In this document: piece by piece, positions 1-64,000 of the stretch
Layout: the number at the start of each line of letters is the position of its first letter
How positions within the stretch are numbered: position 1 is the first letter of the stretch
Source: Bacteroidota bacterium
GTDB lineage: Bacteria; Bacteroidota; Bacteroidia; Flavobacteriales_F; PHOS-HE28
Length of the DNA: 64,000 bases
NCBI GenBank assembly: GCA_014584605.1
Contig: JACTMO010000053.1
Coordinates: 89,792 to 153,791 of the forward strand
Direction of reading: 5' to 3'
Position numbers and translations under genes: made by a program
Notes under the pieces: generated by a model
What the model was told of the DNA's origin: nothing
What the model saw: only the letters and a program-made list of their open reading frames with translations
The model's database searches: none

Positions 1-488
1 ATCCGCAGGCGGACTGCGAGACCGTGCTGCTCACCGCCGCCTTCGCGCCCAACAGCATCTACGTGTGGTATGTGAACGGCCAGCCCTACAGCGAGGAGCG
101 ATCCCCGCCCTACTACCTTCCGCCCGATGCCGACGATGCCGTGCAGTTCATGCTGGTGGTCACGAACACGGACAGTTGCCGCAGCAGCGACATGGTCACG
201 GTGTACCCGCCCACATGTGTGCATGTGCCGAACGCCGTCACCATGAACGGCGACGGCAACAACGAGCTCTTCTTCCCGGTGGTGTATCCGGCGGTGCGCT
301 TCCGCGAGTTCCGTATCTTCAACCGGTGGGGCGAGGTGATCCACCATTGCACGGGCACGGTGGTCCCTTGGGACGGGACGGTGGGCGGTGCGCGCGCGCA
401 GGACGGCGTGTACGTGTGGAAGCTGCGCTACAGCGACGGCCACGACAACGAGCTGGAGCGGGTGGGGCACGTGACCCTGTTGCGATGA
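1..488 (+). CDS. C-terminal fragment of a T9SS type-B (gliding motility-associated) CTD protein; the 5' end lies outside the window
   Basis: The frame is open from nt 3. The C-terminal module 'VPNAVTMNGDGNNELFFP...FRIFNRWGEVI...WDGT...DGVYVWKLRY...GHVTLLR' is typical of the Bacteroidota type-B T9SS sorting domain. Stop at 486-488. Confidence 0.7.
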   Translation, partial: PQADCETVLLTAAFAPNSIYVWYVNGQPYSEERSPPYYLPPDADDAVQFMLVVTNTDSCRSSDMVTVYPPTCVHVPNAVTMNGDGNNELFFPVVYPAVRFREFRIFNRWGEVIHHCTGTVVPWDGTVGGARAQDGVYVWKLRYSDGHDNELERVGHVTLLR

Positions 489-2869
489 GGAGAGATCACG
501 GCATCGGGGAGACCCTGGCAGGAGCACGGAGCCGCGTGGTCCTTCAGGTGGCCCTGTGGACGGTCTTCATAGGAGTGTTCGTTGGTTGCGACGGTGGTGG
601 GAGCGCATCGGAGAAGGAGGCCGACGTGGCGGACACCACGCGGTATCGCATGCTCTGTGAAGCTGTCCGGTCCGTGTACCGCACCCGACCGGATAGTGCG
701 TGGGCGTTACTTGAACAGGCGGAAGCCACGGCTGCAAGGATCGGAGGGGACAGCCTTCGGTACGATGTTGAGGACCTGCACTACGAGGTGCTGCAAGCCC
801 GATATGATAGCTCCGCTCTTCGGTACCAGTTGGGTCGGATCGCCGATCGGGAGCGCAGCGGCGCACGAGAGCCCTTGATGCACGCCTGGATGAACCTGGC
901 CCTGAACCGGCTGCAGGCGGGGGATTTTCCTGCGGCGGACAGCCTGCTTCACCTCGCCCGCAAGGAGGCGATCTCCCTGAAGGACAGCATGGACCTGGCC
1001 CAGACCGGGTGGATGCTGATGAACGTGCTCAACATGACGGGGCGACCGGGCTCTGCCATCGCCATCGGGAGAGAGGTGCTTCGGATACCACCGACCGGGT
1101 CCGTTCGTCCGATCATCGAACTGGTGCGTCTGGACCAGGCCATCGCGTACATGGGGAATGGAGACCTGGACAGCGCCGATCAGCTTTTCCGGGCCGGCTT
1201 GTCCTCGGACTGGGTGCTGAAAAACCCGAACATATGGCAGTCCGCGGCGGTGAACTATGCCGAGCTCAGGACGAACCAAGGGGATCTCGCGGGAGCGTTG
1301 GACCTGCTCCTCGCCGCCGAAAAGAAATTGGTCGCGCTCGGGGATACGCTCCAACTCGCGGTCCTGAAGATGAACCTGGGCAGCCTGCTTGCCAGTCTCC
1401 ATCGACACGAGGAGGCCTTGGTGGCCTACGAGGATGCGGGGAAATACGCCCGGATCGTGGGCATGCAGGAAATTTCAACTTCCACCAAGGGGCTGATGGC
1501 GCTGCTCAGGGTGAATGGGAATGGACACAAGGAGGGAAGAGCGGTCGCCACCAGGGATGAACCCATCCGTACAGATTTGGAAGTCCTTCGGGAGGCATTG
1601 AGCGCGGCGCGCACCAACACGAGCCAACGCTTCGTGGACCTTTTTCTGACCGGGATCGGATCGGCCCACCTACAGCTCGGGGACCTCCATGGTGCCCGGC
1701 AGGCGATCGACAGTGCGCTCACCGGAGCGCGGGACCGGGGCGATCGAAGCGCCTTGCAGGAAGCGTTGCTCGTCTCCGGTGACATTCATGCGGCCCAAGG
1801 CCGGCCGATGGACGCCGAGCACGACTATGCGGAAGCACTTCGCATCTGCCGTGAGTTGGGAGGCAGACAGCACACCATCCGTGCGCTGGACAGATCGGCC
1901 GGGGTGTATGAAGCCACCGGACGACCGCTGCAAGCCTTGTCGGCCGTCAGGGAGGCGAAGGAACTCCAGCTCCGGCTCTTCACCGACAGCACCATGAATG
2001 AGGTGGCACGGTTGGAGGCCCGGGCCGCGTTCGAGAAGAAACAGCTCACCGACAGCCTCGCCCACGCCCAGCAGCTCGCCTTGGAACGCGCAGAGGCCCA
2101 GGCCCGCATCGACCACCAACGCACGCGCACCGTGGCCGCAATGGGCGGAGGAGCCGTGTTGCTCATGGGTGGCGGTGTGGCGTTCGCGCTGGACCGCCGC
2201 CGCCGCCAGGCCCGTTTCGCGCAGCGGGCCGCCGAACTGGAGCGCGAGGCCGCGCGCTTCGAGACGCAGGCCCTGCGCAGCCAGATGAACCCGCACTTCA
2301 TCTTCAACGCGCTCAACTCCATCGCCGGCTATGTGCAGGGCAACGACCCCGACCGTGCGCAGAGCTTCCTGGCCCGCTTCGCGAAGCTGATGCGGGCCGT
2401 GCTGGAGAACAGCCGCTTTGCCGAAGTGGCGCTGGCCCGGGACCTGGAGGTGCTGCGGGCCTACATGGAACTGGAGCGCGTGCGTGCGCAGGGCAAGTTC
2501 AGTTACACCATCACCGTGGCGCCCGACGTGGACGCAGAGGCGGTGCTGGTGCCGCCGTTGCTGGCGCAGCCCTTCGTGGAGAACGCGATCTGGCACGGGG
2601 TGGCGGGCAAGGAGGGCGAAGGGCGCATCGTCGTGCACGTGGAGCGGGCCGATGGCCAGTTGCGCATCCGGGTGGAGGACGATGGTGTGGGCCGTGCGCA
2701 ACAACGCAGTGCGGTGAGCAGGGAGAAGACCAGCCTGGGCACGGCCATCACGCGCAGCCGGCTGGACCTGGTGGAGAAGCAGAAGGGGGCCCCGGCGGGC
2801 TTCCGTTATGTGGAGGTGCCGGTGGGCACACGCGTGGAGATCCACCTGCCGCTGGAACTGGCGGCATAG
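485..2869 (+). CDS. Sensor histidine kinase: lipoprotein-like N-terminus, TPR repeats, one TM helix, LytS-type His_kinase and HATPase
   Basis: The ATG at 485 overlaps the upstream stop (ATGA). N-terminus 'VVLQVALWTVFIGVFVGCDG' looks like a lipobox. The TPR-like helical region is followed by TM 'AAMGGGAVLLMGGGVAFAL'. 'MNPHFIFNALNSIAGYV' is the PF06580 His_kinase signature, followed by a C-terminal ATPase. The 65..484 part of the tracked ORF is an upstream extension overlapping gene 1 in another frame. Confidence 0.8.
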   Translation: MRRDHGIGETLAGARSRVVLQVALWTVFIGVFVGCDGGGSASEKEADVADTTRYRMLCEAVRSVYRTRPDSAWALLEQAEATAARIGGDSLRYDVEDLHYEVLQARYDSSALRYQLGRIADRERSGAREPLMHAWMNLALNRLQAGDFPAADSLLHLARKEAISLKDSMDLAQTGWMLMNVLNMTGRPGSAIAIGREVLRIPPTGSVRPIIELVRLDQAIAYMGNGDLDSADQLFRAGLSSDWVLKNPNIWQSAAVNYAELRTNQGDLAGALDLLLAAEKKLVALGDTLQLAVLKMNLGSLLASLHRHEEALVAYEDAGKYARIVGMQEISTSTKGLMALLRVNGNGHKEGRAVATRDEPIRTDLEVLREALSAARTNTSQRFVDLFLTGIGSAHLQLGDLHGARQAIDSALTGARDRGDRSALQEALLVSGDIHAAQGRPMDAEHDYAEALRICRELGGRQHTIRALDRSAGVYEATGRPLQALSAVREAKELQLRLFTDSTMNEVARLEARAAFEKKQLTDSLAHAQQLALERAEAQARIDHQRTRTVAAMGGGAVLLMGGGVAFALDRRRRQARFAQRAAELEREAARFETQALRSQMNPHFIFNALNSIAGYVQGNDPDRAQSFLARFAKLMRAVLENSRFAEVALARDLEVLRAYMELERVRAQGKFSYTITVAPDVDAEAVLVPPLLAQPFVENAIWHGVAGKEGEGRIVVHVERADGQLRIRVEDDGVGRAQQRSAVSREKTSLGTAITRSRLDLVEKQKGAPAGFRYVEVPVGTRVEIHLPLELAA

Positions 2870-2933
2870 CCCGCCGGAGTTCCCGCCGACCGAGGGGCCG
2901 CTTGGCAGGACGTGGTGCGGATGTTAGCTTGCG

Positions 2934-3716
2934 ATGCGCGCGACAGTGCACAGTACGCTCATGAACGGGACCAGGATCACGGCAGCGATCATCGACGACG
3001 AGGCCATTTGCATCACGGCCTTGGAGGGCCTGTTGCGCCGACGCCATCCCGAACTCGACCTCGTGGGCACGGCATCCGACGTGCCGGGCGGGGTGGCGCT
3101 GGCGAAGGACAAGCGACCCGACCTGCTCTTTCTGGACGTGGAGCTCGGGGACATGACGGGCTTCGACCTGTTGAAGGCCATCGCACCCCTGCGGCCGCTG
3201 GTGATCTTCACCACGGCCCACGAGAGCTACGTCGTGAAGGCGATCCGGTTCAACGCGCTGGACTATCTGCTGAAGCCCATCGACCCCGAGGAACTGGACG
3301 ATGCGGTACACAAGGCCGTGCGCGAGCGGGGCGGTCATGCCGCTTCACCTGACCGCATAGCACCGCTGCTGGGCACCTTGATGAGCGACCGCCAGCTGGC
3401 GCTGCCCGATGCCAGTGGCCTGGTGGTGGTCCATCTGGACGACATCCTGTACTGCACCAGCGACAACAACTACACCTCGGTGCATGTGCGGGGCGACAAG
3501 AAGCCGATGGTGGTGAGCCGCCCCCTGAGCGAGTTCGATACCTTCCTCGCAGGGCAGGGCTTCGTGCGCATCCACCAGAGCCACCTGATCAATCGCAAGC
3601 ACATCCGTCGCTACATGAAGGGCGAAGGCGGCGAGGTGATCATGAGCGATGGGGCCAACCTGCCCGTGAGCCGCCGTCAGAAGGCCGATCTGATGGAGGC
3701 CTTGGAGCGCTTGTAA
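2934..3716 (+). CDS. LytTR-family response regulator (REC + LytTR DNA-binding domain)
   Basis: REC motifs 'AAIIDDE', 'LFLDVELGDMTGFDLL', 'IFTTAHESYVVKAIRFNALDYLLKP'. C-terminal LytTR 'VVVHLDDILYCTSDNNYTSVHVRGDKKPMVVSRPLSEFDTFL...FVRIHQSHLIN'. An alternative ATG at 2961 is possible. Confidence 0.9.
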   Translation: MRATVHSTLMNGTRITAAIIDDEAICITALEGLLRRRHPELDLVGTASDVPGGVALAKDKRPDLLFLDVELGDMTGFDLLKAIAPLRPLVIFTTAHESYVVKAIRFNALDYLLKPIDPEELDDAVHKAVRERGGHAASPDRIAPLLGTLMSDRQLALPDASGLVVVHLDDILYCTSDNNYTSVHVRGDKKPMVVSRPLSEFDTFLAGQGFVRIHQSHLINRKHIRRYMKGEGGEVIMSDGANLPVSRRQKADLMEALERL

Positions 3717-3736
3717 GGCGGGCCGAACAGACCTCT

Positions 3737-3774
3737 TCCGCCGGATCCTCGGTGCGCGCCGCCGGATCCTCGAT
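3737..3774 (+). promoter_or_regulatory. Two direct repeats of CCGCCGGATCCTCG, 21 bp start-to-start; candidate LytTR operator
   Basis: Copies at ~3738-3751 and ~3759-3772, about 75-110 bp upstream of the ATG at 3849. The same motif pair recurs at 5583-5617. Confidence 0.4.
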
Positions 3775-3848
3775 CCCCATGGGCCGGGTCGTTCGGCCGC
3801 TGGACTTTTGGTCCGTCACCGCACGATCACCCGTCAACCCGACCCGTC

Positions 3849-4652
3849 ATGAACACTATCGCCCGCCACTTCGGCACCTGCATCACCTGCGGCCTTGCGG
3901 CCCTGTTCATCCTCACAAGCGCTCATGCGAACGCGCAAGCCGAAGGCCTGGATGCGCACATCCGTGAACTGGACCGCCAGATCGCCCAGGCTGCGGCCGA
4001 GCAGAACTACGTCGCCGCCGCCGGTCTGCAACGGGACCGCGCCAACTGGGTGGCCCTGAGGGAGGCCATCGACGCCAATGACGCGGCCCGCATCCTGTCC
4101 CTCCAACAGGCGCTTGCGAACCCGTACGTGTACACCGCAGGTGGCAGCGCACAGCGCCCGGCAGAGACCTCTCCCACCGCCAACGGACCCGAGTTCATGC
4201 ATCAGGTCTACACCAAGGAAGCCGATGGCAGCTACCGGCAGCTGGAGAAGGAGGAGGCCAGCCGGTCCTCATCCGGCGGCGGTTATGCCGGTTTTGGCGG
4301 GCGCGTGTCATCGATCAAGATCCCCGGCGACCGCTCCAACGTGCGCTTTCCCGTCGGTACCACGCCCCGCTTCGTGGTGAAGACCTATCCAGGCCAGGAC
4401 CCTTCGGACCTCATCGAGCTGGTGCGCTTTGAGGTGCGCGGCGTCCGCAAGGACCGCTACGCGGATATGAGCAAGAGCAGCCACGCCTTCCATCATCACA
4501 GCAGCAGCGAGGTCACCGAGAACCGCATCCGCATCACCTTCACCAACCTGGGCGAACAGGTGTACGGGATCGCTACCGACGAGCCGCTGCCTGCCGGCGA
4601 GTACGCCTTCCTGAACGGGAGCAAGGTGTTCGCCTTCGGGGTGGGGGAGTGA
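3849..4652 (+). CDS. Secreted hypothetical protein (signal peptide, no recognisable domain)
   Basis: ATG start; N-terminus 'MNTIARHFGTCITCGLAALFILTSAHANAQA' is a signal peptide. No family recognised. A His-rich patch 'HAFHHHSSSE' is present. Confidence 0.6.
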   Translation: MNTIARHFGTCITCGLAALFILTSAHANAQAEGLDAHIRELDRQIAQAAAEQNYVAAAGLQRDRANWVALREAIDANDAARILSLQQALANPYVYTAGGSAQRPAETSPTANGPEFMHQVYTKEADGSYRQLEKEEASRSSSGGGYAGFGGRVSSIKIPGDRSNVRFPVGTTPRFVVKTYPGQDPSDLIELVRFEVRGVRKDRYADMSKSSHAFHHHSSSEVTENRIRITFTNLGEQVYGIATDEPLPAGEYAFLNGSKVFAFGVGE

Positions 4653-4754
4653 GCGGAGGGATGGGAGCGGAAGCACATGGTATGAACGATATCTACGACC
4701 TTGCGTCCTGAAGCCAACGGACCTGCACCAGCCTTAACCAATAACACCGACCTC

Positions 4755-5528
4755 ATGATCTCCCGGATGGCCGTGCTCCTGACCCTGTTGATACTGACCC
4801 CACAAGGCGTCAGCGCGCAGGACGCAACGAATGCTCCCTGGGGAGGCTTCCACGCCGGCGTGGTGCTGGGCCCTGCCTTGGGCAGCGGCAACACCACCGT
4901 GGCCAACGGTACCGACGATCGTTCACAGGTATTCTGGAACCCCGCCTTCGAGAACGGACGGCTGCGCACCCAATACACCCGGCTGATGGTCGGTCCGGCC
5001 TTCGGGATCCAGGGCGGCTACGACCGGCGGATGGGCAACTTCGTGGTGGGGGGATCGCTGGCGCTGATGCGCTCCGGCGCCAAGGCCGAGGAGGGCTACC
5101 TGCTGAGCGGCACCAGCGTATGGTCCAGCGTGTCGGAGGAACGCGAGCAGCGCCTCAACTTCCTGGGCCTGTTGCGTGCCCGTGCCGGTGTGGTGATCAA
5201 GGACCGCTGGCTTGCCTACGGCACCATGGGTCTTTCTTTCGGCGCGGTGCGATACGAGTACGACATGGACAGCCCGGGCAGCAGCGACTATCACGAGGTG
5301 GACGAGGGTCGTGTGGCCGTGGGATGGAACCTGGGCCTGGGTCTGGAGCGCCACATCTGGAAACAGCTCACCGCGCAAGTGGAGTACACCTTCAACGGCA
5401 TGGGCAGGCATACCTACACCACCGTCCCCAGTGGTCGCAACGCCAATATGGACACGCACTTCGACGTCACCTTCCGCGACCATTACCACACGGTGCTTTT
5501 AGGAGCCCGTTGGTATTTCCCGATGTAA
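4755..5528 (+). CDS. Outer-membrane beta-barrel protein (OmpA-like/porin-family barrel)
   Basis: The tracked ORF starts with TTG at 4701; the first ATG at 4755 gives signal peptide 'MISRMAVLLTLLILTPQGVSAQD'. Alternating amphipathic strands, Gly/aromatic-rich, with C-terminal 'ARWYFPM' (terminal aromatic). Confidence 0.6.
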   Translation: MISRMAVLLTLLILTPQGVSAQDATNAPWGGFHAGVVLGPALGSGNTTVANGTDDRSQVFWNPAFENGRLRTQYTRLMVGPAFGIQGGYDRRMGNFVVGGSLALMRSGAKAEEGYLLSGTSVWSSVSEEREQRLNFLGLLRARAGVVIKDRWLAYGTMGLSFGAVRYEYDMDSPGSSDYHEVDEGRVAVGWNLGLGLERHIWKQLTAQVEYTFNGMGRHTYTTVPSGRNANMDTHFDVTFRDHYHTVLLGARWYFPM

Positions 5529-5550
5529 CGGATCGACAGCCAACGTGTTG

Positions 5551-5573
5551 AACGGCGCCGAAGGGGCGCCGTT
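5551..5573 (+). terminator. Perfect 9-bp stem hairpin (AACGGCGCC-GAAGG-GGCGCCGTT) just after the 5528 stop; terminator-like but no U-tract
   Basis: Inverted repeat read directly from the sequence. No T-run follows. Confidence 0.3.
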
Positions 5574-5582
5574 CCGCGTTCC

Positions 5583-5617
5583 CACCGGATCCTCACCATA
5601 CACCGCCGGATCCTCGG
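5583..5617 (+). promoter_or_regulatory. Second pair of CC(A/G)CCGGATCCTC direct repeats, 20 bp start-to-start; candidate LytTR operator
   Basis: 'CCACCGGATCCTCACC' at ~5583 and 'CCGCCGGATCCTCGG' at ~5603, about 80-110 bp upstream of the ATG at 5696. Confidence 0.4.
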
Positions 5618-5695
5618 CCGGGCAAGGAATGCGCAGACTGCCAGGGGAGTTTTGACCCGTCACGAACGACGAACAGCCCAAACACCCTGGTCATC

Positions 5696-6340
5696 ATGAA
5701 CACCCAAGCGAACTTTCGGTCTCTTCTTGTCGGCATCACCCTCTGCCTGTCCATCACCGGCGTGCAGGCACAGGACGCGGATCCCGCACCGGCCTTCGGC
5801 AAAGGCCGCATCGCCCTCAACGCCGGCATCGGCCTGGGCGGTGTGCGCCCCGGCTACTACGGCAGCTACAACGACAGCTACAGCAACAGCCCCACGTTCT
5901 GCCTCAGCGCGGAGGGGGGTGTGGCCAAGGCCGGCCCGGGCGTCATCGGTGTGGGCGGCTTCCTGTCCCACCGCTGGACGCGTCACGTGGATGAAGACAG
6001 CTACGGCAGCGTCACCTACACCTTCGACGAGCGCTGGACCCGCACCACCGTCGGCGTGCGCGCGGCCTGGCACCTCAGCGAGTACGTGCCCGCAGACAAG
6101 CTGGACCTCTATGCCGGAGTGATGCTCGGCTACGCGATCGTGGGATACCGGAACGAGAGCACCCGCACGGTGAACGGAGAGACGACCGCGTACAGCACCA
6201 ACAGCCGTCCGCGTCGGGGCTATGCCGATTGGAGCACCTTCGTGGGCGCCCGCTGGTTCTTCACCCGCAACGTCGGGGTCTATGCGGAGGCGGGCTACGG
6301 CGTAAGCTACATCAACCTGGGGGCGGCCTTCCGTTTCTGA
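5696..6340 (+). CDS. Outer-membrane beta-barrel protein (small porin-like barrel)
   Basis: Signal peptide 'MNTQANFRSLLVGITLCLSITGVQAQD'. Gly/Tyr-rich strands; C-terminal 'GVSYINLGAAFRF' ends in Phe. Confidence 0.6.
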   Translation: MNTQANFRSLLVGITLCLSITGVQAQDADPAPAFGKGRIALNAGIGLGGVRPGYYGSYNDSYSNSPTFCLSAEGGVAKAGPGVIGVGGFLSHRWTRHVDEDSYGSVTYTFDERWTRTTVGVRAAWHLSEYVPADKLDLYAGVMLGYAIVGYRNESTRTVNGETTAYSTNSRPRRGYADWSTFVGARWFFTRNVGVYAEAGYGVSYINLGAAFRF

Positions 6341-6440
6341 GGTGAACGAAGAGTCCGTTCCCCCCGGGAACGGACCAGGGCGGCGCCCCGGCGTTCTTCG
6401 GAACGGCCGGGGCGTTCGCCTACTTTCGGACGGACTTGCC

Positions 6441-7772
6441 ATGGCGACCCCTGCACCCTCTGACGACCCCCGCACCGTGTACACCCTGGCCCAGCTGGCC
6501 CGGGCCGTACAGCGGCAGATCGGGTCGGCCACCCACGGACGCAGCTTCTGGGTGCGTGCCGAGGTGGTGGACCTGAAGGTGAACCGCCACGCGTACCTGG
6601 AGCTCGCCGAGCACCGGAGCGGAACGCGCGTGGCCGTGATGCGCGCGGTGATCTGGCAGGACGCCCTGGCACGGGTCCGCGACAGCCTGGGCGCCGAGGC
6701 CGACGCCATCCTGAAGGAAGGCGTGGAGATCCTGTGCATGGCCCGCGTCAGCTACCACCTGGTCTTCGGCCTCAGCCTGGTGATCGAGGCGGTGGATCCC
6801 GCCTTCAACCTCGGCGCGCTGGAACGCCGCAAGCAGGCCACACTGGCCACCCTGCGCCAGGAGGGCCTGATGGATCTGAACCGCCTGCTGCCCGTGCCGC
6901 GGGTGATGCAGCGCATCGCCGTGCTGACCTCCAGGGGTTCGGCCGCGCACGCCGACCTGGAGAGCCACCTGGCCGGGAACGAGCACGGGTTCCACTTTCA
7001 CGTGCAGGTGTTCCACAGCGCCGTGCAGGGCGACAACGCCGCCTACGAGCTGGGGCGCTCCCTGGCGAAGGTCGATCCAGCCCGCTTCGATGCCGTGGTG
7101 CTGGTGCGGGGCGGCGGCAGCAAGCTCGATCTGGAGGCGTACAACGACCTGGCCCTGGCGCGCATGGTGGCGCGCATGCCCCTGCCGGTGCTCACCGGCA
7201 TCGGGCACGATGTGGACGTCACCGTGGTGGACCACATCGCCCACCGCGCCTTCAAGACGCCCACCGACGTGGCCGACCATCTGGTGGACCATGCACACGC
7301 CTTCGCGCAGGACCTCCTGGGGCGGATGATCCTCCTGCGCCACCAGGTGCTCACGGCCTTCGCGCAGCGGCGCAGCGTGCTGCAGGGCCGGGCCGGAAGC
7401 CTGGCCCACGCCGCCGGTGCCCGGGTGCTCCGCGAGCGCGCTCTGGTGGACGCGGCGGCACAGGATCTCCGCACCGCCCCGCTGCGCCGCCTGCGCCAGG
7501 TGGAGCGCGTGCGCCTGGACGACGCCCGCGAGACCCTCGCGCGCAGCGCACGAAGCGGGCTGCAGCTGCTGACCACGCACCTGCGCGGCATGGAGGACGC
7601 CATCGGCCTGCTGCGCCCCGACAAGCTGCTGGAACGGGGCTTCAGCATTGCCCGCCTTGATGGCGCCGCGGTGCACGACGCCTCCGCCCTCCGCCCCGGC
7701 GACGAACTGGTGACGACCTTTGCACGCGGAAGTGCACGGAGCACCATCACCGCCGTGGAACACGATGGCTGA
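6441..7772 (+). CDS. xseA: Exodeoxyribonuclease VII large subunit
   Basis: OB-fold N-terminus 'FWVRAEVVDLKVNRHAYLELAE' and catalytic region 'VLVRGGGSKLDLEAYNDLALARMVARMPLPVLTGIGHDVDV' match XseA. Start taken at the internal ATG at 6441 (MATPAPSDDPRTVYTLAQLARAVQ). Confidence 0.9.
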   Translation: MATPAPSDDPRTVYTLAQLARAVQRQIGSATHGRSFWVRAEVVDLKVNRHAYLELAEHRSGTRVAVMRAVIWQDALARVRDSLGAEADAILKEGVEILCMARVSYHLVFGLSLVIEAVDPAFNLGALERRKQATLATLRQEGLMDLNRLLPVPRVMQRIAVLTSRGSAAHADLESHLAGNEHGFHFHVQVFHSAVQGDNAAYELGRSLAKVDPARFDAVVLVRGGGSKLDLEAYNDLALARMVARMPLPVLTGIGHDVDVTVVDHIAHRAFKTPTDVADHLVDHAHAFAQDLLGRMILLRHQVLTAFAQRRSVLQGRAGSLAHAAGARVLRERALVDAAAQDLRTAPLRRLRQVERVRLDDARETLARSARSGLQLLTTHLRGMEDAIGLLRPDKLLERGFSIARLDGAAVHDASALRPGDELVTTFARGSARSTITAVEHDG

Positions 7773-7968
7773 AGAACGCCTCACCTACGACACGGCCTAC
7801 GCCGAACTGGAGCGCATCATGCAGGACCTGCAGGAGGACCGCATCGGCGTGGACGAGCTGACGGCCAAGGTGAAGCGGGCCGTGGAATTGGTGGCCTTCT
7901 GCAACACCATGCTGCGGGCCACCGAGGAGGAGGTGGAGCGGATCGTGAAGAAGCTCGGCGAAGGCTGA
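7765..7968 (+). CDS. xseB: Exodeoxyribonuclease VII small subunit
   Basis: 'MAEERLTYDTAYAELERIMQDLQEDRIGVDELTAKVKRAVELVAFCNTML' is typical XseB. The ATG at 7765 overlaps the xseA stop by 8 nt. Confidence 0.85.
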   Translation: MAEERLTYDTAYAELERIMQDLQEDRIGVDELTAKVKRAVELVAFCNTMLRATEEEVERIVKKLGEG

Positions 7969-8052
7969 GGCCGCCCACAGCACCCTGTTGATCTTCCCTT
8001 GGGCCGTGCCCGCGGTCCGGTCCACGGCGCGCTGGACCTTCGCCGCACTTCC

Positions 8053-8421
8053 ATGACCGACCGTTCCGCCGTCCTGCTGCTCGACCGCCTGAAGTCCCTG
8101 GCCGCCCGCAAGGCCCGTTTTGCCTACGATGTGCGGGGCCACAGCTTCGTCACCACCGGTGTGGTGGCGCCCTATGCCCCCGAAAGCGGCCGCGAGGAGG
8201 GTGCCGACCTGGTGGCCGTTTTGCGCCACGCCCTGGAGCACGACGGCGTGGTGAGCGGCGTGCGCGGGCCCGATGGCCGCATGCGGTTCACCAGCTGCCG
8301 TCTCTTCACCGACGTGCACAACGCCGTGGTCTTCGCCCGTGGACAACGCCAGGCCGCGGTGTACAACTGGAACCGCGAGGAGGAGGTGGTCGTGGGGGAG
8401 GGGCTTGCCCACCCGCGCTGA
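8053..8421 (+). CDS. Hypothetical protein
   Basis: Codon bias is consistent with coding; no recognisable domain. The ATG at 8053 is preferred over the TTG at 7999. Confidence 0.4.
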   Translation: MTDRSAVLLLDRLKSLAARKARFAYDVRGHSFVTTGVVAPYAPESGREEGADLVAVLRHALEHDGVVSGVRGPDGRMRFTSCRLFTDVHNAVVFARGQRQAAVYNWNREEEVVVGEGLAHPR

Positions 8422-8525
8422 CCCGCCCTGCGGCCGAAGCCTTTCGCACCGCCGTCGCCCCGATCCGCATGATGTCAGGGGCCCTCCGTCCGCACCGACC
8501 TATGTTGTCCGTCCATCGCATTGCC

Positions 8526-9998
8526 ATGCGCCTGAACGTCCCCGCCCTCGTGCTCCTCCTGGCCGCCTGCCAGGGCGCGCCACCCGCCGCCAACACCACC
8601 GCCCCGCCCGACCGTGGCCCGCTGGGGCGCGACAACATGGCCTACCGTTGGGCCACGGCGGCCCTCGAGGGCACAGCCAACGACACCGAGCGCAATTCCC
8701 CGCGCCCCACGGTCACCAGCCGGCTGCTGGCCCTGGCCTTCACCGCGCAGTTCGACGCCTGGAGCCGTTACGACAGCGTGGCCGACCCCGTATACCTTGG
8801 CGTGCCACGCCGCCCGCAGGCCGAGCGCACCCTGGCCAACAAGGAGAAGGCCATCAGCTATGCCATGTGCCGCGCACTATGCCTGGCCTATCCGGCGGAC
8901 AGCGCCCTCTTCCTGGGCCGCCTCAAGGCGTTCGGCTACGACCCGCAGGACCACCGTCTGGACCCGACCACGCCCCAGGGCATCGGCAACCTGGCGGCCC
9001 GCACCGTTTTCGAGCTGCGCAAAGACGACGGCAGCAACATGTACGGCACCGACCCCGGCGCTCCGGTGCCCTACGGCGACTACACGCACTACGTACCGGT
9101 GAACCCCGTGGAAAAGATGAACGACATCGACCACTGGCAGCCCAAGTACTTCACGCGCGACGACGGCACGAAGTGGGCCCCCGGGGCCCTGACCCCGCAC
9201 TGGGGCCGGGTGCGGCCCCTGATGCTCGACAGCGCGAACCAGTTCCGTTCGCCGCCCCCGCCGCACATGGGCGACCCCCGGCTGGAGGAGGAGGTCCGCC
9301 AGGTGGTGGCCGTACAGGGCTCGCTCACCCTGGCCGAGAAGGCGCTGGTGGAGTTCATGCGCGATGGCCCGCGCAGCGTGCAGCAGGCCGGCCACTGGCT
9401 CATCTTCTCCCGGGATGTCAGCGTGCGCGACCGGCACGACCTGGACCGCGATGTGCAGATGTACTTCGTGGTCACCGCCACGGCGATGGACGCCTTCATC
9501 GCCTGCTGGGAGACCAAGTTCCATTACGACAGCAGCCGGCCGTTCCAGCAGGTGCACCACCTGATGGGCGACGAGGACATGATTGGCTGGCCCGGTCCGC
9601 ACCAGGGGCAGGTGAAGATGAAGGGTCGGGACTGGCGGCCCTATTCACCGGCCAGCTTCCTGTGCCCGGCCTTCCCGTCCTACATCAGCGGCCACAGCAC
9701 CGTGAGCGGCGGTTGCTCGAAGGCGCTGGAGCTTTTCACCGGCAGCGACCGCTACGGCATGGAGGTACGGCTGCTGCCGGGCTGGCTCACCGAGCCAGGC
9801 ATCACCACCGACAGTGTCACCCTGAGCTTCCCCACCTTCTCCTCCACGGCCGAGCAGGCCGGATGGAGCCGGGTGCTCGGCGGCTATCACATCCAGTCGG
9901 ACAACGTGGAGGGCCTGGCCATGGGCCGCAAGGTGGCCGCCGTGACCTACGCCAACTGCAAGGCCCACATCGATGGGCGCACGGACCCCGAGGGCTGA
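8526..9998 (+). CDS. Vanadium-dependent haloperoxidase / PAP2-superfamily lipoprotein
   Basis: Lipoprotein signal 'MRLNVPALVLLLAACQG'. PAP2/haloperoxidase tripartite motif: 'SSRPFQQVHH' (K/RxxxxxxRP), 'PSYISGHST' (PSGH), 'SRVLGGYHIQSDNVEG' (SRxxxxxHxxxD). Confidence 0.6.
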   Translation: MRLNVPALVLLLAACQGAPPAANTTAPPDRGPLGRDNMAYRWATAALEGTANDTERNSPRPTVTSRLLALAFTAQFDAWSRYDSVADPVYLGVPRRPQAERTLANKEKAISYAMCRALCLAYPADSALFLGRLKAFGYDPQDHRLDPTTPQGIGNLAARTVFELRKDDGSNMYGTDPGAPVPYGDYTHYVPVNPVEKMNDIDHWQPKYFTRDDGTKWAPGALTPHWGRVRPLMLDSANQFRSPPPPHMGDPRLEEEVRQVVAVQGSLTLAEKALVEFMRDGPRSVQQAGHWLIFSRDVSVRDRHDLDRDVQMYFVVTATAMDAFIACWETKFHYDSSRPFQQVHHLMGDEDMIGWPGPHQGQVKMKGRDWRPYSPASFLCPAFPSYISGHSTVSGGCSKALELFTGSDRYGMEVRLLPGWLTEPGITTDSVTLSFPTFSSTAEQAGWSRVLGGYHIQSDNVEGLAMGRKVAAVTYANCKAHIDGRTDPEG

Positions 9999-10008
9999 GC
10001 GGCGGCGG

Positions 10009-10428
10009 TCACAGCCAGGCCAGGTACTTGTCCTCCAGCGCCCGCATGGCGGCCTTCTGGGCCTTGCTGCGGTCGTCGTGGCCCAGCAGGTGCAGCAGGC
10101 CGTGCAGCATCACGCGGTGCAGTTCGTGGCGGGCGCTGACCCCGAAGGCCGTGGCGTTCTCCCGGATGCGGTCATAGCTGAGGAGCACATCGCCGCTGGC
10201 CCCGTTGCTGCTCTCCACCGGGAAGGTGATGACATCGGTGTAATCGTCGTGCTGCAGGAAGGTGCGGTTGTAGTGGAGCAGGGTCGCATCGTCCATGGCC
10301 ACGAAGCACACGCGGTCGATCCGGCTGCCATGATCGGCGGCCACGCGCTGCAGCCAGTGGCGCAGTCGGGCACGGTCGCGGAAAGGGTTGGGAACGTCCT
10401 GTACGAGGAAGGTGACCGGGGTGGCCAT
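10009..10428 (-). CDS. ybeY: Endoribonuclease YbeY (rRNA maturation factor)
   Basis: 'HRVMLHGLLHLLGHDD' zinc-binding HxxxHxxxxxH motif, size ~139 aa. The ATG is the complement of 10426-10428 and overlaps the upstream stop (ATGA). Confidence 0.9.
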   Translation of the reverse strand: MATPVTFLVQDVPNPFRDRARLRHWLQRVAADHGSRIDRVCFVAMDDATLLHYNRTFLQHDDYTDVITFPVESSNGASGDVLLSYDRIRENATAFGVSARHELHRVMLHGLLHLLGHDDRSKAQKAAMRALEDKYLAWL

Positions 10429-10865
10429 CACTCCTTCACGGCCGTGGTGTTGAAGGCCATGGCCACCGTGGCGCCGTTGTCGGCGAAGGCGATGTCGTCG
10501 GCCAGTGCCCGCATCAGGAACACGCCGCGGCCGTGCGGTTTCTCGATGTTCTCCGGGTCGGTGGGGTCGGGCAGGTGGTCGTGGTCGAATCCCGCGCCCT
10601 GGTCCTTCACCACGAACACCACCCGGTCGCCATCGGTGTGGTAGCCCACGGTGACCTGCTTGGCGGGGTCCTGCCGGTTGCCGTGGTGGATGGCGTTGTT
10701 CACCGCCTCGGTGAGCGCGATGAGGATGTTGCCGTAATGCGACTCGTGCACTTGGAGCCGGCCGCACACATCATCGATCATCTTCTCCACCAGCGCGATG
10801 TTCTCCGCCCGGCTGGGGAAGTCGATCTGCTCGGTGAACTGCACGTCCTCGGTCAGGGCCGTCAT
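10428..10865 (-). CDS. ATP-binding protein, anti-sigma regulatory factor-like (HATPase_c_2 / RsbW-type)
   Basis: 'GNILIALTEAVNNAIHHGN' N-box and 'VKDQGAGFD' G1-box of GHKL ATPases, ~145 aa. Start overlaps the stop of the upstream giant gene (ATGA). Confidence 0.7.
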   Translation of the reverse strand: MTALTEDVQFTEQIDFPSRAENIALVEKMIDDVCGRLQVHESHYGNILIALTEAVNNAIHHGNRQDPAKQVTVGYHTDGDRVVFVVKDQGAGFDHDHLPDPTDPENIEKPHGRGVFLMRALADDIAFADNGATVAMAFNTTAVKE

Positions 10866-13800
10866 CAGCGTGGTTCAGGTGTGTCAAAAGTACCGAAATA
10901 GTCGTTCACGCGGTCGCGGTAGTACGGCTTGAGGCCGGCGGGCACGGTGCGCAGCAGTTCGGCTTCGCGGGCCTTGCGCTGCTGGTACTCGAAGAAGCGG
11001 GCGGGGTCCTCGGCGGGCCGGTCGCGGCCTTCGTTGCTGGTGCGTTTCTGGTCCAGTTCCCGTTCGCGCTCGGCCTTCTCGGCCTCCAGCAGGCGGGTCA
11101 TGATGTCCTGTTGGCGGCGCAGGGTCTCGGGGGTGATGTTCTTGTTGACGATGTCCTTCTCTTGGCGCTCCATCTGCTCGGCGAGCTTGTTGAGGCCGTT
11201 GCCGGCACCGCTGCCGTCCTTGTTGAGCTCCTGGGCCATGCGCTGCATTTCCTTGCGGATGGCGGCCTGTTGGGCGGCGAGCTGGGCCAGCTGCTGGCTC
11301 ATGCCCGGGGTGTGGCCGCCGGGGTTCTGCTGCCCGGGCTTCTCCCCCTTTTTACGGCCCTCCTCCAGGGCCTTGCGCATGGCGTCCAGCTGCTTCTGCA
11401 GGGCCTCCTGCTGGGCCTTCATCCTGGCCATGCTGGGTTTCTTGCCCTGGCCGCTGCCCGTGCCGCCCGGTTTGTTGCACTGGCCATTGCCGGGCATCTG
11501 GCTCTGCATCTGCTGCTGCATCTGTTGCAGCGCTTCGTCCAGCAGCAGGGCCAGGTTGTTCAGCGCGGTCATGGCGCGTTGCTGGTCATCGGCGGCCATG
11601 GCCTTGTGGCGTTCGTTGGCACGGGCCTCGCCCACATGCTCCAGGGCCTGGTCCATGTGGCCGTTCACGGCGTTCATCTCGCGGTTCACGGTGCCCTGGA
11701 CCTGTGGCACGCGCTTGCTGAGGGCGAAGAGGCTGTCCTCGATCACCCGGGCGGTGCTGCGCAGTTCGCGCTGTTCGCGGCCCAGTTCCATGAAACGCGG
11801 GTCGCGCACACCGGTCGCCTTCAGGCCATCCATCACGCGTTCCTGGTCGAAGCTCAGCTGCACGATGTTCTCCAGCAGCTGGCGCATCGCGTCCATGTCC
11901 TCCTCCTGTTGCTGCTGCTGGCCGCTCTGCATGCCGCTGGTCATCTGGAAGGCCATCTGTTTCATCTGGTCGGCGGCGTTCTGCTGGCTTTGGCCGGCCT
12001 TCTGGTTCTGCTTTTTCTGCAGCTGGTCGCTGCTCTGCTGCTGTTGCTGCCGGATCTGTTCCTCGGTGGGTGCGGTGTCCGGCAGGTCCAGGGGCTTCTC
12101 CAGTTCCTGGTTCTTCTTCTCCAGTTCGTCCACCTGTTCGCGGATGTCCTCAAAGGCCTTGTTCAACGAATCCTGGCGCTGCTGCAGTTCGTCCTGGGGC
12201 CGGTCGCCGGCCTTGGTGTCCTCGGCCAGTTCCTCCTGTTCCCTGGCGAGCTTCTCCAGCTGCTGGGCGATGTCCTCCGTACGCTGCTCCACCTCCATTT
12301 GCTTGAAGAGCTCCAGGCTGCGGTCCAGTTCCTTTTCGATGTCCTCCTGGCTCAGTTTCATTTCCTCCACCTTGTCCAGCAGCTTCTCCTTGTCCAGCTT
12401 GTCGAGCATCTCCTGCATCTGGCGGTAGAGCTCCTTCATCTCCTCGCTCAGCACGTCCTCGAAGAGCTCCTGCAGGCGCTGCTGCTTCTCCAGCACACGC
12501 TCGTCCACCTGGCGGAACTCCTGCTGCTGCTGCTGCTGTTGCCGCAGCTGCTCGGTGGATCGTTCGATGCTGCGCTCCAGTTGTTTCTGCCTGTCGAGCA
12601 GCTTTTGCATGCGCTGCTGGTCCTGCCAGTCGGGCTGCTTCTTGTCCAGCAGGTCGCGCCGCATACGGTCCAGTTCACGCTGCAGGTCCCGGGCCTCCTT
12701 GATGCCCTGCTGGAGGTCCTGGGCGATGGCCTCGCTCTGCTGGGCCCGCTGTTGGGACAGGGCCTCCAAGGTGGGCGCCTCGAAGACCAGGGTGGCACTG
12801 CGGGTGCGTTTGGCGCCATGCACACCGTCGTTGTCCCACACCTCGAACCAGTATTCGACCTTGTCCCCGGGCTGTATGGGCAGGTCGATCAGGTCCCAGG
12901 CGTGCAGGAACTCCTGCCGCACCTGGCGCCGATCCACGGACAGCTCCTGCACGCCCTCGCGCTGGTCCGGTGCCACGCTGTCACCACCGGCGATGAAGCG
13001 GTAGGCGAACTGCAGTCGGGTGAAGCCGTGGTCGTCGCCGATGCTACCCCGGAAGTAGCGGCGTTTGAGGGCGGCGCTGTCCACGCGTTCCTCGACGACG
13101 ATGGTGGGGTACAGGTCGGGCACCACGTCGATGCGGTGGTCCGGCGTTTCGGATGGGCTGCGGTCGCCGTGGTGGGGCACCATGCGGTAGGTGAGCGGTT
13201 CGAGCACGCGTCGGCTGGCGCTGAAGCGGTCGTCGCCGGCGGGTGCCAGGCGGTAGGTGCTGTCGGCGAAGGCCAGGTCGAGCCGCTGGGTGCTGCGGGT
13301 GCCGATGCTCCAGGTGAGGCGGCTGCCGGCTGGCACGGTGGCATCGCCAGCGGTGCGCAGCTGCTCGGCGGGCAGGCCCAGGTAGGCGGGCGGTTCCACG
13401 GTGATCATCACGTCGAGCACAGCGGGGTCGGGCACCACGGTGAGCAGGAGGTCGCGGCTGTCCACCCCTTGGGCGGTAAGGCGGAAGGGGGTGTCCCGAC
13501 CCACGTTGCGGAAGCGGTGGCGGAAACGGTCCACGCCTTCCTTCACCAGGGGGATGGCCCGGCCGTCCACCAGCACGTCCACCTGCTGGGGTAGCACGCT
13601 GCCCTCCACGGCCACCTCCAGCTCGAAGTCCTGTTGCTCGGGCACCTCCAGGCTGCTGTTGCGCACCACGAAGCGGAACGGTGCCTCGGGCGTGAAGGTG
13701 CTGCCGTGCCGGATGAGGCGTTGGGTGGGCCCGGTGATGAAGGAGGGGGCGGCCAGCAGCAGGAGCAACAGCAGCATCAGCGGCGGCAGGGCGAAGCGCA

Positions 13801-14272
13801 GGTGCCGGGCATTGCGCCGCAGATCGATGGCGTTGGCGAAGGGAATGGGCCCAAGCTCGCGGCTGCGCTGGGCGATGCTCGCCTCGATGAGGTCGCGGTG
13901 GCGGTCATCGTGCGCGGCCTGGTCCTTGAGCTGCAGGGTGTTGAGCAGCTTGTCGCGCACCTCGCCGAAATGCGCACCGATGATGCGGGCGGCCTCGGCA
14001 TGGCTGATCACCGGGCCCAGGCGGAAGAGCTTCACCAGCGGCCATGCGATGAAGCGGGCCAGCACCGCCGTGGCGGCCAGCAAGTACCCGTAGAAGAGGG
14101 CCGTGCGCACGCCGGTGCCGAAGCGGCCCACGTATTCAAGCCCGGTGGCCAGCAGGTAGGCCAGCACCAGCAACCCCACGCTGTACAGGGCCCCGCGCAA
14201 CAGCTGGTCCTTGTAATACTTGCGGATGAACGCGTCGAGCTTGGCGATCAGCAGGTCGTGGTCGGAGGCCAT
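10865..14272 (-). CDS. Large membrane-anchored coiled-coil protein, DUF4175-like, Q/E-rich
   Basis: N-terminal TM helices ('GALYSVGLLVLAYLLATGLEYV', 'LMLLLLLLLAAPSFI'), a ~600-aa Q/E/K-rich coiled coil with poly-Q runs, conserved C-terminus 'LKPYYRDRVNDYF'. Start taken at ATG 14270-14272 (MASDHDLL...). Confidence 0.6.
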   Translation of the reverse strand: MASDHDLLIAKLDAFIRKYYKDQLLRGALYSVGLLVLAYLLATGLEYVGRFGTGVRTALFYGYLLAATAVLARFIAWPLVKLFRLGPVISHAEAARIIGAHFGEVRDKLLNTLQLKDQAAHDDRHRDLIEASIAQRSRELGPIPFANAIDLRRNARHLRFALPPLMLLLLLLLAAPSFITGPTQRLIRHGSTFTPEAPFRFVVRNSSLEVPEQQDFELEVAVEGSVLPQQVDVLVDGRAIPLVKEGVDRFRHRFRNVGRDTPFRLTAQGVDSRDLLLTVVPDPAVLDVMITVEPPAYLGLPAEQLRTAGDATVPAGSRLTWSIGTRSTQRLDLAFADSTYRLAPAGDDRFSASRRVLEPLTYRMVPHHGDRSPSETPDHRIDVVPDLYPTIVVEERVDSAALKRRYFRGSIGDDHGFTRLQFAYRFIAGGDSVAPDQREGVQELSVDRRQVRQEFLHAWDLIDLPIQPGDKVEYWFEVWDNDGVHGAKRTRSATLVFEAPTLEALSQQRAQQSEAIAQDLQQGIKEARDLQRELDRMRRDLLDKKQPDWQDQQRMQKLLDRQKQLERSIERSTEQLRQQQQQQQEFRQVDERVLEKQQRLQELFEDVLSEEMKELYRQMQEMLDKLDKEKLLDKVEEMKLSQEDIEKELDRSLELFKQMEVEQRTEDIAQQLEKLAREQEELAEDTKAGDRPQDELQQRQDSLNKAFEDIREQVDELEKKNQELEKPLDLPDTAPTEEQIRQQQQQSSDQLQKKQNQKAGQSQQNAADQMKQMAFQMTSGMQSGQQQQQEEDMDAMRQLLENIVQLSFDQERVMDGLKATGVRDPRFMELGREQRELRSTARVIEDSLFALSKRVPQVQGTVNREMNAVNGHMDQALEHVGEARANERHKAMAADDQQRAMTALNNLALLLDEALQQMQQQMQSQMPGNGQCNKPGGTGSGQGKKPSMARMKAQQEALQKQLDAMRKALEEGRKKGEKPGQQNPGGHTPGMSQQLAQLAAQQAAIRKEMQRMAQELNKDGSGAGNGLNKLAEQMERQEKDIVNKNITPETLRRQQDIMTRLLEAEKAERERELDQKRTSNEGRDRPAEDPARFFEYQQRKAREAELLRTVPAGLKPYYRDRVNDYFGTFDTPEPR

Positions 14273-14382
14273 CGGCGTTGGCGTGGGGCGCCAAGGGGTA
14301 AAGGTACGGGGGTGCGCAGGGGGGCGGGCCCGCCTTCGGTACACCGCAGGGTGTTAAAAGGATCGAAGGGCGGGCGACGGGT

Positions 14383-16143
14383 TCACCGCAGCACCAGGCG
14401 CTGCACCGCGCGCACCCCGGCCCGGTCCGTCAGCTCCAGCAGGTAGCTGCCCATCGGCACGCCGCGCAGGTCCACCTCCGTGGGATGCCCCGCCGGGAGC
14501 GACACCGTCCGTTCGGTCACGGCACGGCCGTGCAGGTCCAGCAGCCGCAGGCTGCACGGCCCTCCGGCCAGCCCCTGTGCGATCAGGGTGAAACGCCCGT
14601 CGCTCGGCACGGGGAACACGCGCAGCAGGCTGCCGGTGGTCCGGTCCGCAACCTCCGTGGTGATCAGCTCCAGGGAGGCTTCCACCGTGCACCCGTCGTC
14701 GGTGGTCACCGTTACGGTGTAGAGACCATCACCCTGGCTGAACACGAAGGCGCCGTCGGCGTTGGGCAGCGCTGTTCCGTTGTAGGTCCAGGCGTAGGTG
14801 CTGAAGCCGTTGTCCGTGAAGAGCACACCGGCGTCGTAGGTGATGGCGATCACCGGGCAGACCACGAGGGTGTCGCTGCTGCCTCCGCAGCCGAACCCGT
14901 TGATACCGGTGGCCCAGTAGCTGCCCGCGCCGGTGGTCTGGATGCAGAGGCCCGTGCCCGGCAGCGTGTCGCCGTTCAGGAACCACAACACGTTCACCAG
15001 CGTGGTGTCGCCGAGGCAGAGGGTTTGCGTGAGCTCCGTGTAGCTGAGCGTCATGTCCGGTGCGGCGTGCACCACCACCACGTCGGTATCGTGGAAGACC
15101 TGCTGCACGCTTTCGCTCACCACCAGGCTGCCCACCGTGCCGTTGGCGATGCTGAAGGGATAGGTGCCTGCGCCGTTCAGCGGGATGTTCCAGGTGCCCA
15201 GGGCATCGTCCTGGCTCACGGGGTCCTCGTCGAAGAAGGCGATCGAGTAGGGTCCGTCGTTCAGCGGGAGGCCCAGGGCGCTCCAGGTGGCGTTGTCCGT
15301 ATCGTCCTGGGTGCTGCCGGTCACCTGCTGTCCGTTCCCGTCGGTGAGCACGAAGTACAGGTCGGGGCTTCCGGAGCAGCCCACCAAGGGCAGATCGGGT
15401 TCCTCCACATCGCCGCACCAGTTGCCGTTCACGCTCACCAGCGTCACCTCGTCCAGCACAAAGCCTCCAAGGGTGGTGGTGAGGGTGGTGGTGTAGCTGC
15501 CCGGCTGGTCGTAGGTGACCGGTGGCGGGCTGGCGCCGGTGGCGGTCTGTCCCCCGCCGAAGTCCCAGGCGTACGTGGTGGGGTCGGGGCTGCCGTCGAT
15601 CAGGGCGGTGTAGGTCACCGTTACCGGTGCGCAGCCCGTGCTCGGGGTGAAGCTGAAGCCCGTGTTGGTGCCGGTGCCGGGCAGCACGTTCAGCAGCACG
15701 GCAAAGCTCTCGGGCACGCTGAGCTGGATGCCGTTGAGCGAGACCTGGGCCAGGATGTCGATGGTGATGCTGTACGTGCCGGCGCCCAGGGCGGTGCCGC
15801 AGATCCGCGCGCAGCCGTACTGGGCCTGTTGCGGGTAGTACACGCCGAGCGGGTCGCTGGTCTCGATGGACAGGCCGAAGGGGATGCCGGTGATGGCGGT
15901 GATGGTCATTTGTTCGAAGTCCACCGTGAAGCCAGTGCCCGGGTCGGTGAAGGAGGGCGGCAGCCAGAAGGTGAGGTCGGCCTGGTAGGGCACCCCGGCC
16001 GTGGCGTCGGGCGGCTGCATCGGGCACAGGGTGGGGTAGGCGGGGCTCACCGTGCAGCTGCTGTCGGGCGTGCAGCCCGGGCATTGCCCGCGGGCGATGG
16101 TGGCACTGAGCAGCAGGAGGGCGAAGGGGATGAGGCGCAGCAT
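14383..16143 (-). CDS. Secreted T9SS type-A CTD protein with PKD/Ig-like repeats
   Basis: Signal peptide 'MLRLIPFALLLLSATIARGQ' (ATG 16141-16143). C-terminal 'LRVFPVPSDGRFTLIAQ...YLLELTDRAGVRAVQRLVLR' is a type-A sorting domain. Confidence 0.75.
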   Translation of the reverse strand: MLRLIPFALLLLSATIARGQCPGCTPDSSCTVSPAYPTLCPMQPPDATAGVPYQADLTFWLPPSFTDPGTGFTVDFEQMTITAITGIPFGLSIETSDPLGVYYPQQAQYGCARICGTALGAGTYSITIDILAQVSLNGIQLSVPESFAVLLNVLPGTGTNTGFSFTPSTGCAPVTVTYTALIDGSPDPTTYAWDFGGGQTATGASPPPVTYDQPGSYTTTLTTTLGGFVLDEVTLVSVNGNWCGDVEEPDLPLVGCSGSPDLYFVLTDGNGQQVTGSTQDDTDNATWSALGLPLNDGPYSIAFFDEDPVSQDDALGTWNIPLNGAGTYPFSIANGTVGSLVVSESVQQVFHDTDVVVVHAAPDMTLSYTELTQTLCLGDTTLVNVLWFLNGDTLPGTGLCIQTTGAGSYWATGINGFGCGGSSDTLVVCPVIAITYDAGVLFTDNGFSTYAWTYNGTALPNADGAFVFSQGDGLYTVTVTTDDGCTVEASLELITTEVADRTTGSLLRVFPVPSDGRFTLIAQGLAGGPCSLRLLDLHGRAVTERTVSLPAGHPTEVDLRGVPMGSYLLELTDRAGVRAVQRLVLR

Positions 16144-16201
16144 GGGGTGGGGCGTGGAGGGCCAAGATATCCGGAACCGCCCTTGTCCCGGCGCATCGCC
16201 T

Positions 16202-17374
16202 TCAGGGCCTGCTGCTCCCCGCGTCAGGACGGTATGGCGTCGTGCCCGGGTGGAAGGTGCGCCAGCTGTGCCAGAACTCCTGGTACGCCGGGAGGGTTTC
16301 CCCTCGGGTGCGGACCACCGGCGCCGCAAGGGTATCGCGTTCATTCCCATGTTGCGAGGCGGCCGACGCGTCGTGCCGGAGCAGCACGGCCGAGAAGTTC
16401 AGCCCATCGTCCGCCAGTTGAAGCAGGATGCTGTCGGTCCCCAGGACGTCCCGGATCGTGCGCTCCCGCTGAAGCTGGTTCCAGTCGTAGGCCCGCGCCT
16501 CGCCGTTGTGGAGCACGCCCACCACCCAGCTCTTGGGCTGCCAGCTGGCCGTGTCGCGGCCTTCGAGCGAAGAGGCCGCGGTGCCCTCGTCATAGGCCTT
16601 CAGCCCATCGTACGCGTTGAGGAAGGAGGGGTCGGGCTGCATCACCAGGCCCTGCGGGTACCGGCGGCGGAACGCGTCTCGCGTGCCTTGTGCGGACGGC
16701 ACCTCCAGCAGGGTCGAACCCTTGAGGGGGCCGGCGATGCACGCACCCGTGGCCTGTCGCCACCAGCTGCCCGTACGGCTGTCCTCGAACATGGCGTTGA
16801 AGTGGTCCATGCCCACCAGGCGGAAGGTCTCCGGCATTCCGTTCACCACCGGGCTGAAGGCCCGGCCCGTGCGACACACGGTGCAATAGGTGACCAGCAC
16901 GGCCTCGCCGCCGATGGTGTCGAGCACCTGGTGGTGGTAGCCGATGAGCTCGATGGGGTAAGCGCGGGCCTCGCCGTGTCGTTCCACGGCCAGCACGAGG
17001 TCGTCCGCCGGGCCGGGGTCCTGCGCCACCGGGGCCATCAGCTTGTTCGCCACGGGCAGGAACATCTTGTCGGCCATGAACCTGAAGTTGAAGAGATAGG
17101 CCACGATGCCGGCCAGGGCCAGCGGGAGCAGCACGGCCAGGCGGCGCCCCCACCCCCCGTGGCGCAGGTGGTGCAGCGCGGGCCCGACCACCAGGGCCAC
17201 CCCGAGCAGGCGCAACCACCACACGTTGCGGTGAAGCCAGTAGGCCATGTCCACCTGCCGCAGGTCGGTGGCCATATCCTCCTGGCTGCCGGGGAAGGGC
17301 ATGATGAAATACACCCGTAGTACTTCGGGTACGAGGAGCAGGAGCAGGCCGGCGAGGAAGGCGAGGGTGCGCAT
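16202..17374 (-). CDS. DUF3179-like membrane protein
   Basis: Start taken at 'MRTLAFLAGLLLLLVPEVL' (ATG 17372-17374). Multi-TM N-terminus, conserved 'YCTVCRTGRAF'. Family assignment is tentative. Confidence 0.5.
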   Translation of the reverse strand: MRTLAFLAGLLLLLVPEVLRVYFIMPFPGSQEDMATDLRQVDMAYWLHRNVWWLRLLGVALVVGPALHHLRHGGWGRRLAVLLPLALAGIVAYLFNFRFMADKMFLPVANKLMAPVAQDPGPADDLVLAVERHGEARAYPIELIGYHHQVLDTIGGEAVLVTYCTVCRTGRAFSPVVNGMPETFRLVGMDHFNAMFEDSRTGSWWRQATGACIAGPLKGSTLLEVPSAQGTRDAFRRRYPQGLVMQPDPSFLNAYDGLKAYDEGTAASSLEGRDTASWQPKSWVVGVLHNGEARAYDWNQLQRERTIRDVLGTDSILLQLADDGLNFSAVLLRHDASAASQHGNERDTLAAPVVRTRGETLPAYQEFWHSWRTFHPGTTPYRPDAGSSRP

Positions 17375-17489
17375 GGCCCCAAGCTGGTCCGTCCGGTCGT
17401 GTCCGCCAGCGGTGCTGTGCCAGGCGTGCCTGCGGCCGTGCGAAGGCCCGCGCTGGATGGACGGGCCCCGGCGGGTATCTTCGCCGGCC

Positions 17490-18806
17490 ATGGCGTGGCG
17501 CAAGTGGGCGGTGAACCTGATGTTGCTGGCGGGCTCCACCACCCTGGCGCTGCTGGTGGCCGAATGGGCCTTCCGGCGCATGCTCTTCAGCAATGGGCCC
17601 GCCTTCGCCGCCCTGCGCGACGCGAACCTCTACGCCGACTCCTTCAACGAGGCCGACCACTGGAAGCTCTACACCCTCTTCGGTGGCGAGTACCGTCCTC
17701 CGGAGGACCCGCACCCGCTGCTGGGCTGGCGCGGCGCGTTCAAGGCCAAGAGCTTGCTGCACGACGATGCGCGGAGCGTGGGCAACAAGCGGCCCGTGCT
17801 GCTCTATGGCGACAGTTACGCCCAGTGCATGTCGGAGGTCTCCTGCTTCCAGGACCTGCTCAACAACGACACCCTCTTCAACCGAGGGCACCACCTGCTC
17901 AACTACGGGGTGGGCGGCTACGGGGTGGACCAGATCACCCTGTTGTTCGAGCAGACCTTCCTGCGCTACGAGCGGCCCTTCGTGGTGTTCAGCCTGATGG
18001 TGAGCGACATGGACCGTTCGCCGCTGGACTGGCGCACCGGGCAGAAGCCCTGGTTCGCGCTGGACGGCGACGGGCTGCGGCTGCAGGGCGTGCCCATCGA
18101 TCCCGATCCGGCGCATTACCTGGCCACGCATCCGGTCACCATCAGCTCCTACCTGTGGCGGCGCTTCCTGTACAGCCCGGCCAACGTGCTGCCCGCTTGG
18201 GCCAACGACCGGTTCAAGGGATGGTCGGCCCACACCCGCCACAAACAGGAGCTCAACACGCGCATCCTGGACCGGGCCATCGCACGCTTGAAGGCCAGCC
18301 GGGTGGACTTCGTGGTGCTGGTGTTCCACTACCTGACGCCCGACCAGCCCGAGTGGATGGTGGGGCGCGAGGACAACTGGCGCGACCGCCTGCTGCGCGA
18401 ACGGCTGGCCTTCCACCAGGTGCCCTACATCTGGAGCAAGGACCTGATCCTGGCCGATCCGGCGTGGACGGGCGCCAACCTGGAGAAGTACATGCTGCTG
18501 GACAACGGCCACCCCACCACCTACTTCAACGGGCTGATCGCGGCGGAGATCCGCAAGGCCGTGCTGGCCCGCGCCGCGAACCACGACCCGCGCAGGCCGC
18601 TGTTCGCGCCCCCCACCTACGCCGAAATGGCCGAGCGCACCGCCCGGGCCATCCGGCAGGACAGCGTGTGGCTTGCCTCCGTGCGGGCCAACGCCGAGCG
18701 CAACGGTCAGTCCCTGGAGGACCGCATCACCGAGGAGGCCTGGTTCGTGGTGCGCGAACAGATGGACGTCACCGGCGAGGCCGTGCGCGCCTATACCCGG
18801 CCCTGA
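17490..18806 (+). CDS. SGNH/GDSL-like hydrolase family membrane-anchored protein
   Basis: N-terminal TM 'WAVNLMLLAGSTTLALLVAEWAF'. 'PVLLYGDSYAQ' resembles GDS(L) block I; 'DNGHPTTY' resembles the DxxH block V. Confidence 0.45.
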   Translation: MAWRKWAVNLMLLAGSTTLALLVAEWAFRRMLFSNGPAFAALRDANLYADSFNEADHWKLYTLFGGEYRPPEDPHPLLGWRGAFKAKSLLHDDARSVGNKRPVLLYGDSYAQCMSEVSCFQDLLNNDTLFNRGHHLLNYGVGGYGVDQITLLFEQTFLRYERPFVVFSLMVSDMDRSPLDWRTGQKPWFALDGDGLRLQGVPIDPDPAHYLATHPVTISSYLWRRFLYSPANVLPAWANDRFKGWSAHTRHKQELNTRILDRAIARLKASRVDFVVLVFHYLTPDQPEWMVGREDNWRDRLLRERLAFHQVPYIWSKDLILADPAWTGANLEKYMLLDNGHPTTYFNGLIAAEIRKAVLARAANHDPRRPLFAPPTYAEMAERTARAIRQDSVWLASVRANAERNGQSLEDRITEEAWFVVREQMDVTGEAVRAYTRP

Positions 18807-18928
18807 CCTTCGCCCGTTACCTTCGCCCGCCCGTTCCCCCCGCCGCCCGTGGGACCTGGGGCGACCCCGCACCGGGCGCCCTCCCCCAGGTCCGGTGGTG
18901 CGCACATGCCCCATGACCTCCTGAACCC

Positions 18929-20467
18929 ATGTCCGTCCGCGTCCGTTTCGCCCCCAGCCCCACCGGCCCCCTGCACATGGGCGGTGTGCGCACGGCCCTT
19001 TACAACTACCTGCTGGCCCGCAAACACGGCGGGCAGTTCCTGCTGCGTATCGAGGACACCGACCAGCAGCGCTTCGTGCCGGGCGCCGAGGAGTACATCC
19101 GCGAGGCCCTGGACTGGTGCGGACTGACGCCCGATGAGAGCCCCTGGACCGGAGGGCCGGACGGACCCTACCGCCAGAGCGAACGCAAGGCCATGTACCG
19201 GCAATATGCCGAGGACCTCATCGCCGCGGACAAGGCCTACTACGCCTTCGACACCCCGGAGGAACTGGAGGCCATGCGGGCGCGTCTGCAGGCCGCCGGG
19301 GTGGCCGCGCCGGCCTACAACGCGGTCACGCGCGAACACATGCGGAACTCGCTCACCCTGAGCGCCGATGAGGTGAAGGCGCGGCTGGCCGACGGCGAGC
19401 CGTACGTGGTGCGCCTCAAGGTGCCGCGCCATCAGGAGGTGCGTTTCGAGGACCTGGTGCGCGGGTGGGTGGTGGTGCACAGCGCCCACATCGACGACAA
19501 GGTGCTGTTCAAGAGCGACGGCATGCCCACCTACCACCTGGCCAACATCGTGGACGACCACCTCATGCGCATAACCCATGTGGTCCGCGGCGAGGAATGG
19601 CTGCCCAGCGCCCCGCTGCACGTGCTGCTCTACGAGGCCTTCGGCTGGGAGCGCCCGGCCTTCGCCCACCTGCCGCTGATCCTGAAGCCCGACGGCAACG
19701 GCAAGCTCAGCAAGCGCGACGGCGACCGCCTGGGTTTCCCGGTGTTCCCGCTCGACTGGACGGACCCCGTCACCGGCGAACGCAGCAGCGGCTACCGCGA
19801 ACGCGGCTACCGGCCCGAGGCCTTTGTGAACATGCTGGCGCTCTTGGGCTGGAACCCGGGGGGCGACCGCGAGCTCATGAGCCTGGAGGAGATGACCGGG
19901 CTCTTCGACCTGGAGCGCGTGCACAAGGGCGGTGCCCGCTTCGATCCGGAGAAGACCAGGTGGTTCAACCAGCAATACCTGCGCCGGGAGCCCGATGCGG
20001 TGCTCGGCGAACAGCTCCGTGCACGGCTGAAAACCGCGAAGGGCATCGACAGCACCCCCGAGCGTGCCGCACGTGCCGCTGCCCTGCTGAAGGATCGCGC
20101 CACCTTCGTGGACGACATGCTCGAGGGCCTGTACCTGTTCACCACCGGCTCGCCCCTGCCGGGCAACGCCGAGGCCGAGGCTGAGCTGCGCAAACGCTGG
20201 CGGCCCGAAGCCGCCCCCGCCCTGGAGGCCTACACCGCCAGGCTGGAGGGCATGGACCGCCCCGCTGCGGCCGAGCTGGAGACCGCCTTCAACGAGGTGC
20301 TCGCCGCCCACGGCCTGAAAGTGGGCCAGGTGATGCCGCTCTACCGCCTGTTCGTGGCGGGCCGCATGCAGGGCCCGGGCATGTTCGACGTCAGCGCCCT
20401 GCTGGGCACGCAAGAGGTGGCCGCAAGGCTGCGGGCTGGAATGGAACACTGCCGCGCATGGGCCTGA
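18929..20467 (+). CDS. gltX: Glutamate--tRNA ligase
   Basis: 'RFAPSPTGPLHMGGVRTALYNYL' HIGH motif and 'KLSKRDG' KMSKS motif. Full-length class I GluRS. Confidence 0.95.
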   Translation: MSVRVRFAPSPTGPLHMGGVRTALYNYLLARKHGGQFLLRIEDTDQQRFVPGAEEYIREALDWCGLTPDESPWTGGPDGPYRQSERKAMYRQYAEDLIAADKAYYAFDTPEELEAMRARLQAAGVAAPAYNAVTREHMRNSLTLSADEVKARLADGEPYVVRLKVPRHQEVRFEDLVRGWVVVHSAHIDDKVLFKSDGMPTYHLANIVDDHLMRITHVVRGEEWLPSAPLHVLLYEAFGWERPAFAHLPLILKPDGNGKLSKRDGDRLGFPVFPLDWTDPVTGERSSGYRERGYRPEAFVNMLALLGWNPGGDRELMSLEEMTGLFDLERVHKGGARFDPEKTRWFNQQYLRREPDAVLGEQLRARLKTAKGIDSTPERAARAAALLKDRATFVDDMLEGLYLFTTGSPLPGNAEAEAELRKRWRPEAAPALEAYTARLEGMDRPAAAELETAFNEVLAAHGLKVGQVMPLYRLFVAGRMQGPGMFDVSALLGTQEVAARLRAGMEHCRAWA

Positions 20468-20808
20468 TCGAGGTGAACGGCATCCGGGTCTTCGCCTACC
20501 ACGGCTGCCTGGAGGAGGAGGCCCGCATCGGCACGCGCTACCGGGTGGATGTGCAGGTGCAGGGCGATCTGTCCCGCGCCGAACAGAGCGACGCATTGGA
20601 CGACACCATCGACTACGGCAGGGTCACCGCCCTGGTGAAGGAGGCCATGGCCGTGCGCAGCCGCCTGATCGAGCATGTGTGCCGCCGGGTGCTCGAGGCC
20701 TTGCGGCAGGAATGGCCCGGCCCCTTCCGGTGGCGGGTGCGTGTGGAGAAGGAGGCCCCGCCGGTGAACGGCGACGTGGACCGGGTGGCCTACACCCTGG
20801 AGGGGTAG
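20458..20808 (+). CDS. folB: Dihydroneopterin aldolase
   Basis: 'IEVNGIRVFAYHGCLEEEARIGTRYRVDV...DDTIDYGRV' is the FolB fold. Overlaps gltX by 10 nt. Confidence 0.85.
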   Translation: MGLIEVNGIRVFAYHGCLEEEARIGTRYRVDVQVQGDLSRAEQSDALDDTIDYGRVTALVKEAMAVRSRLIEHVCRRVLEALRQEWPGPFRWRVRVEKEAPPVNGDVDRVAYTLEG

Positions 20809-20862
20809 CCCTCCTCGCGCGCATCGCCTATCTTCGCGGCCGCCCGTTCGCGGGCAGCACAG

Positions 20863-20933
20863 GGTCACGTGGCCGAGTGGCTAGGCAGAGGTCTGCAAAA
20901 CCTCGTACAGCGGTTCGACTCCGCTCGTGACCT
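20863..20933 (+). tRNA. tRNA-Cys (anticodon GCA)
   Basis: Cloverleaf read from the sequence: acceptor GGTCACG/CGTGACC, D-arm GCCGAGTGGCTAGGC, anticodon loop CTGCAAA, T-arm AGCGGTTCGACTCCGCT. Confidence 0.8.
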
Positions 20934-20938
20934 CCCCA

Positions 20939-20969
20939 GGATCCCCCGCGCTCGGGGGATCCCGCTTTT
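20939..20969 (+). terminator. Rho-independent terminator after tRNA-Cys
   Basis: 10-bp perfect stem GGATCCCCCG/CGGGGGATCC with loop CGCT, followed by CGCTTTTC. Confidence 0.6.
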
Positions 20970-21041
20970 CGGCCCATGGCTACCTTGGGCCGTGCAACGA
21001 TCCGGCCCGTCCCGCGTTAGGTGAACGCCCGTTCCCACCCC

Positions 21042-23432
21042 ATGAGCCCGTCCCCCCTTCTACCGCACCGGACAAAGGTCCTGGCCCTGCTGCTTGCGGC
21101 GCTGCCGTGCATGCCCGCCGCAGCCCAGCTGGCCATCGGTGAATGGCGCGACCATTTCCCCTATCGACAGACCATGGCCGTGGCCGAGGGTGCGGGCCAG
21201 GCCTGGTGCGCCACGCGCAACGCCGTGTTCTCCTACCACCGCATCAGCGGCGAGATGGAGCGCTTCACCAAGGTGAACGCCTTGAGCGATGTGGACGTGA
21301 GCATGCTGGGGTACAACAACGCCGTGGGCGGCCTGCTGGTGGGTTACCGCAACGGCAACCTCGACCTGCTGCGAGGGAGCACGGCCAGCAACCTGAGCGA
21401 CATCAAGCGCAGCAGCATCATCGGCGACAAAGGCATCTACGACATCCACTTCGAAGGCCCCCTGGCCTATCTGGCCTGCGGCTTCGGCATCGTGGTGGTG
21501 GATCTGTCGACCCTGGAGGTCCGCGAGACCTGGTTCATCGCCCCGGGAGGCACCCAGGTGAAGGTGAACGATGTGGCCTTCATGGGCGACTCCATATACG
21601 CGGCCACCAACGGAGGGCTCTTCGCCGCCTATCGGTACGCGCCGAACCTGGCCGCCTTCACTTCCTGGCAGCAACGCAGCGAGCTGCCCGTGCCCAACGG
21701 GCCTTTTAATGCGGTGAACGAGGTGGGCGGCAGGTTGGTGGTGAACTACCACGACGCCGGAGCGACCGACCGGGACACCGTGTTTTACCGCGAGGCCGGT
21801 GCTTGGCAGCGGCTCACGCATGCCTTCGGGCGACAGAACCTCGACATGTCCGTCACCGATGACGGCTCGGCCCTGCTCCTGTGCCAGTCCGATGCGGTGA
21901 CGCGCTACGATGCTGCGTTGGCCTTCGTCGGCGTGTATTCGGGCTATGCGGGCGATCTGCCGATGACACCCGCCATGGCCATCCCCGCGCAGGACGGGAT
22001 GGGCATCTGGGTGGCGGACCGAAACCAGGGGCTGGTGTTCCAGACCAACGGCATCTCGGGGGTCCCGGTGTACCCGCCCGGTCCCAGCACGGCCTCCGCC
22101 CAGCGCATGTCCGCCGCCAAGGGAGGGCTCTACGTGATCACCGGTGGCGTGCAGAGCAACTGGACCAACCAGTTCCGCAAGGAAGGGGTGCACCGGTTCC
22201 TTGCGGGGCAATGGTCCACCACGGACAAGACCAACGACCCCCTCATGCTATCGGGCGCCAATACCTTCGGAGGGGCGGTGAACGACTTCATGGCCGTGGC
22301 CACCGACCCGGAGGATGCGGACCATGCCTTCGTGGGCTCCTGGGAGGAGGGGGTGCTGGAGCTGCGGGGCGGCGCCGTGCAGACCATCCACAACGCGGGC
22401 AACAGCAGCCTGCAGGTGAACCCGGCGTTCGGCGCGGACAATGTCGTGCAGGTGGCCGGCATGGCCTTCGATGCGGAGGGCGATCTATGGGTGACCAACA
22501 GCAACTGCGGAGCACCCATCAGTGTGCGCACGGCGGGGGGCACCTGGCGGTCCTTCGCACCGGGTGCCGTGCTCAACAACAACAGCCTGCTCAGCGACAT
22601 CCTGCCCGCGAGGAACAACCGGCTCAAATGGATGATCCGTCCGCGCAGCAACGGCATGCTGGTGTTCACCGACAACGGCACGCTCAGCGACCCGGGCGAC
22701 GACCAGTACAAGGCGCTCACCACGGCCGAGGGGAGCGGGGGCCTGCCCTCCATGGACGTCTTCAGCATGGCCGAGGACCACGATGGGGAGATCTGGGTCG
22801 GCACCGGCAAAGGCGTGGCCGTGTTCTACATGCCCGATGCGGTCTTCGGCGGTGGCGATTTCGATTGCCAGCAGATCCTGATCGAACAGGGGGGCAACGT
22901 GCAGATCCTCCTGGAGACCGAGGCCGTGAGCGCCATCGCCGTGGACGGCGCGGACCGCAAATGGCTCGGCACCCAGGGCAGCGGGGTCTTCCTCGTCTCG
23001 GCCGATGGCACCGACCAGCTTTTGCATTTCACCGCCGAGGACAGCCCTCTGCCCAGCAACAACATCACCAGCCTGGCCATCGACGGGGAGACCGGAGAGG
23101 TCTTCATCGGAACGGACCAGGGCGTTGTGAGCTACCGGGGCACGGCCACCGAGGGCGGGCTCACCAACGCCTGTGCCAGGGTGTTCCCCAACCCGGTGCG
23201 CGAAACGTACAGCGGGCCCATCGCCATCTCCGGGCTGGTGCGCGACAGCGACGTGAAGGTGACCGATGTGGCCGGGAACCTGGTGTATCACACGGTATCG
23301 GACGGCGGCCAGGCGATCTGGCCGGGCACCGATATGGCCGGCAACCGGGTGAGCACGGGCGTGTACCTGGTGTTCGCCTCCGATGCGGAGGGCAACACCA
23401 AGTGCAACACCAAGGTGCTGGTGTTGCGCTGA
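21042..23432 (+). CDS. PorZ-like T9SS protein: beta-propeller domain(s) plus a type-A CTD
   Basis: Signal peptide 'MSPSPLLPHRTKVLALLLAALPCMPAAAQ' (the tracked ORF begins with GTG at 21021). Repeated 'GGLFAAYRY / IWVGTGKGVAVFY / KWLGTQGSGVFLV' propeller blades of the Reg_prop type. C-terminal 'VFPNPVRETYSGPIAISGL...VYLVFASDAEGNTKCNTKVLVLR' is a type-A CTD. Confidence 0.6.
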   Translation: MSPSPLLPHRTKVLALLLAALPCMPAAAQLAIGEWRDHFPYRQTMAVAEGAGQAWCATRNAVFSYHRISGEMERFTKVNALSDVDVSMLGYNNAVGGLLVGYRNGNLDLLRGSTASNLSDIKRSSIIGDKGIYDIHFEGPLAYLACGFGIVVVDLSTLEVRETWFIAPGGTQVKVNDVAFMGDSIYAATNGGLFAAYRYAPNLAAFTSWQQRSELPVPNGPFNAVNEVGGRLVVNYHDAGATDRDTVFYREAGAWQRLTHAFGRQNLDMSVTDDGSALLLCQSDAVTRYDAALAFVGVYSGYAGDLPMTPAMAIPAQDGMGIWVADRNQGLVFQTNGISGVPVYPPGPSTASAQRMSAAKGGLYVITGGVQSNWTNQFRKEGVHRFLAGQWSTTDKTNDPLMLSGANTFGGAVNDFMAVATDPEDADHAFVGSWEEGVLELRGGAVQTIHNAGNSSLQVNPAFGADNVVQVAGMAFDAEGDLWVTNSNCGAPISVRTAGGTWRSFAPGAVLNNNSLLSDILPARNNRLKWMIRPRSNGMLVFTDNGTLSDPGDDQYKALTTAEGSGGLPSMDVFSMAEDHDGEIWVGTGKGVAVFYMPDAVFGGGDFDCQQILIEQGGNVQILLETEAVSAIAVDGADRKWLGTQGSGVFLVSADGTDQLLHFTAEDSPLPSNNITSLAIDGETGEVFIGTDQGVVSYRGTATEGGLTNACARVFPNPVRETYSGPIAISGLVRDSDVKVTDVAGNLVYHTVSDGGQAIWPGTDMAGNRVSTGVYLVFASDAEGNTKCNTKVLVLR

Positions 23433-23439
23433 GGGCGCC

Positions 23440-24159
23440 ATGCTGCAGGCGGTAAAGGCCCTGGTGCTGCGCACCATAAAGCACACGGACAGCACCGTGG
23501 TGCTGAAGACCTACACCGAGACCTTCGGGGTGCGCAGTTACCTGGTGCGCATGCCCAAGGGTTCGCGGCGCGCGGGCCGCACGGCGCTGCTGCAGCCGCT
23601 CAACCGCCTGGAGCTGGTGGTGGACGAGCGCGCCGACCGCGAGCTGCACCAGTTGCGCGAGCTCCGGCTGCACCGGCCCTATCTGCGCATACCGGGCGAT
23701 GTCCTGCGCACCGCCCAGTTGCTCTTCCTGCAGGAGCTGCTGGTGCGCACCCTGCGCGAGGAGGCCGGTGATCCCGGGCTCTGGTCCTTCCTGCAGCAGG
23801 CATTGGAGCTGCTGGACACGGCCGACGAGGTGCGCGACCTGCCGCTGCGTTTCCTGCTGGGCTACGCCGATGCCTTGGGCTTTGCCCCGGCTCCGCCGGA
23901 GGGCGCCGAGCCCTACTTCGACCTGGTGGAGGGGCGCTTCACCACCGAGCTGCCCTTGCACACGCAGGCCATCACCCCGCCGCTCACCGCCCTCTTCGCG
24001 GCATGGCTGCCCGGCCCGCTGTATGCACCGGCGCCTGGTACCATGCTTCCCGGACAACGTCGCGAACTGCTGGACGCGTTGCTCCGCTATGTGCGCCTTC
24101 ATGTGCCCGGCGCCCCCGAACTGCACTCACCCGACGTGCTCCACCGGACCCTTGGCTGA
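23440..24159 (+). CDS. recO: DNA repair protein RecO
   Basis: 'MLQAVKALVLRTIKHTDSTVVLKTYTETFGVRSYLV' OB-fold N-terminus typical of RecO, ~240 aa. Confidence 0.8.
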   Translation: MLQAVKALVLRTIKHTDSTVVLKTYTETFGVRSYLVRMPKGSRRAGRTALLQPLNRLELVVDERADRELHQLRELRLHRPYLRIPGDVLRTAQLLFLQELLVRTLREEAGDPGLWSFLQQALELLDTADEVRDLPLRFLLGYADALGFAPAPPEGAEPYFDLVEGRFTTELPLHTQAITPPLTALFAAWLPGPLYAPAPGTMLPGQRRELLDALLRYVRLHVPGAPELHSPDVLHRTLG

Positions 24160-24190
24160 GCTGCGGGTATCTTCGACCCCCGCCCGACCC

Positions 24191-26386
24191 ATGGCCCCCC
24201 GCCCGCTCCAGCATCTGGTAGGCCTGCTGGCCCTGGCCGCTTGCGCGGAGGCCCCGACCCGGATGAACGAAATGCGCCCGCCCTCCCCCGACCGCGAACC
24301 GCATCCCATGATCATCCATGGGCACACGCGCCAGGACCCTTACTTCTGGATGCGCCTCACCGAAGCCCAACGCGAGTCGGCGCAGCCTGATGCGCACACG
24401 CGGAAGGTGGTGGCCCACCTGCAGGCCGAGAACGCTTATACCGAAGCCGTGCTCGGGCCGGTGAACACCTTGCGGGAGGACCTCTTCAAGGAGATGAAGG
24501 CCCGGATCAAGGAGACCGACCTGAGCGTGCCCTATCGCGAGAACGGCTACTGGTACAACCATCGTTACGAGGAGGGCCGGGAGTACGCCATCCACATGCG
24601 TGCACCGGTGGGCCCCGACCCCGACAGGCTGCCCGGGACCTTCACCGACATCTTCGATGAGAACCTCATGGCCCGGGGACACGAGTACTTCGATCTGGGC
24701 GACTATGAGCCGAGCCCGGACAACCGTCTGGCGGCGTACAGTATGGACACCGTGGGCCGGCGGCAGTATCTGATCCGCTTCCGCGACCTGACCACCGGCC
24801 AGGACCTGCCCGACGCCATCGCCGGGACCGACGGAGGAGGGGCCTGGGCCGACGACCGCACCTTCTTCTACACGCGAAAGGACCGCACGCTGCGCAGCTA
24901 CAAGGTGTTCCGCCATGTACTGGGCACCGATCCCGGCACGGACGTCGAGGTGTTCCACGAAAAGGACCCGGCCTTCAGTTGCGAGGTGTATCGCAGCCGC
25001 AGCGACCGCTTCGTGATCATCACCACCGAGAGCACCCTTTCCACCGAGCACTGGCTGCTGCCGGTGGACCGTCCGATGGGTGCTTTCGCCCCCTTCCTTT
25101 CGCGGGAGCAGGAGCATGAGCACAGCATTTTCCACGTGCCCCCGCACGATGGCAGGCCCGGGCACTGGTACATCCTCAGCAACTGGCAGGCGCGCAACTT
25201 CCGCCTGATGCGCTGTGCCGAGGACGACCATGCGCACAAGGAGCGGTGGACCGAGGTGATCGCACACCGGGAGGATGTGTTGCTGGAGGACGTGGACCTG
25301 TTCCGCGACCATCTGGTGGTGAGTGAACGGCGCGAGGGCCTCACCCATCTGCGGGTGCGCAGGCTGAGCACCGGGGCTGAGCACGAGATCGCCTTCCACG
25401 ATCCGGCCTACGTCAGTTACACCAGCACCAATCCCGAGTGGGACACGCACCTGTTGCGGTATGGGTACGCCAGCCTTACCACGCCCAACGGGCTGTATCA
25501 GCACGACATGCGCACCGGTACCGACACCTTGCTCAAGCAGCAGGAGGTCCTGGGCGACTTCCGGGCGGACCGCTACGTGAGCGAACGCATCCAGGCCACG
25601 GCCAAGGATGGCACCGCCGTGCCCATCAGTCTGGTGTATCGCAAAGGCACGGCCAGGGATGGCAGCGCACCGACCCTGCTCTATGGCTACGGCAGCTACG
25701 GCATCAGCGTGGAGCCCACGTTCAGCAGTGCGCGCCTCAGTTTGCTGGACCGCGGCTTCGTTTTCGCCATCGCCCATGTGCGCGGCGGCGAGGAGCTGGG
25801 CCGCTCCTGGTACGAGAACGGGCGGATGGAGCACAAGATGAACACCTTCACCGATCTCATCGCGTGCGCCGAGCACCTGGTGAAGGAGCGCTACGCCGAC
25901 CCGACAAGGCTCTTCGCCATGGGCGGCAGTGCGGGCGGCCTGCTGATGGGCGTGGTGACGAACCTGCGCCCCGACCTCTGGAAAGGCATCGTGGCCGAGG
26001 TGCCCTTCGTGGACGTGGTGACCACCATGCTGGACGACAGCATCCCGCTCACCACCGGCGAGTTCGACGAGTGGGGCGACCCCAAGGAACCCGAGGCCTA
26101 TCGACGCATGCTTGCCTACTCACCGTACGACAACGTGAAGGACGCCGTGTACCCGGCGATGCTGATCACCACGGGCTTCCACGACAGCCAGGTGCAGTAT
26201 TGGGAACCGGCCAAGTGGGCGGCACGCCTGCGCGACCACCAGCGGGGTTCCGCACCGATCCTGTTGCATACCAACATGGACGCGGGCCACGGCGGAGCCA
26301 GCGGGCGCTTCGAACGGCTGCGTGAGGTGGCGCTGGACTACGCGTTCCTGTTGTGGCAGGCCGGACTGGCTGAAGAAGCGCCGTAG
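24191..26386 (+). CDS. ptrB: Oligopeptidase B (S9A prolyl oligopeptidase family)
   Basis: N-terminal propeller followed by the catalytic 'GGSAGGLLMG' serine motif; 'FHDSQVQYWEPAKWAARLR'. Start at ATG 24191; the tracked ORF from 23699 is a spurious upstream extension across recO. Confidence 0.9.
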   Translation: MAPRPLQHLVGLLALAACAEAPTRMNEMRPPSPDREPHPMIIHGHTRQDPYFWMRLTEAQRESAQPDAHTRKVVAHLQAENAYTEAVLGPVNTLREDLFKEMKARIKETDLSVPYRENGYWYNHRYEEGREYAIHMRAPVGPDPDRLPGTFTDIFDENLMARGHEYFDLGDYEPSPDNRLAAYSMDTVGRRQYLIRFRDLTTGQDLPDAIAGTDGGGAWADDRTFFYTRKDRTLRSYKVFRHVLGTDPGTDVEVFHEKDPAFSCEVYRSRSDRFVIITTESTLSTEHWLLPVDRPMGAFAPFLSREQEHEHSIFHVPPHDGRPGHWYILSNWQARNFRLMRCAEDDHAHKERWTEVIAHREDVLLEDVDLFRDHLVVSERREGLTHLRVRRLSTGAEHEIAFHDPAYVSYTSTNPEWDTHLLRYGYASLTTPNGLYQHDMRTGTDTLLKQQEVLGDFRADRYVSERIQATAKDGTAVPISLVYRKGTARDGSAPTLLYGYGSYGISVEPTFSSARLSLLDRGFVFAIAHVRGGEELGRSWYENGRMEHKMNTFTDLIACAEHLVKERYADPTRLFAMGGSAGGLLMGVVTNLRPDLWKGIVAEVPFVDVVTTMLDDSIPLTTGEFDEWGDPKEPEAYRRMLAYSPYDNVKDAVYPAMLITTGFHDSQVQYWEPAKWAARLRDHQRGSAPILLHTNMDAGHGGASGRFERLREVALDYAFLLWQAGLAEEAP

Positions 26387-26395
26387 GGGCCTCCC

Positions 26396-26626
26396 TCAGA
26401 TGGCGATGCGCTCGGCATGCACGATCTCCTCGGGCGTCATGGGGATCACCGACACGGGCTGCTGCGGGTCGCGCTGAAAGCGTTCATAGTCGTGAACGCT
26501 GGCGAAGAAGATCCGTTGCACACCACCGCTGTCCACCTCCCAGACCACGCCGAAGACCTCTTTGCCGGAGCGCAGTTTGAAGCGGCAATGCTTGTGGTAC
26601 AGCGCGCGTATGTCCGGTTGTTCCAT
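26396..26626 (-). CDS. Small hypothetical protein (~76 aa)
   Basis: Open frame with typical codon usage. The start could be ATG 26626 (MEQPDIRAL) or ATG 26671. No domain recognised. Confidence 0.35.
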   Translation of the reverse strand: MEQPDIRALYHKHCRFKLRSGKEVFGVVWEVDSGGVQRIFFASVHDYERFQRDPQQPVSVIPMTPEEIVHAERIAI

Positions 26627-26678
26627 GGGGTGGGCGGGCACCCTAAAAGTAGCAGGTCCGAAGGGGTGCATGGCACAT

Positions 26679-26716
26679 GTTTTTTTGAACAGGCGGTCAG
26701 GTCCTGTTGAAAAAAC
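26679..26716 (+). promoter_or_regulatory. AT-rich 13-bp imperfect palindrome (TTTTTTTGAACAGG-N8-CCTGTTGAAAAAA); operator- or promoter-like
   Basis: Read directly from the sequence. Conspicuously AT-rich in a ~70% GC background. Lies immediately upstream of the minus-strand small ORF and downstream of the mltD-like gene. Confidence 0.4.
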
Positions 26717-26763
26717 GCGACCCCTGTCCGGGCTATTGCTTGGCGTTCAGCCACCTGCAATTT

Positions 26764-28290
26764 TCAGCCCGGCTGCTTGGCCACCTTGATCTTCTTGCCC
26801 GGGGCCAGCTGTTTCGAGTTGAGCCCCTGATTGAGGCGCTTGAGGTCCTCCACGGTCACGCCGGGATAGCGTTGGGCGATGCCCCACAGGGTGTCGCCCG
26901 GCTGTACGGTATGGTAGATATAGTCCTCCACCGAAGGTCGGCGTTCTTCTTCGTTCCGCGGGGCTTGTTCGGCGGAGGCCGGACGCGCGACGGCCGCAGC
27001 CGCCACTTGTCCAACGCGCAACCGCTGGCCCGGCTGGATCCGGTCCCCGCGCAGGTGGTTCCACGCCTTCAACTGGGATACCGTAACACCGTGGCGTGCT
27101 GCGATGGTGCCCAACGATTCCCCTCTGCGCACGGTGTGCTGGCGCATCACGGGCTCGGCTGGTGCCGCCATGGTCGCGGCGGGCACGGCGACCGGGGCGG
27201 ACATGGCGGCCAGGGCGCGGTAGCGCAGGCTGTCCTCGCGGTCGATGAAGGCGCCCACGATGTCGCGCGGCAGGTACAGCGTGGCCGGCTGGTCCGGGTC
27301 GGGTACATAGCCCTGCTTGAACACCGGGTTCAGTTCGCGCAGCATCGTTTCGTCCGATCCCGTGAAACGGGCCAGGTCGGCCAGCGTGAGCGGATAGCAC
27401 ACCTGCACGGTGTCCACCTCGTACGCGCAGAAGTTGGGCGCGATGGGATAGAGGTTGTGTTCCGCGGCGTGCTCGAAGATGTAGTTGACGGCGATGAAGG
27501 CGGGCACATAACCGCGGGTCTCCCGCGGCAAGTGGTCGTACACCTCCCAGTAATCCATGCGGCCACCGCTGCGGCGGATGGCCTTGTTCACGTTGCCGGG
27601 CCCGCAGTTATAGGCGGCCAGGGCCATCTCCCAGTTGCCGAAGATGCGGTGCAGGTCCTTCAGGTAGCGGCAGGCGGCCTCGGTGCTCCGGTACACATCG
27701 CTGCGCTCGTCCACATAGCTGTCCACGCGCAGGCCGTAGAGCTTGCCGGTGCCCACGATGAACTGCCAGAGGCCCACGGCGGCGGCGCGGCTGCGGGCCC
27801 CGGGTTGCAGGGCGCTTTCCACCACGGCCAGGTATTTCAGCTCGTGCGGCAGGCCGTGGCGCTCCAGGGCTTCCTCAAAGACCGGAAAGTAGAGCTGGGC
27901 CAGGCCCAGCATGCGGCTCGTTTGCTCACGTTTGCGGACGGCGTAGAGATCGATGTACGCCTGCACCACGCTGTTGTACGTCAGGGCGAAAGGCGTGCGC
28001 TGGTCGAGCACGGTCAGGCGGCGGCGCATCTCCTCGGGCGGGTAGGAGGGCACCGCGTCGGCGGCGAAGCCATGGACGTTGAGCACGCTGGTATCGGCCG
28101 TGAAGCGGTCGTTCATCACCCAGGGCAGGTGGGCCAGTTCGTCCAGGCGCTGCAGCACCGGGTCGTCAGCGGGCAGGGGAGGGCTGTCCTGGGCCGGTTG
28201 AGCGGCGATCGCCAGGGGCAGGGCCGTGCCCAGCAGCGCCGCAAGACGCCGGGTGATGCCGGTCCCCATCGGAAGGCGGAAAGCGTTCAT
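26764..28290 (-). CDS. Membrane-bound lytic murein transglycosylase D-like (SLT domain + LysM repeats)
   Basis: SLT catalytic region 'LKYLAVVESALQPGARSRAAAVGLWQFIVGTGKLYGL...ALAAYNCGPGNVNKAI'. Two C-terminal LysM motifs ('HTVRRGESLGTIAARHGVTVSQLKAWN', 'YHTVQPGDTLWGIAQRYPGVTVEDLKRLN'). Start at ATG 28288-28290 (MNAFRL...). Confidence 0.85.
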   Translation of the reverse strand: MNAFRLPMGTGITRRLAALLGTALPLAIAAQPAQDSPPLPADDPVLQRLDELAHLPWVMNDRFTADTSVLNVHGFAADAVPSYPPEEMRRRLTVLDQRTPFALTYNSVVQAYIDLYAVRKREQTSRMLGLAQLYFPVFEEALERHGLPHELKYLAVVESALQPGARSRAAAVGLWQFIVGTGKLYGLRVDSYVDERSDVYRSTEAACRYLKDLHRIFGNWEMALAAYNCGPGNVNKAIRRSGGRMDYWEVYDHLPRETRGYVPAFIAVNYIFEHAAEHNLYPIAPNFCAYEVDTVQVCYPLTLADLARFTGSDETMLRELNPVFKQGYVPDPDQPATLYLPRDIVGAFIDREDSLRYRALAAMSAPVAVPAATMAAPAEPVMRQHTVRRGESLGTIAARHGVTVSQLKAWNHLRGDRIQPGQRLRVGQVAAAAVARPASAEQAPRNEEERRPSVEDYIYHTVQPGDTLWGIAQRYPGVTVEDLKRLNQGLNSKQLAPGKKIKVAKQPG

Positions 28291-28394
28291 GGTCAAGGAC
28301 AAAGTAAGGTTAATACGCAGGGAGGCCCGGCTTGTTATCCGCGCCGGTCGTCCACGATGCACTGTGAATGGCGCAAGGACCGGGCCATGCGCCC

Positions 28395-29468
28395 TCACGC
28401 TTTCTCCTTCCGCTCCTTCTCGCGCTTCTGCGGCTGCAGGGGGTTGGCCCCGATGGTCTTGAAGAGCTCCCGGGCGCGCAGCACGTCCACGGCCAGCCAT
28501 ACCGCATGGCGGAAGCTGCCCTCATCGGCCACGCCCTGACCGGCGATGTCCAGCCCGGTGCCATGGTCGGGGCTGGTGCGCACGATGGGCAGGCCGGCCG
28601 TGAAGTTGACGCCATGGCCGAAGCTCAGCGCCTTGAAAGGCGCCAGCCCCTGGTCGTGGTACATGGCCAGCACGCCGTCGAAATGCCGGTAGGCCCCGCT
28701 TCCGAAGAAGCCGTCGGCGGCATAGGGGCCCATGGCGGCGATGCCTTCGGCCGCGAGCTGCCGCACGGCGGGCAGGATGCGTTCGCGGTCCTCGCTGCCC
28801 AGGGTGCCGCCGTCGCCGGCATGCGGGTTCAGCCCCAGCACGGCCAGGCGCGGGTTGGCGATGCCGAAGTCGCGAAGCAGGCTCTGGTGGAAGAGCCGTG
28901 CCTTGGACACGATGCGCTCGGTGGTGATGGCGGCGGCCACGTCCTTCAGCGGGATGTGGCCGGTCACCGTGCCCACGCGCAGCCCGTCGGCCACCAGCAC
29001 CATCAACACCTGGTCCACCCCGGCCACGTGGGCCAGGTACTCGGTGTGCCCGGGATGGGCGAAGCCGGCGGCTTCCATGCTGTGCTTGTCGATGGGCGCG
29101 GTGACCAGCACGTCCACCTTGCCGCTGGCCAGGTCCTGGGTGGCGGCCTCCAGGCTTCGGATGGCAAAGGCGGCAAGGGGTGCGCTGGGCCGGCCCAGTT
29201 CCAGGGTGGGCTCATCGTCCCACAAGTTCACCAGGTTGAACTTCCGGGGCAGGGCATCGGCCGCGTCGTTCACCCGGTGGAATTGCACCTCTTCGAGGCC
29301 GAGCTGTTTGCGGTGCTGGCTCACGGCCTTGGCCGAGGCGTACAGCACGGGGGTCAGCTCCTGCAGCATGCGGGCGTCCTCGAAGGTCTTCAGCACCACC
29401 TCGATGCCGATGCCCTGCAGATCGCCGCAGCTGATGCCCACGCGCACGGGTCGTCGTTCGCTGCTCAT
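28395..29468 (-). CDS. pdxA: 4-hydroxythreonine-4-phosphate dehydrogenase
   Basis: 'VGISCGDLQGIGIEVVLK', 'GHTEYLA', 'NPHAGDGG' are PdxA signatures. Start overlaps the pepA stop (ATGA). Confidence 0.9.
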   Translation of the reverse strand: MSSERRPVRVGISCGDLQGIGIEVVLKTFEDARMLQELTPVLYASAKAVSQHRKQLGLEEVQFHRVNDAADALPRKFNLVNLWDDEPTLELGRPSAPLAAFAIRSLEAATQDLASGKVDVLVTAPIDKHSMEAAGFAHPGHTEYLAHVAGVDQVLMVLVADGLRVGTVTGHIPLKDVAAAITTERIVSKARLFHQSLLRDFGIANPRLAVLGLNPHAGDGGTLGSEDRERILPAVRQLAAEGIAAMGPYAADGFFGSGAYRHFDGVLAMYHDQGLAPFKALSFGHGVNFTAGLPIVRTSPDHGTGLDIAGQGVADEGSFRHAVWLAVDVLRARELFKTIGANPLQPQKREKERKEKA

Positions 29469-30895
29469 GCCCTGGCGCGGCGTTGGAGGAATTCCACCAG
29501 CAGCCGCACACCCGTGCCGGTGCCGCCCTTGGGCCGGTAGCCGTCGCGGCGCGTGAGGAAGGCCGGGCCGGCAATGTCCAGGTGGATGTAGGGCCGCGTG
29601 GTGAACCGCGCCAGGAACTTGCCGGCCGTGATCATGCCCGCGCTATCGCCGCCCAGGTTCTTCAGGTCGGCGATCTCGCTGTCCAGTTCCCGGTCGTACT
29701 CCTTCCAGAAGGGGAAGTGGGCGATGCGCTCATGCACCTGGTCACCGGCCTCCTTCAGGCGGTCGAACACTTCTTCGTCGGCCGTGCCCATGGCCACGAT
29801 GCCCTGCGTGCCGATGGCGCGGGCGGCGGCGCCGGTGAGGGTGGCCACCGTGACGATGGTCTCGGCGCCGTAGGGTTCGGCGTAGCTCAGCGCATCGGCC
29901 AGCAGCATGCGTCCCTCGGCATCGCTGTTCATCACTTCCACGGTGAGGCCGTTGTGCATGCGCACCACGTCGCCCGGGGCGAACGCGTTGCCGCCGGGCC
30001 GGTTGTCCGTGGCGGGTACCAGGGCCACCACATGCACGGGCAGCTCCAGCAAGGCTGCGGCGGCGATGGCACCGGCCACGCAGGCCCCTCCGGCCATGTC
30101 GCATTTCATGTGGTCCATGCTGTTGGGCGTGGGTTTCAGGCTCAGCCCGCCCGTGTCGTACACCACACCCTTGCCCACCAGTACGATCGGCCTGGCGTTC
30201 ACGGCCTTTTTGGGCTTGTGCTCCAGGATGCTGAAGGTGGGAGGGTCCACGCTGCCCTTGTTCACGGCGAGCAGGCCGCCCATGCCCATGGCTTCGATCT
30301 GCGCCTTGTCCAGCATCTGGAACTTCACCCCGGCATTGCGGCACAGGGTGCGCAGCTCGCTGGCCAGCTGCACGGCGTTGAGGGCGCTGACCGGCTCGTT
30401 CACCAGGTCGCGCACCGTGCACACCACGCCCGTCAGGTCGTTCAGGCGGTCCACGGCCCGGCGGTCGATGTCCGGATGCACGATGCGGATGCGCTTGAGG
30501 GTAACGGGAGCCTTGCCGGTCTTGTACTTGCGGAAGGCATAGGCGCCCAGGGCGATGCCCTCGGCCAGGGCCAGCAGCAGGTCGCTGTCGTCGTGGAGGC
30601 CCACCAGCTGGGCTTCGGTGCGCTTGGCGGCGGCCAGGCGTTCGGCCATCAGGGCTCCGGCGCGGCGGGCGTTCTCCAGCACCTCGGGCCGGGGCGCCTT
30701 GGCGGGTTCGTGCGCAAGCACCAGTCGGCCGCTCACGTCCACGGCGGCCAGGCCCTCTTCCTGGCCGAGCTGCGTTCCAAGGTAGTGCTGGTCGGTGCGG
30801 TCGAGCTCCAGCTCGCGCAGGCGGGCCTTGCCGGCCACCAGGGCCAGGGTATCGGCGCCCGTTGCGGGCTTGGAGGCTTTCTCGAAGGTGATCAT
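29465..30895 (-). CDS. pepA: Leucyl aminopeptidase (M17)
   Basis: 'VGKGVVYDTGGLSLKP', 'MKCDMAGGA', 'NSDAEGRMLLADAL' are the M17 signature. Start at ATG 30893-30895 (MITFEKASKP). Confidence 0.9.
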   Translation of the reverse strand: MITFEKASKPATGADTLALVAGKARLRELELDRTDQHYLGTQLGQEEGLAAVDVSGRLVLAHEPAKAPRPEVLENARRAGALMAERLAAAKRTEAQLVGLHDDSDLLLALAEGIALGAYAFRKYKTGKAPVTLKRIRIVHPDIDRRAVDRLNDLTGVVCTVRDLVNEPVSALNAVQLASELRTLCRNAGVKFQMLDKAQIEAMGMGGLLAVNKGSVDPPTFSILEHKPKKAVNARPIVLVGKGVVYDTGGLSLKPTPNSMDHMKCDMAGGACVAGAIAAAALLELPVHVVALVPATDNRPGGNAFAPGDVVRMHNGLTVEVMNSDAEGRMLLADALSYAEPYGAETIVTVATLTGAAARAIGTQGIVAMGTADEEVFDRLKEAGDQVHERIAHFPFWKEYDRELDSEIADLKNLGGDSAGMITAGKFLARFTTRPYIHLDIAGPAFLTRRDGYRPKGGTGTGVRLLVEFLQRRARA

Positions 30896-31058
30896 GGGGG
30901 GGGCGGGTGCGGCCGCTGGATGAGGGCCAGGCCAAAGATAGCCGGACACCCTTGGGCCCGCCCGGCCACACACCAGGCGCCGCCCTTGCACGTTCCATTC
31001 CCACCGGCCGTCGCGCCGCCCGCGCGCACGGCCCGGAAATGGCGACCTTTGACCGACG

Positions 31059-33683
31059 ATGCTCCGCCTGCGCCCGTTCCTCGTCCTCCTTGCCCTGCTG
31101 GCCTCTTTCGCCGTACGGGCCACCCATAACCGGGCGGGCGAGATCGTGTACTGCGTGGACCCGGACAACCCGTTGCGGTACTTCGTGCAGATCATCACCC
31201 ACTCGAAGACCAGCGCACCGGCGGACCGGCCGGAACTGGAGATCTACTGGGGCGACGGTTCGAGCGACACCCTGCCGCGCGTGTCCATCACGCCCATCCT
31301 CGGCGCCGACGCGCAAAGGAACGTGTACGAAGGCGTGCATGTGTTCAACGGCCCCGGTCAGTACATCCTGAGCTTCGAGGACCCCAACCGCAACGAAGGG
31401 GTGCTCAACATCCCCAACTCAGTGAACCAGACCTTCTGCGTCAAGTCGATGCTCACCATCGGCCCGCTCACCGGGGGCAACTGCAGCGTGAACTTCCTGA
31501 ACAGCCCCCTGCAGGACGCCTGCCTGAACACCATGTGGGCGCACAACTCGGTGGCCTTCGACGCCGATGGCGACAGCCTGAGCTACGAACTGCTGGTGTG
31601 CGCCGGTCTGGGCTGCGATCCCATCCCGGGCTACGTTTATCCCGATGCGGTGTCGCCAGCGCCGGACGTGTTCCAGATCGACGGGTTCACCGGCACCCTG
31701 TACTGGGATGCTCCGCAACTGATCGGGGAGTACAACATCGCCTTTCGCGTGCGGGAATGGCGCAAGGTGAACGGTATCCCCTATGAAGTGGGCTGGGTGG
31801 TGCGCGACATGCAGGTGACGGTGAAGCCGTGCAGCAACCAGCCGCCCGTGGTGGACCCGGTGCCCGACACATGCGTGGTGGCCGGCACGGTGCTCACGGT
31901 GAACGTGCAGGCCGGCGACCCCGATCCCGCACAGAACGTGACGCTCACCGCGCTGGGCGGCCCGATGGTGCTGCAACAGAGCCCGGCCACCTTCCAAGCC
32001 GGCCCGCCGGACAATCCGGTGACCGGCGTGCTCACCTGGAGCACGGTGTGCGCCCACGTGCGACTGCAGCCCTACCAGGTGGTGTTCCGCGCCAGCGACA
32101 ACGGCACGCCGGTGGTCCTGGAGGACTATGAACCCATGAACATCACCGTGGTGGCGCCAGCACCGGAGAACCCCACGGCCGCACCCCTGGTGGACGCCAT
32201 CCAGGTGGGCTGGGACGCGAGCGTATGCACCAATGCGGATGGCTACCGCATTTACCGGCGGGTGGGTCCCTTCCCCTTCGTGCCCGACCACTGCGAGACC
32301 GGCGTACCGGCCTACACCGGCTACCAGCTCATCGGCACGGCGGCAGGGAGCGGCACCACCACCTTCCTGGACGACCAGGTCCTCTTCGGCGTGCAGTACT
32401 GCTACCGCATCACGGCATACTTCGGCGATGGGGCCGAGAGCTACAGCAGCGACGAGGTCTGCGCCTTCCTGGAGCGCACCGTGCCGCTGATGACCAAGGT
32501 GAGCGTGGGCGTCACCGATGGCACCGCCGGTCAGGACACCGTGCGATGGACCAACGCCATCGAGCTCGACACCATCGCCCATCCAGGTCCTTACCGGTTC
32601 CAACTGTACCGGGGCGATGGCTTCGGCAGCGCCGGCACCCTGGTGCACACCAGTGCCCTGCACCCCTTCCTGGTCCATCCGGACACCGGGTTCGTGGACA
32701 CAGGTCTCAACACCTCGACACAGCCGAACACCTATAGGGTGGAGCTTTTCGGTTCGGGCGGCACGGTGCGCATCGGCAGCAGCGATCCCGCGTCCAGCGT
32801 GTTCCTGAGCCTGGCCCCGGATGACGAGCGCATCGACCTGAGCTGGCAGGCCAACGTGCCCTGGACGAACACCAGCCATGCGGTGGACCGCTTCGACGGC
32901 ACCCAATGGGTGCAGATCGCCAACACCACCGAACCGCTGTACACGGACACCGGCCTGGTGAACGGACAGACCTACTGCTACCGCGTGCGGACCAGCGGGG
33001 CGTACGGCGACCCGTCGGTCATTGCACCCCTGGTCAACTACAGCCAGGAGGCCTGTGGGCAACCCGTGGACCTGACCCCACCCTGTGCGCCCACCCTGAC
33101 GCTGGACAGCGACTGTGAAGAACCGCTCAACGTGCTGGCCTGGACCAACCCCGACCACAGCTGTGCGGACGACACCTGGTCCTACACGATCTGGTTCACC
33201 GACTCGCTGGGGGGCACGCTGCTGCCCATCGCCACCATCTTCGGCGCTGCGGACACCACCTTCACCCATACGAACGGCAACAGCGTGGCGGGTTGCTACG
33301 CGGTGACGGCCACCGACAGCGTGGGCAACGAAAGTCTGCTGAGCGATACGCTGTGCGCGGACAACTGCCCGCAGTACACGCTGCCCAATGTGTTCAGCCC
33401 CAACGGCGACCGCACGAACGACCATTTTGTCCCCTTCCCGTACCGCGGTGTGGAGCGCATCGACCTGCAGGTGTTCAACCGGTGGGGCAATGTGGTGTTC
33501 ACCACGGAAGACCCCGCCATCGGCTGGGACGGTACCGCGCAGGCCAGCGGGGAGCCCTGTCCGGACGGAGTGTACTACTACCTCTGTACGGTGACCTTTG
33601 CCCGCCTCACCGGGCCGGAGCAGCTGCAATTGAACGGATACGTGCACATCCTGCGCGGGCAGGGCAGCGGCAATGTGAACTGA
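31059..33683 (+). CDS. Large secreted T9SS type-B (gliding motility-associated) CTD protein with Fn3/Ig-like repeats
   Basis: Signal peptide 'MLRLRPFLVLLALLASFAVRA'. C-terminal 'LPNVFSPNGDRTNDHFVPF...DLQVFNRWGNVVF...WDGT...GVYYYLCTV...GYVHILR'. Confidence 0.75.
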   Translation: MLRLRPFLVLLALLASFAVRATHNRAGEIVYCVDPDNPLRYFVQIITHSKTSAPADRPELEIYWGDGSSDTLPRVSITPILGADAQRNVYEGVHVFNGPGQYILSFEDPNRNEGVLNIPNSVNQTFCVKSMLTIGPLTGGNCSVNFLNSPLQDACLNTMWAHNSVAFDADGDSLSYELLVCAGLGCDPIPGYVYPDAVSPAPDVFQIDGFTGTLYWDAPQLIGEYNIAFRVREWRKVNGIPYEVGWVVRDMQVTVKPCSNQPPVVDPVPDTCVVAGTVLTVNVQAGDPDPAQNVTLTALGGPMVLQQSPATFQAGPPDNPVTGVLTWSTVCAHVRLQPYQVVFRASDNGTPVVLEDYEPMNITVVAPAPENPTAAPLVDAIQVGWDASVCTNADGYRIYRRVGPFPFVPDHCETGVPAYTGYQLIGTAAGSGTTTFLDDQVLFGVQYCYRITAYFGDGAESYSSDEVCAFLERTVPLMTKVSVGVTDGTAGQDTVRWTNAIELDTIAHPGPYRFQLYRGDGFGSAGTLVHTSALHPFLVHPDTGFVDTGLNTSTQPNTYRVELFGSGGTVRIGSSDPASSVFLSLAPDDERIDLSWQANVPWTNTSHAVDRFDGTQWVQIANTTEPLYTDTGLVNGQTYCYRVRTSGAYGDPSVIAPLVNYSQEACGQPVDLTPPCAPTLTLDSDCEEPLNVLAWTNPDHSCADDTWSYTIWFTDSLGGTLLPIATIFGAADTTFTHTNGNSVAGCYAVTATDSVGNESLLSDTLCADNCPQYTLPNVFSPNGDRTNDHFVPFPYRGVERIDLQVFNRWGNVVFTTEDPAIGWDGTAQASGEPCPDGVYYYLCTVTFARLTGPEQLQLNGYVHILRGQGSGNVN

Positions 33684-34276
33684 TGTTCACCGGCATCGTG
33701 GAAGAGGTGGGCCGTGTGGTGGCCGTGCGGCCCGAAGGTGGCAACCTGCATCTGGACATCGCGGCGCGCATGGCCCCGGAACTGCGCGTGGACCAGAGCG
33801 TGGCGCACAACGGGGTCTGCCTCACCGTGGTGGCCCTGGCCGACGATCGTTACCGCGTGACGGTGGTGCGGGAGACCCTTGAGCGCAGCAACATGGGCGC
33901 CCTTCGGCCTGGCGATGGCGTGGACCTGGAGCGCAGCCTCCGCATGGGCGACCGTCTCGACGGGCACTTGGTGCAGGGCCATGTGGACGCGGTGACGCGT
34001 TGCCGGGACGTCCGCGAGGAGGGGGGCAGCTGGCGCTTCGCGTTCACCCTGGAGGACGCGCACCGTGCGCTGGTGGTGGAAAAGGGCAGCGTATGCCTCA
34101 ACGGGGTCAGCCTCACGGTGGCCCGGCTTCACGAGGGGCGCTTCGAGGTGGCCGTCATCCCCTACACGTACCACCACACGGTGTTCCACACCTTGCGGCC
34201 CGGCGATGCGGTGAACGTGGAGTTCGATGTGCTGGGCAAATACGTGGCGCGCATGATGGCCGACCGCAAGGGCTGA
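33683..34276 (+). CDS. ribE: Riboflavin synthase (alpha subunit)
   Basis: 'MFTGIVEEVGRV' and the duplicated lumazine-binding halves 'NGVCLTVV' / 'NGVSLTVA'. The ATG overlaps the upstream stop (TGATG). Confidence 0.9.
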   Translation: MFTGIVEEVGRVVAVRPEGGNLHLDIAARMAPELRVDQSVAHNGVCLTVVALADDRYRVTVVRETLERSNMGALRPGDGVDLERSLRMGDRLDGHLVQGHVDAVTRCRDVREEGGSWRFAFTLEDAHRALVVEKGSVCLNGVSLTVARLHEGRFEVAVIPYTYHHTVFHTLRPGDAVNVEFDVLGKYVARMMADRKG

Positions 34277-34397
34277 GCCAGGCACCTGTCCGGACCCCTT
34301 CACCGGCGTTCCACGGAGCTCCCTTGCCCATGCCTCGCCATCGGCCCGCGCATGAACAGGCGCACATCCGCAGGCGGCCCGGTGTAGCCAGGGGGTG

Positions 34398-36320
34398 TCA
34401 CCGTTTCACCAGAACGCCGCGCACGCCGTCCGCCTCCACCACATACACCCCGGCGGCAAGGTCGGCCACGGGCAGCGCGATGCGCCGGTCGGTGATCGGT
34501 CGTGCGGGCAGAACGCGCACCGAACGGCCGTGGAGGTCGGTGATGCGCACATCCGCATGGCCTTGATGCGTGCCGCCCAGGTACAGCAGCGCATCGCCTT
34601 CGGCGGGGTTGGGGTACAGCACGGCACGGCCGTCGGTGGCTGCCAGCGTGGGCACGCGCAACACCAGGTTCTGTCCGGTGATCAGCCAGGTGTCCGGGTC
34701 CAGCAGCACGCTGTCCGCCTGGAAGGGCAGCCACAGGCCGAAGGTCTGGCCATCGGCGGTATGGTCCAGCACCACCAGGCTGTCCTGGGTGCCGTTCTTG
34801 AAGCGCAGGGGTACGGGGAGCTCGAAGAAGGCAACGCTGGGGTGCGAGCTGCTCTGGAACAGCTGCAGGGACACGTTGCCGCCCGCGTCCTGGCTCCATT
34901 CCACGGTGTAGGAGGGGTGGCCCTCGCCGATGTACCAATCGGCCATGAAGCCGTCGAGGTCCAGCCCGCTGGCGGCCTCCAGGTGGCCCTGTAGATCGCT
35001 GGTGTGGGCGTTGGAATAGGCCAGTTGCGGGTCGTTCAGGTAGTTGCGACAGCCGGCGAAGAAGGCGCTGTCCCCGCACACCCAGCGCAGCATGTGCAGC
35101 ACCATCGCGCCTTTGCGGTAGGTCAGGCGGGCGCTGAACAGACGGGCGATGTCGGTGGTGTCGCTCACCCGGACGCTGCCGTCCGGCAGGCTGGTGATGT
35201 CGGCCACCTGCGCCAGCTTCCACCCGGGCCAGTATTGTGCGGCGAGCGTTTCGTAGCACAGGCCGGAGAGGTAGGTCGCGAAGCCTTCGTTGAGCCACAG
35301 GTCCTGCCAGCTGGCGCAGGTCACCTTGTCGCCGAACCATTGGTGGGCCAGCTCATGGGCGGCCAGTTCGTAGCTCCACCCGCCCATGAAGGTCATGGTC
35401 TGGTGTTCCATGCCGCCGCCCCAGCCGAACTGCGCATGCCCGTACTGCTCGTCCGCGAAGGGGTAGTTGCCGAAGCGGCTGCTGTAGAAGGGCATCTGCT
35501 GGGCCACATCGCCGGCCACAAGCTGCGCCAGGTAGTCGTCCTGCGGATAGGCATAGGTCCACATCGTCACCGTGTCGCCGACCAGGGGGATCTGTGTCTG
35601 GCTGACGGTGTAGTCGCACACGGCCGTTGCGATCAGGTAGTAAGCGATGGGGTGGCGGTGGCGCCAGTGATGGATGCGTTGCGTGCCGCCGTTCACGGGG
35701 GTCACCGACATCAGCACGCCGTTGCTCACCGCCTCATATGCGGCCGGAACCGTGAGGAACACGTCGATGGAATCGATCTTGTCGTGCAGGTCCTGTTTGC
35801 AGGGCCACCAGTCGCGCGCACCGTAGGGTTCGCTCAGGGTCCACTGGGCGGTGTTGCCCAGTGGGTTGCCCACGGCGAAGGAGCCGAAGCCGCTGCCGCT
35901 GGGGGCACCGCTGTACACCACCGTCACACTGTCCATGGCGCCCGGGGCCAGCGGCGTGGGAAGGTCGATCCACAGGATGCCGTCGGTGCCGTGCGTCCAG
36001 ATGAGCGGGTCGGTGCCATGCAGCACGGCGCTCACGTGAAGGGCGGTGTCGGCATCGAAGCGCAGGGTGCTCAGTACGGCGGTGGCCGTGAAGTGGCTCC
36101 GCACCGTGCCGCTGATGAAGTTCACGGCCGGGTCGATCGACCATTCCAGCCGGTGGTGGTGAAGGTCATAGCCCCAGGTAGGGCTGCCGTGCCGCAACAG
36201 GTGTTCCGTCCCATGCCGCTCGCGCCAGGCCAGTTCGTCGAGCACGCCTTTGTCCCAGGCCACTTGCGCGGTGGCGCCCAGGGCCAGCAGCAGGGTGCCG
36301 AGCAGGGCAGGGTGCCGCAT
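34398..36320 (-). CDS. M1-family zinc metallopeptidase (aminopeptidase N-like) with T9SS type-A CTD
   Basis: 'GGMEHQTM' (GAMEN-like) and 'HELAHQWFGDKVT...WLNEGFATY' (HEXXH + E). C-terminal 'VLYPNPAEGDALLYLGG...YVVEADGVRGVLVKR'. Confidence 0.85.
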   Translation of the reverse strand: MRHPALLGTLLLALGATAQVAWDKGVLDELAWRERHGTEHLLRHGSPTWGYDLHHHRLEWSIDPAVNFISGTVRSHFTATAVLSTLRFDADTALHVSAVLHGTDPLIWTHGTDGILWIDLPTPLAPGAMDSVTVVYSGAPSGSGFGSFAVGNPLGNTAQWTLSEPYGARDWWPCKQDLHDKIDSIDVFLTVPAAYEAVSNGVLMSVTPVNGGTQRIHHWRHRHPIAYYLIATAVCDYTVSQTQIPLVGDTVTMWTYAYPQDDYLAQLVAGDVAQQMPFYSSRFGNYPFADEQYGHAQFGWGGGMEHQTMTFMGGWSYELAAHELAHQWFGDKVTCASWQDLWLNEGFATYLSGLCYETLAAQYWPGWKLAQVADITSLPDGSVRVSDTTDIARLFSARLTYRKGAMVLHMLRWVCGDSAFFAGCRNYLNDPQLAYSNAHTSDLQGHLEAASGLDLDGFMADWYIGEGHPSYTVEWSQDAGGNVSLQLFQSSSHPSVAFFELPVPLRFKNGTQDSLVVLDHTADGQTFGLWLPFQADSVLLDPDTWLITGQNLVLRVPTLAATDGRAVLYPNPAEGDALLYLGGTHQGHADVRITDLHGRSVRVLPARPITDRRIALPVADLAAGVYVVEADGVRGVLVKR

Positions 36321-36383
36321 AGCCGAAAGGTACGATGTGCGGAGGTTCGGGCTCCTGTCGCGCAGTGCGAACGGGCCGGGCCG

Positions 36384-37337
36384 TCAGCGTACGGCTTTCA
36401 GGATGGCGCGCACGGCCTCGCTCCGGCCCATGGTGTAGAAGTGCAGGCAGGGCACGTTGCGGGCGGTCAGTTCACGGGCCTGTTGGACACCCCATTCGAT
36501 GCCCACCTGCTTGACCTCCTCATCCGTGCGGCATTTGGCCAGCTCGGTGCTGAAGGCCACCGGCAGGTCCAGGTGGAAGGTCTTGGGGATGAAGGCGATG
36601 TGCTTCCGGTTGGTGAGGGGCTTGAGGCCGGGGATGATGGGCACGGTGATGCCCTCGGCGCGGCAGCGGTCCACGAAGGCGAAGTACTTGGCGTTGTCGA
36701 AGAACATCTGGGTCACCAGGTACTCGGCACCGGCCTCCACCTTCTGCTTCAGGTAGGCGATGTCGGTGTCCAGGTTCAGCGCCTCGGGGTGCTTCTCGGG
36801 GTAGCAGGCGGCGCCGATGCACAGGTCGGTGGGAGCGGTCTCCGTTTCCTCCTCGTGCAGGTAATGGCCCTTGTTGAGGGCGGCGATCTGGCGCACCAGG
36901 TCCACGGCGTGAGCGTGGCCATCGCGCTCGGGCACGAAATGCCCCTCGTTCTTGATGGCGTCGCCCCGCAGGGCCAGCACGTTGCCGATGCCCAGGAAGT
37001 TGAGCTCGATGAGGGCGTCCTCGGTGTCCTCCTGGCTGAAGCCACCGCAGATCAGGTGGGGCACCGTGTCCACGCTGTACTTGGCCTTGATCATGGCGCA
37101 GATGCCCACGGTGCCCGGGCGTTTGCGCAGGCGCACCTTGCGCAGCAGGCCATGCCCCATGTCCTTGTAGAGCACCTCTTCGCGGTGGTACGTGACGTTG
37201 ATGAAGCTCGGGCCGAACTCCATCAACGGGTCGATGCCTTCGTAGATCGAACGGATGTCGCGGCCCTTGAGCGGGGGCAGGATCTCGAAGCTGAAGAGCG
37301 TGGCGGAGGCCTTGCGCAGGTGGTCGGTGACCTTCAT
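36384..37337 (-). CDS. metF: 5,10-methylenetetrahydrofolate reductase
   Basis: 'FSFEILPP', 'SFINVTY', 'HLICGG', 'LRGD', 'YLVTQMFFD' are MetF signatures. Confidence 0.9.
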   Translation of the reverse strand: MKVTDHLRKASATLFSFEILPPLKGRDIRSIYEGIDPLMEFGPSFINVTYHREEVLYKDMGHGLLRKVRLRKRPGTVGICAMIKAKYSVDTVPHLICGGFSQEDTEDALIELNFLGIGNVLALRGDAIKNEGHFVPERDGHAHAVDLVRQIAALNKGHYLHEEETETAPTDLCIGAACYPEKHPEALNLDTDIAYLKQKVEAGAEYLVTQMFFDNAKYFAFVDRCRAEGITVPIIPGLKPLTNRKHIAFIPKTFHLDLPVAFSTELAKCRTDEEVKQVGIEWGVQQARELTARNVPCLHFYTMGRSEAVRAILKAVR

Positions 37338-37400
37338 GGCGGGCGGCGAAGATAGGCGAACGCCCCGCTGGGCGGGGCGTTGGCACGGGTGGCATCGCGC

Positions 37401-39521
37401 TCAGCGCAACAGGGTCACATGGCCGGAGTACTCCTTGCCGTCGCTGCGCGTGAGAACGTAGTAGTAGGTGCCCTCGCTCACATCCTTGGGCGACCACTGG
37501 TTGCGATAGCTGGCGCTCTCGTACACCTTCTGGCCCCAGCGGTTGTACACCTTCAGGTCGCTGTTGGGGAAGTACTCCACGCCGGAGAATTCCAGGTTGT
37601 CGTTATCACCATCGCCGTTGGGGCTGAACACATTGGGCACGAAGATCTCCGTGGGGATCACCAGGAAGAGGTAGGTGGCCGTGTCGGTGCAGCCGTTGCT
37701 GGTGGTCACCGTCAGGGTGATCGGGTAGGTGCCCGGCTCGTCGAAGGTGATGCCTGCGGTGCTGCCGGTGCCGCCCCCCTGGCCGCCCAGGTCCCACAGC
37801 CACTGCGTGATGGGGTCCTGGCTGCTGCTGCCGTCGCTGAAGATCACCGGGGTCCCGGGGAACACCGGACCGGGTGGATCGGCGAGGATGCCGGCCTCGG
37901 GCCCGGGAGCGGTCACCACGTTCACGGGAGCCGAGGTGCCCTGGCAGCCCGCATCATTGGTCACCGTCACCGTATAGGTGCCGGTGTTCACCGCCACGGT
38001 CGGGGTCTGTGCGCCGGTGCTCCACAGGTATTGTGCGTAGGGCTGTGTGGTGCTGAGCACGGCCGGGTCGTCCCCGCAGGAGAACAGGTTGCCGGTGATC
38101 ACGGGCTGGGGCACCGGAGCTTCGGTCACCACCACCGTGTTGCTGCCGAAGGTGCAGTAGCCGGCGGTGACCTCCACGCTGTAGGTGCCCGGGCCCACCA
38201 GCACGCTGTTGCCGTCGTACCCGTTGCTCCAGGTGTACGTGTCGTAGAGCGGGGGCACCGAGAGGGTGACGCCCTGCCCGGCGCAGGCCACGGTGTCGCC
38301 GGCGATCACCGGGGCCGGCAGGGTGGTGAAGTACACCTCCACCACGATGTCGATGGTGGTGGTGAGCGGCGGCGAGCCGTTGTCGGTGGCCGTGAAGGTG
38401 ATGGTGTGGAAACCGGCCTCCAGCGGGGTGGGGGTGAACTGGCCCTGCACCACCACCGAGTTGTTGCCGCTGGTGTTCAGCACCTCGGCATAGCCCGAGA
38501 GGGTGGGGGCCGTGGAACTGGCCACCGTCACCTGGCCCTGCTCGGGGGCGATGAAGTTCATCTCGATGTCCACCAGCTCGCCGGTGCACACCCGCACGGT
38601 GTCGCACAGGAAGGTGCTGCTGGCGATGGGCGGGATGTTCTGGGTGCTCACCGAGGTGGTGAAGACGAAGTTCTGATCGTCCAGCCAGTCCACGCCGTCC
38701 GGCACGCCAAAGGGCCCATCATAGGCCATGCCCGGCTGGTCAAAGGTGCCGAACTGGATGTAGTCCACCCCATTGCCACGGTTGGCACCCACCACCGCCG
38801 GGATGCCCCCGAAGCCGTTGGTGCCCTGGGAGGCCGCACCAGTGGTCCAGTCCATGTCCTTGTAGCAGAAGCTCACGTTCCGGCCCACGCCGATCACCGG
38901 ATCGTTGCCGTCGGTGATGATCAGCTGGAAGGTGCATTTCTTGTCGGTCTCCGAGTTGTAATACCCCACATCCACCCAGTTCACATACAACGCCGAGGGG
39001 GTCACCTTGTAGAGCACCTGACCGCCGTTGAGGCCCATGCCGTCGTCGCCGCGGGTGTCCACGTCCGCCCAGAAAGGCGCCACCATGATGAAATCGGCGT
39101 TGGGGAAGGAGCTTGCGCTGTACGTGGGGTAGGGGGCCTGGAAGGAGATGTTGCCGTTGTTGTTGATGAACAACGTGTTGTAGAGGTCGCCGTAAAGATT
39201 GAACTGGAAGGGGATGTAGATGGCCGCAGAGGAGCCGTCGTCGTTGGGCGCCAGGGCCAGTTGGTAGGTGCTATCCGGCGTGATCCAGCAGTTACAGTCG
39301 CCGTTCACACCACCACCGCCGCCTTTGGGACGGGCTGGTGCTGCCGTGGAGCGGTGTACCGGCGGGGTTATGGGCTCCTGCGCCGGTCGCAGCAATTCGA
39401 ATTCGGCGGGCAGCCTGCCCTGGGCCTTCAGGGCGTCGTAGTCGGCCGTGGTGAGCTTCACTTGGGCCACGGCGGCGCTGTGCAGCACCATGGCGGCGAA
39501 AAGGAGGAGCGGTTTGCGCAT
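37401..39521 (-). CDS. Adhesin-like T9SS type-B CTD protein, paralog A (NIDO-like N-terminal domain, Ig/PKD-like repeats)
   Basis: Signal peptide 'MRKPLLLFAAMVLHSAAVAQ'. The N-terminal ~270 aa ('DCNCWI...IPFQFNLYGDLYNTLFINNNGNISF...FWADVDTRG') is tentatively nidogen-like. C-terminal 'VPNVFSPNGDGDNDNLEF...VYNRWGQKVYE...GTYYYVL...GHVTLLR'. Confidence 0.75.
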   Translation of the reverse strand: MRKPLLLFAAMVLHSAAVAQVKLTTADYDALKAQGRLPAEFELLRPAQEPITPPVHRSTAAPARPKGGGGGVNGDCNCWITPDSTYQLALAPNDDGSSAAIYIPFQFNLYGDLYNTLFINNNGNISFQAPYPTYSASSFPNADFIMVAPFWADVDTRGDDGMGLNGGQVLYKVTPSALYVNWVDVGYYNSETDKKCTFQLIITDGNDPVIGVGRNVSFCYKDMDWTTGAASQGTNGFGGIPAVVGANRGNGVDYIQFGTFDQPGMAYDGPFGVPDGVDWLDDQNFVFTTSVSTQNIPPIASSTFLCDTVRVCTGELVDIEMNFIAPEQGQVTVASSTAPTLSGYAEVLNTSGNNSVVVQGQFTPTPLEAGFHTITFTATDNGSPPLTTTIDIVVEVYFTTLPAPVIAGDTVACAGQGVTLSVPPLYDTYTWSNGYDGNSVLVGPGTYSVEVTAGYCTFGSNTVVVTEAPVPQPVITGNLFSCGDDPAVLSTTQPYAQYLWSTGAQTPTVAVNTGTYTVTVTNDAGCQGTSAPVNVVTAPGPEAGILADPPGPVFPGTPVIFSDGSSSQDPITQWLWDLGGQGGGTGSTAGITFDEPGTYPITLTVTTSNGCTDTATYLFLVIPTEIFVPNVFSPNGDGDNDNLEFSGVEYFPNSDLKVYNRWGQKVYESASYRNQWSPKDVSEGTYYYVLTRSDGKEYSGHVTLLR

Positions 39522-39535
39522 GGATCGTTCGGAGG

Positions 39536-42451
39536 TCACTTCAGCAGGCTCACATGGCCCACCCATTCCTGCTTGTCGGCGGCGAACACCGGTCGGCCGA
39601 TCAGCCGCCAGGTGTACACCCCGGAGGGCAGGATCTCCCCGCCGCCTTGGGCGCGGCCGTCCCAGCCCTGCAGGATGTCGTGGGTCTTGAAGATGAGCTG
39701 ACCCCAGCGGTCATAGACCTCCAGGGTATGCTCTTCGGGCACCAGGTCCGCCAGGATGGGCAGGAAGATCTCATTGAGGTTGTTGCCGTCGGGCGTGAAG
39801 GCGTTGGGCACGTAGATGGCCGGCACGTACACCGGCACCACCTTGCACAGCGAATCGGCGCAGCCATAGCGGTCGACCACATGCAGGCACACCTCGTGGT
39901 CATCGCCGATCACATCGCTGAACTCGTAGTACAGCGTGCGCTGGGTGGCGGTGTCCGTACCGTTGAAGGTCCACAGCCATTCAACGGCCTCGGGGTCGTC
40001 GCTGGCGAAGTAGATGGATGCGTTGTGCTCGGTTCCCGGGTTGGGGCTGAAGGTGAAGGTGGCCTGCGGGGCCGGCTTGGCGATCACCGCGCCCGGCACC
40101 TGCAACTGGTCGGTGCAGCCTGCGGGGGTGGTCACCGTCAGCCCCACGGTGTAGGAGCCCGGCGTGCTGTACAGGTGCGTCACGCTGTCGCAGCCCAGGG
40201 TGCTGGACCCATCGCCCAGGTCCCATACGCAGACCCCGCCCAGGAAGGCGCTGTCGGTGGTGTTGTACAGGCCCGCCAGCACCGGTACGCACCCGCTGTC
40301 GGGGTCCACCGTGAAGGTCACCACGGGCAGGGGGTTCACGGTCACCTCCACCAGGGCCGTGTCGATGAGATGGGTGCAGCTGCCGCCGCCCTGCACGGCG
40401 TACAGGTAGGTACCAGCGGGGTCCACCGACGGATCGAGCATGGCGGCGTGCGCCTGTCCCCCCGGGTCGGTCCAGCTGCCGCCCAAGTCCGGCGAGCCGC
40501 CCAACAAGGGGAACAACGGGGTCGCCGGGCCGTCCGCACAGAGCGTCAGCAGGGCGTCCTGCCCGGCGTCGGGTTCGGGGTCCACGGACAGGGTAAGGGT
40601 GGCGGTGAGCGTCGGGCAGGGCGCCGTGGCGGTCACCGTGTAGGTGTAGGCGCCTGGAGGATCGTTGGCGGCGTTGAAGGTGCCCGGGAAGGGTTGCTGG
40701 TTGGGATCGGTCCACGTGCCGGTGGCGTCGGGCGTGCCGCCCAGGGTGGCCAGCATGTCCAGCGGCGCGGCGTCGGTGCACAGGGTGAGGGCGGCGTCCG
40801 TGCCGGCGTCCACGGCCTGGGGAATGGAGACCGTGACAAAGGCCGTGTCGTTGGGGCAGGGACTTGTGCCGGACACGATGTAGCGGTATGTCCCGGCCGG
40901 GTCGGTACCGGGGTCAAGCGTTCCGGAGAAGACGCTGCCGTTGGGATATTGCCATGCGCCCGTGGCCATGGGGCCGCCGGGGATGTTCAGGAAGAGGTCG
41001 TCCGGCCCGTCGCTGCTGCAATAGGACAGGGCCACGTCCTGCCCGGCGTTCACCGAGGCCTGGGTGGTCATGGTCACCGTGCCGGTGGAGGCGCAGCTGC
41101 TGCCCTGACCCACGGCATAGAGGTAGGCCCCGTCGATATCGGTGCCCGGGGTGAAGGTGCCGGTGTGCACGTTGCCGTTGGGGTCGGTCCAGTCGCCGTT
41201 GGCCGGTGGATTTCCACCCAGCAGGGTCAGCATGTCCAGCGGCGGTTCCGAATCGCACACCGTCAGTGCGCCCGATGTGATCACCGACCCCTGCTGCACC
41301 TCGACGATGATGTTCACGGTGGAGGTCATCGATGGGGTGCCGTCGTCGGTGCCCTGGATGGAGATGACGTGGAAGCCCACGTCGGCCGGAGTGGGCAGGA
41401 TGTCGATGCTGATGGTGGCGGCCAGGCCCGGCACCAGGCTGGTGATGTTGAAGTTGGTCAGGGTGAGGCTGGTGGCCGAGGGGGTGGTGATCTGGCCCGG
41501 CTCGGGGGAGAGGAAGGTGACGTCCAGGGTGGCCAGGTCGCCCACGCACAGGATGATCGAATCGCACACGCTCTGGCCGCTCACCACCGGAGGCACGTTG
41601 GCCGTGGTGATGTCGGTGCTGAAGCTGAAGTACTGGTCGTCCAGGAAGCTCACCCCATCGTTGAGGCCGAAGGGCCCGTCGTAGGCCGTGCCGGGCTGAT
41701 CGAAGCGGCCGAACTGGATGTAGTCCACACCGTTGCCCTCGTTGGCCCCCACGCTGGCGGGCGTGCCGCCAAAGCCGTTGGTGCCCCCGCTGGCAGAGCC
41801 CGTGGTCCACTGCATGTCCTTGTAACAAAAGCTCACGTTGGCCCCGTTGGGCACCACCGGATCGGTGCCGTCGGTGATGATCAATTGGAAGGTGTTGACC
41901 TTGTCGGTCATGCTGTTGTAGTAGCCCACGTTGGTCCAGTTCACGTACAGGGCCGTGGAGGTCACCTTGAACTGCACCACGTTGTTGCCGAAACCCGGTC
42001 CTCGCAGGTCCACATCGGCCCAGAAGGGGGCCACCATGGTGTAGCCGTTGAAGGGGAATCCCGTGGAGCTGAACGTGCCATAATACTGGCCGAAGCTGAC
42101 GTTGCCGTTGATGTTGATATAGACCGTGTTGTACAGCGTGCCGTAGAGATAGAACTGGAAGGGCAGCATGATCGGGCCGTAGCTGCCGTCATCGGCGTTG
42201 TGGAATCCGCTCGCATCCCACTGACTGGTGTTGTTGATCGTGGTATAGCTGGCGTCGGGCAGGATCCAGCAATCGCAGGTGGCGCTGCCGCCGCGTTGCA
42301 TGTACGGATCGGGTGCCGGGGCACCTCCCGTTGCTGGTGCAGGGGGGTGGGTGCTGAGCTTCCAGGCGTCGTAACTGGCCTGGTCGTACGGTACCTGTCC
42401 TGTGCCGGTCAGCGCGGTCAGCAGCAGCAGGGGGATCAGGAGGTGCCGCAT
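39536..42451 (-). CDS. Adhesin-like T9SS type-B CTD protein, paralog B (same NIDO-like N-terminal domain, longer repeat region)
   Basis: The N-terminus 'CDCWILPDASY...MLPFQFYLYGTLYNTVYININGNVSF...FWADVDLRG' aligns with paralog A over ~270 aa. PKD-like 'VWDLGDGSSTLG'. C-terminal 'VPNAFTPDGNNLNEIFLP...VYDRWGQLIFK...GHVSLLK'. Confidence 0.75.
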   Translation of the reverse strand: MRHLLIPLLLLTALTGTGQVPYDQASYDAWKLSTHPPAPATGGAPAPDPYMQRGGSATCDCWILPDASYTTINNTSQWDASGFHNADDGSYGPIMLPFQFYLYGTLYNTVYININGNVSFGQYYGTFSSTGFPFNGYTMVAPFWADVDLRGPGFGNNVVQFKVTSTALYVNWTNVGYYNSMTDKVNTFQLIITDGTDPVVPNGANVSFCYKDMQWTTGSASGGTNGFGGTPASVGANEGNGVDYIQFGRFDQPGTAYDGPFGLNDGVSFLDDQYFSFSTDITTANVPPVVSGQSVCDSIILCVGDLATLDVTFLSPEPGQITTPSATSLTLTNFNITSLVPGLAATISIDILPTPADVGFHVISIQGTDDGTPSMTSTVNIIVEVQQGSVITSGALTVCDSEPPLDMLTLLGGNPPANGDWTDPNGNVHTGTFTPGTDIDGAYLYAVGQGSSCASTGTVTMTTQASVNAGQDVALSYCSSDGPDDLFLNIPGGPMATGAWQYPNGSVFSGTLDPGTDPAGTYRYIVSGTSPCPNDTAFVTVSIPQAVDAGTDAALTLCTDAAPLDMLATLGGTPDATGTWTDPNQQPFPGTFNAANDPPGAYTYTVTATAPCPTLTATLTLSVDPEPDAGQDALLTLCADGPATPLFPLLGGSPDLGGSWTDPGGQAHAAMLDPSVDPAGTYLYAVQGGGSCTHLIDTALVEVTVNPLPVVTFTVDPDSGCVPVLAGLYNTTDSAFLGGVCVWDLGDGSSTLGCDSVTHLYSTPGSYTVGLTVTTPAGCTDQLQVPGAVIAKPAPQATFTFSPNPGTEHNASIYFASDDPEAVEWLWTFNGTDTATQRTLYYEFSDVIGDDHEVCLHVVDRYGCADSLCKVVPVYVPAIYVPNAFTPDGNNLNEIFLPILADLVPEEHTLEVYDRWGQLIFKTHDILQGWDGRAQGGGEILPSGVYTWRLIGRPVFAADKQEWVGHVSLLK

Positions 42452-42458
42452 GCCGGGT

Positions 42459-43646
42459 TCAACGGATGATGTTCACGGTGTTGCTGAAGATCTTGGCCCG
42501 GCCCGCCAGGTCCACCACCTCCACGGCATAAAGGTAGGTCCCACTGGGGCAGGGCTGGCCGTGCAGATCGTTACCGTCCCAAGGACGAAGGTCGTTGGCC
42601 GAGTACACCATCGAACCATTGGTGCTGCTGAAGATCCGCACGGCCACACGTTGATATTGGCTGCCCTGCGGTACCCATTGTTCGTTCTCCCCATCGCCGT
42701 TGGGGGTGAACACATTGGGGATGAAGAGCACGGGCTCGGGGACGGCCGTTCCCCCGGCCTCCGGTCCAGGCTCGGGTACCAGCACCTCGACAGGGCTCCG
42801 TGCAGCCTCAGGCGTGCGGTCCTTGCCGTGGGACAGCTCGTGCAGCACCTCCTCCACGACCTGCCTGCCCGCAGGGTCCGGTACGGCCTCCATCGTCCGT
42901 TGTGCGACCTGTACGGAGGCGGCGACCGCTTCGGATGTCGGGGCATCGGATCCGGCGACCTGCGCCGGTGCGGGGTCGGTGGACACCATGTGTTCCTGCG
43001 CGGTCGTGGCGGCGCCATCGGTCGTTGCCCCCTCGGGTTCGGCGGGAAGCGTGACCGTTCGGGCGGGTTGGGGTGCGGCTGCCGGGGTGAGCACCGTGGC
43101 CTTCGGTCCTGGGGGCGCTCCGGCGTTGGCGGTGGGCGTGTCCGCGATCACCGGTGCGGTGACCACGGAGCGAGGGACGGGGTTCACCACCGGTGCCTTC
43201 ACCGCGACCGGTCCTGCACGGTGCTTGTCCGCCGCCAGGTACAGCCCGCCGACCAGCAACAAGGCCGCTGCACCACCGACCGCCCAACCCACCACGGAAC
43301 TGCCGCCAGGAATGGTCGCGCCCCGGCCCAGCTGACCTTCGATGGCGGTCCATGCGGAGTTCGGTACGGCCGCCTCATGACCGGCGAAGCGCTCGCGCAA
43401 CAGGCTGTTCACCGGATCGGCCTGGCCCACCCGTTGTTCGATGGCCCCCCAACTGGCGGGGTCCACCGCGACCTCGTGGTCGGCGAAGCGCTCGCGCAGC
43501 AGCCCGCAGATCGGGTCGGTACCTACGGCGGCCATGGCCGTCCGGGTGCGGATCGCCTCCCACACCCCGCGTGGTACGGCCATCTCATGGTCGGCGAAGC
43601 GCTCGCGCAGGGTCCGGGTCAGTTCATCCTTCCGCTCCATCGCCAT
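42459..43646 (-). CDS. Single-pass membrane protein, anti-sigma-factor-like: cytoplasmic triple repeat, TM helix, Pro/Ala-rich linker, T9SS type-B CTD
   Basis: Immediately downstream of, and overlapping, the ECF sigma gene. Three ~23-aa repeats 'LLRERFADHE(M/V)AV...W.AI'. TM 'VVGWAVGGAAALLLVGGLYLAA'. Low-complexity P/A/T linker. C-terminal 'IPNVFTPNGDGENEQWVP...VRIFSSTNGSMVYSANDLRPWDGNDL...GTYLYAVEVVD...NIIR'. Confidence 0.6.
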   Translation of the reverse strand: MAMERKDELTRTLRERFADHEMAVPRGVWEAIRTRTAMAAVGTDPICGLLRERFADHEVAVDPASWGAIEQRVGQADPVNSLLRERFAGHEAAVPNSAWTAIEGQLGRGATIPGGSSVVGWAVGGAAALLLVGGLYLAADKHRAGPVAVKAPVVNPVPRSVVTAPVIADTPTANAGAPPGPKATVLTPAAAPQPARTVTLPAEPEGATTDGAATTAQEHMVSTDPAPAQVAGSDAPTSEAVAASVQVAQRTMEAVPDPAGRQVVEEVLHELSHGKDRTPEAARSPVEVLVPEPGPEAGGTAVPEPVLFIPNVFTPNGDGENEQWVPQGSQYQRVAVRIFSSTNGSMVYSANDLRPWDGNDLHGQPCPSGTYLYAVEVVDLAGRAKIFSNTVNIIR

Positions 43647-44181
43647 AGATGTCGGCCGCCTCCTTGGGCAGCAGTTTGCGCAGGTAGGCGCGTGCTTTCA
43701 TGAACTGGCTCTTCGAGGTGTTCTCGCTGATCCCCATCATCTCGCTGATCTCCTTGTGGGCGTAGCCTTCGATGGCGAAGAGGTTGAACACCGCCCGGTA
43801 TCCCGGGGGCAGGGCCTGGATCAGTTCCATGAGCTCATCGGTGCTCATCTGGCCAAGCACTTGGGCATCCTCGCTGTGCAGGTGCTCGGCCTCGGTGAGG
43901 TCCAGGCTGTGGTCGTAGGGCTTGTTCCGCCGGATGTGGTCCAAGGCGGTGTTCACCATGGTGCGGGCGATCCACCCCCCCAGCGGACCATCGCCGCGGT
44001 AGTGGTCCATTTTCTGGAACACCTTAACGAACCCGTCCTGCAGGATGTCCTGGGCCTGTTCACGCCCCGGGGCGTACCGCATGCAGATGCTCATCATCTT
44101 CCGGGCGTAGCAACGGTAGAGCTCCTTCTGGGCCAGGGGGTCGCCCTGGAGGCATCCGTTCACGAGCTGTTCGTCGGTCAT
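43624..44181 (-). CDS. RNA polymerase ECF-type sigma-70 factor
   Basis: Region 2 'ELYRCYARKMMSICMRYAPGREQAQDILQDGFVKVF' and region 4 'LPPGYRAVFNLFAIEGYAHKEISEMMGISENTSKSQ'. ATG at 44179-44181; the tracked ORF begins with TTG at 44208. Confidence 0.9.
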   Translation of the reverse strand: MTDEQLVNGCLQGDPLAQKELYRCYARKMMSICMRYAPGREQAQDILQDGFVKVFQKMDHYRGDGPLGGWIARTMVNTALDHIRRNKPYDHSLDLTEAEHLHSEDAQVLGQMSTDELMELIQALPPGYRAVFNLFAIEGYAHKEISEMMGISENTSKSQFMKARAYLRKLLPKEAADIYGDGAEG

Positions 44182-44383
44182 GTGTGGCGCACCAAAGCCG
44201 TTCAACAAAAGGTGCTTCCGGGTGGAATGATGCGATCCGCCCCCGAAAAGTTGCCCGGCCCCTGCAAGTTAGGGCACCGGCCCGGGTCCGGGGAAGCCGA
44301 CCGCCGGACTTCGCACCGACCGTCGGCCCCTTCGGCCAACGCCGCCTTACCTTCGTGCGTCCCAGAAGACAACAGAACCGAAC

Positions 44384-45013
44384 ATGAAGACCGCGATCGC
44401 GATCTCCGCCATGGCCTTGCTGGGCATGGCGCCGCACGACGAATTGAAGGACCTGAACCTGGGCGACCCGCTGCCCATGCCCGACCACCGCATGCTGGAC
44501 GTGGGCGGCCAGGAGAAGAGCCTGCGGGAACTGGCCGGCCGCAATGGCCTGTTGGTGATCTTCACCTGCAACACCTGCCCCTTCGTGGTGGGCACCGAGG
44601 ACAGCGAAGGCTGGGAGGGGCGTTACCCCGGGCTGGGCGTTTTTGCCCGGCAGCACGGGGTCGGCATGGCACTGGTGAACAGCAACGAGGCCAAGCGCAC
44701 GGCGGGCGATGGGTATGAGGACATGCGGAAACGGTACGAGGAGAAGGGCTACAACCATTACTACCTGCTGGACACGGGCCACCAGGTGGCCGATGCCTTC
44801 GCGGCCCGCACCACGCCTCATGTGTTCCTGTTCGACAAGGACCTCAAACTGGTGTACAAGGGTGCGGTGGACGACCGCGTGGAGAAGGCGGCCGACGTGA
44901 AACAGCCCTTCGTGCGCAACGCCATCACCAACCTGGCCGAAGGCCGCACGATCGATCCGACGGTGACGCGCAACATCGGGTGCAGCATCAAGCGGGTGGA
45001 GCACACGCACTGA
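44384..45013 (+). CDS. Thioredoxin-fold (redoxin/AhpC-TSA-like) protein
   Basis: 'LLVIFTCNTCPFV' CxxC in a thioredoxin-fold context; 'TPHVFLFDKDLKLVYKGAVDD'. Confidence 0.7.
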   Translation: MKTAIAISAMALLGMAPHDELKDLNLGDPLPMPDHRMLDVGGQEKSLRELAGRNGLLVIFTCNTCPFVVGTEDSEGWEGRYPGLGVFARQHGVGMALVNSNEAKRTAGDGYEDMRKRYEEKGYNHYYLLDTGHQVADAFAARTTPHVFLFDKDLKLVYKGAVDDRVEKAADVKQPFVRNAITNLAEGRTIDPTVTRNIGCSIKRVEHTH

Positions 45014-45130
45014 AGCTGCGCTGTGGACAACAGGCTTGCGGCCGCTCCCCCGGGGCGGCCGCGCTGTTGAAAAGAGGTGCCTGTGCGCACGCTGCGCACT
45101 TCGTTCCTTTGTGCGAAAGGCAAAGCGGAC

Positions 45131-46438
45131 ATGAACGTGCTGCTGATCGGTAGCGGGGGACGCGAGCACGCCCTGGCCTGGAAACTGGCCCAGAGCACCC
45201 TGCTGGACACCCTCTACATCGCCCCGGGCAACCCGGGCATGGCGCGCCACGGGCGCCTGGTGGACCTCGACCTGCACGATGGCAAGGCGCTGCGTCGCTT
45301 TCTGTTGGACAAGGAGATCCGGTATGTGGTGGTGGGGCCCGAGGGTCCCCTGGTGGAAGGGTTGCACGACCGTATCGCCGCGGACCCCAAGCTGGCGGAG
45401 GTCACCGTGATCGGACCGCGTGCGGCGGCAGCCCGCCTGGAGGGCAGCAAGGACTTCGCCAAGGAGTTCATGTTCCGCCACGGCATCCCCACGGCCGCAC
45501 ACCGCACCTTCGGCCCCGGGGAGTTCAAACAGGCCGTGGCACACCTGGAGCGGGTGAAGCCGCCGTATGTGCTGAAGGCCGACGGACTGGCCGCAGGCAA
45601 GGGCGTGGTGATCACCGCCGACCGCAAGGAGGCGGAAAAAGTGCTGCGCGACATGCTGGAGAAAGGCCGCTTCGGCGCGGCCGGGGAACGCGTGGTGATC
45701 GAGGACCATCTGGCCGGCATCGAGGTCAGTGCCTTCCTGATCACCGACGGCCGGTCCTTCAAGATGCTGCCCTCGGCCAAGGACTACAAGCGCATCGGCG
45801 ACGGCGACACCGGCCCCAACACGGGCGGCATGGGCGCCGTGAGCCCCGTGCCCTTTGCGGACAAGGACTTCATGCAGAAGGTGCATGACCGCATCGCCGC
45901 CCCGACCATCCGGGGGCTGCAGCAGGAGGGCATCGCCTACCAGGGCTTTCTGTTCATGGGCCTGATGAACGTGGGCGGTGAGCCGTACGTGATCGAGTAC
46001 AACGTGCGCCTGGGCGATCCGGAGGCCGAGGCCATCCTGCCAAGGCTGCGCAGCGACCTCATGGACCTGTTCGAGGGTATCGCCACCGGAACCCTGAGCG
46101 AACGGCATGTGGACGTGGACGACCGCACCTGCGTGAGCGTGGTGCTGGCCAGCGAGGGCTATCCCGGGGAGGTGATCAAGGGGCGGACCATACAAGGGCT
46201 GCAGCAGGTGAGCGGGGCCCATGTGTTCCACGCCGGGACCGCCGAGGGGCCGCAGGGCCTGGTGACCGCCGGCGGTCGTGTCCTGGTGGTCACCGCCATG
46301 GGCAAGGACCTGGAGCATGCCATCCTGAACTGCTACACGCAGGCGGCAGGCGTTACCTTCCAAGGAAGGCAGTTGCGGATGGATATCGGCCAGGACCTGG
46401 TGCGCCAGCCGGCCCGGACGGGTGCCGCGCAGACCTGA
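45131..46438 (+). CDS. purD: Phosphoribosylamine--glycine ligase
   Basis: 'MNVLLIGSGGREHALAWKL', ATP-grasp 'VLKADGLAAGKGVVI', 'GPNTGGMGAVSP'. Start at ATG 45131. Confidence 0.95.
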   Translation: MNVLLIGSGGREHALAWKLAQSTLLDTLYIAPGNPGMARHGRLVDLDLHDGKALRRFLLDKEIRYVVVGPEGPLVEGLHDRIAADPKLAEVTVIGPRAAAARLEGSKDFAKEFMFRHGIPTAAHRTFGPGEFKQAVAHLERVKPPYVLKADGLAAGKGVVITADRKEAEKVLRDMLEKGRFGAAGERVVIEDHLAGIEVSAFLITDGRSFKMLPSAKDYKRIGDGDTGPNTGGMGAVSPVPFADKDFMQKVHDRIAAPTIRGLQQEGIAYQGFLFMGLMNVGGEPYVIEYNVRLGDPEAEAILPRLRSDLMDLFEGIATGTLSERHVDVDDRTCVSVVLASEGYPGEVIKGRTIQGLQQVSGAHVFHAGTAEGPQGLVTAGGRVLVVTAMGKDLEHAILNCYTQAAGVTFQGRQLRMDIGQDLVRQPARTGAAQT

Positions 46439-46448
46439 GGGCAAGCGA

Positions 46449-46631
46449 TCAGTGCATGCCGCCCTCCTCCTTGGCCTTGCGGTTGAACCGGCCCTGCAGG
46501 CGCAGCCAGTAAACGATGCCGAACCCCAGCACGCAGGCGAAGAGCACCGGCGGCATCCAGCCGAACGGGGTGAGGAACCACTCGAACGTGTTCTGCAGGA
46601 AGTGACCGATGCCGAACCAGATCTGTTGCAT
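46449..46631 (-). CDS. Small membrane protein (60 aa)
   Basis: 'MQQIWFGIGHFLQNTFEWFLTPFGWMPPVLFACVLGFGIVYWL' has one or two hydrophobic helices. No homolog recognised. Confidence 0.35.
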   Translation of the reverse strand: MQQIWFGIGHFLQNTFEWFLTPFGWMPPVLFACVLGFGIVYWLRLQGRFNRKAKEEGGMH

Positions 46632-46679
46632 GGTACGCGTGCTTGAGGCCCGCCAAAGATAGGTGTCCGTCCCTTCCGC

Positions 46680-47657
46680 ATGCTCGTTCGCGCCTATCGC
46701 ACCTATCAGCCCGCGCTCCTGTTGGGGTTGCTGATCCTCGCCCCGGCGGTCTGGTCGGGCACCTGGGCGCACGGGGTTCCACTGCCCCCGGGCCCTTACA
46801 TGCCGGGTTACCGGCCCTTCGCGCTGGCCTTTGCGTGGTGGCCCTGGACCGCGCCGTTGATGGGTGCGCTGGCCACTGCGGCCTTGGCCCTGCAGCTCGA
46901 CCGCCTGGCCAACGATCGCGAACTGTTCGAACGGCACCACCACCTGCCGGCCCTGCTGCTGCCGCTGTTACTGGCCACAGGCCCGTTGCGCATGGCCCCC
47001 GATCCGGCGATGCTGGGCATGCCCGCCGTACTGCAGGCCTTGCGGATCGCCTGGGGCACCCAGGGCAGGCATCGGGCCCTGGCCCCCCTGTTCGATGCGG
47101 GTTGCCTGGTGGGCGTGGCCGCACTGTTCCACTTCCCCTACGTGTTCCTGGTGGTGGTGCTGTGGGCCTCGGTGGCCGTGATGCGGCCCTACGCCTGGCG
47201 TGATTACGCCGTACCCCTGCTGGGCATGGTGCTGGTGCTGGTGCTGGCCTGGGGCGTGGTGGGCCTGGTGGGCGGCCTGGGCGGATGGGCACCCCTCGGC
47301 ACCATGCCCCTGCGCACGGCCGATCCCCTGCCGGACCAATGGCTGCGCGACCGGCTGGCCCCCGCGACCGTGGTGCTGCTCTGGCTCATCGCCGTGCCAG
47401 CCATGGCCGGGGTGTATCGGCGCAGCATCATGCGGGAGAAGAACGTACGCGCCTCCTTCCTGGCCTTTGCGTTCACCTGTGTGCTGTTGCTGGGCTTCGC
47501 GGTCCTGCTGGGGCAACCGCCGTCCGCCGTACTGGTGGCCTGCCCCCTGGCGGTGGTACTGAGCTACCCGCTGCAGGCCGCCCGCCACCTCTGGCCGGCC
47601 GAACTGGCCGTGGCCGTATTGCTGGTGGCGGCCGTGGCCGGCCCTTGGTGGGGCTGA
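46680..47657 (+). CDS. Polytopic integral membrane protein, function unknown
   Basis: About 8 hydrophobic segments; no soluble domain. Confidence 0.5.
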   Translation: MLVRAYRTYQPALLLGLLILAPAVWSGTWAHGVPLPPGPYMPGYRPFALAFAWWPWTAPLMGALATAALALQLDRLANDRELFERHHHLPALLLPLLLATGPLRMAPDPAMLGMPAVLQALRIAWGTQGRHRALAPLFDAGCLVGVAALFHFPYVFLVVVLWASVAVMRPYAWRDYAVPLLGMVLVLVLAWGVVGLVGGLGGWAPLGTMPLRTADPLPDQWLRDRLAPATVVLLWLIAVPAMAGVYRRSIMREKNVRASFLAFAFTCVLLLGFAVLLGQPPSAVLVACPLAVVLSYPLQAARHLWPAELAVAVLLVAAVAGPWWG

Positions 47658-47700
47658 GTACCTTTGGCCCCGCCGTTCCCCAAGGCGCGGCCCATCGGTC

Positions 47701-48390
47701 ATGAAGTGCGGCGTCGTCATCTTCCCGGGCTCCAACTGCGACGAGGACATGGTGCAGGTGCTGGAGGCCCAGGGCGGCGGTCCGGTCGAGCGGCTTTGGC
47801 ACAAGGAGCACGACCTGCGGGGCTGCGACCTGGTGGTGCTGCCCGGCGGCTTCAGCTACGGGGACTACCTGCGTTCGGGGGCCATCGCGCGGTTCTCGCC
47901 CATCATGCAGGAGGTGGCGGCCCATGCCGAACGCGGCGGGCTCGTGCTGGGGGTGTGCAACGGGTTCCAAGTGCTGTGCGAAGCGGGACTGCTGCCCGGA
48001 GCGCTGCTGCACAACGGGGGCCAGCGCTTCATCTGCCGCAACGTGCACATCACGCCGGCCACCAAGCGCACCGCGCTCACACAGGCCATCGCGCGCAAGG
48101 TGCTCACCATCCCCATCGCGCACGGCGAGGGCCGCTACCACATCGATGCCGCCGGCCTCAAGCGCCTGAAGGACGGCGACCAGGTGCTCTTTCGCTATTG
48201 CGATGCCGAAGGGAATGTGCACGAGGAGGCCAACCCCAACGGCAGCATGGACCACATCGCGGGCGTGTGCAACGAAGGCCGGAACGTGTTCGGCATGATG
48301 CCCCATCCGGAGCGTGCGGCCGATGCCCTGCTGGGCAACACCGACGGCATGGCGCTGTTCACCGGGCTCCTAAAGGCCGTCGCCGTCTGA
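47701..48390 (+). CDS. purQ: Phosphoribosylformylglycinamidine synthase subunit PurQ (glutaminase)
   Basis: '[17 protein letters not shown]', '[20 protein letters not shown]', '[11 protein letters not shown]', 'MPHPER' are class I GATase/PurQ signatures. Confidence 0.9.
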
Positions 48391-50418
48391 GACCACCGGC
48401 ATCAGGAGCGGCCGCACCTTCCGGTCCCCGGCGGGGTCCGCCCACGCCCCCGCAGCATCCTCCCGGCACCCTTCCCAGCCCAGGAGCCGCATGCCCGGCG
48501 CGGGCAACGCCTCCAACCGCAGGGGTGCGCCCGCGAAGCCGGTGATGCTGTGCCGGCCCGGCGGGAGCACGATGCCGTCGAGCAGCACGGTCCCTTGGGC
48601 ATTTTCCGGGACCAGGACGGAGACGGTGCCCAAGGAGGTGCCCGTGAACCGGGCCAGATGGCGCAGCAGATGTCCGGGCCGGCGCAGGGCGTGGACGCGC
48701 AGGTCGGCGTGGCTCTCTTCCGGGGTGGGCATGGCCATGCGACGGTGCCAGAGGGCGTGGTCGGCGCGCATCAGCGCGGCATGCGCCGCGAACAGGCTGT
48801 CGGCCAGCGCGGCGGCAGGGGCGGGTGCCAGCACGGTGGCCAGGAGCGTGGCCGTTCGCGCCAGCAGCAGCGGGCGCAACTGCGGATGGTCCAACAGGGC
48901 GGACAGGTATGGGGCGGCCGGGAGCGGCGCCTGGGCGATGCGGCTTGCCGAGGGGTCCTCCGGTGGGGCCCACAGGTCCATGTCGTACAGCACCCAGCGC
49001 CACCGGCCTCCGGGCTGTGCGGGGCGCCAGCAGCGCATGTTCAGGTCGTGGTCGGCACGGCCGGACCACAGGTCGAAACAGGCCAGTTCGATCAGGCTTC
49101 CGAGGTCGATGAAGACCTCCAGACTGTCGAGCGGTGCGCGTCGCGCCAAAAGGTCCAGGGCCCGTTCATAGGGCGCACGGTCGCCTTTCACCACGCGCCC
49201 CTCGGGACCCTCCACGATGTCCAGATGTTCGGCCTCGGTCAGGGACAGCAGAAAGTCCTCGTTCTTGGCGGGCATCAGCCGATAGGTCCCCTGCGGAACA
49301 CCGTTGAGCGTAAGCGGCAACGGGGTGCCTGGCTGCACATCGAGGCGGTCGCCGGCGCGGTGCACGCTCACCTCGGCGAACAGGTTGCGCAGCAAGGCGT
49401 GCGGGGTGGCGTCGGCACGCAGCACCACGTTGCGCCAGGTGCTGCCATCGGGCAGGGGCAGGCTGCGCGTGCCGTCGGTGGCGCTGAGGTTGAACGAACG
49501 CTTGGGCAAGCCGCGCGAGCCGGAGCCCGAGAGGCGAAGGCGCACGGCCGAGGCAGCGGTATCCACCATGCCGGGCAGAGCGACCTTTGCGGGCCGTACC
49601 CAGGCCGGGCCGGTACGGACATGGTTGGCGCGGTCGCCTTCGATCATCAATCCGCGCCGGGGGTCGAACAGCTCCGGCGGGTTGATGCAGAGCGAAGCGC
49701 CCGAACCAGGGGCTTTCTGTCCCTGCACCCAGGTCTCGGCGCTCGCGAGCAGGTCGGCGCGCCAGGCCACCGCCCGCACGGTGCGGTTCTCCGGAAGGGC
49801 CATCGGGCCGGTGACCACGGTGCCATGGCCGGGGGAGGGCGGGCTGCCGTCGGTGGTGCAGGTCACCGTGCAGCCGTTGCAGGCGTTGAGCACGAGACCG
49901 CCCATCGTGCGTTGTGCCACGGGGGCCGGTGCCCGGCCCCGGATGGGCTGTGCGGCCCGGTTGGGCGCTTCCGGTCCCGGGTCGGTGAGAAAGCTCCAGG
50001 TGCCCGCCCCGTCGGGCAGGCGACCGATGGAGACCCCGGGCGGCACGCTGGGCCAGCGGAAGGCATCGAGCATGCGGCGACCATCCGCACCGAAGAGCAG
50101 CAGATCGCCACCGGCCGCAGGCAGGTGCATCAGAGCGCCTTCCCCATCGCTCCGACCCCGCACCACCACCATGCGATGCCGACCCGGAGGCAGGAGCGGC
50201 TGCTCCTGCAGCACCACCCGGAATGGTTCGCGGACCAGGAGCATGCCGTGAAGGTCCACGGGTACCGTATCGGCATTGAAGAGCTCCACCCAGCCGCTGT
50301 CCGCCGGATGCACCATGGGCAGCACCTCGTTGATCCGCACGGCCTGGGCCTGTGCGATGAGACCGGACCCCCACATCAGCAGGGCCGCCATGGCGTGGCG
50401 GGGCAGGCGTTGGCACAT
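48370..50418 (-). CDS. Secreted lamin-tail-domain (LTD) protein, CotH-like
   Basis: Signal peptide '[26 protein letters not shown]'. LTD signature 'VRINEVLP...DSGWVELFN'. The large central domain is of CotH-like type (tentative). Confidence 0.5.
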
Positions 50419-50670
50419 CGGGCCAAAGTTGGCATGGCGCGGAGCATGCTGCCGCAAGTATCGGTTAACACGGCTGCCGCCGGTCCTGCTTACGGAGCCG
50501 GTGCGCAGGAAGCGGTCGATCCCGGCATCGGACAGGGGCGTGAAGAAGTGTGGAGGTGAGGATGGCCAGGGCTTTCAGCTTCCTTACGTCCTCACCTCTT
50601 CACCGGAACAGGTTGGATCTTCGTTGCCGCTTCAGTAACTTGCCCACGCTCCGAACGCCACTACGTCTCC

Positions 50671-52062
50671 ATGCGCAACACGACCCTGCTTCTTCTATCC
50701 GGCCTTGCCATCAGCGCCATGGGCCAGGGCACGATCACCAGTGTACAGATCACCCCGAGCACGCTCACCGAATGCACGTTCATGAACGTGACGGTGATCG
50801 GCACCATCCCCGGGAACGCCCAGGTGACGGGTTTCGTCCCGGGGCAGAACGGGAACAACATCACCATCGTGTTGACCGCCTCGGGCACGGGAGGCGGAAC
50901 GGGATCGTTCAACCAGCCGTTGCCGCCCCTGGGCCCGTACACCGCCGGGACCTACAACGTGCAGATCTCGCTGGAGCTGAACGGCACCATCACGGATACC
51001 GAGACGCTTCAGCGCACCGTGCAGCCGGGCGTGAACCCTGACGCGGGCACGGATGCCTCGGTCTTGGGGGTGTGCGACACGGACCCCAATTTCCTGTTGA
51101 TCAATGAACTGGGTGGTTCGCCCGACCCCGGAGGGGTGTGGACCAACCCGCTGAACCAGCCGCACAGCGGCAATTTCAACCCGGGCACCGATCCGGGCGG
51201 GTTCTACCTGTACACCATCGAGGCCCTGGCCCCGTGCAGCACCGTGCAGAGCAGCGTGTACGTGGAATACGCGCCCAACAGCGATCCCGGTGACGATGGC
51301 GCGGTGACCGTGTGCGTGAACGGGGCTCCGATCGACCTGTTCGCCAACCTGCAGGGCACCCCGGAGACCGGTGGCACGTGGAGCGGCCCCAGTCCGGTGG
51401 TGAACGGCCAGTACGACCCGGCCACGATGACGCCCGGAGCCTACGTGTACACGGTGCAGGGCATGGGCAACTGCGGCAACCCCTCGGCCACGGTGACCGT
51501 GAGCGAGGCGAACCTGCCCAACGCCGGCACGGCCGTGCCCATCACGGCCTGCGCCACGGACACCAGCCTGACGCTCAGTACCGGGCTCACGGGTAATCCC
51601 TTGCAAACGGGCGTGTGGCTCGATCCGCTCGGTTTTCTGCTCGGGCCCTACAACGTGGTCATCAACCCGTCCATCTACGGTGCCGGCAACCACAACTTCC
51701 GCTACGTGGCCACCAACACCTTCTGCCCCAACGACACCACCACGGTGCCGGTGACCCTGCTGGCCGCACCGTGCGGCATCAGCGTGCAGGAGATCGCCGC
51801 CGGCGTGACGCGATTCAAGGTAATGCCCAACCCGGCCCGCGAACGCGCCACGGTGGAGCTGAGCCTTGCCGCGGGCATGGGTGCGGTGCGGCTGGAGTTG
51901 CTCGGCACCGACGGCCGTTCCGTGCGTCGGGAGCGGCTGGCCGGCAGCGGCCGCACCGAACTGCGCCACGACCTCGACCTCGGCGGGCTCGAGGCAGGCA
52001 CCTACCTGCTGCGCCTCACCACGGACCGTGGGAACGTGGCGCGGACCCTGGTGGTGGAATAA
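50671..52062 (+). CDS. Secreted T9SS type-A CTD protein (Ig-like repeats)
   Basis: Signal peptide 'MRNTTLLLLSGLAISAMGQ'. C-terminal 'FKVMPNPARERATVELS...GTYLLRLTTDRGNVARTLVVE'. Confidence 0.7.
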   Translation: MRNTTLLLLSGLAISAMGQGTITSVQITPSTLTECTFMNVTVIGTIPGNAQVTGFVPGQNGNNITIVLTASGTGGGTGSFNQPLPPLGPYTAGTYNVQISLELNGTITDTETLQRTVQPGVNPDAGTDASVLGVCDTDPNFLLINELGGSPDPGGVWTNPLNQPHSGNFNPGTDPGGFYLYTIEALAPCSTVQSSVYVEYAPNSDPGDDGAVTVCVNGAPIDLFANLQGTPETGGTWSGPSPVVNGQYDPATMTPGAYVYTVQGMGNCGNPSATVTVSEANLPNAGTAVPITACATDTSLTLSTGLTGNPLQTGVWLDPLGFLLGPYNVVINPSIYGAGNHNFRYVATNTFCPNDTTTVPVTLLAAPCGISVQEIAAGVTRFKVMPNPARERATVELSLAAGMGAVRLELLGTDGRSVRRERLAGSGRTELRHDLDLGGLEAGTYLLRLTTDRGNVARTLVVE

Positions 52063-52269
52063 GCCAGCGACGGTCGAACGGGCGGGGCGGTGCATCGCAT
52101 GGTGCACCGCCCCGTGCGCTTCACAGCGCGTTGCGCGTCACCCAGTAGCGCCAGGCCACCAGCAGCTTTTGGAGCTTGGAAAGGCGCGTGAGGTCCTTGT
52201 CCCAGAGCTTGGGCAGCACGGCCTTGTTCAGGCGGGCCAGCAGGCGGAACACGGAGCGGCGCATGGGAC

Positions 52270-53238
52270 CTATCGGCATGCGGTGCCGCAGTGCTCGTGC
52301 TCCCACTCGAGCTCGATGGTGGCGTGATGGATGCCCAGCTCCTGGAGCACCTCGCGGGCGCGGCTTTTGACGGCCAGGGCCTCGCGAAGTTCCACATCGG
52401 CCACCACCAGGTGCACCGTGTGGACCACGAAGCTCCCGTCCAGGCTCCAGGTGTGCTGGTCGTGCAGGTCGCGCACATGGGGCAGGGCCAGCAGCCTCTC
52501 GCGCACGGCGGCCAGGTCGATGCCTTCGGGCACATGCTGCATGAGGATGGCCGTTCCACGGCGCAGGGTGCCCACGGCGTTCACCAGGATGAAGAGGCTG
52601 ATGCCCACGCTCAACAGGGGGTCCACCACGGCCCAGCGGGTGAAGTGGATCACCACGGCGCCCACCAGCACGGCCGCCCAGCCCAGCACGTCCTCCAGCA
52701 GATGCAGGTAGGCGCCGCGTTCGTTCAGTGTGGCACCGCCGTGCAGGCGCCAGGCCGCCAGGCCGTTCATGGCCAGGCCGAAGAGGGCGATGCCGATCAT
52801 GCCCACGGCGTGGGGCTCCCGGGGGTGCAGCACCTTGGGCAGGCTCACCACCATCATGCCCAGTGCGCCGACGATCAGCACCAGGCTGGTGAGCCACCCG
52901 CCCAGCATGCTGAAGCGGCCGTAGCCGTAGCTGTAGTGCGGATCGCGACCCTTCAGGGCCACCCGCTGGAGCCACCATGCGGTGCCCAGCACCAGGCAAT
53001 CGCCAGCGTCGTGCATCGCATCGGTGAGCACCGCGATGCTCCCGGTCCACCACCCACCGCCCAGCTCCACCAGGGTGAAGGCCAGGTTGAGGAAGAAGGC
53101 GGCACGCAGCGCCCGCGCACCCTCGGCCTTCACGTGACCGTGTGTGTGGGAGGGCCGCCCCGCAAGGTGGTGCGGCCCGTGATGGTCATGCTGCGGATGA
53201 ACGTGTGCCACCGGTGCAAGGTAGCCCGGCCGCAACAA
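52270..53238 (-). CDS. Cation diffusion facilitator (CDF) family metal efflux transporter
   Basis: His-rich N-terminus 'HVHPQHDHHGPHH...HTHGH'. TM2 'AVLTDAMHDAGD' and TM5 'HLLEDVLGW' metal-binding motifs. There is no in-frame ATG before TM1, so the start is TTG (53238) or GTG (~53211). Confidence 0.85.
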   Translation of the reverse strand: MLRPGYLAPVAHVHPQHDHHGPHHLAGRPSHTHGHVKAEGARALRAAFFLNLAFTLVELGGGWWTGSIAVLTDAMHDAGDCLVLGTAWWLQRVALKGRDPHYSYGYGRFSMLGGWLTSLVLIVGALGMMVVSLPKVLHPREPHAVGMIGIALFGLAMNGLAAWRLHGGATLNERGAYLHLLEDVLGWAAVLVGAVVIHFTRWAVVDPLLSVGISLFILVNAVGTLRRGTAILMQHVPEGIDLAAVRERLLALPHVRDLHDQHTWSLDGSFVVHTVHLVVADVELREALAVKSRAREVLQELGIHHATIELEWEHEHCGTACR

Positions 53239-53279
53239 GGACGAGGAACGATGCCGTGGCCGCCCCCTACCTTGCGCCC

Positions 53280-53747
53280 ATGTCCACGCCCGTCGCTCCC
53301 GCGCCGCGCACCTTCGGCCAGAAGGTGGGGCGCTTCACCATCCGCCTGCTCCTGCTGGTCCTCGTCGGCCTGCTGGCCTGGCTGCTGTTCATCTACTACG
53401 CCGTGTACAGCGAGGGCAGCCGGAGCGGCATGGTCATCCGGCTCAGCAAACGCGGGGTGCTGTTCAAGACCTGGGAGGGACAGCTGAACATGCAGAGCTT
53501 CGGGGCCGTGGACCCCAAGGGGACCTCCCTGAACGAGGTGTTCAACTTCAGCGTGCAGAAGGGCGATGAAGGGCTCTACCGGCAACTGGAAGAGGCCAGC
53601 CTGAGCGGAGAGAGGGTGAACCTGCACTACGTGGAGCGCTACGCCCGGCTGCCCTGGCGGGGCGAGACGACCTGTTTCATCACCCGGGTGGAGCGCAGCG
53701 GCACGCCGGGCGATGCGCAGCGGGAGAGGTCGCCCGTGGGGCACTGA
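53280..53747 (+). CDS. Hypothetical membrane protein
   Basis: 'FTIRLLLLVLVGLLAWLLFIYYAVY' TM helix followed by a ~120-aa soluble domain. No family recognised. Confidence 0.4.
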   Translation: MSTPVAPAPRTFGQKVGRFTIRLLLLVLVGLLAWLLFIYYAVYSEGSRSGMVIRLSKRGVLFKTWEGQLNMQSFGAVDPKGTSLNEVFNFSVQKGDEGLYRQLEEASLSGERVNLHYVERYARLPWRGETTCFITRVERSGTPGDAQRERSPVGH

Positions 53748-55709
53748 TCAGCCCACCACCACGCGCCCGGTCTTGCGGGCGAGGGCCACCTTGGCCTTGA
53801 TGAGCAGCATCTTCTTTTGCAGGACCTCAGCCTGCCCCTCCGGCCGTTCCGTGTCGCGCAGGCGCTCGTCGAGCTCTTCCAGCATGCGGTCCAGGCGGCG
53901 TTCCCGCAGGATGTCGAACCCCTCCTCCAGCGCGTCCTGCAGTTTGTCGCGCTCGTGCACGGTGTGGATCCGGTGGCGTTCCTTCCAGTTGGGGCTCAGC
54001 AGATGGCGGTCGGTGAGCAGGTCGATGGCCAGTTCGCGCCAGTCCGCCTGGTCGTGCCCGGCATAGTGTGCGGCACTGACGTCCTCCCCCCTGTTGCTGG
54101 CGTGCCGGTAGTCCATGTAGATCTCCCTGAACAGGGGCTCATCGAACATCAGGTCGTCCAGGGCCAGGAGCTCGAACATGTACTCGGCCACGCTGTATTC
54201 GGTGTCGCTGGTGCTGCCGTCCTCGAGCCGGATGGGCACCATGATCCGCTGGTGGCCGTAGTTGAGCAGGATGCGCAGCAGGTCGCGCTCCTGGGCCGCG
54301 GTGCCTTTGATGGGCGCGGGAGGGGGCTGGGGCACCTGCAGCGCGGGGGCCTCGACCTCTGGGACCTCGTGCGTGCCATGCCGTTTTCGGTAAGCGCTCC
54401 GCAGCACCTTGTTCAGTTCGCTCAGCAGGGCCTGTTCGCTCACCTCCATCAGGCGGCCGCATTGCTGGATGTACAGCTGGCGCAGCACCTGGTCGGGGAT
54501 GCGGGCGATGCTCTCCACGATGCTGTGGATGGCGGCCGCCTTGAGGACGGGATCGCCGCCGGTGTCCTTCACCAGCAGCTCGGTCTTGAACGCCAGGAAA
54601 TCCCTGGCGGCATCGCGCAGGAAGACCTCCACCTCGCTGCTGGGGCGGCTGCGGGCGAAGCTGTCGGGGTCCTCCCCATCGGGGAAGAGCACCACCTTCA
54701 CGCCCAGGCCTTCGGCCAGGATGAGGTCGATGCCGCGCAGGCTGGCCTTGATGCCGGCGGGGTCGCCGTCGTACAGGATGGTGACCTGCCCGGCGTAGCG
54801 CTTGATCAGGCGCACCTGGTCCTCGGTGAGGCTGGTGCCGCTGCTGGCCACCACGTTGCGGATGCCGGCCTGGTGCAGGCTGATCACATCGGTATAGCCC
54901 TCCACCAGCAGGCAGGTGCCGCTGTCGGCGATGGCCTTCTTGGCGAAGTGGATGCCGTACAGGGAGCGGCTCTTGACGTAGAGGGTGCTCTCGGGGCTGT
55001 TGAAGTACTTGGGCAGCTTCGCGCCGCCGCCTTTGTCGCTGCGCAACGCACGTGCCCCGAAGGCGATCACCTGCCCGCCGAGCCCGTGCACGGGGAAGGT
55101 GACACGCCCGGCGAAGAAGTCCCACGCCGTGCCGTCCTCGCGTCGCTTGATCCAGCCGGCCTTTTCCACCAGCTCGGGGTCGAAGCCCTGGGCGCGGGCG
55201 GCGGCGGCGAAGGCCGAGCCCTGTTCGGGCACATAGCCCAGCTGGAAGGTGCGGATGACCTCGTCGCGGAAACCGCGCTCGTGGAAGTAGGCCAGGCCGA
55301 TGCGGCGCCCCTCATCGGTGTCCCAGAGCTGGCCGATGCTCCATTCGGTGGCGAAGCGCTGCACGGCGGCCAGGCTCTCGCGTTCGCTGTGCTCCAGTTG
55401 CTGCTCCGGGGTGGCCTCTGTCTCCGGCAGGTCGATGTGGTACCGCTTGGCCAGCCAGCGGATCGCCTCCACGTAGCTCAGATGCTCGTGCTTCTGCAGG
55501 AAGGTGATGGCGTCCCCGGCCTCGCCGCAGCCGAAGCACTTGAAGATGCCCAGCGCGGGGCTGACGTTGAAGCTGGGCGTCTTCTCGTTGTGGAAGGGGC
55601 ACAGGCCCAGGTAGCGGGGCCCCTTGCGCTTCAGGGCCACGAACTCGCCCACGACCTCTTCGACGCGGACGACGTCCTTGACGCGTTGAATGGCCTCGGG
55701 CGCGATCAC
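53748..55709 (-). CDS. dnaG: DNA primase
   Basis: Zinc ribbon 'CPFHNEKTPSFNVSPALGIFKCFGCGEAG' and TOPRIM 'LLVEGYTDVISLHQAGIRNVVASSGTSLT'. Tail-to-tail with the previous gene. Confidence 0.95.
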   Translation of the reverse strand: MIAPEAIQRVKDVVRVEEVVGEFVALKRKGPRYLGLCPFHNEKTPSFNVSPALGIFKCFGCGEAGDAITFLQKHEHLSYVEAIRWLAKRYHIDLPETEATPEQQLEHSERESLAAVQRFATEWSIGQLWDTDEGRRIGLAYFHERGFRDEVIRTFQLGYVPEQGSAFAAAARAQGFDPELVEKAGWIKRREDGTAWDFFAGRVTFPVHGLGGQVIAFGARALRSDKGGGAKLPKYFNSPESTLYVKSRSLYGIHFAKKAIADSGTCLLVEGYTDVISLHQAGIRNVVASSGTSLTEDQVRLIKRYAGQVTILYDGDPAGIKASLRGIDLILAEGLGVKVVLFPDGEDPDSFARSRPSSEVEVFLRDAARDFLAFKTELLVKDTGGDPVLKAAAIHSIVESIARIPDQVLRQLYIQQCGRLMEVSEQALLSELNKVLRSAYRKRHGTHEVPEVEAPALQVPQPPPAPIKGTAAQERDLLRILLNYGHQRIMVPIRLEDGSTSDTEYSVAEYMFELLALDDLMFDEPLFREIYMDYRHASNRGEDVSAAHYAGHDQADWRELAIDLLTDRHLLSPNWKERHRIHTVHERDKLQDALEEGFDILRERRLDRMLEELDERLRDTERPEGQAEVLQKKMLLIKAKVALARKTGRVVVG

Positions 55710-55758
55710 GGTGGGGCCCCGCGTGTTCGGCGGGGATCGAAGGTAAGGCGGTGGCCGG

Positions 55759-56250
55759 TCAATGTTCGGCGCGCACCGTGCCGGTGCTGTCGTACACCAC
55801 GGTCTTGATCAGCGCGCCGGCCTCGTCGTGGAACCGCCATTCGCCCACGGGGGTGCCGTGGTGGTTCTGGCCCAGGTAGCGCACGGCGCCGTTGGGGTGG
55901 AACACTGCCACGGGACCATGGGCCATGCCATCGCGATATTCGGTCTGGCTCAGCAGGCGGCCCCGCGTGGTGAAGCTGCGCCAGATGCCATGTCTGCGGC
56001 CGTTGCGGACCACGCCCCGCAGGGTGGTGCCGTCGGGGAGCTGCTGCACCTGGGGCCCGTCGCGCGGTGCGGCGGGGACCGTGTCGCCCCCCACCGCCCC
56101 CGGGTCCGCCTGTTCGGCATGGGGGTTCTCCGGTACGCCGCACGCGGTCAGCATCAGGAGCAGGAGCAGCGACCAGGTCCTGGCCAGGGCCTTCGTCGTC
56201 CGGCCCTGAGGCGCATCGGGGTGCAACGGGAGAGGGGGCGTTGGGCTCAT
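55759..56250 (-). CDS. MORN-repeat lipoprotein (YwqK-like)
   Basis: Lipobox 'LLLLMLTACG'. Repeated 'G..R.G.W..F' MORN-like units. Confidence 0.55.
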   Translation of the reverse strand: MSPTPPLPLHPDAPQGRTTKALARTWSLLLLLMLTACGVPENPHAEQADPGAVGGDTVPAAPRDGPQVQQLPDGTTLRGVVRNGRRHGIWRSFTTRGRLLSQTEYRDGMAHGPVAVFHPNGAVRYLGQNHHGTPVGEWRFHDEAGALIKTVVYDSTGTVRAEH

Positions 56251-57233
56251 TTCTCGCGGTCCACGGTGAGGTGCACGAGTCCTTCGAGGGAGCGCCGTGC
56301 CGGGGTGTCGGCGAAGGTGTGCAGCACCTCCAGAGCCTGGTCCCGGAGCTCCAGCATGCGCCGTTGGGCATGGGCCACGCCGCCCACCTCCACCACGCGG
56401 CGCACCACGCGGTCCACGGCGGCGCGGTCCTGCTGGCGGGCCTTCACGGCGCGCACCATCCAGCGGCGGTCCCCGGAAGGGACCTGGCGCAGGGCGTGGA
56501 TCAGCGGCAGGGTGAGCTTGCGCTCCTTGATGTCCAGCCCGGTGGGCTTGCCGGTGGGGCTGCTGTCCGGCCCGTTCACGGGGTAGTCGAACAGGTCGTC
56601 CTTGATCTGAAAGGCGATGCCGGCCAGTTCGCCGAAGCGGCGCATGCGCTCCACCTCATCGGGGCTGGCCCCGCCGGCCGCAGCTCCGCTGGCGCAGCAG
56701 GCGGCGATCAGGCTGGCGGTCTTCTGGCGGATGATGTCGAAGTACACGGCCTCGTCGAAGTTGAGGGAGCGGGCCTTCTCCAGCTGCAGCAGCTCGCCCT
56801 CGCTCATTTCTCGGACCGCACGGCTCACAATGCCCAGCAGTTCGAACTGGCGGTGCTCCACGGCCAGTAAAAGGCCCCGGCTCAGCAGGTAATCGCCCAC
56901 CAGCACGGCGATCTTGTTCTTCCACAGGGCATTGATGCTGAAGAAGCCGCGGCGGAGCGGGCTGGTGTCCACCACATCGTCATGCACCAGGGTGGCGGTG
57001 TGCAGCAGCTCGATGAGGCTGGCGGCCACGAAGCCGTTGTCGTTCACCGGACCGAACTGGCGGGCGCTGAGCAGCGTGAACATGGGCCGCATCTGCTTGC
57101 CCTTGCGGCGCACGATGTAGTGCATCACCCGGTCGAGCAGGGCCACCCGGCTGCGCATGGCCTCGCGGAACCGCCCCTCGAACACGCGCATCTCCTCGGC
57201 GATGGGGCGCTGGATCTCCTCGAGGCTGGGCAT
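56247..57233 (-). CDS. Polyprenyl diphosphate synthase (IspB-like, trans-isoprenyl diphosphate synthase)
   Basis: FARM 'LVHDDVVD' and SARM 'KDDLFD'. Overlaps the downstream gene by 4 nt. The start could be ATG 57233 or 57263. Confidence 0.85.
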   Translation of the reverse strand: MPSLEEIQRPIAEEMRVFEGRFREAMRSRVALLDRVMHYIVRRKGKQMRPMFTLLSARQFGPVNDNGFVAASLIELLHTATLVHDDVVDTSPLRRGFFSINALWKNKIAVLVGDYLLSRGLLLAVEHRQFELLGIVSRAVREMSEGELLQLEKARSLNFDEAVYFDIIRQKTASLIAACCASGAAAGGASPDEVERMRRFGELAGIAFQIKDDLFDYPVNGPDSSPTGKPTGLDIKERKLTLPLIHALRQVPSGDRRWMVRAVKARQQDRAAVDRVVRRVVEVGGVAHAQRRMLELRDQALEVLHTFADTPARRSLEGLVHLTVDREK

Positions 57234-57300
57234 GGACCGGGGGCGGAGGGCAAAGATGCGCATCGGCCGGTCGGTGGGAGGCACCGCCGCTGCGGACCCT

Positions 57301-57912
57301 TCAGGGCTTCACGGGCCGCGGTCGGTCGTCCCCGGCCAGGGTCCAGCCGCCGTTCTCCACCACGGCGCGCAGCACCACCAGGAACTCCTCCTTCTGCTTG
57401 GCGGCGGCTTCGAAGAGCCCGCTCTGCGGCAGCCGTTGCTCGATGCGGGCCTTGGCCTGGGCCTGCATGCGGGTGTGGTCCGCGGCGCTGAAATCGGCGA
57501 AGGCCCCCTCCTGCAGGTCGAAATACTTCACGTCGTGCTCCAGGGCCAGGAGCTTCGGTGCGTCCATGCCGGTGAGGCGCACCGTGCGCGTGGCCTCGTC
57601 GAAGGAGAGCCCCAGCCCGTCCAGGTCGTAGCCCACCGAGGCGCGGGCCTTCACCAGCAGGATGGCCTGCTTGCGGTTCCAGCCCATGTTCCTGGTCCAG
57701 TCGAACCACGCCGCGCTGTTGTCGCTGTAGGTGAACACTTCGCTGAGGTCGCCCTCCACCGTCACCAGCTTCAGCACCGGGCGGATGCGCTCCAGCAACA
57801 CGGTCTCCGTCACCTGTTCGGCCGGTGCGTCGGGCCGGTACGCCTCGCGGGTGAGGAAGAAGACCAGCAGGGCCACGCCCAACAGGAGCAGGAGACCGGT
57901 GGTGCGTTTCAT
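57301..57912 (-). CDS. DUF4230-domain protein (N-terminal TM anchor)
   Basis: 'MKRTTGLLLLLGVALLVFFLTRE' anchor followed by a soluble DUF4230-like domain. Its 5' end and upstream region are duplicated at 59854-59995. Confidence 0.6.
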   Translation of the reverse strand: MKRTTGLLLLLGVALLVFFLTREAYRPDAPAEQVTETVLLERIRPVLKLVTVEGDLSEVFTYSDNSAAWFDWTRNMGWNRKQAILLVKARASVGYDLDGLGLSFDEATRTVRLTGMDAPKLLALEHDVKYFDLQEGAFADFSAADHTRMQAQAKARIEQRLPQSGLFEAAAKQKEEFLVVLRAVVENGGWTLAGDDRPRPVKP

Positions 57913-57953
57913 GGTGCGGTGGCAAAGGTGGCACGGCGGCGCCGTAAGTCGCC
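57812..57953. repeat. Direct repeat copy 1 (~140 bp; the central ~100 bp is near-identical to 59854-59995)
   Basis: Aligned by eye: 57850-57950 versus 59892-59992 differ at 1-2 positions, and the flanks are more diverged. Covers the DUF4230 start codon, about 33 codons of coding sequence, and ~40 bp upstream. Confidence 0.7.
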
Positions 57954-57984
57954 TCTGAGCTGCCGTTGCCCGTTCTGACCGGTT

Positions 57985-58012
57985 GGTTGTGGATCACACA
58001 AGGTAGTTTCAT
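57985..58012 (+). promoter_or_regulatory. Candidate Bacteroidota-type promoter (TTG ... TAGTTTCA) upstream of the low-GC T9SS gene
   Basis: 'GGTTGTGGATCACACAAGGTAGTTTCATCACGG' resembles the -33 TTTG / -7 TAnnTTTG architecture, about 25 nt upstream of ATG 58033. Confidence 0.3.
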
Positions 58013-58032
58013 CACGGTAAGCTCCTGATCCC

Positions 58033-59814
58033 ATGAAGACAACGCAGACTTTGGCCGTGTCAATGGCCCTGGGCTCTCTATCATCCATGGCACAGAGCTT
58101 CGATCACTTGGATGCGAACATGATCCGGGCCCGATTCACGGCCCATGGCATGATCGGGCTTGATCGGAGCGTTGGCGAGCCGGATTTTGAGGTGCCCGTT
58201 GGAAGCGGGGCCCATGCGTTGTTCGCAGCCTCAATGTGGGTGGGTGGGTACGATACGCTTGGCAGCTTGCATCTTGCTGGCCTGCTGTTCGACCAGAACG
58301 GGCTGCCCGACTACGCCCCAGGACCGCTTACAACGGACGGCAGCGCATCGATCACTCCGGCCGTGTCAGCCCAGTATGATCAAGTGTTCAAGGTCAAAGC
58401 CGTGGATGTTGCCCTGCACCAGGCCTACTACGATTGTTTGAACACGCCAGGATGCGATGTCAATGTTCAGTTCCCCGGGTATGTGATACCCCAGAGTTTT
58501 CTTGACTGGCCAGGGAACGGTGACACCTTGGCTGGTCAGGCCGCCCGGTTGGCGCCATTCATCGATCTTGATGGTGACGGGCTGTATGAGCCGACCGCCG
58601 GTGATGCACCATGCATCCACGGGGATGAAGCACTCTATTTCATGTTCAATGATGTGCTGAACCCGCATGGCACGGGCGGTGCTCCCCTTGGTATCGAGGT
58701 CCATGCCATGCCCTTCGCATTCTATTCCGCCAACGAGGCACTCGCGCACACGCTCTTCATCAAGTACCGGCTCATCAATCGAAGCGATGACTCCTTTGAA
58801 ATGGTCCGCATTGGTCTGTTCACTGACTATGACCTTGGATATGGTCGTGATGACTACGTGGGCTCTGATCCCGGAAGGAATCTCGGCTACGTGTACAACG
58901 CGGATACGCTGGATGAAACGACATCAACCTATACCGGATATGGGTCGATGCCACCCGCTTTTGGGACAACGCAGCTCAAAGGTCCGTTCCTGGAGCCTGA
59001 TGGGTTTGACGATCCCGAAGGACCGGGTATACCCGCTTTCAATGGCTCTGGTTTTGGTGACCTGGTGGTCGACAATGAACGTCATGGTGTCGCGTACATG
59101 ACCTACTTCAGCAATGACGCCACCGCCCGAGGCAATCCGAATACAGCCGAACAGTTCTTCGGTTATCTGAGCGGGTACTGGCGCGACGGAACACCGCTCT
59201 TCCATGGAGGCACTGGGCATTACTCCGATCCCGAGGCCACGACCGTTCCAGCGCGCTTTGCATTTCCAAGTTCTGAAGACCCACTTGGAGCGGGAACAGG
59301 TGGTCAGGTGATGGCTCCATGGGCGGAGCATTCATCAGGCAATCAACCGAGGGATAGGCGGATGGTCATGTCGGCCGGACCCGTGGAGCTGGATGCCGGA
59401 GAGGAGATCGAACTTGTCTACGCGTTCGTGTTCGCCCGCCCAGGATCCAATGGGCTGATGAGCAGCGTTCTGCGGCTACAGGAAAGGGTGGATTCGGTAC
59501 AGGCTTTTTACAATGATCTGCCGGAGGCGTGCAACGGAGCGGGATCTCAGGTGGGTTTGGAGGAACACACAGACCGTGGACCAATCGTATTTCCCGTTCC
59601 GGCCGAAGATCGTCTGACCTTAAGGCTTGAGGTCCCCGGTCCAGTGGAATTGGTCGTGTACGATATGCTCGGCGTGGAGTGCTCGAGAGGGCGCGATACC
59701 GGGGATCTGATCCAGATCGACCTTTCGGAGCTTGGTCAAGGCTCGTATCTGTTGCATGTTGCTCAAGGCGAGGTGAGCCATGTTGTTCCGTTCATGAAGA
59801 TCACGACCAGATAG
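58033..59814 (+). CDS. Secreted T9SS type-A CTD protein of unknown function, with markedly lower GC than its surroundings
   Basis: Signal peptide 'MKTTQTLAVSMALGSLSSMAQS'. C-terminal 'IVFPVPAEDRLTLRLEVPGPVELVVYDMLG...GSYLLHVAQGEVSHVVPFMKITTR'. Third-codon positions are visibly less G/C-rich (~55% GC by eye versus ~70% for flanking genes). Confidence 0.7.
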   Translation: MKTTQTLAVSMALGSLSSMAQSFDHLDANMIRARFTAHGMIGLDRSVGEPDFEVPVGSGAHALFAASMWVGGYDTLGSLHLAGLLFDQNGLPDYAPGPLTTDGSASITPAVSAQYDQVFKVKAVDVALHQAYYDCLNTPGCDVNVQFPGYVIPQSFLDWPGNGDTLAGQAARLAPFIDLDGDGLYEPTAGDAPCIHGDEALYFMFNDVLNPHGTGGAPLGIEVHAMPFAFYSANEALAHTLFIKYRLINRSDDSFEMVRIGLFTDYDLGYGRDDYVGSDPGRNLGYVYNADTLDETTSTYTGYGSMPPAFGTTQLKGPFLEPDGFDDPEGPGIPAFNGSGFGDLVVDNERHGVAYMTYFSNDATARGNPNTAEQFFGYLSGYWRDGTPLFHGGTGHYSDPEATTVPARFAFPSSEDPLGAGTGGQVMAPWAEHSSGNQPRDRRMVMSAGPVELDAGEEIELVYAFVFARPGSNGLMSSVLRLQERVDSVQAFYNDLPEACNGAGSQVGLEEHTDRGPIVFPVPAEDRLTLRLEVPGPVELVVYDMLGVECSRGRDTGDLIQIDLSELGQGSYLLHVAQGEVSHVVPFMKITTR

Positions 59815-59844
59815 GGAAGATCATCATGCAACCGAGGATCCGGT

Positions 59845-59955
59845 TCACCCCTCCACCTCCTCGGCCGGTGGCGCGGGCCGGTACACCTCGCGGGTGATGA
59901 AGAAGACCAGCAGGGCCACGCCCAACAGGAGCAGGAGACCGGTGGTGCGTTTCAT
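59845..59955 (-). pseudogene. Truncated duplicate of the DUF4230 N-terminus (36 codons), inside direct repeat copy 2
   Basis: Encodes 'MKRTTGLLLLLGVALLVFFITREVYRPAPPAEEVEG*', compared with the intact gene's 'MKRTTGLLLLLGVALLVFFLTREAYRPDAPAEQVTE...'. Confidence 0.5.
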
Positions 59956-59995
59956 GGTGCGGTGGCAAAGGTGGAACGGCGGCGCCGATACCTTT
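59854..59995. repeat. Direct repeat copy 2
   Basis: See copy 1. Confidence 0.7.
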
Positions 59996-60000
59996 GGCCG

Positions 60001-60597
60001 ATGCGCCACGGATGGCTGTTCTCCACGTGCGTCGTGGGTCTTCTGTTGGCCGGATGCGGCGCAGCGTCCCGTGTGGACCTGGACACGCTGCGGACCATGG
60101 AGCACCGGCTCGCGGATGGCGCGGTCGTGGCGGGTCGATCGCTTTTCGGTGCGGGCCACACCTTGGTGCTGACCCTGGATCCCGAGTGCCCGCTCTGCCT
60201 GATGCACGCGCCCGAGCTGGCCACGCTGGTGCCCGATGATGGGCTGCACATCGTGGGGCTGTATGCGTCGCCCTACATTGTCCCCGACAGCGCGCGGGCC
60301 TTCGCCGAACGGAACGGGTTCCGCTTTCCGCAGGTGATGGACCCTGCGTGTGCGATCGCGCAGGCGTTGGATGCGGTGGTCACCCCCGAGGCGTTCCTCC
60401 TGGCGGCGGACGGCACGGTGCTGTACCGTGGCGCCATCGACGATCGCGCACAGCGGGCCGGGCGCAAGAAGCCCGAGGCCACCCGCCATCATCTGCGCGA
60501 TGCGCTCGCGGCCGTGCGGCGGGGTGAACGTCCTGCTGCGGCCCATGTGCGGGCCGTGGGCTGCTTTCTGGAATGCACGGAAGTGGAGGTGCCATGA
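60001..60597 (+). CDS. TlpA-like thiol-disulfide oxidoreductase / redoxin lipoprotein
   Basis: Lipobox 'WLFSTCVVGLLLAGCG'. 'TLVLTLDPECPLCLMHAPEL' is a CxxC thioredoxin-fold motif. ATG at 60001. Confidence 0.65.
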   Translation: MRHGWLFSTCVVGLLLAGCGAASRVDLDTLRTMEHRLADGAVVAGRSLFGAGHTLVLTLDPECPLCLMHAPELATLVPDDGLHIVGLYASPYIVPDSARAFAERNGFRFPQVMDPACAIAQALDAVVTPEAFLLAADGTVLYRGAIDDRAQRAGRKKPEATRHHLRDALAAVRRGERPAAAHVRAVGCFLECTEVEVP

Positions 60598-61988
60598 GGG
60601 AGATGGCCATCATCGTGGTCCTTGCGGCCTGGTTGGCCCTACTGCCCGGCTGTGGTCCGGTGGACCCGGTGGATGCGGTGACGGACCTGCCCGACACGGT
60701 GACCTTCGCCGACCACATCGCCCCGCTGGTGCGCAGCCATTGCATGCCGTGCCACAGCCCTGGGCATGCCGGCCCCTTCGCGCTCATCACCTACGGGGAT
60801 GTGCGGCGCAAGGCGCGCACCGTGGGGCATGTGACGCGCCAGCGGTTCATGCCGCCATGGCCGGCGGACACCACCTACAGCCGGTTCGTGGGCGAGCGGG
60901 TGCTCACGGCACGGCAGATCGCGCTCATCGGGAAATGGGTGGAGCAAGGCATGCCGCCGGGCGACACGGCTGCGCTGCCCCCGATGCCTGTTGTCCAGGA
61001 GGCCGGAGGGCTGGGCCCGCCGGACCTGGTGGTGCCGGTGTCGGGCACCTGCACCATCCCGGGCGATGGGCGGGACCGCTTCATCATCGCCAAGGCGCCC
61101 TTCGAGCTGGTGCGGGACACCTTCCTGCGGGCGGTGGCCTTCGTGCCGGGGAACCGCCGCCTGGTGCACCACATGAACGGCGCGCTCATCAACTACCCGG
61201 AAGGGGCCAAGGCCGACGTGTTCGCCGGGTCGGGACCGATCGACGCCGAGCAGCTGGGCGGTCCGCCGGCCTTCGCGCAACTGGGCCTGGCCAACGACGA
61301 TGGCAGCTGGCCGCCCCTGGTGCCCAGCGTGGTGAACTACCTCCCCGGCCTGGCACCGCTGGTGCTGCCCGAGGGACTGGGCGGTCTGTATCTGGCGCGC
61401 AAGGGCGCCTTCCTGCTGAACACGGTGCACTATGGCCCCAGCGACCGGGAGGCTACCGACCGGAGCAGCTTCCACCTGTGGTTCGCGCGCCGCGCGCCGG
61501 AACGCCCGTTGCAGGAGCTTGCCATGGGCAGCACGCACACCCCCGTGGTCCCACCGCTGCACCTGGAACCCGGCGAGGTGCGCACCTTCAGCACCCGGCT
61601 CACCGTGCCCAAGGCGATCAGCGTGCTGGCCGTGAACCCCCACATGCACCTGCTGGGCACCCGCTTCAAGGCCTATGCACTGCGCGGTGCGGACACCATC
61701 CCGCTGGTGCGCATCCTGGATTGGGATTTCCGCTGGCAGTACAGCTACACCTTCCGGCATCCGGTCCCGCTGCGTGCCGGGGATGTCCTCGTGGCCGAGG
61801 GCAGCTTCGACAACAGTGCGGAGAACCCGGACCAGCCCTTTGACCCCCCGCGCGAAGTGCAGGGCCGTGACAGCCGGTTCATGCGCACCACCGACGAGAT
61901 GTTCCAGTTCTTCGTCACCTATGTGGACTGGAGGGCGGGGGATGAGAGCCTGCCATTGAGTGCGGTCGATCCATCCGTCGGCAAGTGA
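60594..61988 (+). CDS. Lipoprotein with an N-terminal heme-c motif (CxxCH) and a PHM/DBH-like type-2 copper monooxygenase-like domain
   Basis: Lipobox 'LAAWLALLPGCG'. 'HCMPCHSPGHAGPF' (CxxCH). Candidate Cu ligands 'LVHHMNG' (HH), 'NPHMHLLG' (HxH) and 'TDEMFQF' (Met), in the order seen in peptidylglycine monooxygenase-like proteins. The start overlaps the upstream redoxin gene by 4 nt. Confidence 0.5.
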   Translation: MREMAIIVVLAAWLALLPGCGPVDPVDAVTDLPDTVTFADHIAPLVRSHCMPCHSPGHAGPFALITYGDVRRKARTVGHVTRQRFMPPWPADTTYSRFVGERVLTARQIALIGKWVEQGMPPGDTAALPPMPVVQEAGGLGPPDLVVPVSGTCTIPGDGRDRFIIAKAPFELVRDTFLRAVAFVPGNRRLVHHMNGALINYPEGAKADVFAGSGPIDAEQLGGPPAFAQLGLANDDGSWPPLVPSVVNYLPGLAPLVLPEGLGGLYLARKGAFLLNTVHYGPSDREATDRSSFHLWFARRAPERPLQELAMGSTHTPVVPPLHLEPGEVRTFSTRLTVPKAISVLAVNPHMHLLGTRFKAYALRGADTIPLVRILDWDFRWQYSYTFRHPVPLRAGDVLVAEGSFDNSAENPDQPFDPPREVQGRDSRFMRTTDEMFQFFVTYVDWRAGDESLPLSAVDPSVGK

Positions 61989-62064
61989 CGTACGGCGGCC
62001 GGGCGCACAGGACCGGCGACCCGTTGCGGTGCAGGCACGCGATGGCCCAGGGCGAGCCGGCGGC

Positions 62065-62979
62065 TCACGCCTGCGCCAGGGGATCCGGTCCGGTGACCTC
62101 GCTCGCACGCTTGCCGCGCTGCAGCCAGCCGTTGATGAAGAGGCAGCCGAGGATGAGGGCGAAGCCCAGGTAGGAACCCACGGTGAGCTTCTCCTCCGCG
62201 CCCCAGATGAGCAGCGCGAAGATGATGGTGTACACCGGCTCCAGGTTCACGGTGAGCATCACGGTGAAGGGGCTGAGCTGCCGCATGACCGCGATGCCGG
62301 CCACGAAGGCGAAGGTGGTGCACACCAGGCCCAGCAGCAGTTGGTAGATGATGTCGCTGGTCGGCAACTGCCAGAGCGCTGGCGCCAGATCACCCGTGAC
62401 AAGGCCGTAGAGCGCCAGGGCCGCCACCACGCTCAGCATCTCGTAGAAGCCGATGCGCAGGGCGTTGTCGCGCTGCACCAGCACCCCGTTCACCACGTTG
62501 AACCAGGCGCTGAGCAGGGCGCTGAGGGTGGCCACGGCGATGCCCAGGCGGTGCTGCACCTCCAGCCCGAAGATGAGCAGCAGGGCGGCCACCACCACGA
62601 TGCCCAGAACGACCTCGCTCACACGGATGCGGCGCTTGAACCAGAAGGGCTCCATGAGCGCAGTGAACACCGTGCTGGTGCTGAGGCAGGCGGCGGCGAT
62701 GCTGGCGGTGCTCAGCTTGATGGCGCCGTAGAAGGTGATCCAGTGCCCCAGGATGATGAGGCCCACCAGCAGGTAGTTCGCCAGGCCCGGGGTGCGCGGC
62801 GATAGGCTCCTGCGCGTGGCCAGCGCCACCACGGCAAGTCCCAACGCGCCGATCACCGTGCGCGTGTACACCAGGTGCAGGGTGGGCTGCTGGATCAGCT
62901 TGCCCAGGATGCCCGTGAAGCCCCACACGAACACCGTGACGTGCAGCAGCACGAGCGCATTGCGTTGGGCCTTGGGCAT
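62065..62979 (-). CDS. EamA/DMT-family transporter
   Basis: 10 TM helices in a duplicated 5+5 arrangement. Start at ATG 62977-62979 (MPKAQRNALVLLH). Confidence 0.8.
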   Translation of the reverse strand: MPKAQRNALVLLHVTVFVWGFTGILGKLIQQPTLHLVYTRTVIGALGLAVVALATRRSLSPRTPGLANYLLVGLIILGHWITFYGAIKLSTASIAAACLSTSTVFTALMEPFWFKRRIRVSEVVLGIVVVAALLLIFGLEVQHRLGIAVATLSALLSAWFNVVNGVLVQRDNALRIGFYEMLSVVAALALYGLVTGDLAPALWQLPTSDIIYQLLLGLVCTTFAFVAGIAVMRQLSPFTVMLTVNLEPVYTIIFALLIWGAEEKLTVGSYLGFALILGCLFINGWLQRGKRASEVTGPDPLAQA

Positions 62980-62984
62980 GGGGC

Positions 62985-63563
62985 TCAGTGCGCGTCGTCG
63001 TCCACCTTGGAGACCCCGCCGCTCACCACGAACTTCATCACGTCGGCCGCACGCGCATCGAGGGCCGTGACGTTGCTTGCCGGAACGATCACCAGGTTGC
63101 CGCTCCAGGCGAAGCTGTGCGGCATGTACACGGCGACCTTGCCCTTGGGCAGGCCCAGGTGCGCCAGGTCGTCCTCGGTGATGAAGCCGAGCCGCTCCAG
63201 GTCGCTGGCGGCCGAGAGGCGCACCAGCACCGGCCGGTCGAAGCGCCGCTTGTTGCCCACCACGGCCTCCACCAGGTCCTTGATCGCGCCATAGAAGGTC
63301 TTCAGGAAGGGGATGCGCTTGAGCACCTCCTCGCCGATCTCGGCCACGGGCTGGTAGAGGATGGTGCTGCCCAGCCAGCCGAAGAGGGTGAGGCCCACCA
63401 GCAGGGTGAGCAGACCCACGCCGGGGATGTCGATGGGGATGATGCCGTCCAGGAAGGCCAGGGCCTTCCACAGGGCCCAGATGAGCACGGTGGCCGGTAC
63501 CACCAGCAACAGGCCGCGCAGGAAGTAGCCCAGCAGGATACGGCCGATGCGGCGGGGGCCCAT
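62985..63563 (-). CDS. DUF502-domain membrane protein
   Basis: 'MGPRRIGRILLGYFLRGLLLVVPATVLIWAL...IPGVGLLTLLVGLTLFGWL' is the typical DUF502 N-terminal topology. ATG at 63561-63563. Confidence 0.7.
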   Translation of the reverse strand: MGPRRIGRILLGYFLRGLLLVVPATVLIWALWKALAFLDGIIPIDIPGVGLLTLLVGLTLFGWLGSTILYQPVAEIGEEVLKRIPFLKTFYGAIKDLVEAVVGNKRRFDRPVLVRLSAASDLERLGFITEDDLAHLGLPKGKVAVYMPHSFAWSGNLVIVPASNVTALDARAADVMKFVVSGGVSKVDDDAH

Positions 63564-63595
63564 GACGGGGCAAAGGTAACCGGCCGCCGGACCGG

Positions 63596-63943
63596 TCACG
63601 GAAGGTCGTCGCGCACCTTGCGGGGCAGGGCGGCGCGGACCCGATCGTGGCTGTGGCGGGCCATTTGCAACAGCAGGCGGTGGGGTACGCTGCCGTCGGT
63701 GCGCACCGTGTTCCAGTGGCGCTTGTTCAGGTGAGGGCCGGGGGTGATGCCGGGGTATCGTTCCCGCAGCTCGATGGTACGCTCGGGATCGCACTTCAGG
63801 TTCACGCTCCCGAAGCGGTCCACGTCCAACCGTGCGATGATGCGGCCGCCCACACGGAAGGCCAGCACGTCCGGTCCGAAGGGAGGGTCCTTGCTGAAAC
63901 CCGGCAGCCCGGCGCAGTACGCGCGGAACGCCGCGAGCGTCAT
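63596..63943 (-). CDS. MmcQ/YjbR-family protein
   Basis: 'MTLAAFRAYCAGLPG...FGPDVLAFRVGGRIIARL...LKCDPERTIELRERYPGITPGPHLNKRHWNTV' matches the MmcQ/YjbR fold. Confidence 0.7.
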   Translation of the reverse strand: MTLAAFRAYCAGLPGFSKDPPFGPDVLAFRVGGRIIARLDVDRFGSVNLKCDPERTIELRERYPGITPGPHLNKRHWNTVRTDGSVPHRLLLQMARHSHDRVRAALPRKVRDDLP

Positions 63944-64000
63944 GGCAGCAGCGCGTAGAGCAGAGGGCGGCTGGGGGCGGCGTCGTTGATCCAGTGGGCC

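What the first reader, a model, noticed from the sequence alone, without database searches (positions are those of the whole stretch)
57812..59995. Lower-GC T9SS cargo gene inserted between ~140-bp direct repeats that duplicate the 5' end of a DUF4230 gene
The 1.8 kb ORF 58033-59814 has visibly lower GC (A/T-ending codons are common) than the ~70% GC neighbours. It carries its own Bacteroidota-like promoter. It is bracketed by two direct repeats (57812-57953 and 59854-59995) whose central ~100 bp are near-identical. Each repeat contains the DUF4230 start codon, ~33 codons of coding sequence and ~40 bp of upstream sequence. Copy 1 belongs to the intact DUF4230 gene. Copy 2 yields only a 36-codon truncated fragment with several amino-acid substitutions. 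The geometry is what a horizontally acquired segment leaves after integration by homologous or site-specific recombination within the 5' end of the DUF4230 gene. Such repeats could also mediate excision, duplication or phase-like loss of this secreted protein.
Basis: seen in the sequence. Interest (0 to 1): 0.75.

Follow-up and report, generated by a model that had tools for sequence, protein, structure and literature searches.

The report
Acquired gene flanked by target duplication
One lower-GC gene for a secreted protein was inserted between two back-to-back genes of a wastewater Flavobacteriales bacterium, duplicating 134 bases of the target. Relatives with the empty site exist, and the insert has since passed between related species by homologous recombination, so this is a very clean but essentially ordinary case of gene gain.

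Summary
A 134-nt direct repeat (57811-57944 and 59854-59987, 126/134 identical, 76-nt identical core) brackets a 1909-bp segment of GC 0.57 in a 0.67-GC window. That segment holds one ORF (58033-59814) with a T9SS type A C-terminal domain. Related Flavobacteriales MAGs show both states. Empty sites have DUF4230 and the redoxin gene divergent, 45 nt apart, with a single copy of the 134 nt. Occupied sites have the same insert/repeat junction, which points to one ancestral insertion. Cargo GC is 0.57 against 0.68 flanks only in this clade. Two low-GC contigs (0.57-0.60) carry a 57%-identical homologue divergent from DUF4230 without any repeat, and one also has the redoxin downstream. Cargo dS between occupied species is at most 0.165, against 0.54-0.66 for the neighbouring backbone gene, so the cassette spread between species after they split. 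The window itself is a mosaic: DUF4230 is 99-100% like an empty-type lineage, and copy 1 right part through the redoxin gene is 96-100% like L017. Independent Logan contigs confirm this mosaic. There is no recombinase, no terminal inverted repeat and no consensus promoter. How the duplication first formed is unresolved. This is a well-documented islet of a known kind, of moderate-low interest.

The parts
57301..57912 (-). Intact DUF4230 gene (203 aa). Positions 57186-57867 are 99-100% identical to the empty-site lineage L004.
   Evidence: Pfam PF14014 E=2e-17; sliding identity; dS window-L004 0.047 versus 0.42 for the Cu-monooxygenase-like backbone gene
57811..57944 (.). Repeat copy 1: DUF4230 codons 1-34 plus 32 nt upstream, including a CACCTTTG box 10 nt before the ATG. 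It is a hybrid: the left ~45-55 nt are empty-type (L004-like) and the right ~80 nt are L017-type.
   Evidence: the hybrid is confirmed in independent contigs L085 and L087, which match the window 100% up to 57885
57945..59853 (+). Inserted segment, 1909 bp, GC 0.57: 88 nt upstream, the cargo ORF, and 39 nt downstream. It is absent from empty-site genomes.
   Evidence: BLAST against L004-L010 leaves exactly this gap; the junction GCGCCG|TAAGTCGCC is identical in the window and L011-L013, L016, L017, L019-L022, L024; GC
58033..59814 (+). Cargo gene, 593 aa: N-terminal signal-peptide-like start, a galactose-mutarotase-like beta-supersandwich body, and a T9SS type A C-terminal sorting domain (residues ~519-590).
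59854..59987 (.). Repeat copy 2: a duplicated DUF4230 5' end plus 32 nt. It differs from L017's copy 2 at 2 positions. In L017 it is 134/134 identical to copy 1.
59845..59955 (-). Truncated DUF4230 fragment ORF (36 aa, MKRTTGLLLLLGVALLVFFITREVYRPAPPAEEVEG). It keeps the start codon and the transmembrane segment. It diverges between lineages at about the same rate as the neighbouring DNA.
59988..60000 (+). The 13 nt between copy 2 and the redoxin ATG, holding the exact TAnnTTTG box (59989-59996). The junction is identical in empty-site genomes.
60001..60597 (+). Redoxin/AhpC-TSA lipoprotein gene (198 aa). It is part of the ~2.6-kb tract (~57900-60500) that is 96-100% identical to L017.
   Evidence: Pfam; identity 95.1% to L017 against 72% to L004; tract limits

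Best explanation
This is a single-gene genomic islet. A 1.9-kb piece of DNA from a lower-GC relative carries one gene for a T9SS-secreted, probably carbohydrate-binding protein. It was inserted once into the short divergent control region and 5' end of DUF4230 in a high-GC (~0.68) activated-sludge Flavobacteriales lineage that previously had DUF4230 and a redoxin gene back to back, 45 nt apart. The event duplicated 134 nt of the recipient's own sequence (DUF4230 codons 1-34 plus 32 nt upstream). As a result the intact DUF4230 keeps its start (copy 1), and the redoxin gene keeps its native upstream DNA (copy 2 plus the 13 nt with its -7 box). The same gene order, DUF4230 - homologue - redoxin, exists without any repeat in lower-GC contigs, so the gene was regained at its orthologous locus. 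After that single event the cassette was passed among already diverged species by ordinary homologous recombination in the flanking genes. The window's genome is one such recombinant. Its backbone resembles the empty-type lineage. A ~2.6-kb tract (right part of copy 1, cargo, copy 2, redoxin) came from an L017-like genome. A ~0.7-kb DUF4230 tract is shared with an empty-type lineage and ends inside copy 1. Shown: the insertion state, the single origin, the foreign composition, the younger age than the host species, the mosaic, and purifying selection on the cargo. Inferred: the direction of transfer, the promoter-preservation rationale for keeping copy 2, and the molecular mechanism that produced the duplication. 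For that mechanism the most likely options are a single crossover of a circularised fragment carrying the DUF4230 5' end, or one homologous plus one illegitimate join between sister chromosomes.
For: Empty sites: L004-L010, L025, L027 and L079-L084 have the redoxin and DUF4230 divergent with a 45-nt spacer and otherwise the same synteny. L004 5969-6102 aligns to both window copies. Single origin: the insert/repeat junction is identical in all occupied genomes. Foreign composition: cargo GC 0.57 and GC3 0.62-0.63 in the occupied genomes examined, against flanks of 0.68. In 40+ other family members the gene's GC is close to its flank's (mostly within 0.03). Orthologous locus in low-GC relatives: L033 has DUF4230 (69% aa), 117 nt, homologue (57% aa), 63 nt, redoxin, with contig GC 0.57 and no repeat. 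L037 has the same left half and comes from the same metagenome as occupied L034. Younger than hosts: cargo dS is 0.05-0.165 against 0.54-0.66 for the adjacent backbone gene in the same genome pairs, excluding the closely related L012-L026 pair. Functional: dN/dS 0.15-0.25. Mosaic of the window. Independent confirmation: L085 and L087 match 100% up to 57885 and L001 matches 100% over 57902-59974. The occupied structure sits in multi-Mb contigs. Copy 2 is the recipient-type DUF4230 5' end: 134/134 identical to copy 1 in L017. The empty-type junction is older than the cassette: L004 differs from occupied lineages by backbone dS 0.42 (measured window-L004), well above the cargo's maximum of 0.165, yet it shares the spacer junction.
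Against: The donor is not identified; the nearest homologue outside the cluster is only 57% identical. Homology between the insert's 88-nt leader and the L033 intergenic region is not significant (z about 0). No trend of the cargo towards host GC could be shown (the control gene behaves similarly, so the test is uninformative). Loss of the cassette by recombination between the repeats cannot be excluded for some empty lineages, for example L027, whose single copy resembles L017's. Four switches in relatedness fall inside copy 1, including between genomes that are all occupied. Simple flank recombination does not specifically predict this.
Confidence: 0.75

Rival explanations
1. This is a recombinase-less mobile cassette. 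The 2,043-bp unit (insert plus one repeat) excises as a circle by recombination between the two copies and re-integrates Campbell-style into the DUF4230 5' end of related genomes. The repeat would then be its address, not merely a scar.
For: The architecture matches the microcin H47 islet: 148/144-bp imperfect direct repeats, no recombinase, and excision and integration seen even in recA- cells (PMC3191183). Switches in relatedness fall inside copy 1 in four genome pairs. L017 has perfectly identical 134-nt copies. Copies 1 and 2 share lineage-specific states. Short-read graphs break exactly at the repeats.
Against: In the one transfer that can be traced (window and L017) the shared tract runs ~500 nt beyond copy 2 through the redoxin gene. 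That fits a linear double crossover, not a circle. L012 and L019 are identical from copy 1 through more than 4 kb to the right. No circle junction or tandem form was seen. Contig breaks at repeats are expected from any repeat longer than the assembler's k-mer length.
Confidence: 0.1
2. The cargo is an ancestral resident of this locus, as in L033. Empty sites are secondary deletions by recombination between the repeats, and the low GC has some non-HGT cause.
For: Low-GC contigs place the homologue next to DUF4230 in the same orientation, and L033 shows the full DUF4230-homologue-redoxin order. Recombination between 134-nt repeats would regenerate exactly the empty-site sequence. The cargo-L033 divergence (57% aa) is in the range of its neighbours' divergence (DUF4230 69%, redoxin 42%).
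Against: Copy 2 plus spacer plus redoxin reproduces the empty-site junction, so an empty-type arrangement must have existed before the occupied one. Cargo dS between occupied species (at most 0.165) is 3-4 times lower than backbone dS. GC3 of 0.62 in genomes whose neighbouring genes have GC3 0.80-0.94 is not expected for a long-resident gene. Elsewhere in the family, members have GC close to their flanks'.
Confidence: 0.1
3. The structure is an assembly artefact or a chimeric contig joining co-occurring strains at a conserved stretch.
For: The window comes from a metagenome-type assembly of a community holding several related lineages. The mosaic breakpoints coincide with a repeat.
Against: The occupied structure with both copies occurs in at least 10 independent assemblies from NCBI, ENA, JGI and Logan, including contigs of 2.07, 2.28 and 3.9 Mb. 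Window-specific pieces are reproduced at 100% identity in separate sequencing runs, including the hybrid copy 1. The copies are 94% rather than 100% identical.
Confidence: 0.02
4. The gene was inserted by a transposable or integrase-driven element (IS, transposon, integrative island), of which only the passenger gene is left.
For: Direct repeats flank the insert, and the insertion lies at a gene end, as with islands that rebuild the targeted gene end.
Against: The insert has a single ORF with no transposase or integrase domain. The insert ends carry no terminal inverted repeats. A 134-nt duplication is far longer than transposon target duplications. No tRNA or known att-type site is involved.
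Confidence: 0.03

Closest known systems
Microcin H47 genomic islet of E. coli (PMC3191183; PMC5426353)
   Same: A small islet without its own recombinase, flanked by unusually long imperfect direct repeats (148/144 bp, 76% identical there; 134 bp, 88-100% here). Recombination within stretches of identity inside the repeats gives hybrid copies.
   Different: That islet is 13 kb with many genes, and its excision and integration were shown experimentally. Here there is one gene, the repeats are a duplicated gene 5' end plus promoter region, and no excision or integration was observed. The traced transfer was by flank recombination.
Campbell-type (single-crossover, 'insertion-duplication') integration of a circular DNA carrying a short chromosomal homology
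   Same: The product geometry is the same: the insert is bracketed by two direct copies of the homologous segment. One copy completes the gene and the other is a truncated 5' fragment.
   Different: That process is known mainly from suicide plasmids and from site-specific elements. Here no vector, replication or recombinase functions are present, and the circular intermediate is hypothetical.
Homology-facilitated illegitimate recombination and transformation-generated merodiploids (PMC3240628; PMC3784515)
   Same: Foreign DNA is integrated with a homologous join on one side and an illegitimate join on the other. Pairing with sister chromatids can leave duplications of recipient DNA.
   Different: The described cases usually delete recipient DNA or make 100-900-kb tandem duplications between IS copies. 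A 134-nt duplication around a 1.9-kb insert has not been shown to arise this way, and competence of these bacteria is unknown.
Accessory-gene islets exchanged by homologous recombination in conserved flanking genes (general knowledge of bacterial population genomics)
   Same: There is presence/absence polymorphism at a fixed site between core genes. The tract of high identity spans the islet and ends in the flanks. The islet is younger than the host genomes.
   Different: Such islets normally lack a target duplication. Here the exchange crosses lineages only ~80-87% identical in the backbone.
Integrative islands that target and rebuild a gene end (tRNA 3' ends; dusA 5' end, e.g. PMC8409611 by title and own knowledge)
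   Same: The insertion lies at the 5' end of a protein gene, with a duplicated gene end so that the gene stays intact.
   Different: Those islands encode a tyrosine integrase and have short att cores. Here there is no integrase, and the duplicated segment is recipient-type sequence.

Membership tests
T9SS type A cargo protein | C-terminal type A sorting domain (TIGR04183 / PF18962) | tested here: met
   TIGR04183 23.8 bits against the curated cut-off of 23. PF18962 E=6e-5, below its gathering score. The modelled C-terminal domain superposes on solved T9SS C-terminal domains 8glk_D (TMt 0.82) and 8qb1 (0.75).
T9SS type A cargo protein | N-terminal Sec signal peptide | tested here: inconclusive
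   The sequence MKTTQTLAVSMALGSLSSMAQS looks like a signal peptide, and residues 1-20 are disordered in the model. No signal-peptide predictor was available.
T9SS type A cargo protein | T9SS machinery in the same genome | tested here: inconclusive
   PorP/SprF and other Por_Secre_tail genes lie near the locus in relatives and in the window's lineage (L017, L019, L085). The core genes (gldK-N, sprA) were not searched for.
Integrative mobile element (island, ICE or IME) | Encodes an integrase or other recombinase | tested here: not met
   The insert has one ORF whose only family hit is the sorting domain. No recombinase is among the called neighbours in 20+ loci.
Integrative mobile element (island, ICE or IME) | Short att core repeats, typically at a tRNA or specific gene end | tested here: not met
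   The repeat is 134 nt of recipient coding plus upstream sequence, with no tRNA involved.
IS or transposon | Transposase, terminal inverted repeats, and a short (2-14 bp) target duplication | tested here: not met
   No transposase. No inverted repeat pairs the two insert ends. The duplication is 134 nt.
Recombinase-less islet flanked by long direct repeats (microcin H47 type) | Long imperfect direct repeats and no recombinase in the islet | tested here: met
   comparison with PMC3191183
Recombinase-less islet flanked by long direct repeats (microcin H47 type) | Demonstrated excision to a circle and re-integration through the repeats | not testable with these tools
   This needs PCR or long reads. 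The contigs in hand show only integrated or empty states.
Horizontally acquired islet (operational definition) | Atypical composition, an empty site in close relatives, and a gene genealogy discordant with its flanks | tested here: met
   GC/GC3; empty sites; dS discordance
DUF4230 (PF14014) for the flanking gene | Pfam match above the gathering score | tested here: met
   64 bits against 27

The most novel reading that the evidence does not exclude
The 2,043-bp unit is a minimal 'homology-addressed' mobile cassette. It has no recombinase of its own but carries a 134-nt copy of the DUF4230 5' end, through which it loops out as a circle and re-enters the same site in related species using host recombination. 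The recurrent breakpoints inside copy 1 and the perfectly identical copies in L017 would be footprints of such cycles. In addition, copy 2 keeps a complete native DUF4230 promoter and start, which could drive a 36-aa membrane peptide and antisense transcription into the cargo's 3' end.
Probability: 0.1. Interest if true: 0.6.

Novelty: new member of a known kind. Interest (0 to 1): 0.3.

Why it matters
It is an unusually complete natural record of how a single gene enters and spreads in uncultured bacteria. Public data hold the empty site, the occupied site with its scar, a lower-GC relative with the gene at the orthologous locus, and recombinants between species only ~80-87% identical. The case shows that gene flow by flank homology operates across species boundaries in activated-sludge Flavobacteriales. 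It also shows that a duplication of a divergent promoter and gene start can let an insertion land in a 45-nt control region without inactivating either neighbour. It does not reveal a new kind of element or mechanism.

Full report
OBSERVATION. The repeat is real. The repeat finder reports 57811-57944 and 59854-59987, 134 nt, 94% identical, spacing 2043. Seven of the eight differences lie in the left 45 nt. The identical core is 76 nt, 57856-57931 = 59899-59974. A 61-nt core occurs exactly twice in 64 kb, with none expected from shuffles.

Each copy contains the DUF4230 start codon, 34 codons and 32 nt of upstream sequence. Copy 2 ends in a 36-aa ORF. The composition anomaly is also real. The two 1-kb bins covering the insert have GC 0.566 and 0.587, against 0.627-0.717 for the other 62 bins. 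The ORF 58033-59814 has GC3 0.62, against 0.80-0.94 in five neighbouring genes.

GENE IDENTITIES.
- 57301-57912 (minus strand) is a DUF4230 protein.
- 60001-60597 is a redoxin/AhpC-TSA lipoprotein.
- 60573-61988 is a Cu-monooxygenase-C-domain protein.
- 56247-57284 is a polyprenyl synthetase.

No exact Bacteroidota -7 box (TAnnTTTG) precedes the cargo. Only six such boxes exist in the window, and five of them lie 4-37 nt before a long ORF. One (59989-59996) sits 4 nt before the redoxin ATG, immediately outside copy 2.

EMPTY AND OCCUPIED SITES. The cargo's 90% cluster occurs in many Flavobacteriales MAGs, including contigs of 2.07, 2.28 and 3.9 Mb. Close relatives of the DUF4230 protein occur on more than 100 contigs in which the redoxin and DUF4230 genes are directly divergent with a 45-nt spacer. 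Two GTDB species representatives are also empty and one is occupied.

At nucleotide level a single stretch, L004 5969-6102, aligns to both window copies. The window therefore equals the empty site plus 1909 bp plus a 134-nt duplication. The junction right of copy 1 (GCGCCG|TAAGTCGCC) and the junction copy 2|ATACCTTTGG-redoxin are the same in every occupied genome, which indicates one ancestral event. In L017 the two copies are 134/134 identical. In the L012/L019 type they are 88% identical and copy 2 has a 6-nt in-frame deletion.

ORIGIN. The cargo family comprises about 600-aa T9SS proteins of Flavobacteriales/Bacteroidota. In more than 40 other loci the gene's GC is close to its flank's, mostly within 0.03. 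Only the occupied clade shows a gap, 0.57 against 0.68.

The two nearest homologues outside the cluster (57% aa) sit on low-GC contigs (0.57-0.60), next to a divergently oriented DUF4230. In L033 the homologue is followed by a redoxin gene. That is the same gene order as the window, with no repeat. L037 comes from the same metagenome as the occupied L034. A 54% homologue follows a redoxin plus Cu-monooxygenase-like gene pair. So the gene is native to this locus in lower-GC relatives and was introduced into a high-GC lineage whose site was empty.

The empty-type junction is shared by lineages whose backbone dS is about 0.4 or more (0.42 window-L004). That exceeds the maximum cargo dS between occupied species (0.165), so the empty arrangement is the older one in this clade.

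SPREAD AND MOSAICISM. Cargo dS between occupied lineages is 0.05-0.165, against 0.54-0.66 for the adjacent Cu-monooxygenase-like gene in the same pairs, apart from the closely related L012-L026 pair (cargo 0.08, backbone 0.19). Cargo dN/dS is 0.15-0.25. The cassette is therefore functional and 3-4 times younger than the species that share it.

The window is a three-way mosaic:
- Positions 57186-57867 are 99-100% identical to the empty-type L004, against about 90% further left.
- Positions ~57900-60500 (right part of copy 1, insert, copy 2, redoxin) are 96-100% identical to L017.
- The next gene is only about 80% identical to L017 and 86.5% to L004.
- The window's left neighbours (polyprenyl synthase, MORN, DnaG) are those of empty-type genomes, whereas all other occupied genomes have GcpE/CpeT there.

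This explains the 'substitutions' in the copy-2 fragment. Copy 2 keeps the L017-type DUF4230 5' end, while copy 1's left part is the empty-type allele. Because the shared tract with L017 extends through the redoxin gene, this transfer was a linear double crossover in the flanks, not a circle integrating through the repeat. Similar sharp switches inside copy 1 separate L012 from L017 and L012 from L019.

ARTEFACT CHECK. Independent Logan contigs reproduce the window exactly:
- L085 (SRR30202059) covers 48247-57885.
- L087 (SRR28758104) covers 54829-57885. Both contain the hybrid copy 1 and stop inside the repeat.
- L001 (SRR28758106) covers 57902-59974.

ENA contigs whose names indicate MEGAHIT k=141 read through both copies in relatives. 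Misassembly is therefore excluded for the structure and very unlikely for the mosaic.

MECHANISM. Shown: an insertion with duplication of recipient sequence, no recombinase, no terminal inverted repeats, and later flank-mediated exchange. Not shown: how the duplication arose. Three routes fit.
- A single crossover of a circularised fragment carrying about 134 nt of DUF4230 5' end (Campbell geometry).
- One homologous join and one illegitimate join involving sister chromosomes, in the manner of HFIR or merodiploid formation (PMC3240628, PMC3784515).
- Replicative template switching.

A functional rationale, which is inference, is that the 45-nt spacer cannot be split without orphaning one promoter. 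The duplication leaves DUF4230 with its CACCTTTG box and start. That box is conserved in L004 and L033. It also leaves the redoxin gene with 146 nt of native upstream DNA plus its TACCTTTG box.

COMPARISON AND VERDICT. The nearest described architecture is the recombinase-less microcin H47 islet with 148/144-bp imperfect repeats (PMC3191183). The nearest process for the spread is ordinary islet exchange by flank homology. The feature fails the tests for an integrase-driven island and for an IS or transposon. It is a new, very well documented member of a known kind, a small horizontally acquired islet bounded by a long target duplication. Interest is moderate-low (0.3). The most novel reading that the evidence does not exclude is a homology-addressed cassette that cycles through a circle, at about 10%.

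Noticed in passing
window 63596-63943 (minus strand): A YjbR-like 115-aa gene is present in the window and in occupied-type genomes. It is absent from empty-type genomes (L004-L010, L079), where the cyclase and DUF502 genes are adjacent. This is a second presence/absence difference 3.6 kb from the cargo.
   Followed up: partly
window ~57340 (3' end of DUF4230) and leftwards: There is a synteny break. The window and empty-type genomes have polyprenyl synthase, MORN and DnaG to the left of DUF4230. All other occupied genomes have GcpE, CpeT and DUF5122 there.
   Followed up: partly
window 60001-60200; L012 7939-8138: The first ~200 nt of the redoxin gene are hypervariable: 63-66% identity between L012 and L026, which are 93-99% alike on either side. 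Window-L004 redoxin dS is ~0.95, against 0.42 in the next gene. This suggests deep allelic lineages or diversifying selection.
   Followed up: no
window 10885, 30933, 46654, 47659, 59989, 63571: Only six exact TAnnTTTG boxes occur in 64 kb (2.8 expected). Five lie 4-37 nt upstream of a long ORF start. The redoxin and DUF502 genes start 4 and 7 nt after the box, suggesting leaderless or near-leaderless mRNAs.
   Followed up: partly
window 38602-39018 and 41562-41978: A diverged direct repeat (278 + 124 nt, 72-77% identical, spacing 2960), together with shorter related repeats at 37.6-42.7 kb. They look like tandem paralogous genes.
   Followed up: no
L042, L056, L064 (metagenome contigs): Members of the cargo family occur as tandem pairs in other Bacteroidota contigs, so the family expands by local duplication elsewhere.
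   Followed up: no
L019 15757-16131, L020, L021: A 124-aa bAvd/23S_rRNA_IVP-type gene lies between the HemN and HATPase genes in some occupied genomes. It is missing in L017, which is another small indel in this neighbourhood.
   Followed up: no
L030 ~3521-5552: In a more distant relative (DUF4230 76% aa) the Cu-monooxygenase-like gene is directly divergent from DUF4230 with no redoxin between them. The DUF4230 upstream junction is therefore rearranged repeatedly in this group.
   Followed up: no
window 59748-59835: An imperfect 17-nt inverted repeat (82% complementary, 54 nt apart) straddles the cargo stop codon, with no T-run after it. It may be a weak terminator-like hairpin carried by the insert.
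   Followed up: no

Follow-up and report, generated by a model that had tools for sequence, protein, structure and literature searches.

Peptidylglycine alpha-hydroxylating monooxygenase (PHM) and dopamine beta-hydroxylase (DBH) are the textbook non-coupled binuclear copper monooxygenases, and they are regarded as eukaryotic and ascorbate-dependent. PHM is a domain of PAM (PDB 1phm, 1opm, 3mll) and has a core of two jelly-rolls, in which CuH is held by a His-His...His set and CuM by a His-x-His...Met set. Enzymes of the DBH group, with tyramine beta-monooxygenase and MOXD1 (PDB 4zel), also carry an N-terminal accessory domain on the catalytic core, in their case a DOMON domain. A recent fold survey described PHM as widespread in eukaryotes (PMC8812541). 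In this study, we found a PHM/DBH core that keeps all six copper ligands in a bacterial family that is very large, comprising 11,406 clusters at 50% identity (E ≤ 1e-3). The bacterial core is wired differently, with a predicted covalent c-heme and a dedicated thioredoxin-fold partner. Our literature search found no published study of this family of cytochrome c/PHM-like proteins and redoxins. An earlier note on this DNA had considered the module unusual; with more than 11,000 clusters, it is not rare.

The window analyzed here is a stretch of 64,000 nucleotides from a Bacteroidota bacterium (GenBank assembly GCA_014584605.1, contig JACTMO010000053.1, positions 89,792 to 153,791). All coordinates below refer to this window, and all features lie on its forward strand. 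The product of gene 1 (60001-60597) is a thioredoxin-fold lipoprotein of 198 aa, a redoxin of the PRX-like1 type. Gene 2 (60594-61988) encodes a 464-aa lipoprotein in which a putative cytochrome c domain precedes a PHM/DBH-like two-domain copper core. The two genes overlap in an ATGA (60594-60597), composed of the TGA stop of gene 1 (60595-60597) and the ATG start of gene 2 (60594-60596), which suggests translational coupling. Gene 1 has a lipobox that we read from the sequence as LLAGC (60043-60057), with Cys19 (codon 60055-60057) as the lipidated residue. The lipobox of gene 2 is LLPGC (60639-60653), and its Cys20 is invariant in 69 homologues. A longer form of gene 2, starting at 60573 (471 aa), was rejected because the N-termini of homologues do not support it; for example, P0002 is 464 aa long with 100% coverage. 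The genes nearby encode DnaG, a polyprenyl synthase, DUF4230, EamA and DUF502 proteins. When the sequence was re-read, the open reading frames and all the motifs listed in the earlier note (CMPCH, VHHMNG, NPHMHLLG, TDEMFQF and the stop/start overlap) were found where it had placed them.

The C-terminal two thirds of gene 2 is a true homologue of the PHM/DBH catalytic core. This agrees with the earlier note, which had read the order of the CuH and CuM sites from the His/Met pattern. The AlphaFold2 model of gene 2 has a pLDDT of 89.3 and a pTM of 0.85, and in a Foldseek search of the PDB its best 31 matches were all PHM or DBH (E from 4.5e-13 to 4.6e-9, probability 1.00), with alignments about 330-350 columns long. 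PHM was matched at E 4.5e-13 with a TM-score of about 0.6 on the PHM length, although the identity was only 16-18%, and the DBH group at E 2.3e-12. Sequence comparison gave the same answer. A family profile built from 125 diverse relatives found DBH as its best match (E 1.6e-11) and PHM at E 2.8e-11, using sequence only. It covered residues 12-273 of PHM and 182-430 of DBH; thus, the N-terminal domain was aligned too. By the profile and Foldseek alignments, the CuH jelly-roll occupies approximately residues 140-300 (61011-61493), and by Pfam and the profile, the CuM jelly-roll occupies approximately residues 301-450 (61494-61943).

The Pfam scan was more divided. The C-terminal domain, PF03712 (Cu2_monoox_C), passed its gathering cut-off of 23 bits with a score of 29.9 (E 4.6e-7, residues 343-418) and was also matched by 53 of 94 diverse relatives. 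The N-terminal domain, PF01082, which the earlier note had also named for a scan, had no match in gene 2 at E ≤ 0.1. Among the same 94 relatives, PF01082 was matched by eight at E ≤ 1e-3, the strongest with E 1.2e-10, and in ten relatives scanned individually it always stayed below the 30-bit cut-off.

In the profile alignment, all six copper ligands of gene 2 are paired with the CuH and CuM ligands of PHM. H192 and H193 (61167-61172, within VHHMNG at 61164-61181) correspond to the CuH ligands H107 and H108 of PHM (vvHHall against tvHHMLL). The third CuH ligand, H172 of PHM, is paired with H279 in VHYG (61428-61430; lqvHy against LQVHYGD). On the CuM side, H350 and H352 of H-M-H (61641-61649, within NPHMHLLG at 61635-61658) are paired with H242 and H244 (aPHmHllGk against RVHTHHLGK), and M436 of TDEM (61899-61901, within TDEMFQF at 61890-61910) is paired with the Met ligand M314 (ttdEMl against SSDEMCNLY). 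Gene 2 and PHM thus have identical ligand sets, and they share the order and the local motifs HHM, VHYG, H-x-H-x-x-G and DEM. The copper ligands are likewise shared with the DBH group.

We surveyed the conservation of these residues in two alignments, one of 69 closer homologues and one of 125 representatives that are 29-51% identical to the query. In the closer set, C50, C53 and H54 of the heme motif, M86, H192, H193, H350, H352 and M436 were all invariant, and H279 was conserved in at least 90%. In the representatives, C50, C53, H54, M86, H193, H350, H352 and M436 were still invariant, H192 and H279 were conserved in at least 90%, and E435 was invariant alongside M436. As the ligand and heme residues are conserved at 29-51% identity, the motifs of gene 2 are not chance matches, and the His/Met pattern to which the earlier note drew attention is kept in homologues and aligns residue for residue with the PHM ligands.

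Gene 2 also departs from the animal enzymes in several respects. It is a prokaryotic, periplasmic lipoprotein with an extra N-terminal c-type cytochrome domain (predicted) where DBH has DOMON, and it is without the dimerisation domain of DBH. Its cysteines number four: C20 of the lipobox, C50 and C53 of the heme motif, and C153, which is not conserved; by this inventory, none of the conserved intradomain disulfides of PHM is kept. In PHM, the carboxylate and backbone of the peptidyl-glycine are anchored by R240, N316 and Y318; gene 2 has N348, Q438 and F440 at these positions. The PROSITE-type signatures of copper monooxygenases are HHM-x2-F-x-C and H-x-F-x4-H-T-H-x2-G. When gene 2 was searched for them in full, only HHM and H-M-H-L-L-G were found, the F-x-C and the upstream H-x-F being missing. 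Since the carboxylate-binding residues of PHM are not kept, it should not be taken for granted that the substrate of gene 2 resembles that of PHM, and since neither the disulfides nor R240, N316 and Y318 are conserved, its chemistry could differ from hydroxylation. The family also has motifs of its own, WDFxWQxxY and DNxxxNPxNPxxPP. The former includes WDFRWQ (61722-61739), which is absent from PHM and DBH and lies in a region that aligns poorly to PHM. Among the 125 representatives, W377, F379 and W381 are conserved in at least 90% and Q382 is invariant, and the motif is a candidate element of the substrate pocket.

Gene 2 might instead be a non-catalytic copper handler, which sequesters or senses copper or oxidizes Cu(I) on a retained PHM scaffold. 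His/Met copper sites in a periplasmic lipoprotein do resemble those of copper-tolerance proteins. However, no cop or cus genes were found among the neighbours of the gene pair, the exact catalytic ligand set and the family-specific pocket motifs are conserved down to about 30% identity with the query, and the location of some relatives within NRPS clusters suggests a part in tailoring chemistry. We consider this role very improbable.

The N-terminal third of gene 2 is a putative mono-heme c-type cytochrome. Its heme attachment motif CMPCH (C50, C53, H54; 60741-60755) lies in a small helical domain at approximately residues 34-125 (60693-60968), for which the model has helices at residues 38-49, 51-54, 67-72, 74-82 and 106-117. 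The Pfam family Cytochrome_CBB3 reached only 17 bits in gene 2, below the cut-off of 27, but two whole proteins carrying the cytochrome c/PHM-like module, P0124 and P0132, scored 34.1 and 37.1 bits. Within MPPWPAD (60849-60869), M86 and P87 are invariant in the 125 representatives, and this conservation makes M86 the likely distal (axial) heme ligand. We infer from these residues that the protein carries a heme, and from the six ligands that it carries copper.

The earlier note had called the partner TlpA-like and had described it as a CxxC thioredoxin-fold lipoprotein. Gene 1 has Pfam matches above cut-off to AhpC-TSA (29.1 bits) and Redoxin (27.9 bits). Its best relatives in the PDB are 2cvb (E 2.4e-11), followed by 2ywi and 3u5r (to E 1.5e-8), which we take to be members of PRX-like1 (cd02969). 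With these three proteins it shares the active-site CP, the TPE cis-Pro loop, Y-x-G-x-[IV]-D-D and a C-terminal [IV]GC, and on this evidence the redoxin belongs to the PRX-like1 group rather than to the TlpA type. The solved members (2cvb and 2ywo from Thermus, 2ywi from Geobacillus, 3u5r from Sinorhizobium) are stand-alone structural-genomics targets, whereas the subfamily of gene 1 occurs as a lipoprotein, or as a domain, that is devoted to the cytochrome c/PHM-like enzyme. The mechanism of PRX-like1 proteins has been called unclear, with a putative triad seen in their C-terminal part, and the cyanobacterial members carry a different second Cys motif, AACTPDF (PMC3514251). Like TlpA, ResA and CcmG (DsbE), gene 1 has a thioredoxin fold and a predicted membrane anchor on the periplasmic side, and it has a CxxC (CPLC, C63 and C66; 60187-60198). 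Its similarity to them is marginal, however. A TlpA/ResA/DsbE assignment was rejected on the E values of CycY (0.015) and ResA (0.64) against that of 2cvb, and the dsbE family TIGR00385 gave 16.9 bits against a cut-off of 123.

The description as a CxxC protein proved to be half right: CPLC and the lipobox are present, but CxxC is not the conserved feature of the family. C63 is conserved in 98% of Bacteroidota redoxins and C188, in the C-terminal AVGC (60553-60564), in 100% of 50 redoxins. Most of 32 redoxin domains fused to relatives of gene 2 (31 proteins), as well as the separate redoxins of variant loci, have Ser, Ala, Asn or Arg in place of the second cysteine of CxxC. The fused redoxins have CP[IV]S as their active site, and 29 of their 32 aligned domains keep the C-terminal GC, which also occurs in 2cvb, 2ywi and 3u5r. 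The conserved cysteine pair of the family, as judged from the alignments, is therefore C63 and C188, the latter being a candidate resolving or second redox cysteine.

This pair, together with the AhpC-TSA match, raises the alternative of a peroxiredoxin-like scavenger. C63 would be peroxidatic and C188 resolving, and the redoxin would shield the copper enzyme from the H2O2 or superoxide of uncoupled turnover, or the whole module would detoxify periplasmic peroxide. Assays of PHM and DBH classically require catalase, which fits a need for such protection, and a likeness to resolving cysteines has been noted for the one at the C-terminus of 2ywi (PMC3091736). Gene 1 was nevertheless rejected as a peroxiredoxin in the strict sense, since its motif is LDPECPLC (xxCPxS in relatives) and not PxxxT/SxxC; the PxCPxS/C pattern likewise differs from the peroxiredoxin PxxxTxxC. 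The disulfide formed by scavenging would still require a reductant, and scavenging does not account for a complete PHM-type O2-activating site being so strictly conserved. We regard scavenging as improbable.

The pairing of the redoxin with the cytochrome c/PHM-like protein is robust. A redoxin homologue lies directly upstream in 57 of 80 Bacteroidota loci, overlapping stops and starts (3 to 24 nt) are common among related loci, and the same redoxin subfamily is fused to the N- or C-terminus in 31 of 150 representatives (21%). One natural fusion was modelled as a single compact body (pLDDT 90.5, pTM 0.86). The dedicated thiol partner suggested by the earlier note is thus borne out by both gene neighbourhood and gene fusion. 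The redoxin is also retained upstream of T9SS, TPR and EF-hand/NRPS-linked variants. This pairing gives PRX-like1 redoxins a first functional context.

On these grounds, we tentatively propose a coupled two-gene periplasmic monooxygenase of the PHM type, in which the heme and, probably, the redoxin replace ascorbate; we put the chance that the proposal holds as a whole at somewhat short of even. Its core would be two jelly-rolls with a His3 CuH site for electron transfer and a His2Met CuM site that activates O2. The covalent heme would serve as a built-in one-electron relay that reduces CuH, in place of the ascorbate or cytochrome b561 of the animal enzymes. A turnover of PHM takes two electrons, and one disulfide gives two. 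The PRX-like1 lipoprotein would dock on the enzyme and would most likely supply both electrons of a turnover, its C63 pairing with C188 or C66 in a disulfide, after which an envelope thiol-reducing pathway would re-reduce it. CuM would bind O2 and hydroxylate its substrate at a C-H bond; this substrate is probably neither a C-terminal glycine nor encoded beside the operon.

Parts of this wiring have parallels. A redoxin acting as donor within a fusion is known from PilB of Neisseria (Trx-MsrA-MsrB), whose periplasmic thioredoxin-like domain re-reduces the MsrA/B enzyme fused to it; the catalytic domains are unrelated and metal-free. The N-terminal domain of PilB (2fy6, 2jzr, 2h30) is among the weak PDB matches of gene 1. 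In caa3 oxidases, a fused cytochrome c domain is an efficient intramolecular electron donor to the CuA copper (PMC5668878). Subunit II of caa3 may thus be a model for the proposed step from heme to CuH, as an analogy of wiring and not homology, because its copper fold is an unrelated cupredoxin and its O2 is reduced in a membrane complex. We know of no characterised module of this kind in which a thiol passes electrons to heme or to copper. A heme together with a thiol donor also looks redundant, and the heme might take its electrons from respiratory cytochromes.

The distribution of the redoxin is likewise not wholly in favor of a donor. In 23 of the 80 Bacteroidota loci there is no redoxin next door, which counts against donation and would be expected if the redoxin were a dedicated maturation factor that general factors can replace. 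The enzyme would then receive its electrons through the heme from soluble or respiratory cytochromes. Like ResA/CcsX, the redoxin might maintain the CxxCH cysteines of the apo-cytochrome in reduced form for the attachment of heme, or, in a Sco-like role, it might hold Cu(I) with C63 and C188 and load it into CuH and CuM. System II cytochrome c biogenesis indeed has a thiol module (CcdA, ResA/CcsX) that keeps cysteines reduced (PMC9145763), and in the N-terminal fusions the GC cysteine lies about 20-45 residues before CxxCH, most often about 25. Moreover, the variants with a T9SS-CTD, which are expected to leave the periplasm, have a redoxin gene immediately upstream whose product looks periplasmic, and a one-off maturation role fits these better than steady-state electron donation. 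However, it would be unusual for a maturation factor to be fused to its client in a fifth of representatives and in either order. The redoxin is also much nearer to PRX-like1 (E 1e-8 to 1e-11) than to ResA, CcmG and TlpA (E 0.015-0.64), its alignments have neither a conserved His nor a Sco-type CxxxC, and the general machinery suffices for the other c-type cytochromes of these bacteria. A maturation factor therefore seems unlikely to us, though it deserves to be taken seriously.

Electrons could also flow in the reverse direction. In that case, the module would work as a sulfhydryl oxidase, or as a relay that generates disulfides with copper and heme. Envelope thiols, or one specific client, would give electrons to the PRX-like1 redoxin, and the Cu/heme protein, as its terminal oxidase, would re-oxidize the redoxin and pass the electrons to O2 or to a respiratory cytochrome c. 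Redoxin, heme and copper are tightly coupled with no linked substrate gene, and the module is self-contained and resembles a housekeeping function. The CPxC of gene 1 has Pro at its first x, a feature of DsbA. On the other hand, the motif kept across the family is CPxS with a distal Cys and not a DsbA-like CxxC. The His2Met CuM and the non-coupled layout of the two coppers are hallmarks of hydroxylation, not of oxidase chemistry, and no evidence ties the presence of the module to the absence of DsbB or VKOR. Such a relay has, in our judgement, a slim chance; if true, it would put the PHM scaffold to an entirely new use, as a flavin-free counterpart of Mia40-Erv1-cytochrome c in bacteria. A thiol-fuelled PHM-type monooxygenase, with cysteines and a built-in heme in place of ascorbate, is the more probable of the two.

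If the proposed monooxygenase is active, it would show how bacteria supply electrons to PHM-type chemistry without ascorbate, and it would provide a soluble prokaryotic model for the disputed electron transfer from CuH to CuM. It would also point to new hydroxylations, some within the envelope, some on the cell surface (T9SS variants) and some during the tailoring of non-ribosomal peptides (NRPS-linked variants). The family may then also shed light on how the animal enzymes evolved.

The product of the redoxin gene (60001-60597, + strand) has 198 amino acids and carries a CPLC motif besides its signal peptide and lipobox (MRHGWLFSTCVVGLLLAGC). The second gene (60594-61988, + strand) encodes the 464-aa cytochrome c/PHM-like protein, where PHM is peptidylglycine alpha-hydroxylating monooxygenase, with the lipobox LLPGC. 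Reading of the sequence placed the TGA stop codon of the first gene at 60595-60597, overlapping the ATG of the second (60594-60596) on the + strand. In the second product we located CMPCH (residues 50-54), VHHMNG (191-196), NPHMHLLG (348-355) and TDEMFQF (433-439). Both reading frames, their overlap and these motifs were as the earlier note had described them. An alternative ATG at 60573, which would give 471 aa, was rejected because the N-termini of homologues give it no support. Two antisense ORFs lie across the two genes, at 59845-60546 (- strand, 233 aa) and 60639-62108 (- strand, 489 aa). The GC3 of the former (0.79) is near that of the true redoxin frame (0.81). Neither has supporting homology, which backs only the + strand genes, and we rejected these long antisense ORFs as the shadow frames that are usual at a genome GC content of about 68%.

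The downstream protein is truly homologous to PHM and dopamine beta-hydroxylase (DBH). A Pfam scan gave 29.9 bits for Cu2_monoox_C (cut-off 23), and an NCBIfam scan matched no family model. When an AlphaFold2 model built from 69 homologues (pLDDT 89.3, pTM 0.85) was searched with Foldseek, each of the top 31 PDB matches was either PHM or human DBH (E = 4.5e-13 to 4.6e-9, probability 1.00, TM about 0.6 on PHM length, 16-18% identity). After them came only weakly scoring viral capsid proteins of the double-jelly-roll type, whose fold PHM is known to share (PMC8812541). Against PDB sequences, phmmer with the single sequence found no match, and the narrow 69-sequence profile found nothing but one spurious match. 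Because both fell short, a broader profile was required, and that of 125 diverse representatives, 29-51% identical to the query, gave direct matches to DBH (E = 1.6e-11) and to PHM (E = 2.8e-11). In the 125-sequence profile alignment, H192 and H193 correspond to H107 and H108 of PHM, and H279 (VHYG vs LQVHYGD) to H172, which are ligands of the copper site CuH. At the second site, CuM, H350 and H352 (PHMHLLG vs VHTHHLG) correspond to H242 and H244, and M436 (TDEM vs SDEM) to M314. In both alignments, of 69 and 125 sequences, each of the six residues was either invariant or conserved in at least 90%. The fold, the C-domain HMM and the full set of ligands support placing the protein in the PHM/DBH superfamily, as the earlier note had proposed for its copper domain.

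However, the strict PHM/DBH family signatures, disulfides and substrate residues were not found in this protein. The PHM disulfides are absent, and three of its four cysteines belong to the lipobox and the heme motif. The peptidyl-glycine anchors R240, N316 and Y318 of PHM are replaced by N348, Q438 and F440 in the profile alignment, and the CuM half has conserved motifs of the family's own, WDFxWQxxY and DNxxxNPxNPxxPP. Loss of the glycine-carboxylate anchors speaks against a specificity like that of PHM, and we rejected a peptidyl-glycine substrate.

Among the 125 representatives, C50, C53, H54 and M86 (in MPPWPAD) were invariant, and the AlphaFold2 model surrounds these residues with a small helical domain. 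Cytochrome c HMMs reached a sub-threshold 17 bits in the window protein, and 34-37 bits (cut-off 27) in P0124 and P0132, two family members with the same module. It seems probable that heme is covalently attached and Met-ligated in the gene 2 product. What is established is a complete PHM-type CuH/CuM ligand set on a PHM fold, with an attached CxxCH cytochrome domain. We are highly confident in calling the product a PHM-type copper/heme protein and moderately confident in its putative monooxygenase activity. That it would be a non-catalytic copper protein seems very improbable.

The redoxin scored above the cut-offs of the Pfam models AhpC-TSA and Redoxin. The earlier note had called it TlpA-like. 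We rejected this class because the DsbE score was low (16.9 bits, cut-off 123), the closest solved relatives were the structural-genomics proteins 2cvb, 2ywi and 3u5r (E = 2.4e-11 to 1.5e-8), and the conserved cysteines differ. Similarity to ResA, CycY and BCP was marginal. Conserved among 50 Bacteroidota orthologues were PxCP (C63, 98%), a TPE loop, YxGxID and a C-terminal AVGC (C188, 100%). The description as a CxxC redoxin held in part: CPLC is present in the window protein, but C66 is only partially conserved in the same orthologues, and the motif is CP[IV]S with a distal GC in fused redoxins and in separate redoxins of other subfamilies. These features agree with what we take to be the PRX-like1 group (cd02969). 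In a cyanobacterial survey, PRX-like1 members were hypothetical proteins of unclear structure and mechanism (PMC3514251). For 2ywi, a parallel has been drawn between its C-terminal Cys and a resolving cysteine (PMC3091736). A role of the redoxin in peroxide protection is improbable in our judgement, and a reversed, thiol-oxidising relay still more so. The window also holds a stand-alone PRX-like1 paralogue (44384-45013, + strand; FTCNTCPFV, YKGAVDD, IGCSIK), 28% identical to the operon redoxin and oriented divergently to an adjoining ECF sigma factor gene (43624-44208, - strand).

The pairing of the redoxin with the cytochrome c/PHM-like protein is real. A redoxin of the same subfamily lies directly upstream in 57 of 80 Bacteroidota loci, typically with a 3 to 24 nt overlap or a gap of a few nt. 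It was absent upstream in the other 23, and a profile search of the upstream kilobase confirmed the absence in 15. Moreover, 31 of the best 150 family representatives have the redoxin subfamily fused to the module (profile E = 1e-48 to 1e-14), usually at the N-terminus and in three cases (P0223, P0243, P0202) at the C-terminus. In P0132 (1251 aa), the entire redoxin/cytochrome c/PHM-like unit is tandemly duplicated in one polypeptide. A natural Planctomycetota fusion was modelled as a single compact three-domain body (pLDDT 90.5, pTM 0.86). The adjacency with overlaps and the fusions support the dedicated thiol partner that had been suggested, and the thioredoxin-fold partner of this copper/heme protein looks obligate.

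The most economical reading of the module is a periplasmic non-coupled binuclear copper monooxygenase with a heme relay and the redoxin as electron donor, which we hold tentatively, at a little short of an even chance. The heme would pass single electrons to CuH, and each turnover would draw two electrons from the redoxin as it forms a disulfide. For the heme step there is a precedent in the caa3 oxidases, where a copper centre receives electrons from a fused cytochrome c domain (PMC5668878). The putative donor role of the redoxin, taken by itself, has about one chance in three. The main rival is that the redoxin serves as a maturation factor, for heme ligation or copper loading. Thiol modules act in cytochrome c biogenesis (PMC9145763), which speaks for such a role. 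Each of the four unfused variants of other architecture that were examined retains the upstream redoxin gene; a T9SS C-terminal domain marks two of them, TPR repeats the third, and a pair of modules with EF-hands the fourth. A maturation role accounts better for retention of the redoxin gene in the exported T9SS variants, and a steady-state donor role is hard to reconcile with them. Even so, we consider the maturation role rather unlikely. The T9SS variants (L086 5299-7581, L089 6450-8767) are presumably exported to the cell surface. Their PRX-like1 redoxin genes lie directly upstream, with a 15 nt gap in L086 and a 4 nt overlap in L089, and the encoded redoxins have an N-terminal hydrophobic anchor.

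An exhaustive search placed 11,406 clusters (50% identity) in the family at E<=1e-3, and 1,307 at E<=1e-30. Among 94 top representatives, Cu2_monoox_C was found in 53, the N-domain model in 8, AhpC-TSA in 14, a T9SS sorting domain in 11, TPR repeats in about 5 and EF-hands in 3. Source names in the family include 'hypothetical protein', 'cytochrome c', 'redoxin family protein', 'peroxiredoxin', 'TPR repeat protein' and 'copper type II ascorbate-dependent monooxygenase-like'. ORF clustering of the 80 loci, together with inspection of 8 gene contexts, revealed no third conserved gene, whether substrate peptide, CcdA/DsbD or copper chaperone. The neighbours show only lineage-specific local synteny, and fused genes stand alone. 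Upstream of one T9SS-type variant (L086/L087, 1-5000) are DsbD-like (865 aa), HTTM/vitamin-K-carboxylase-like and fatty-acid hydroxylase genes, a trio seen in no other locus that may be coincidence. As functional partners, the DsbD gene about 5 kb away in L086/L087 and the sulfatase or FGE genes near Planctomycetota fusions were both judged probable coincidences.

In the window, the neighbours are DnaG, a MORN protein, polyprenyl synthase, DUF4230, an inserted T9SS gene, EamA, DUF502 and a YjbR-like ORF. A 134-nt direct repeat (57811-57944 and 59854-59987, 94% identity), which duplicates the 5' end of the DUF4230 gene, lies around 58033-59814. The stretch of about 2 kb that it flanks has lower GC (GC3 0.62 vs 0.81-0.89) and encodes a 593-aa protein with a T9SS C-terminal domain. 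This gene occurs at the same site in the related loci L001 and L002, with 92-93% protein identity where flanking proteins have only 74-84%, and is absent in L003. The arrangement suggests a cassette, acquired or recombined recently, that inserted directly ahead of the redoxin operon. Farther away, a 695-aa CotH-kinase-like protein with chitobiase C-terminal and lamin-tail domains (48370-50457, - strand) lies beside a gene for a protein with a T9SS C-terminal domain (50671-52062, + strand); both are unrelated to the module.

One subfamily is embedded in NRPS clusters on two independent metagenome contigs (L091 4476-10240, L092 960-4217), with condensation, adenylation, PCP, sulfotransferase and thioesterase domains. 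These relatives, P0271 and P0272, each have two cytochrome c/PHM-like modules and EF-hands; in L091, a redoxin gene and a third paralogue with only one module lie ahead of them. The embedding hints at tailoring chemistry in this subfamily. The TPR fusions and the NRPS contexts point towards peptide or protein substrates, and the Trp/Asn-rich family motifs and T9SS export leave room for glycans. We also considered a carbohydrate-oxidising, LPMO-like role, to which these motifs, the T9SS variants and a kinship with PNGase F would point, although there was no supporting polysaccharide-utilisation context.

The enzyme scaffold is already known, and the domain matches are present in databases. In the full-text literature we found no study on bacterial PHM/DBH homologues or on the cytochrome c/PHM-like/redoxin architecture, an absence that is provisional because coverage is incomplete. 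Novelty lies in the bacterial setting, the probable covalent heme and the PRX-like1 partner. For a specialist in copper enzymes, the surprise would be the size of the family and its apparently ascorbate-free wiring, and the module, whose function we infer, is directly testable.
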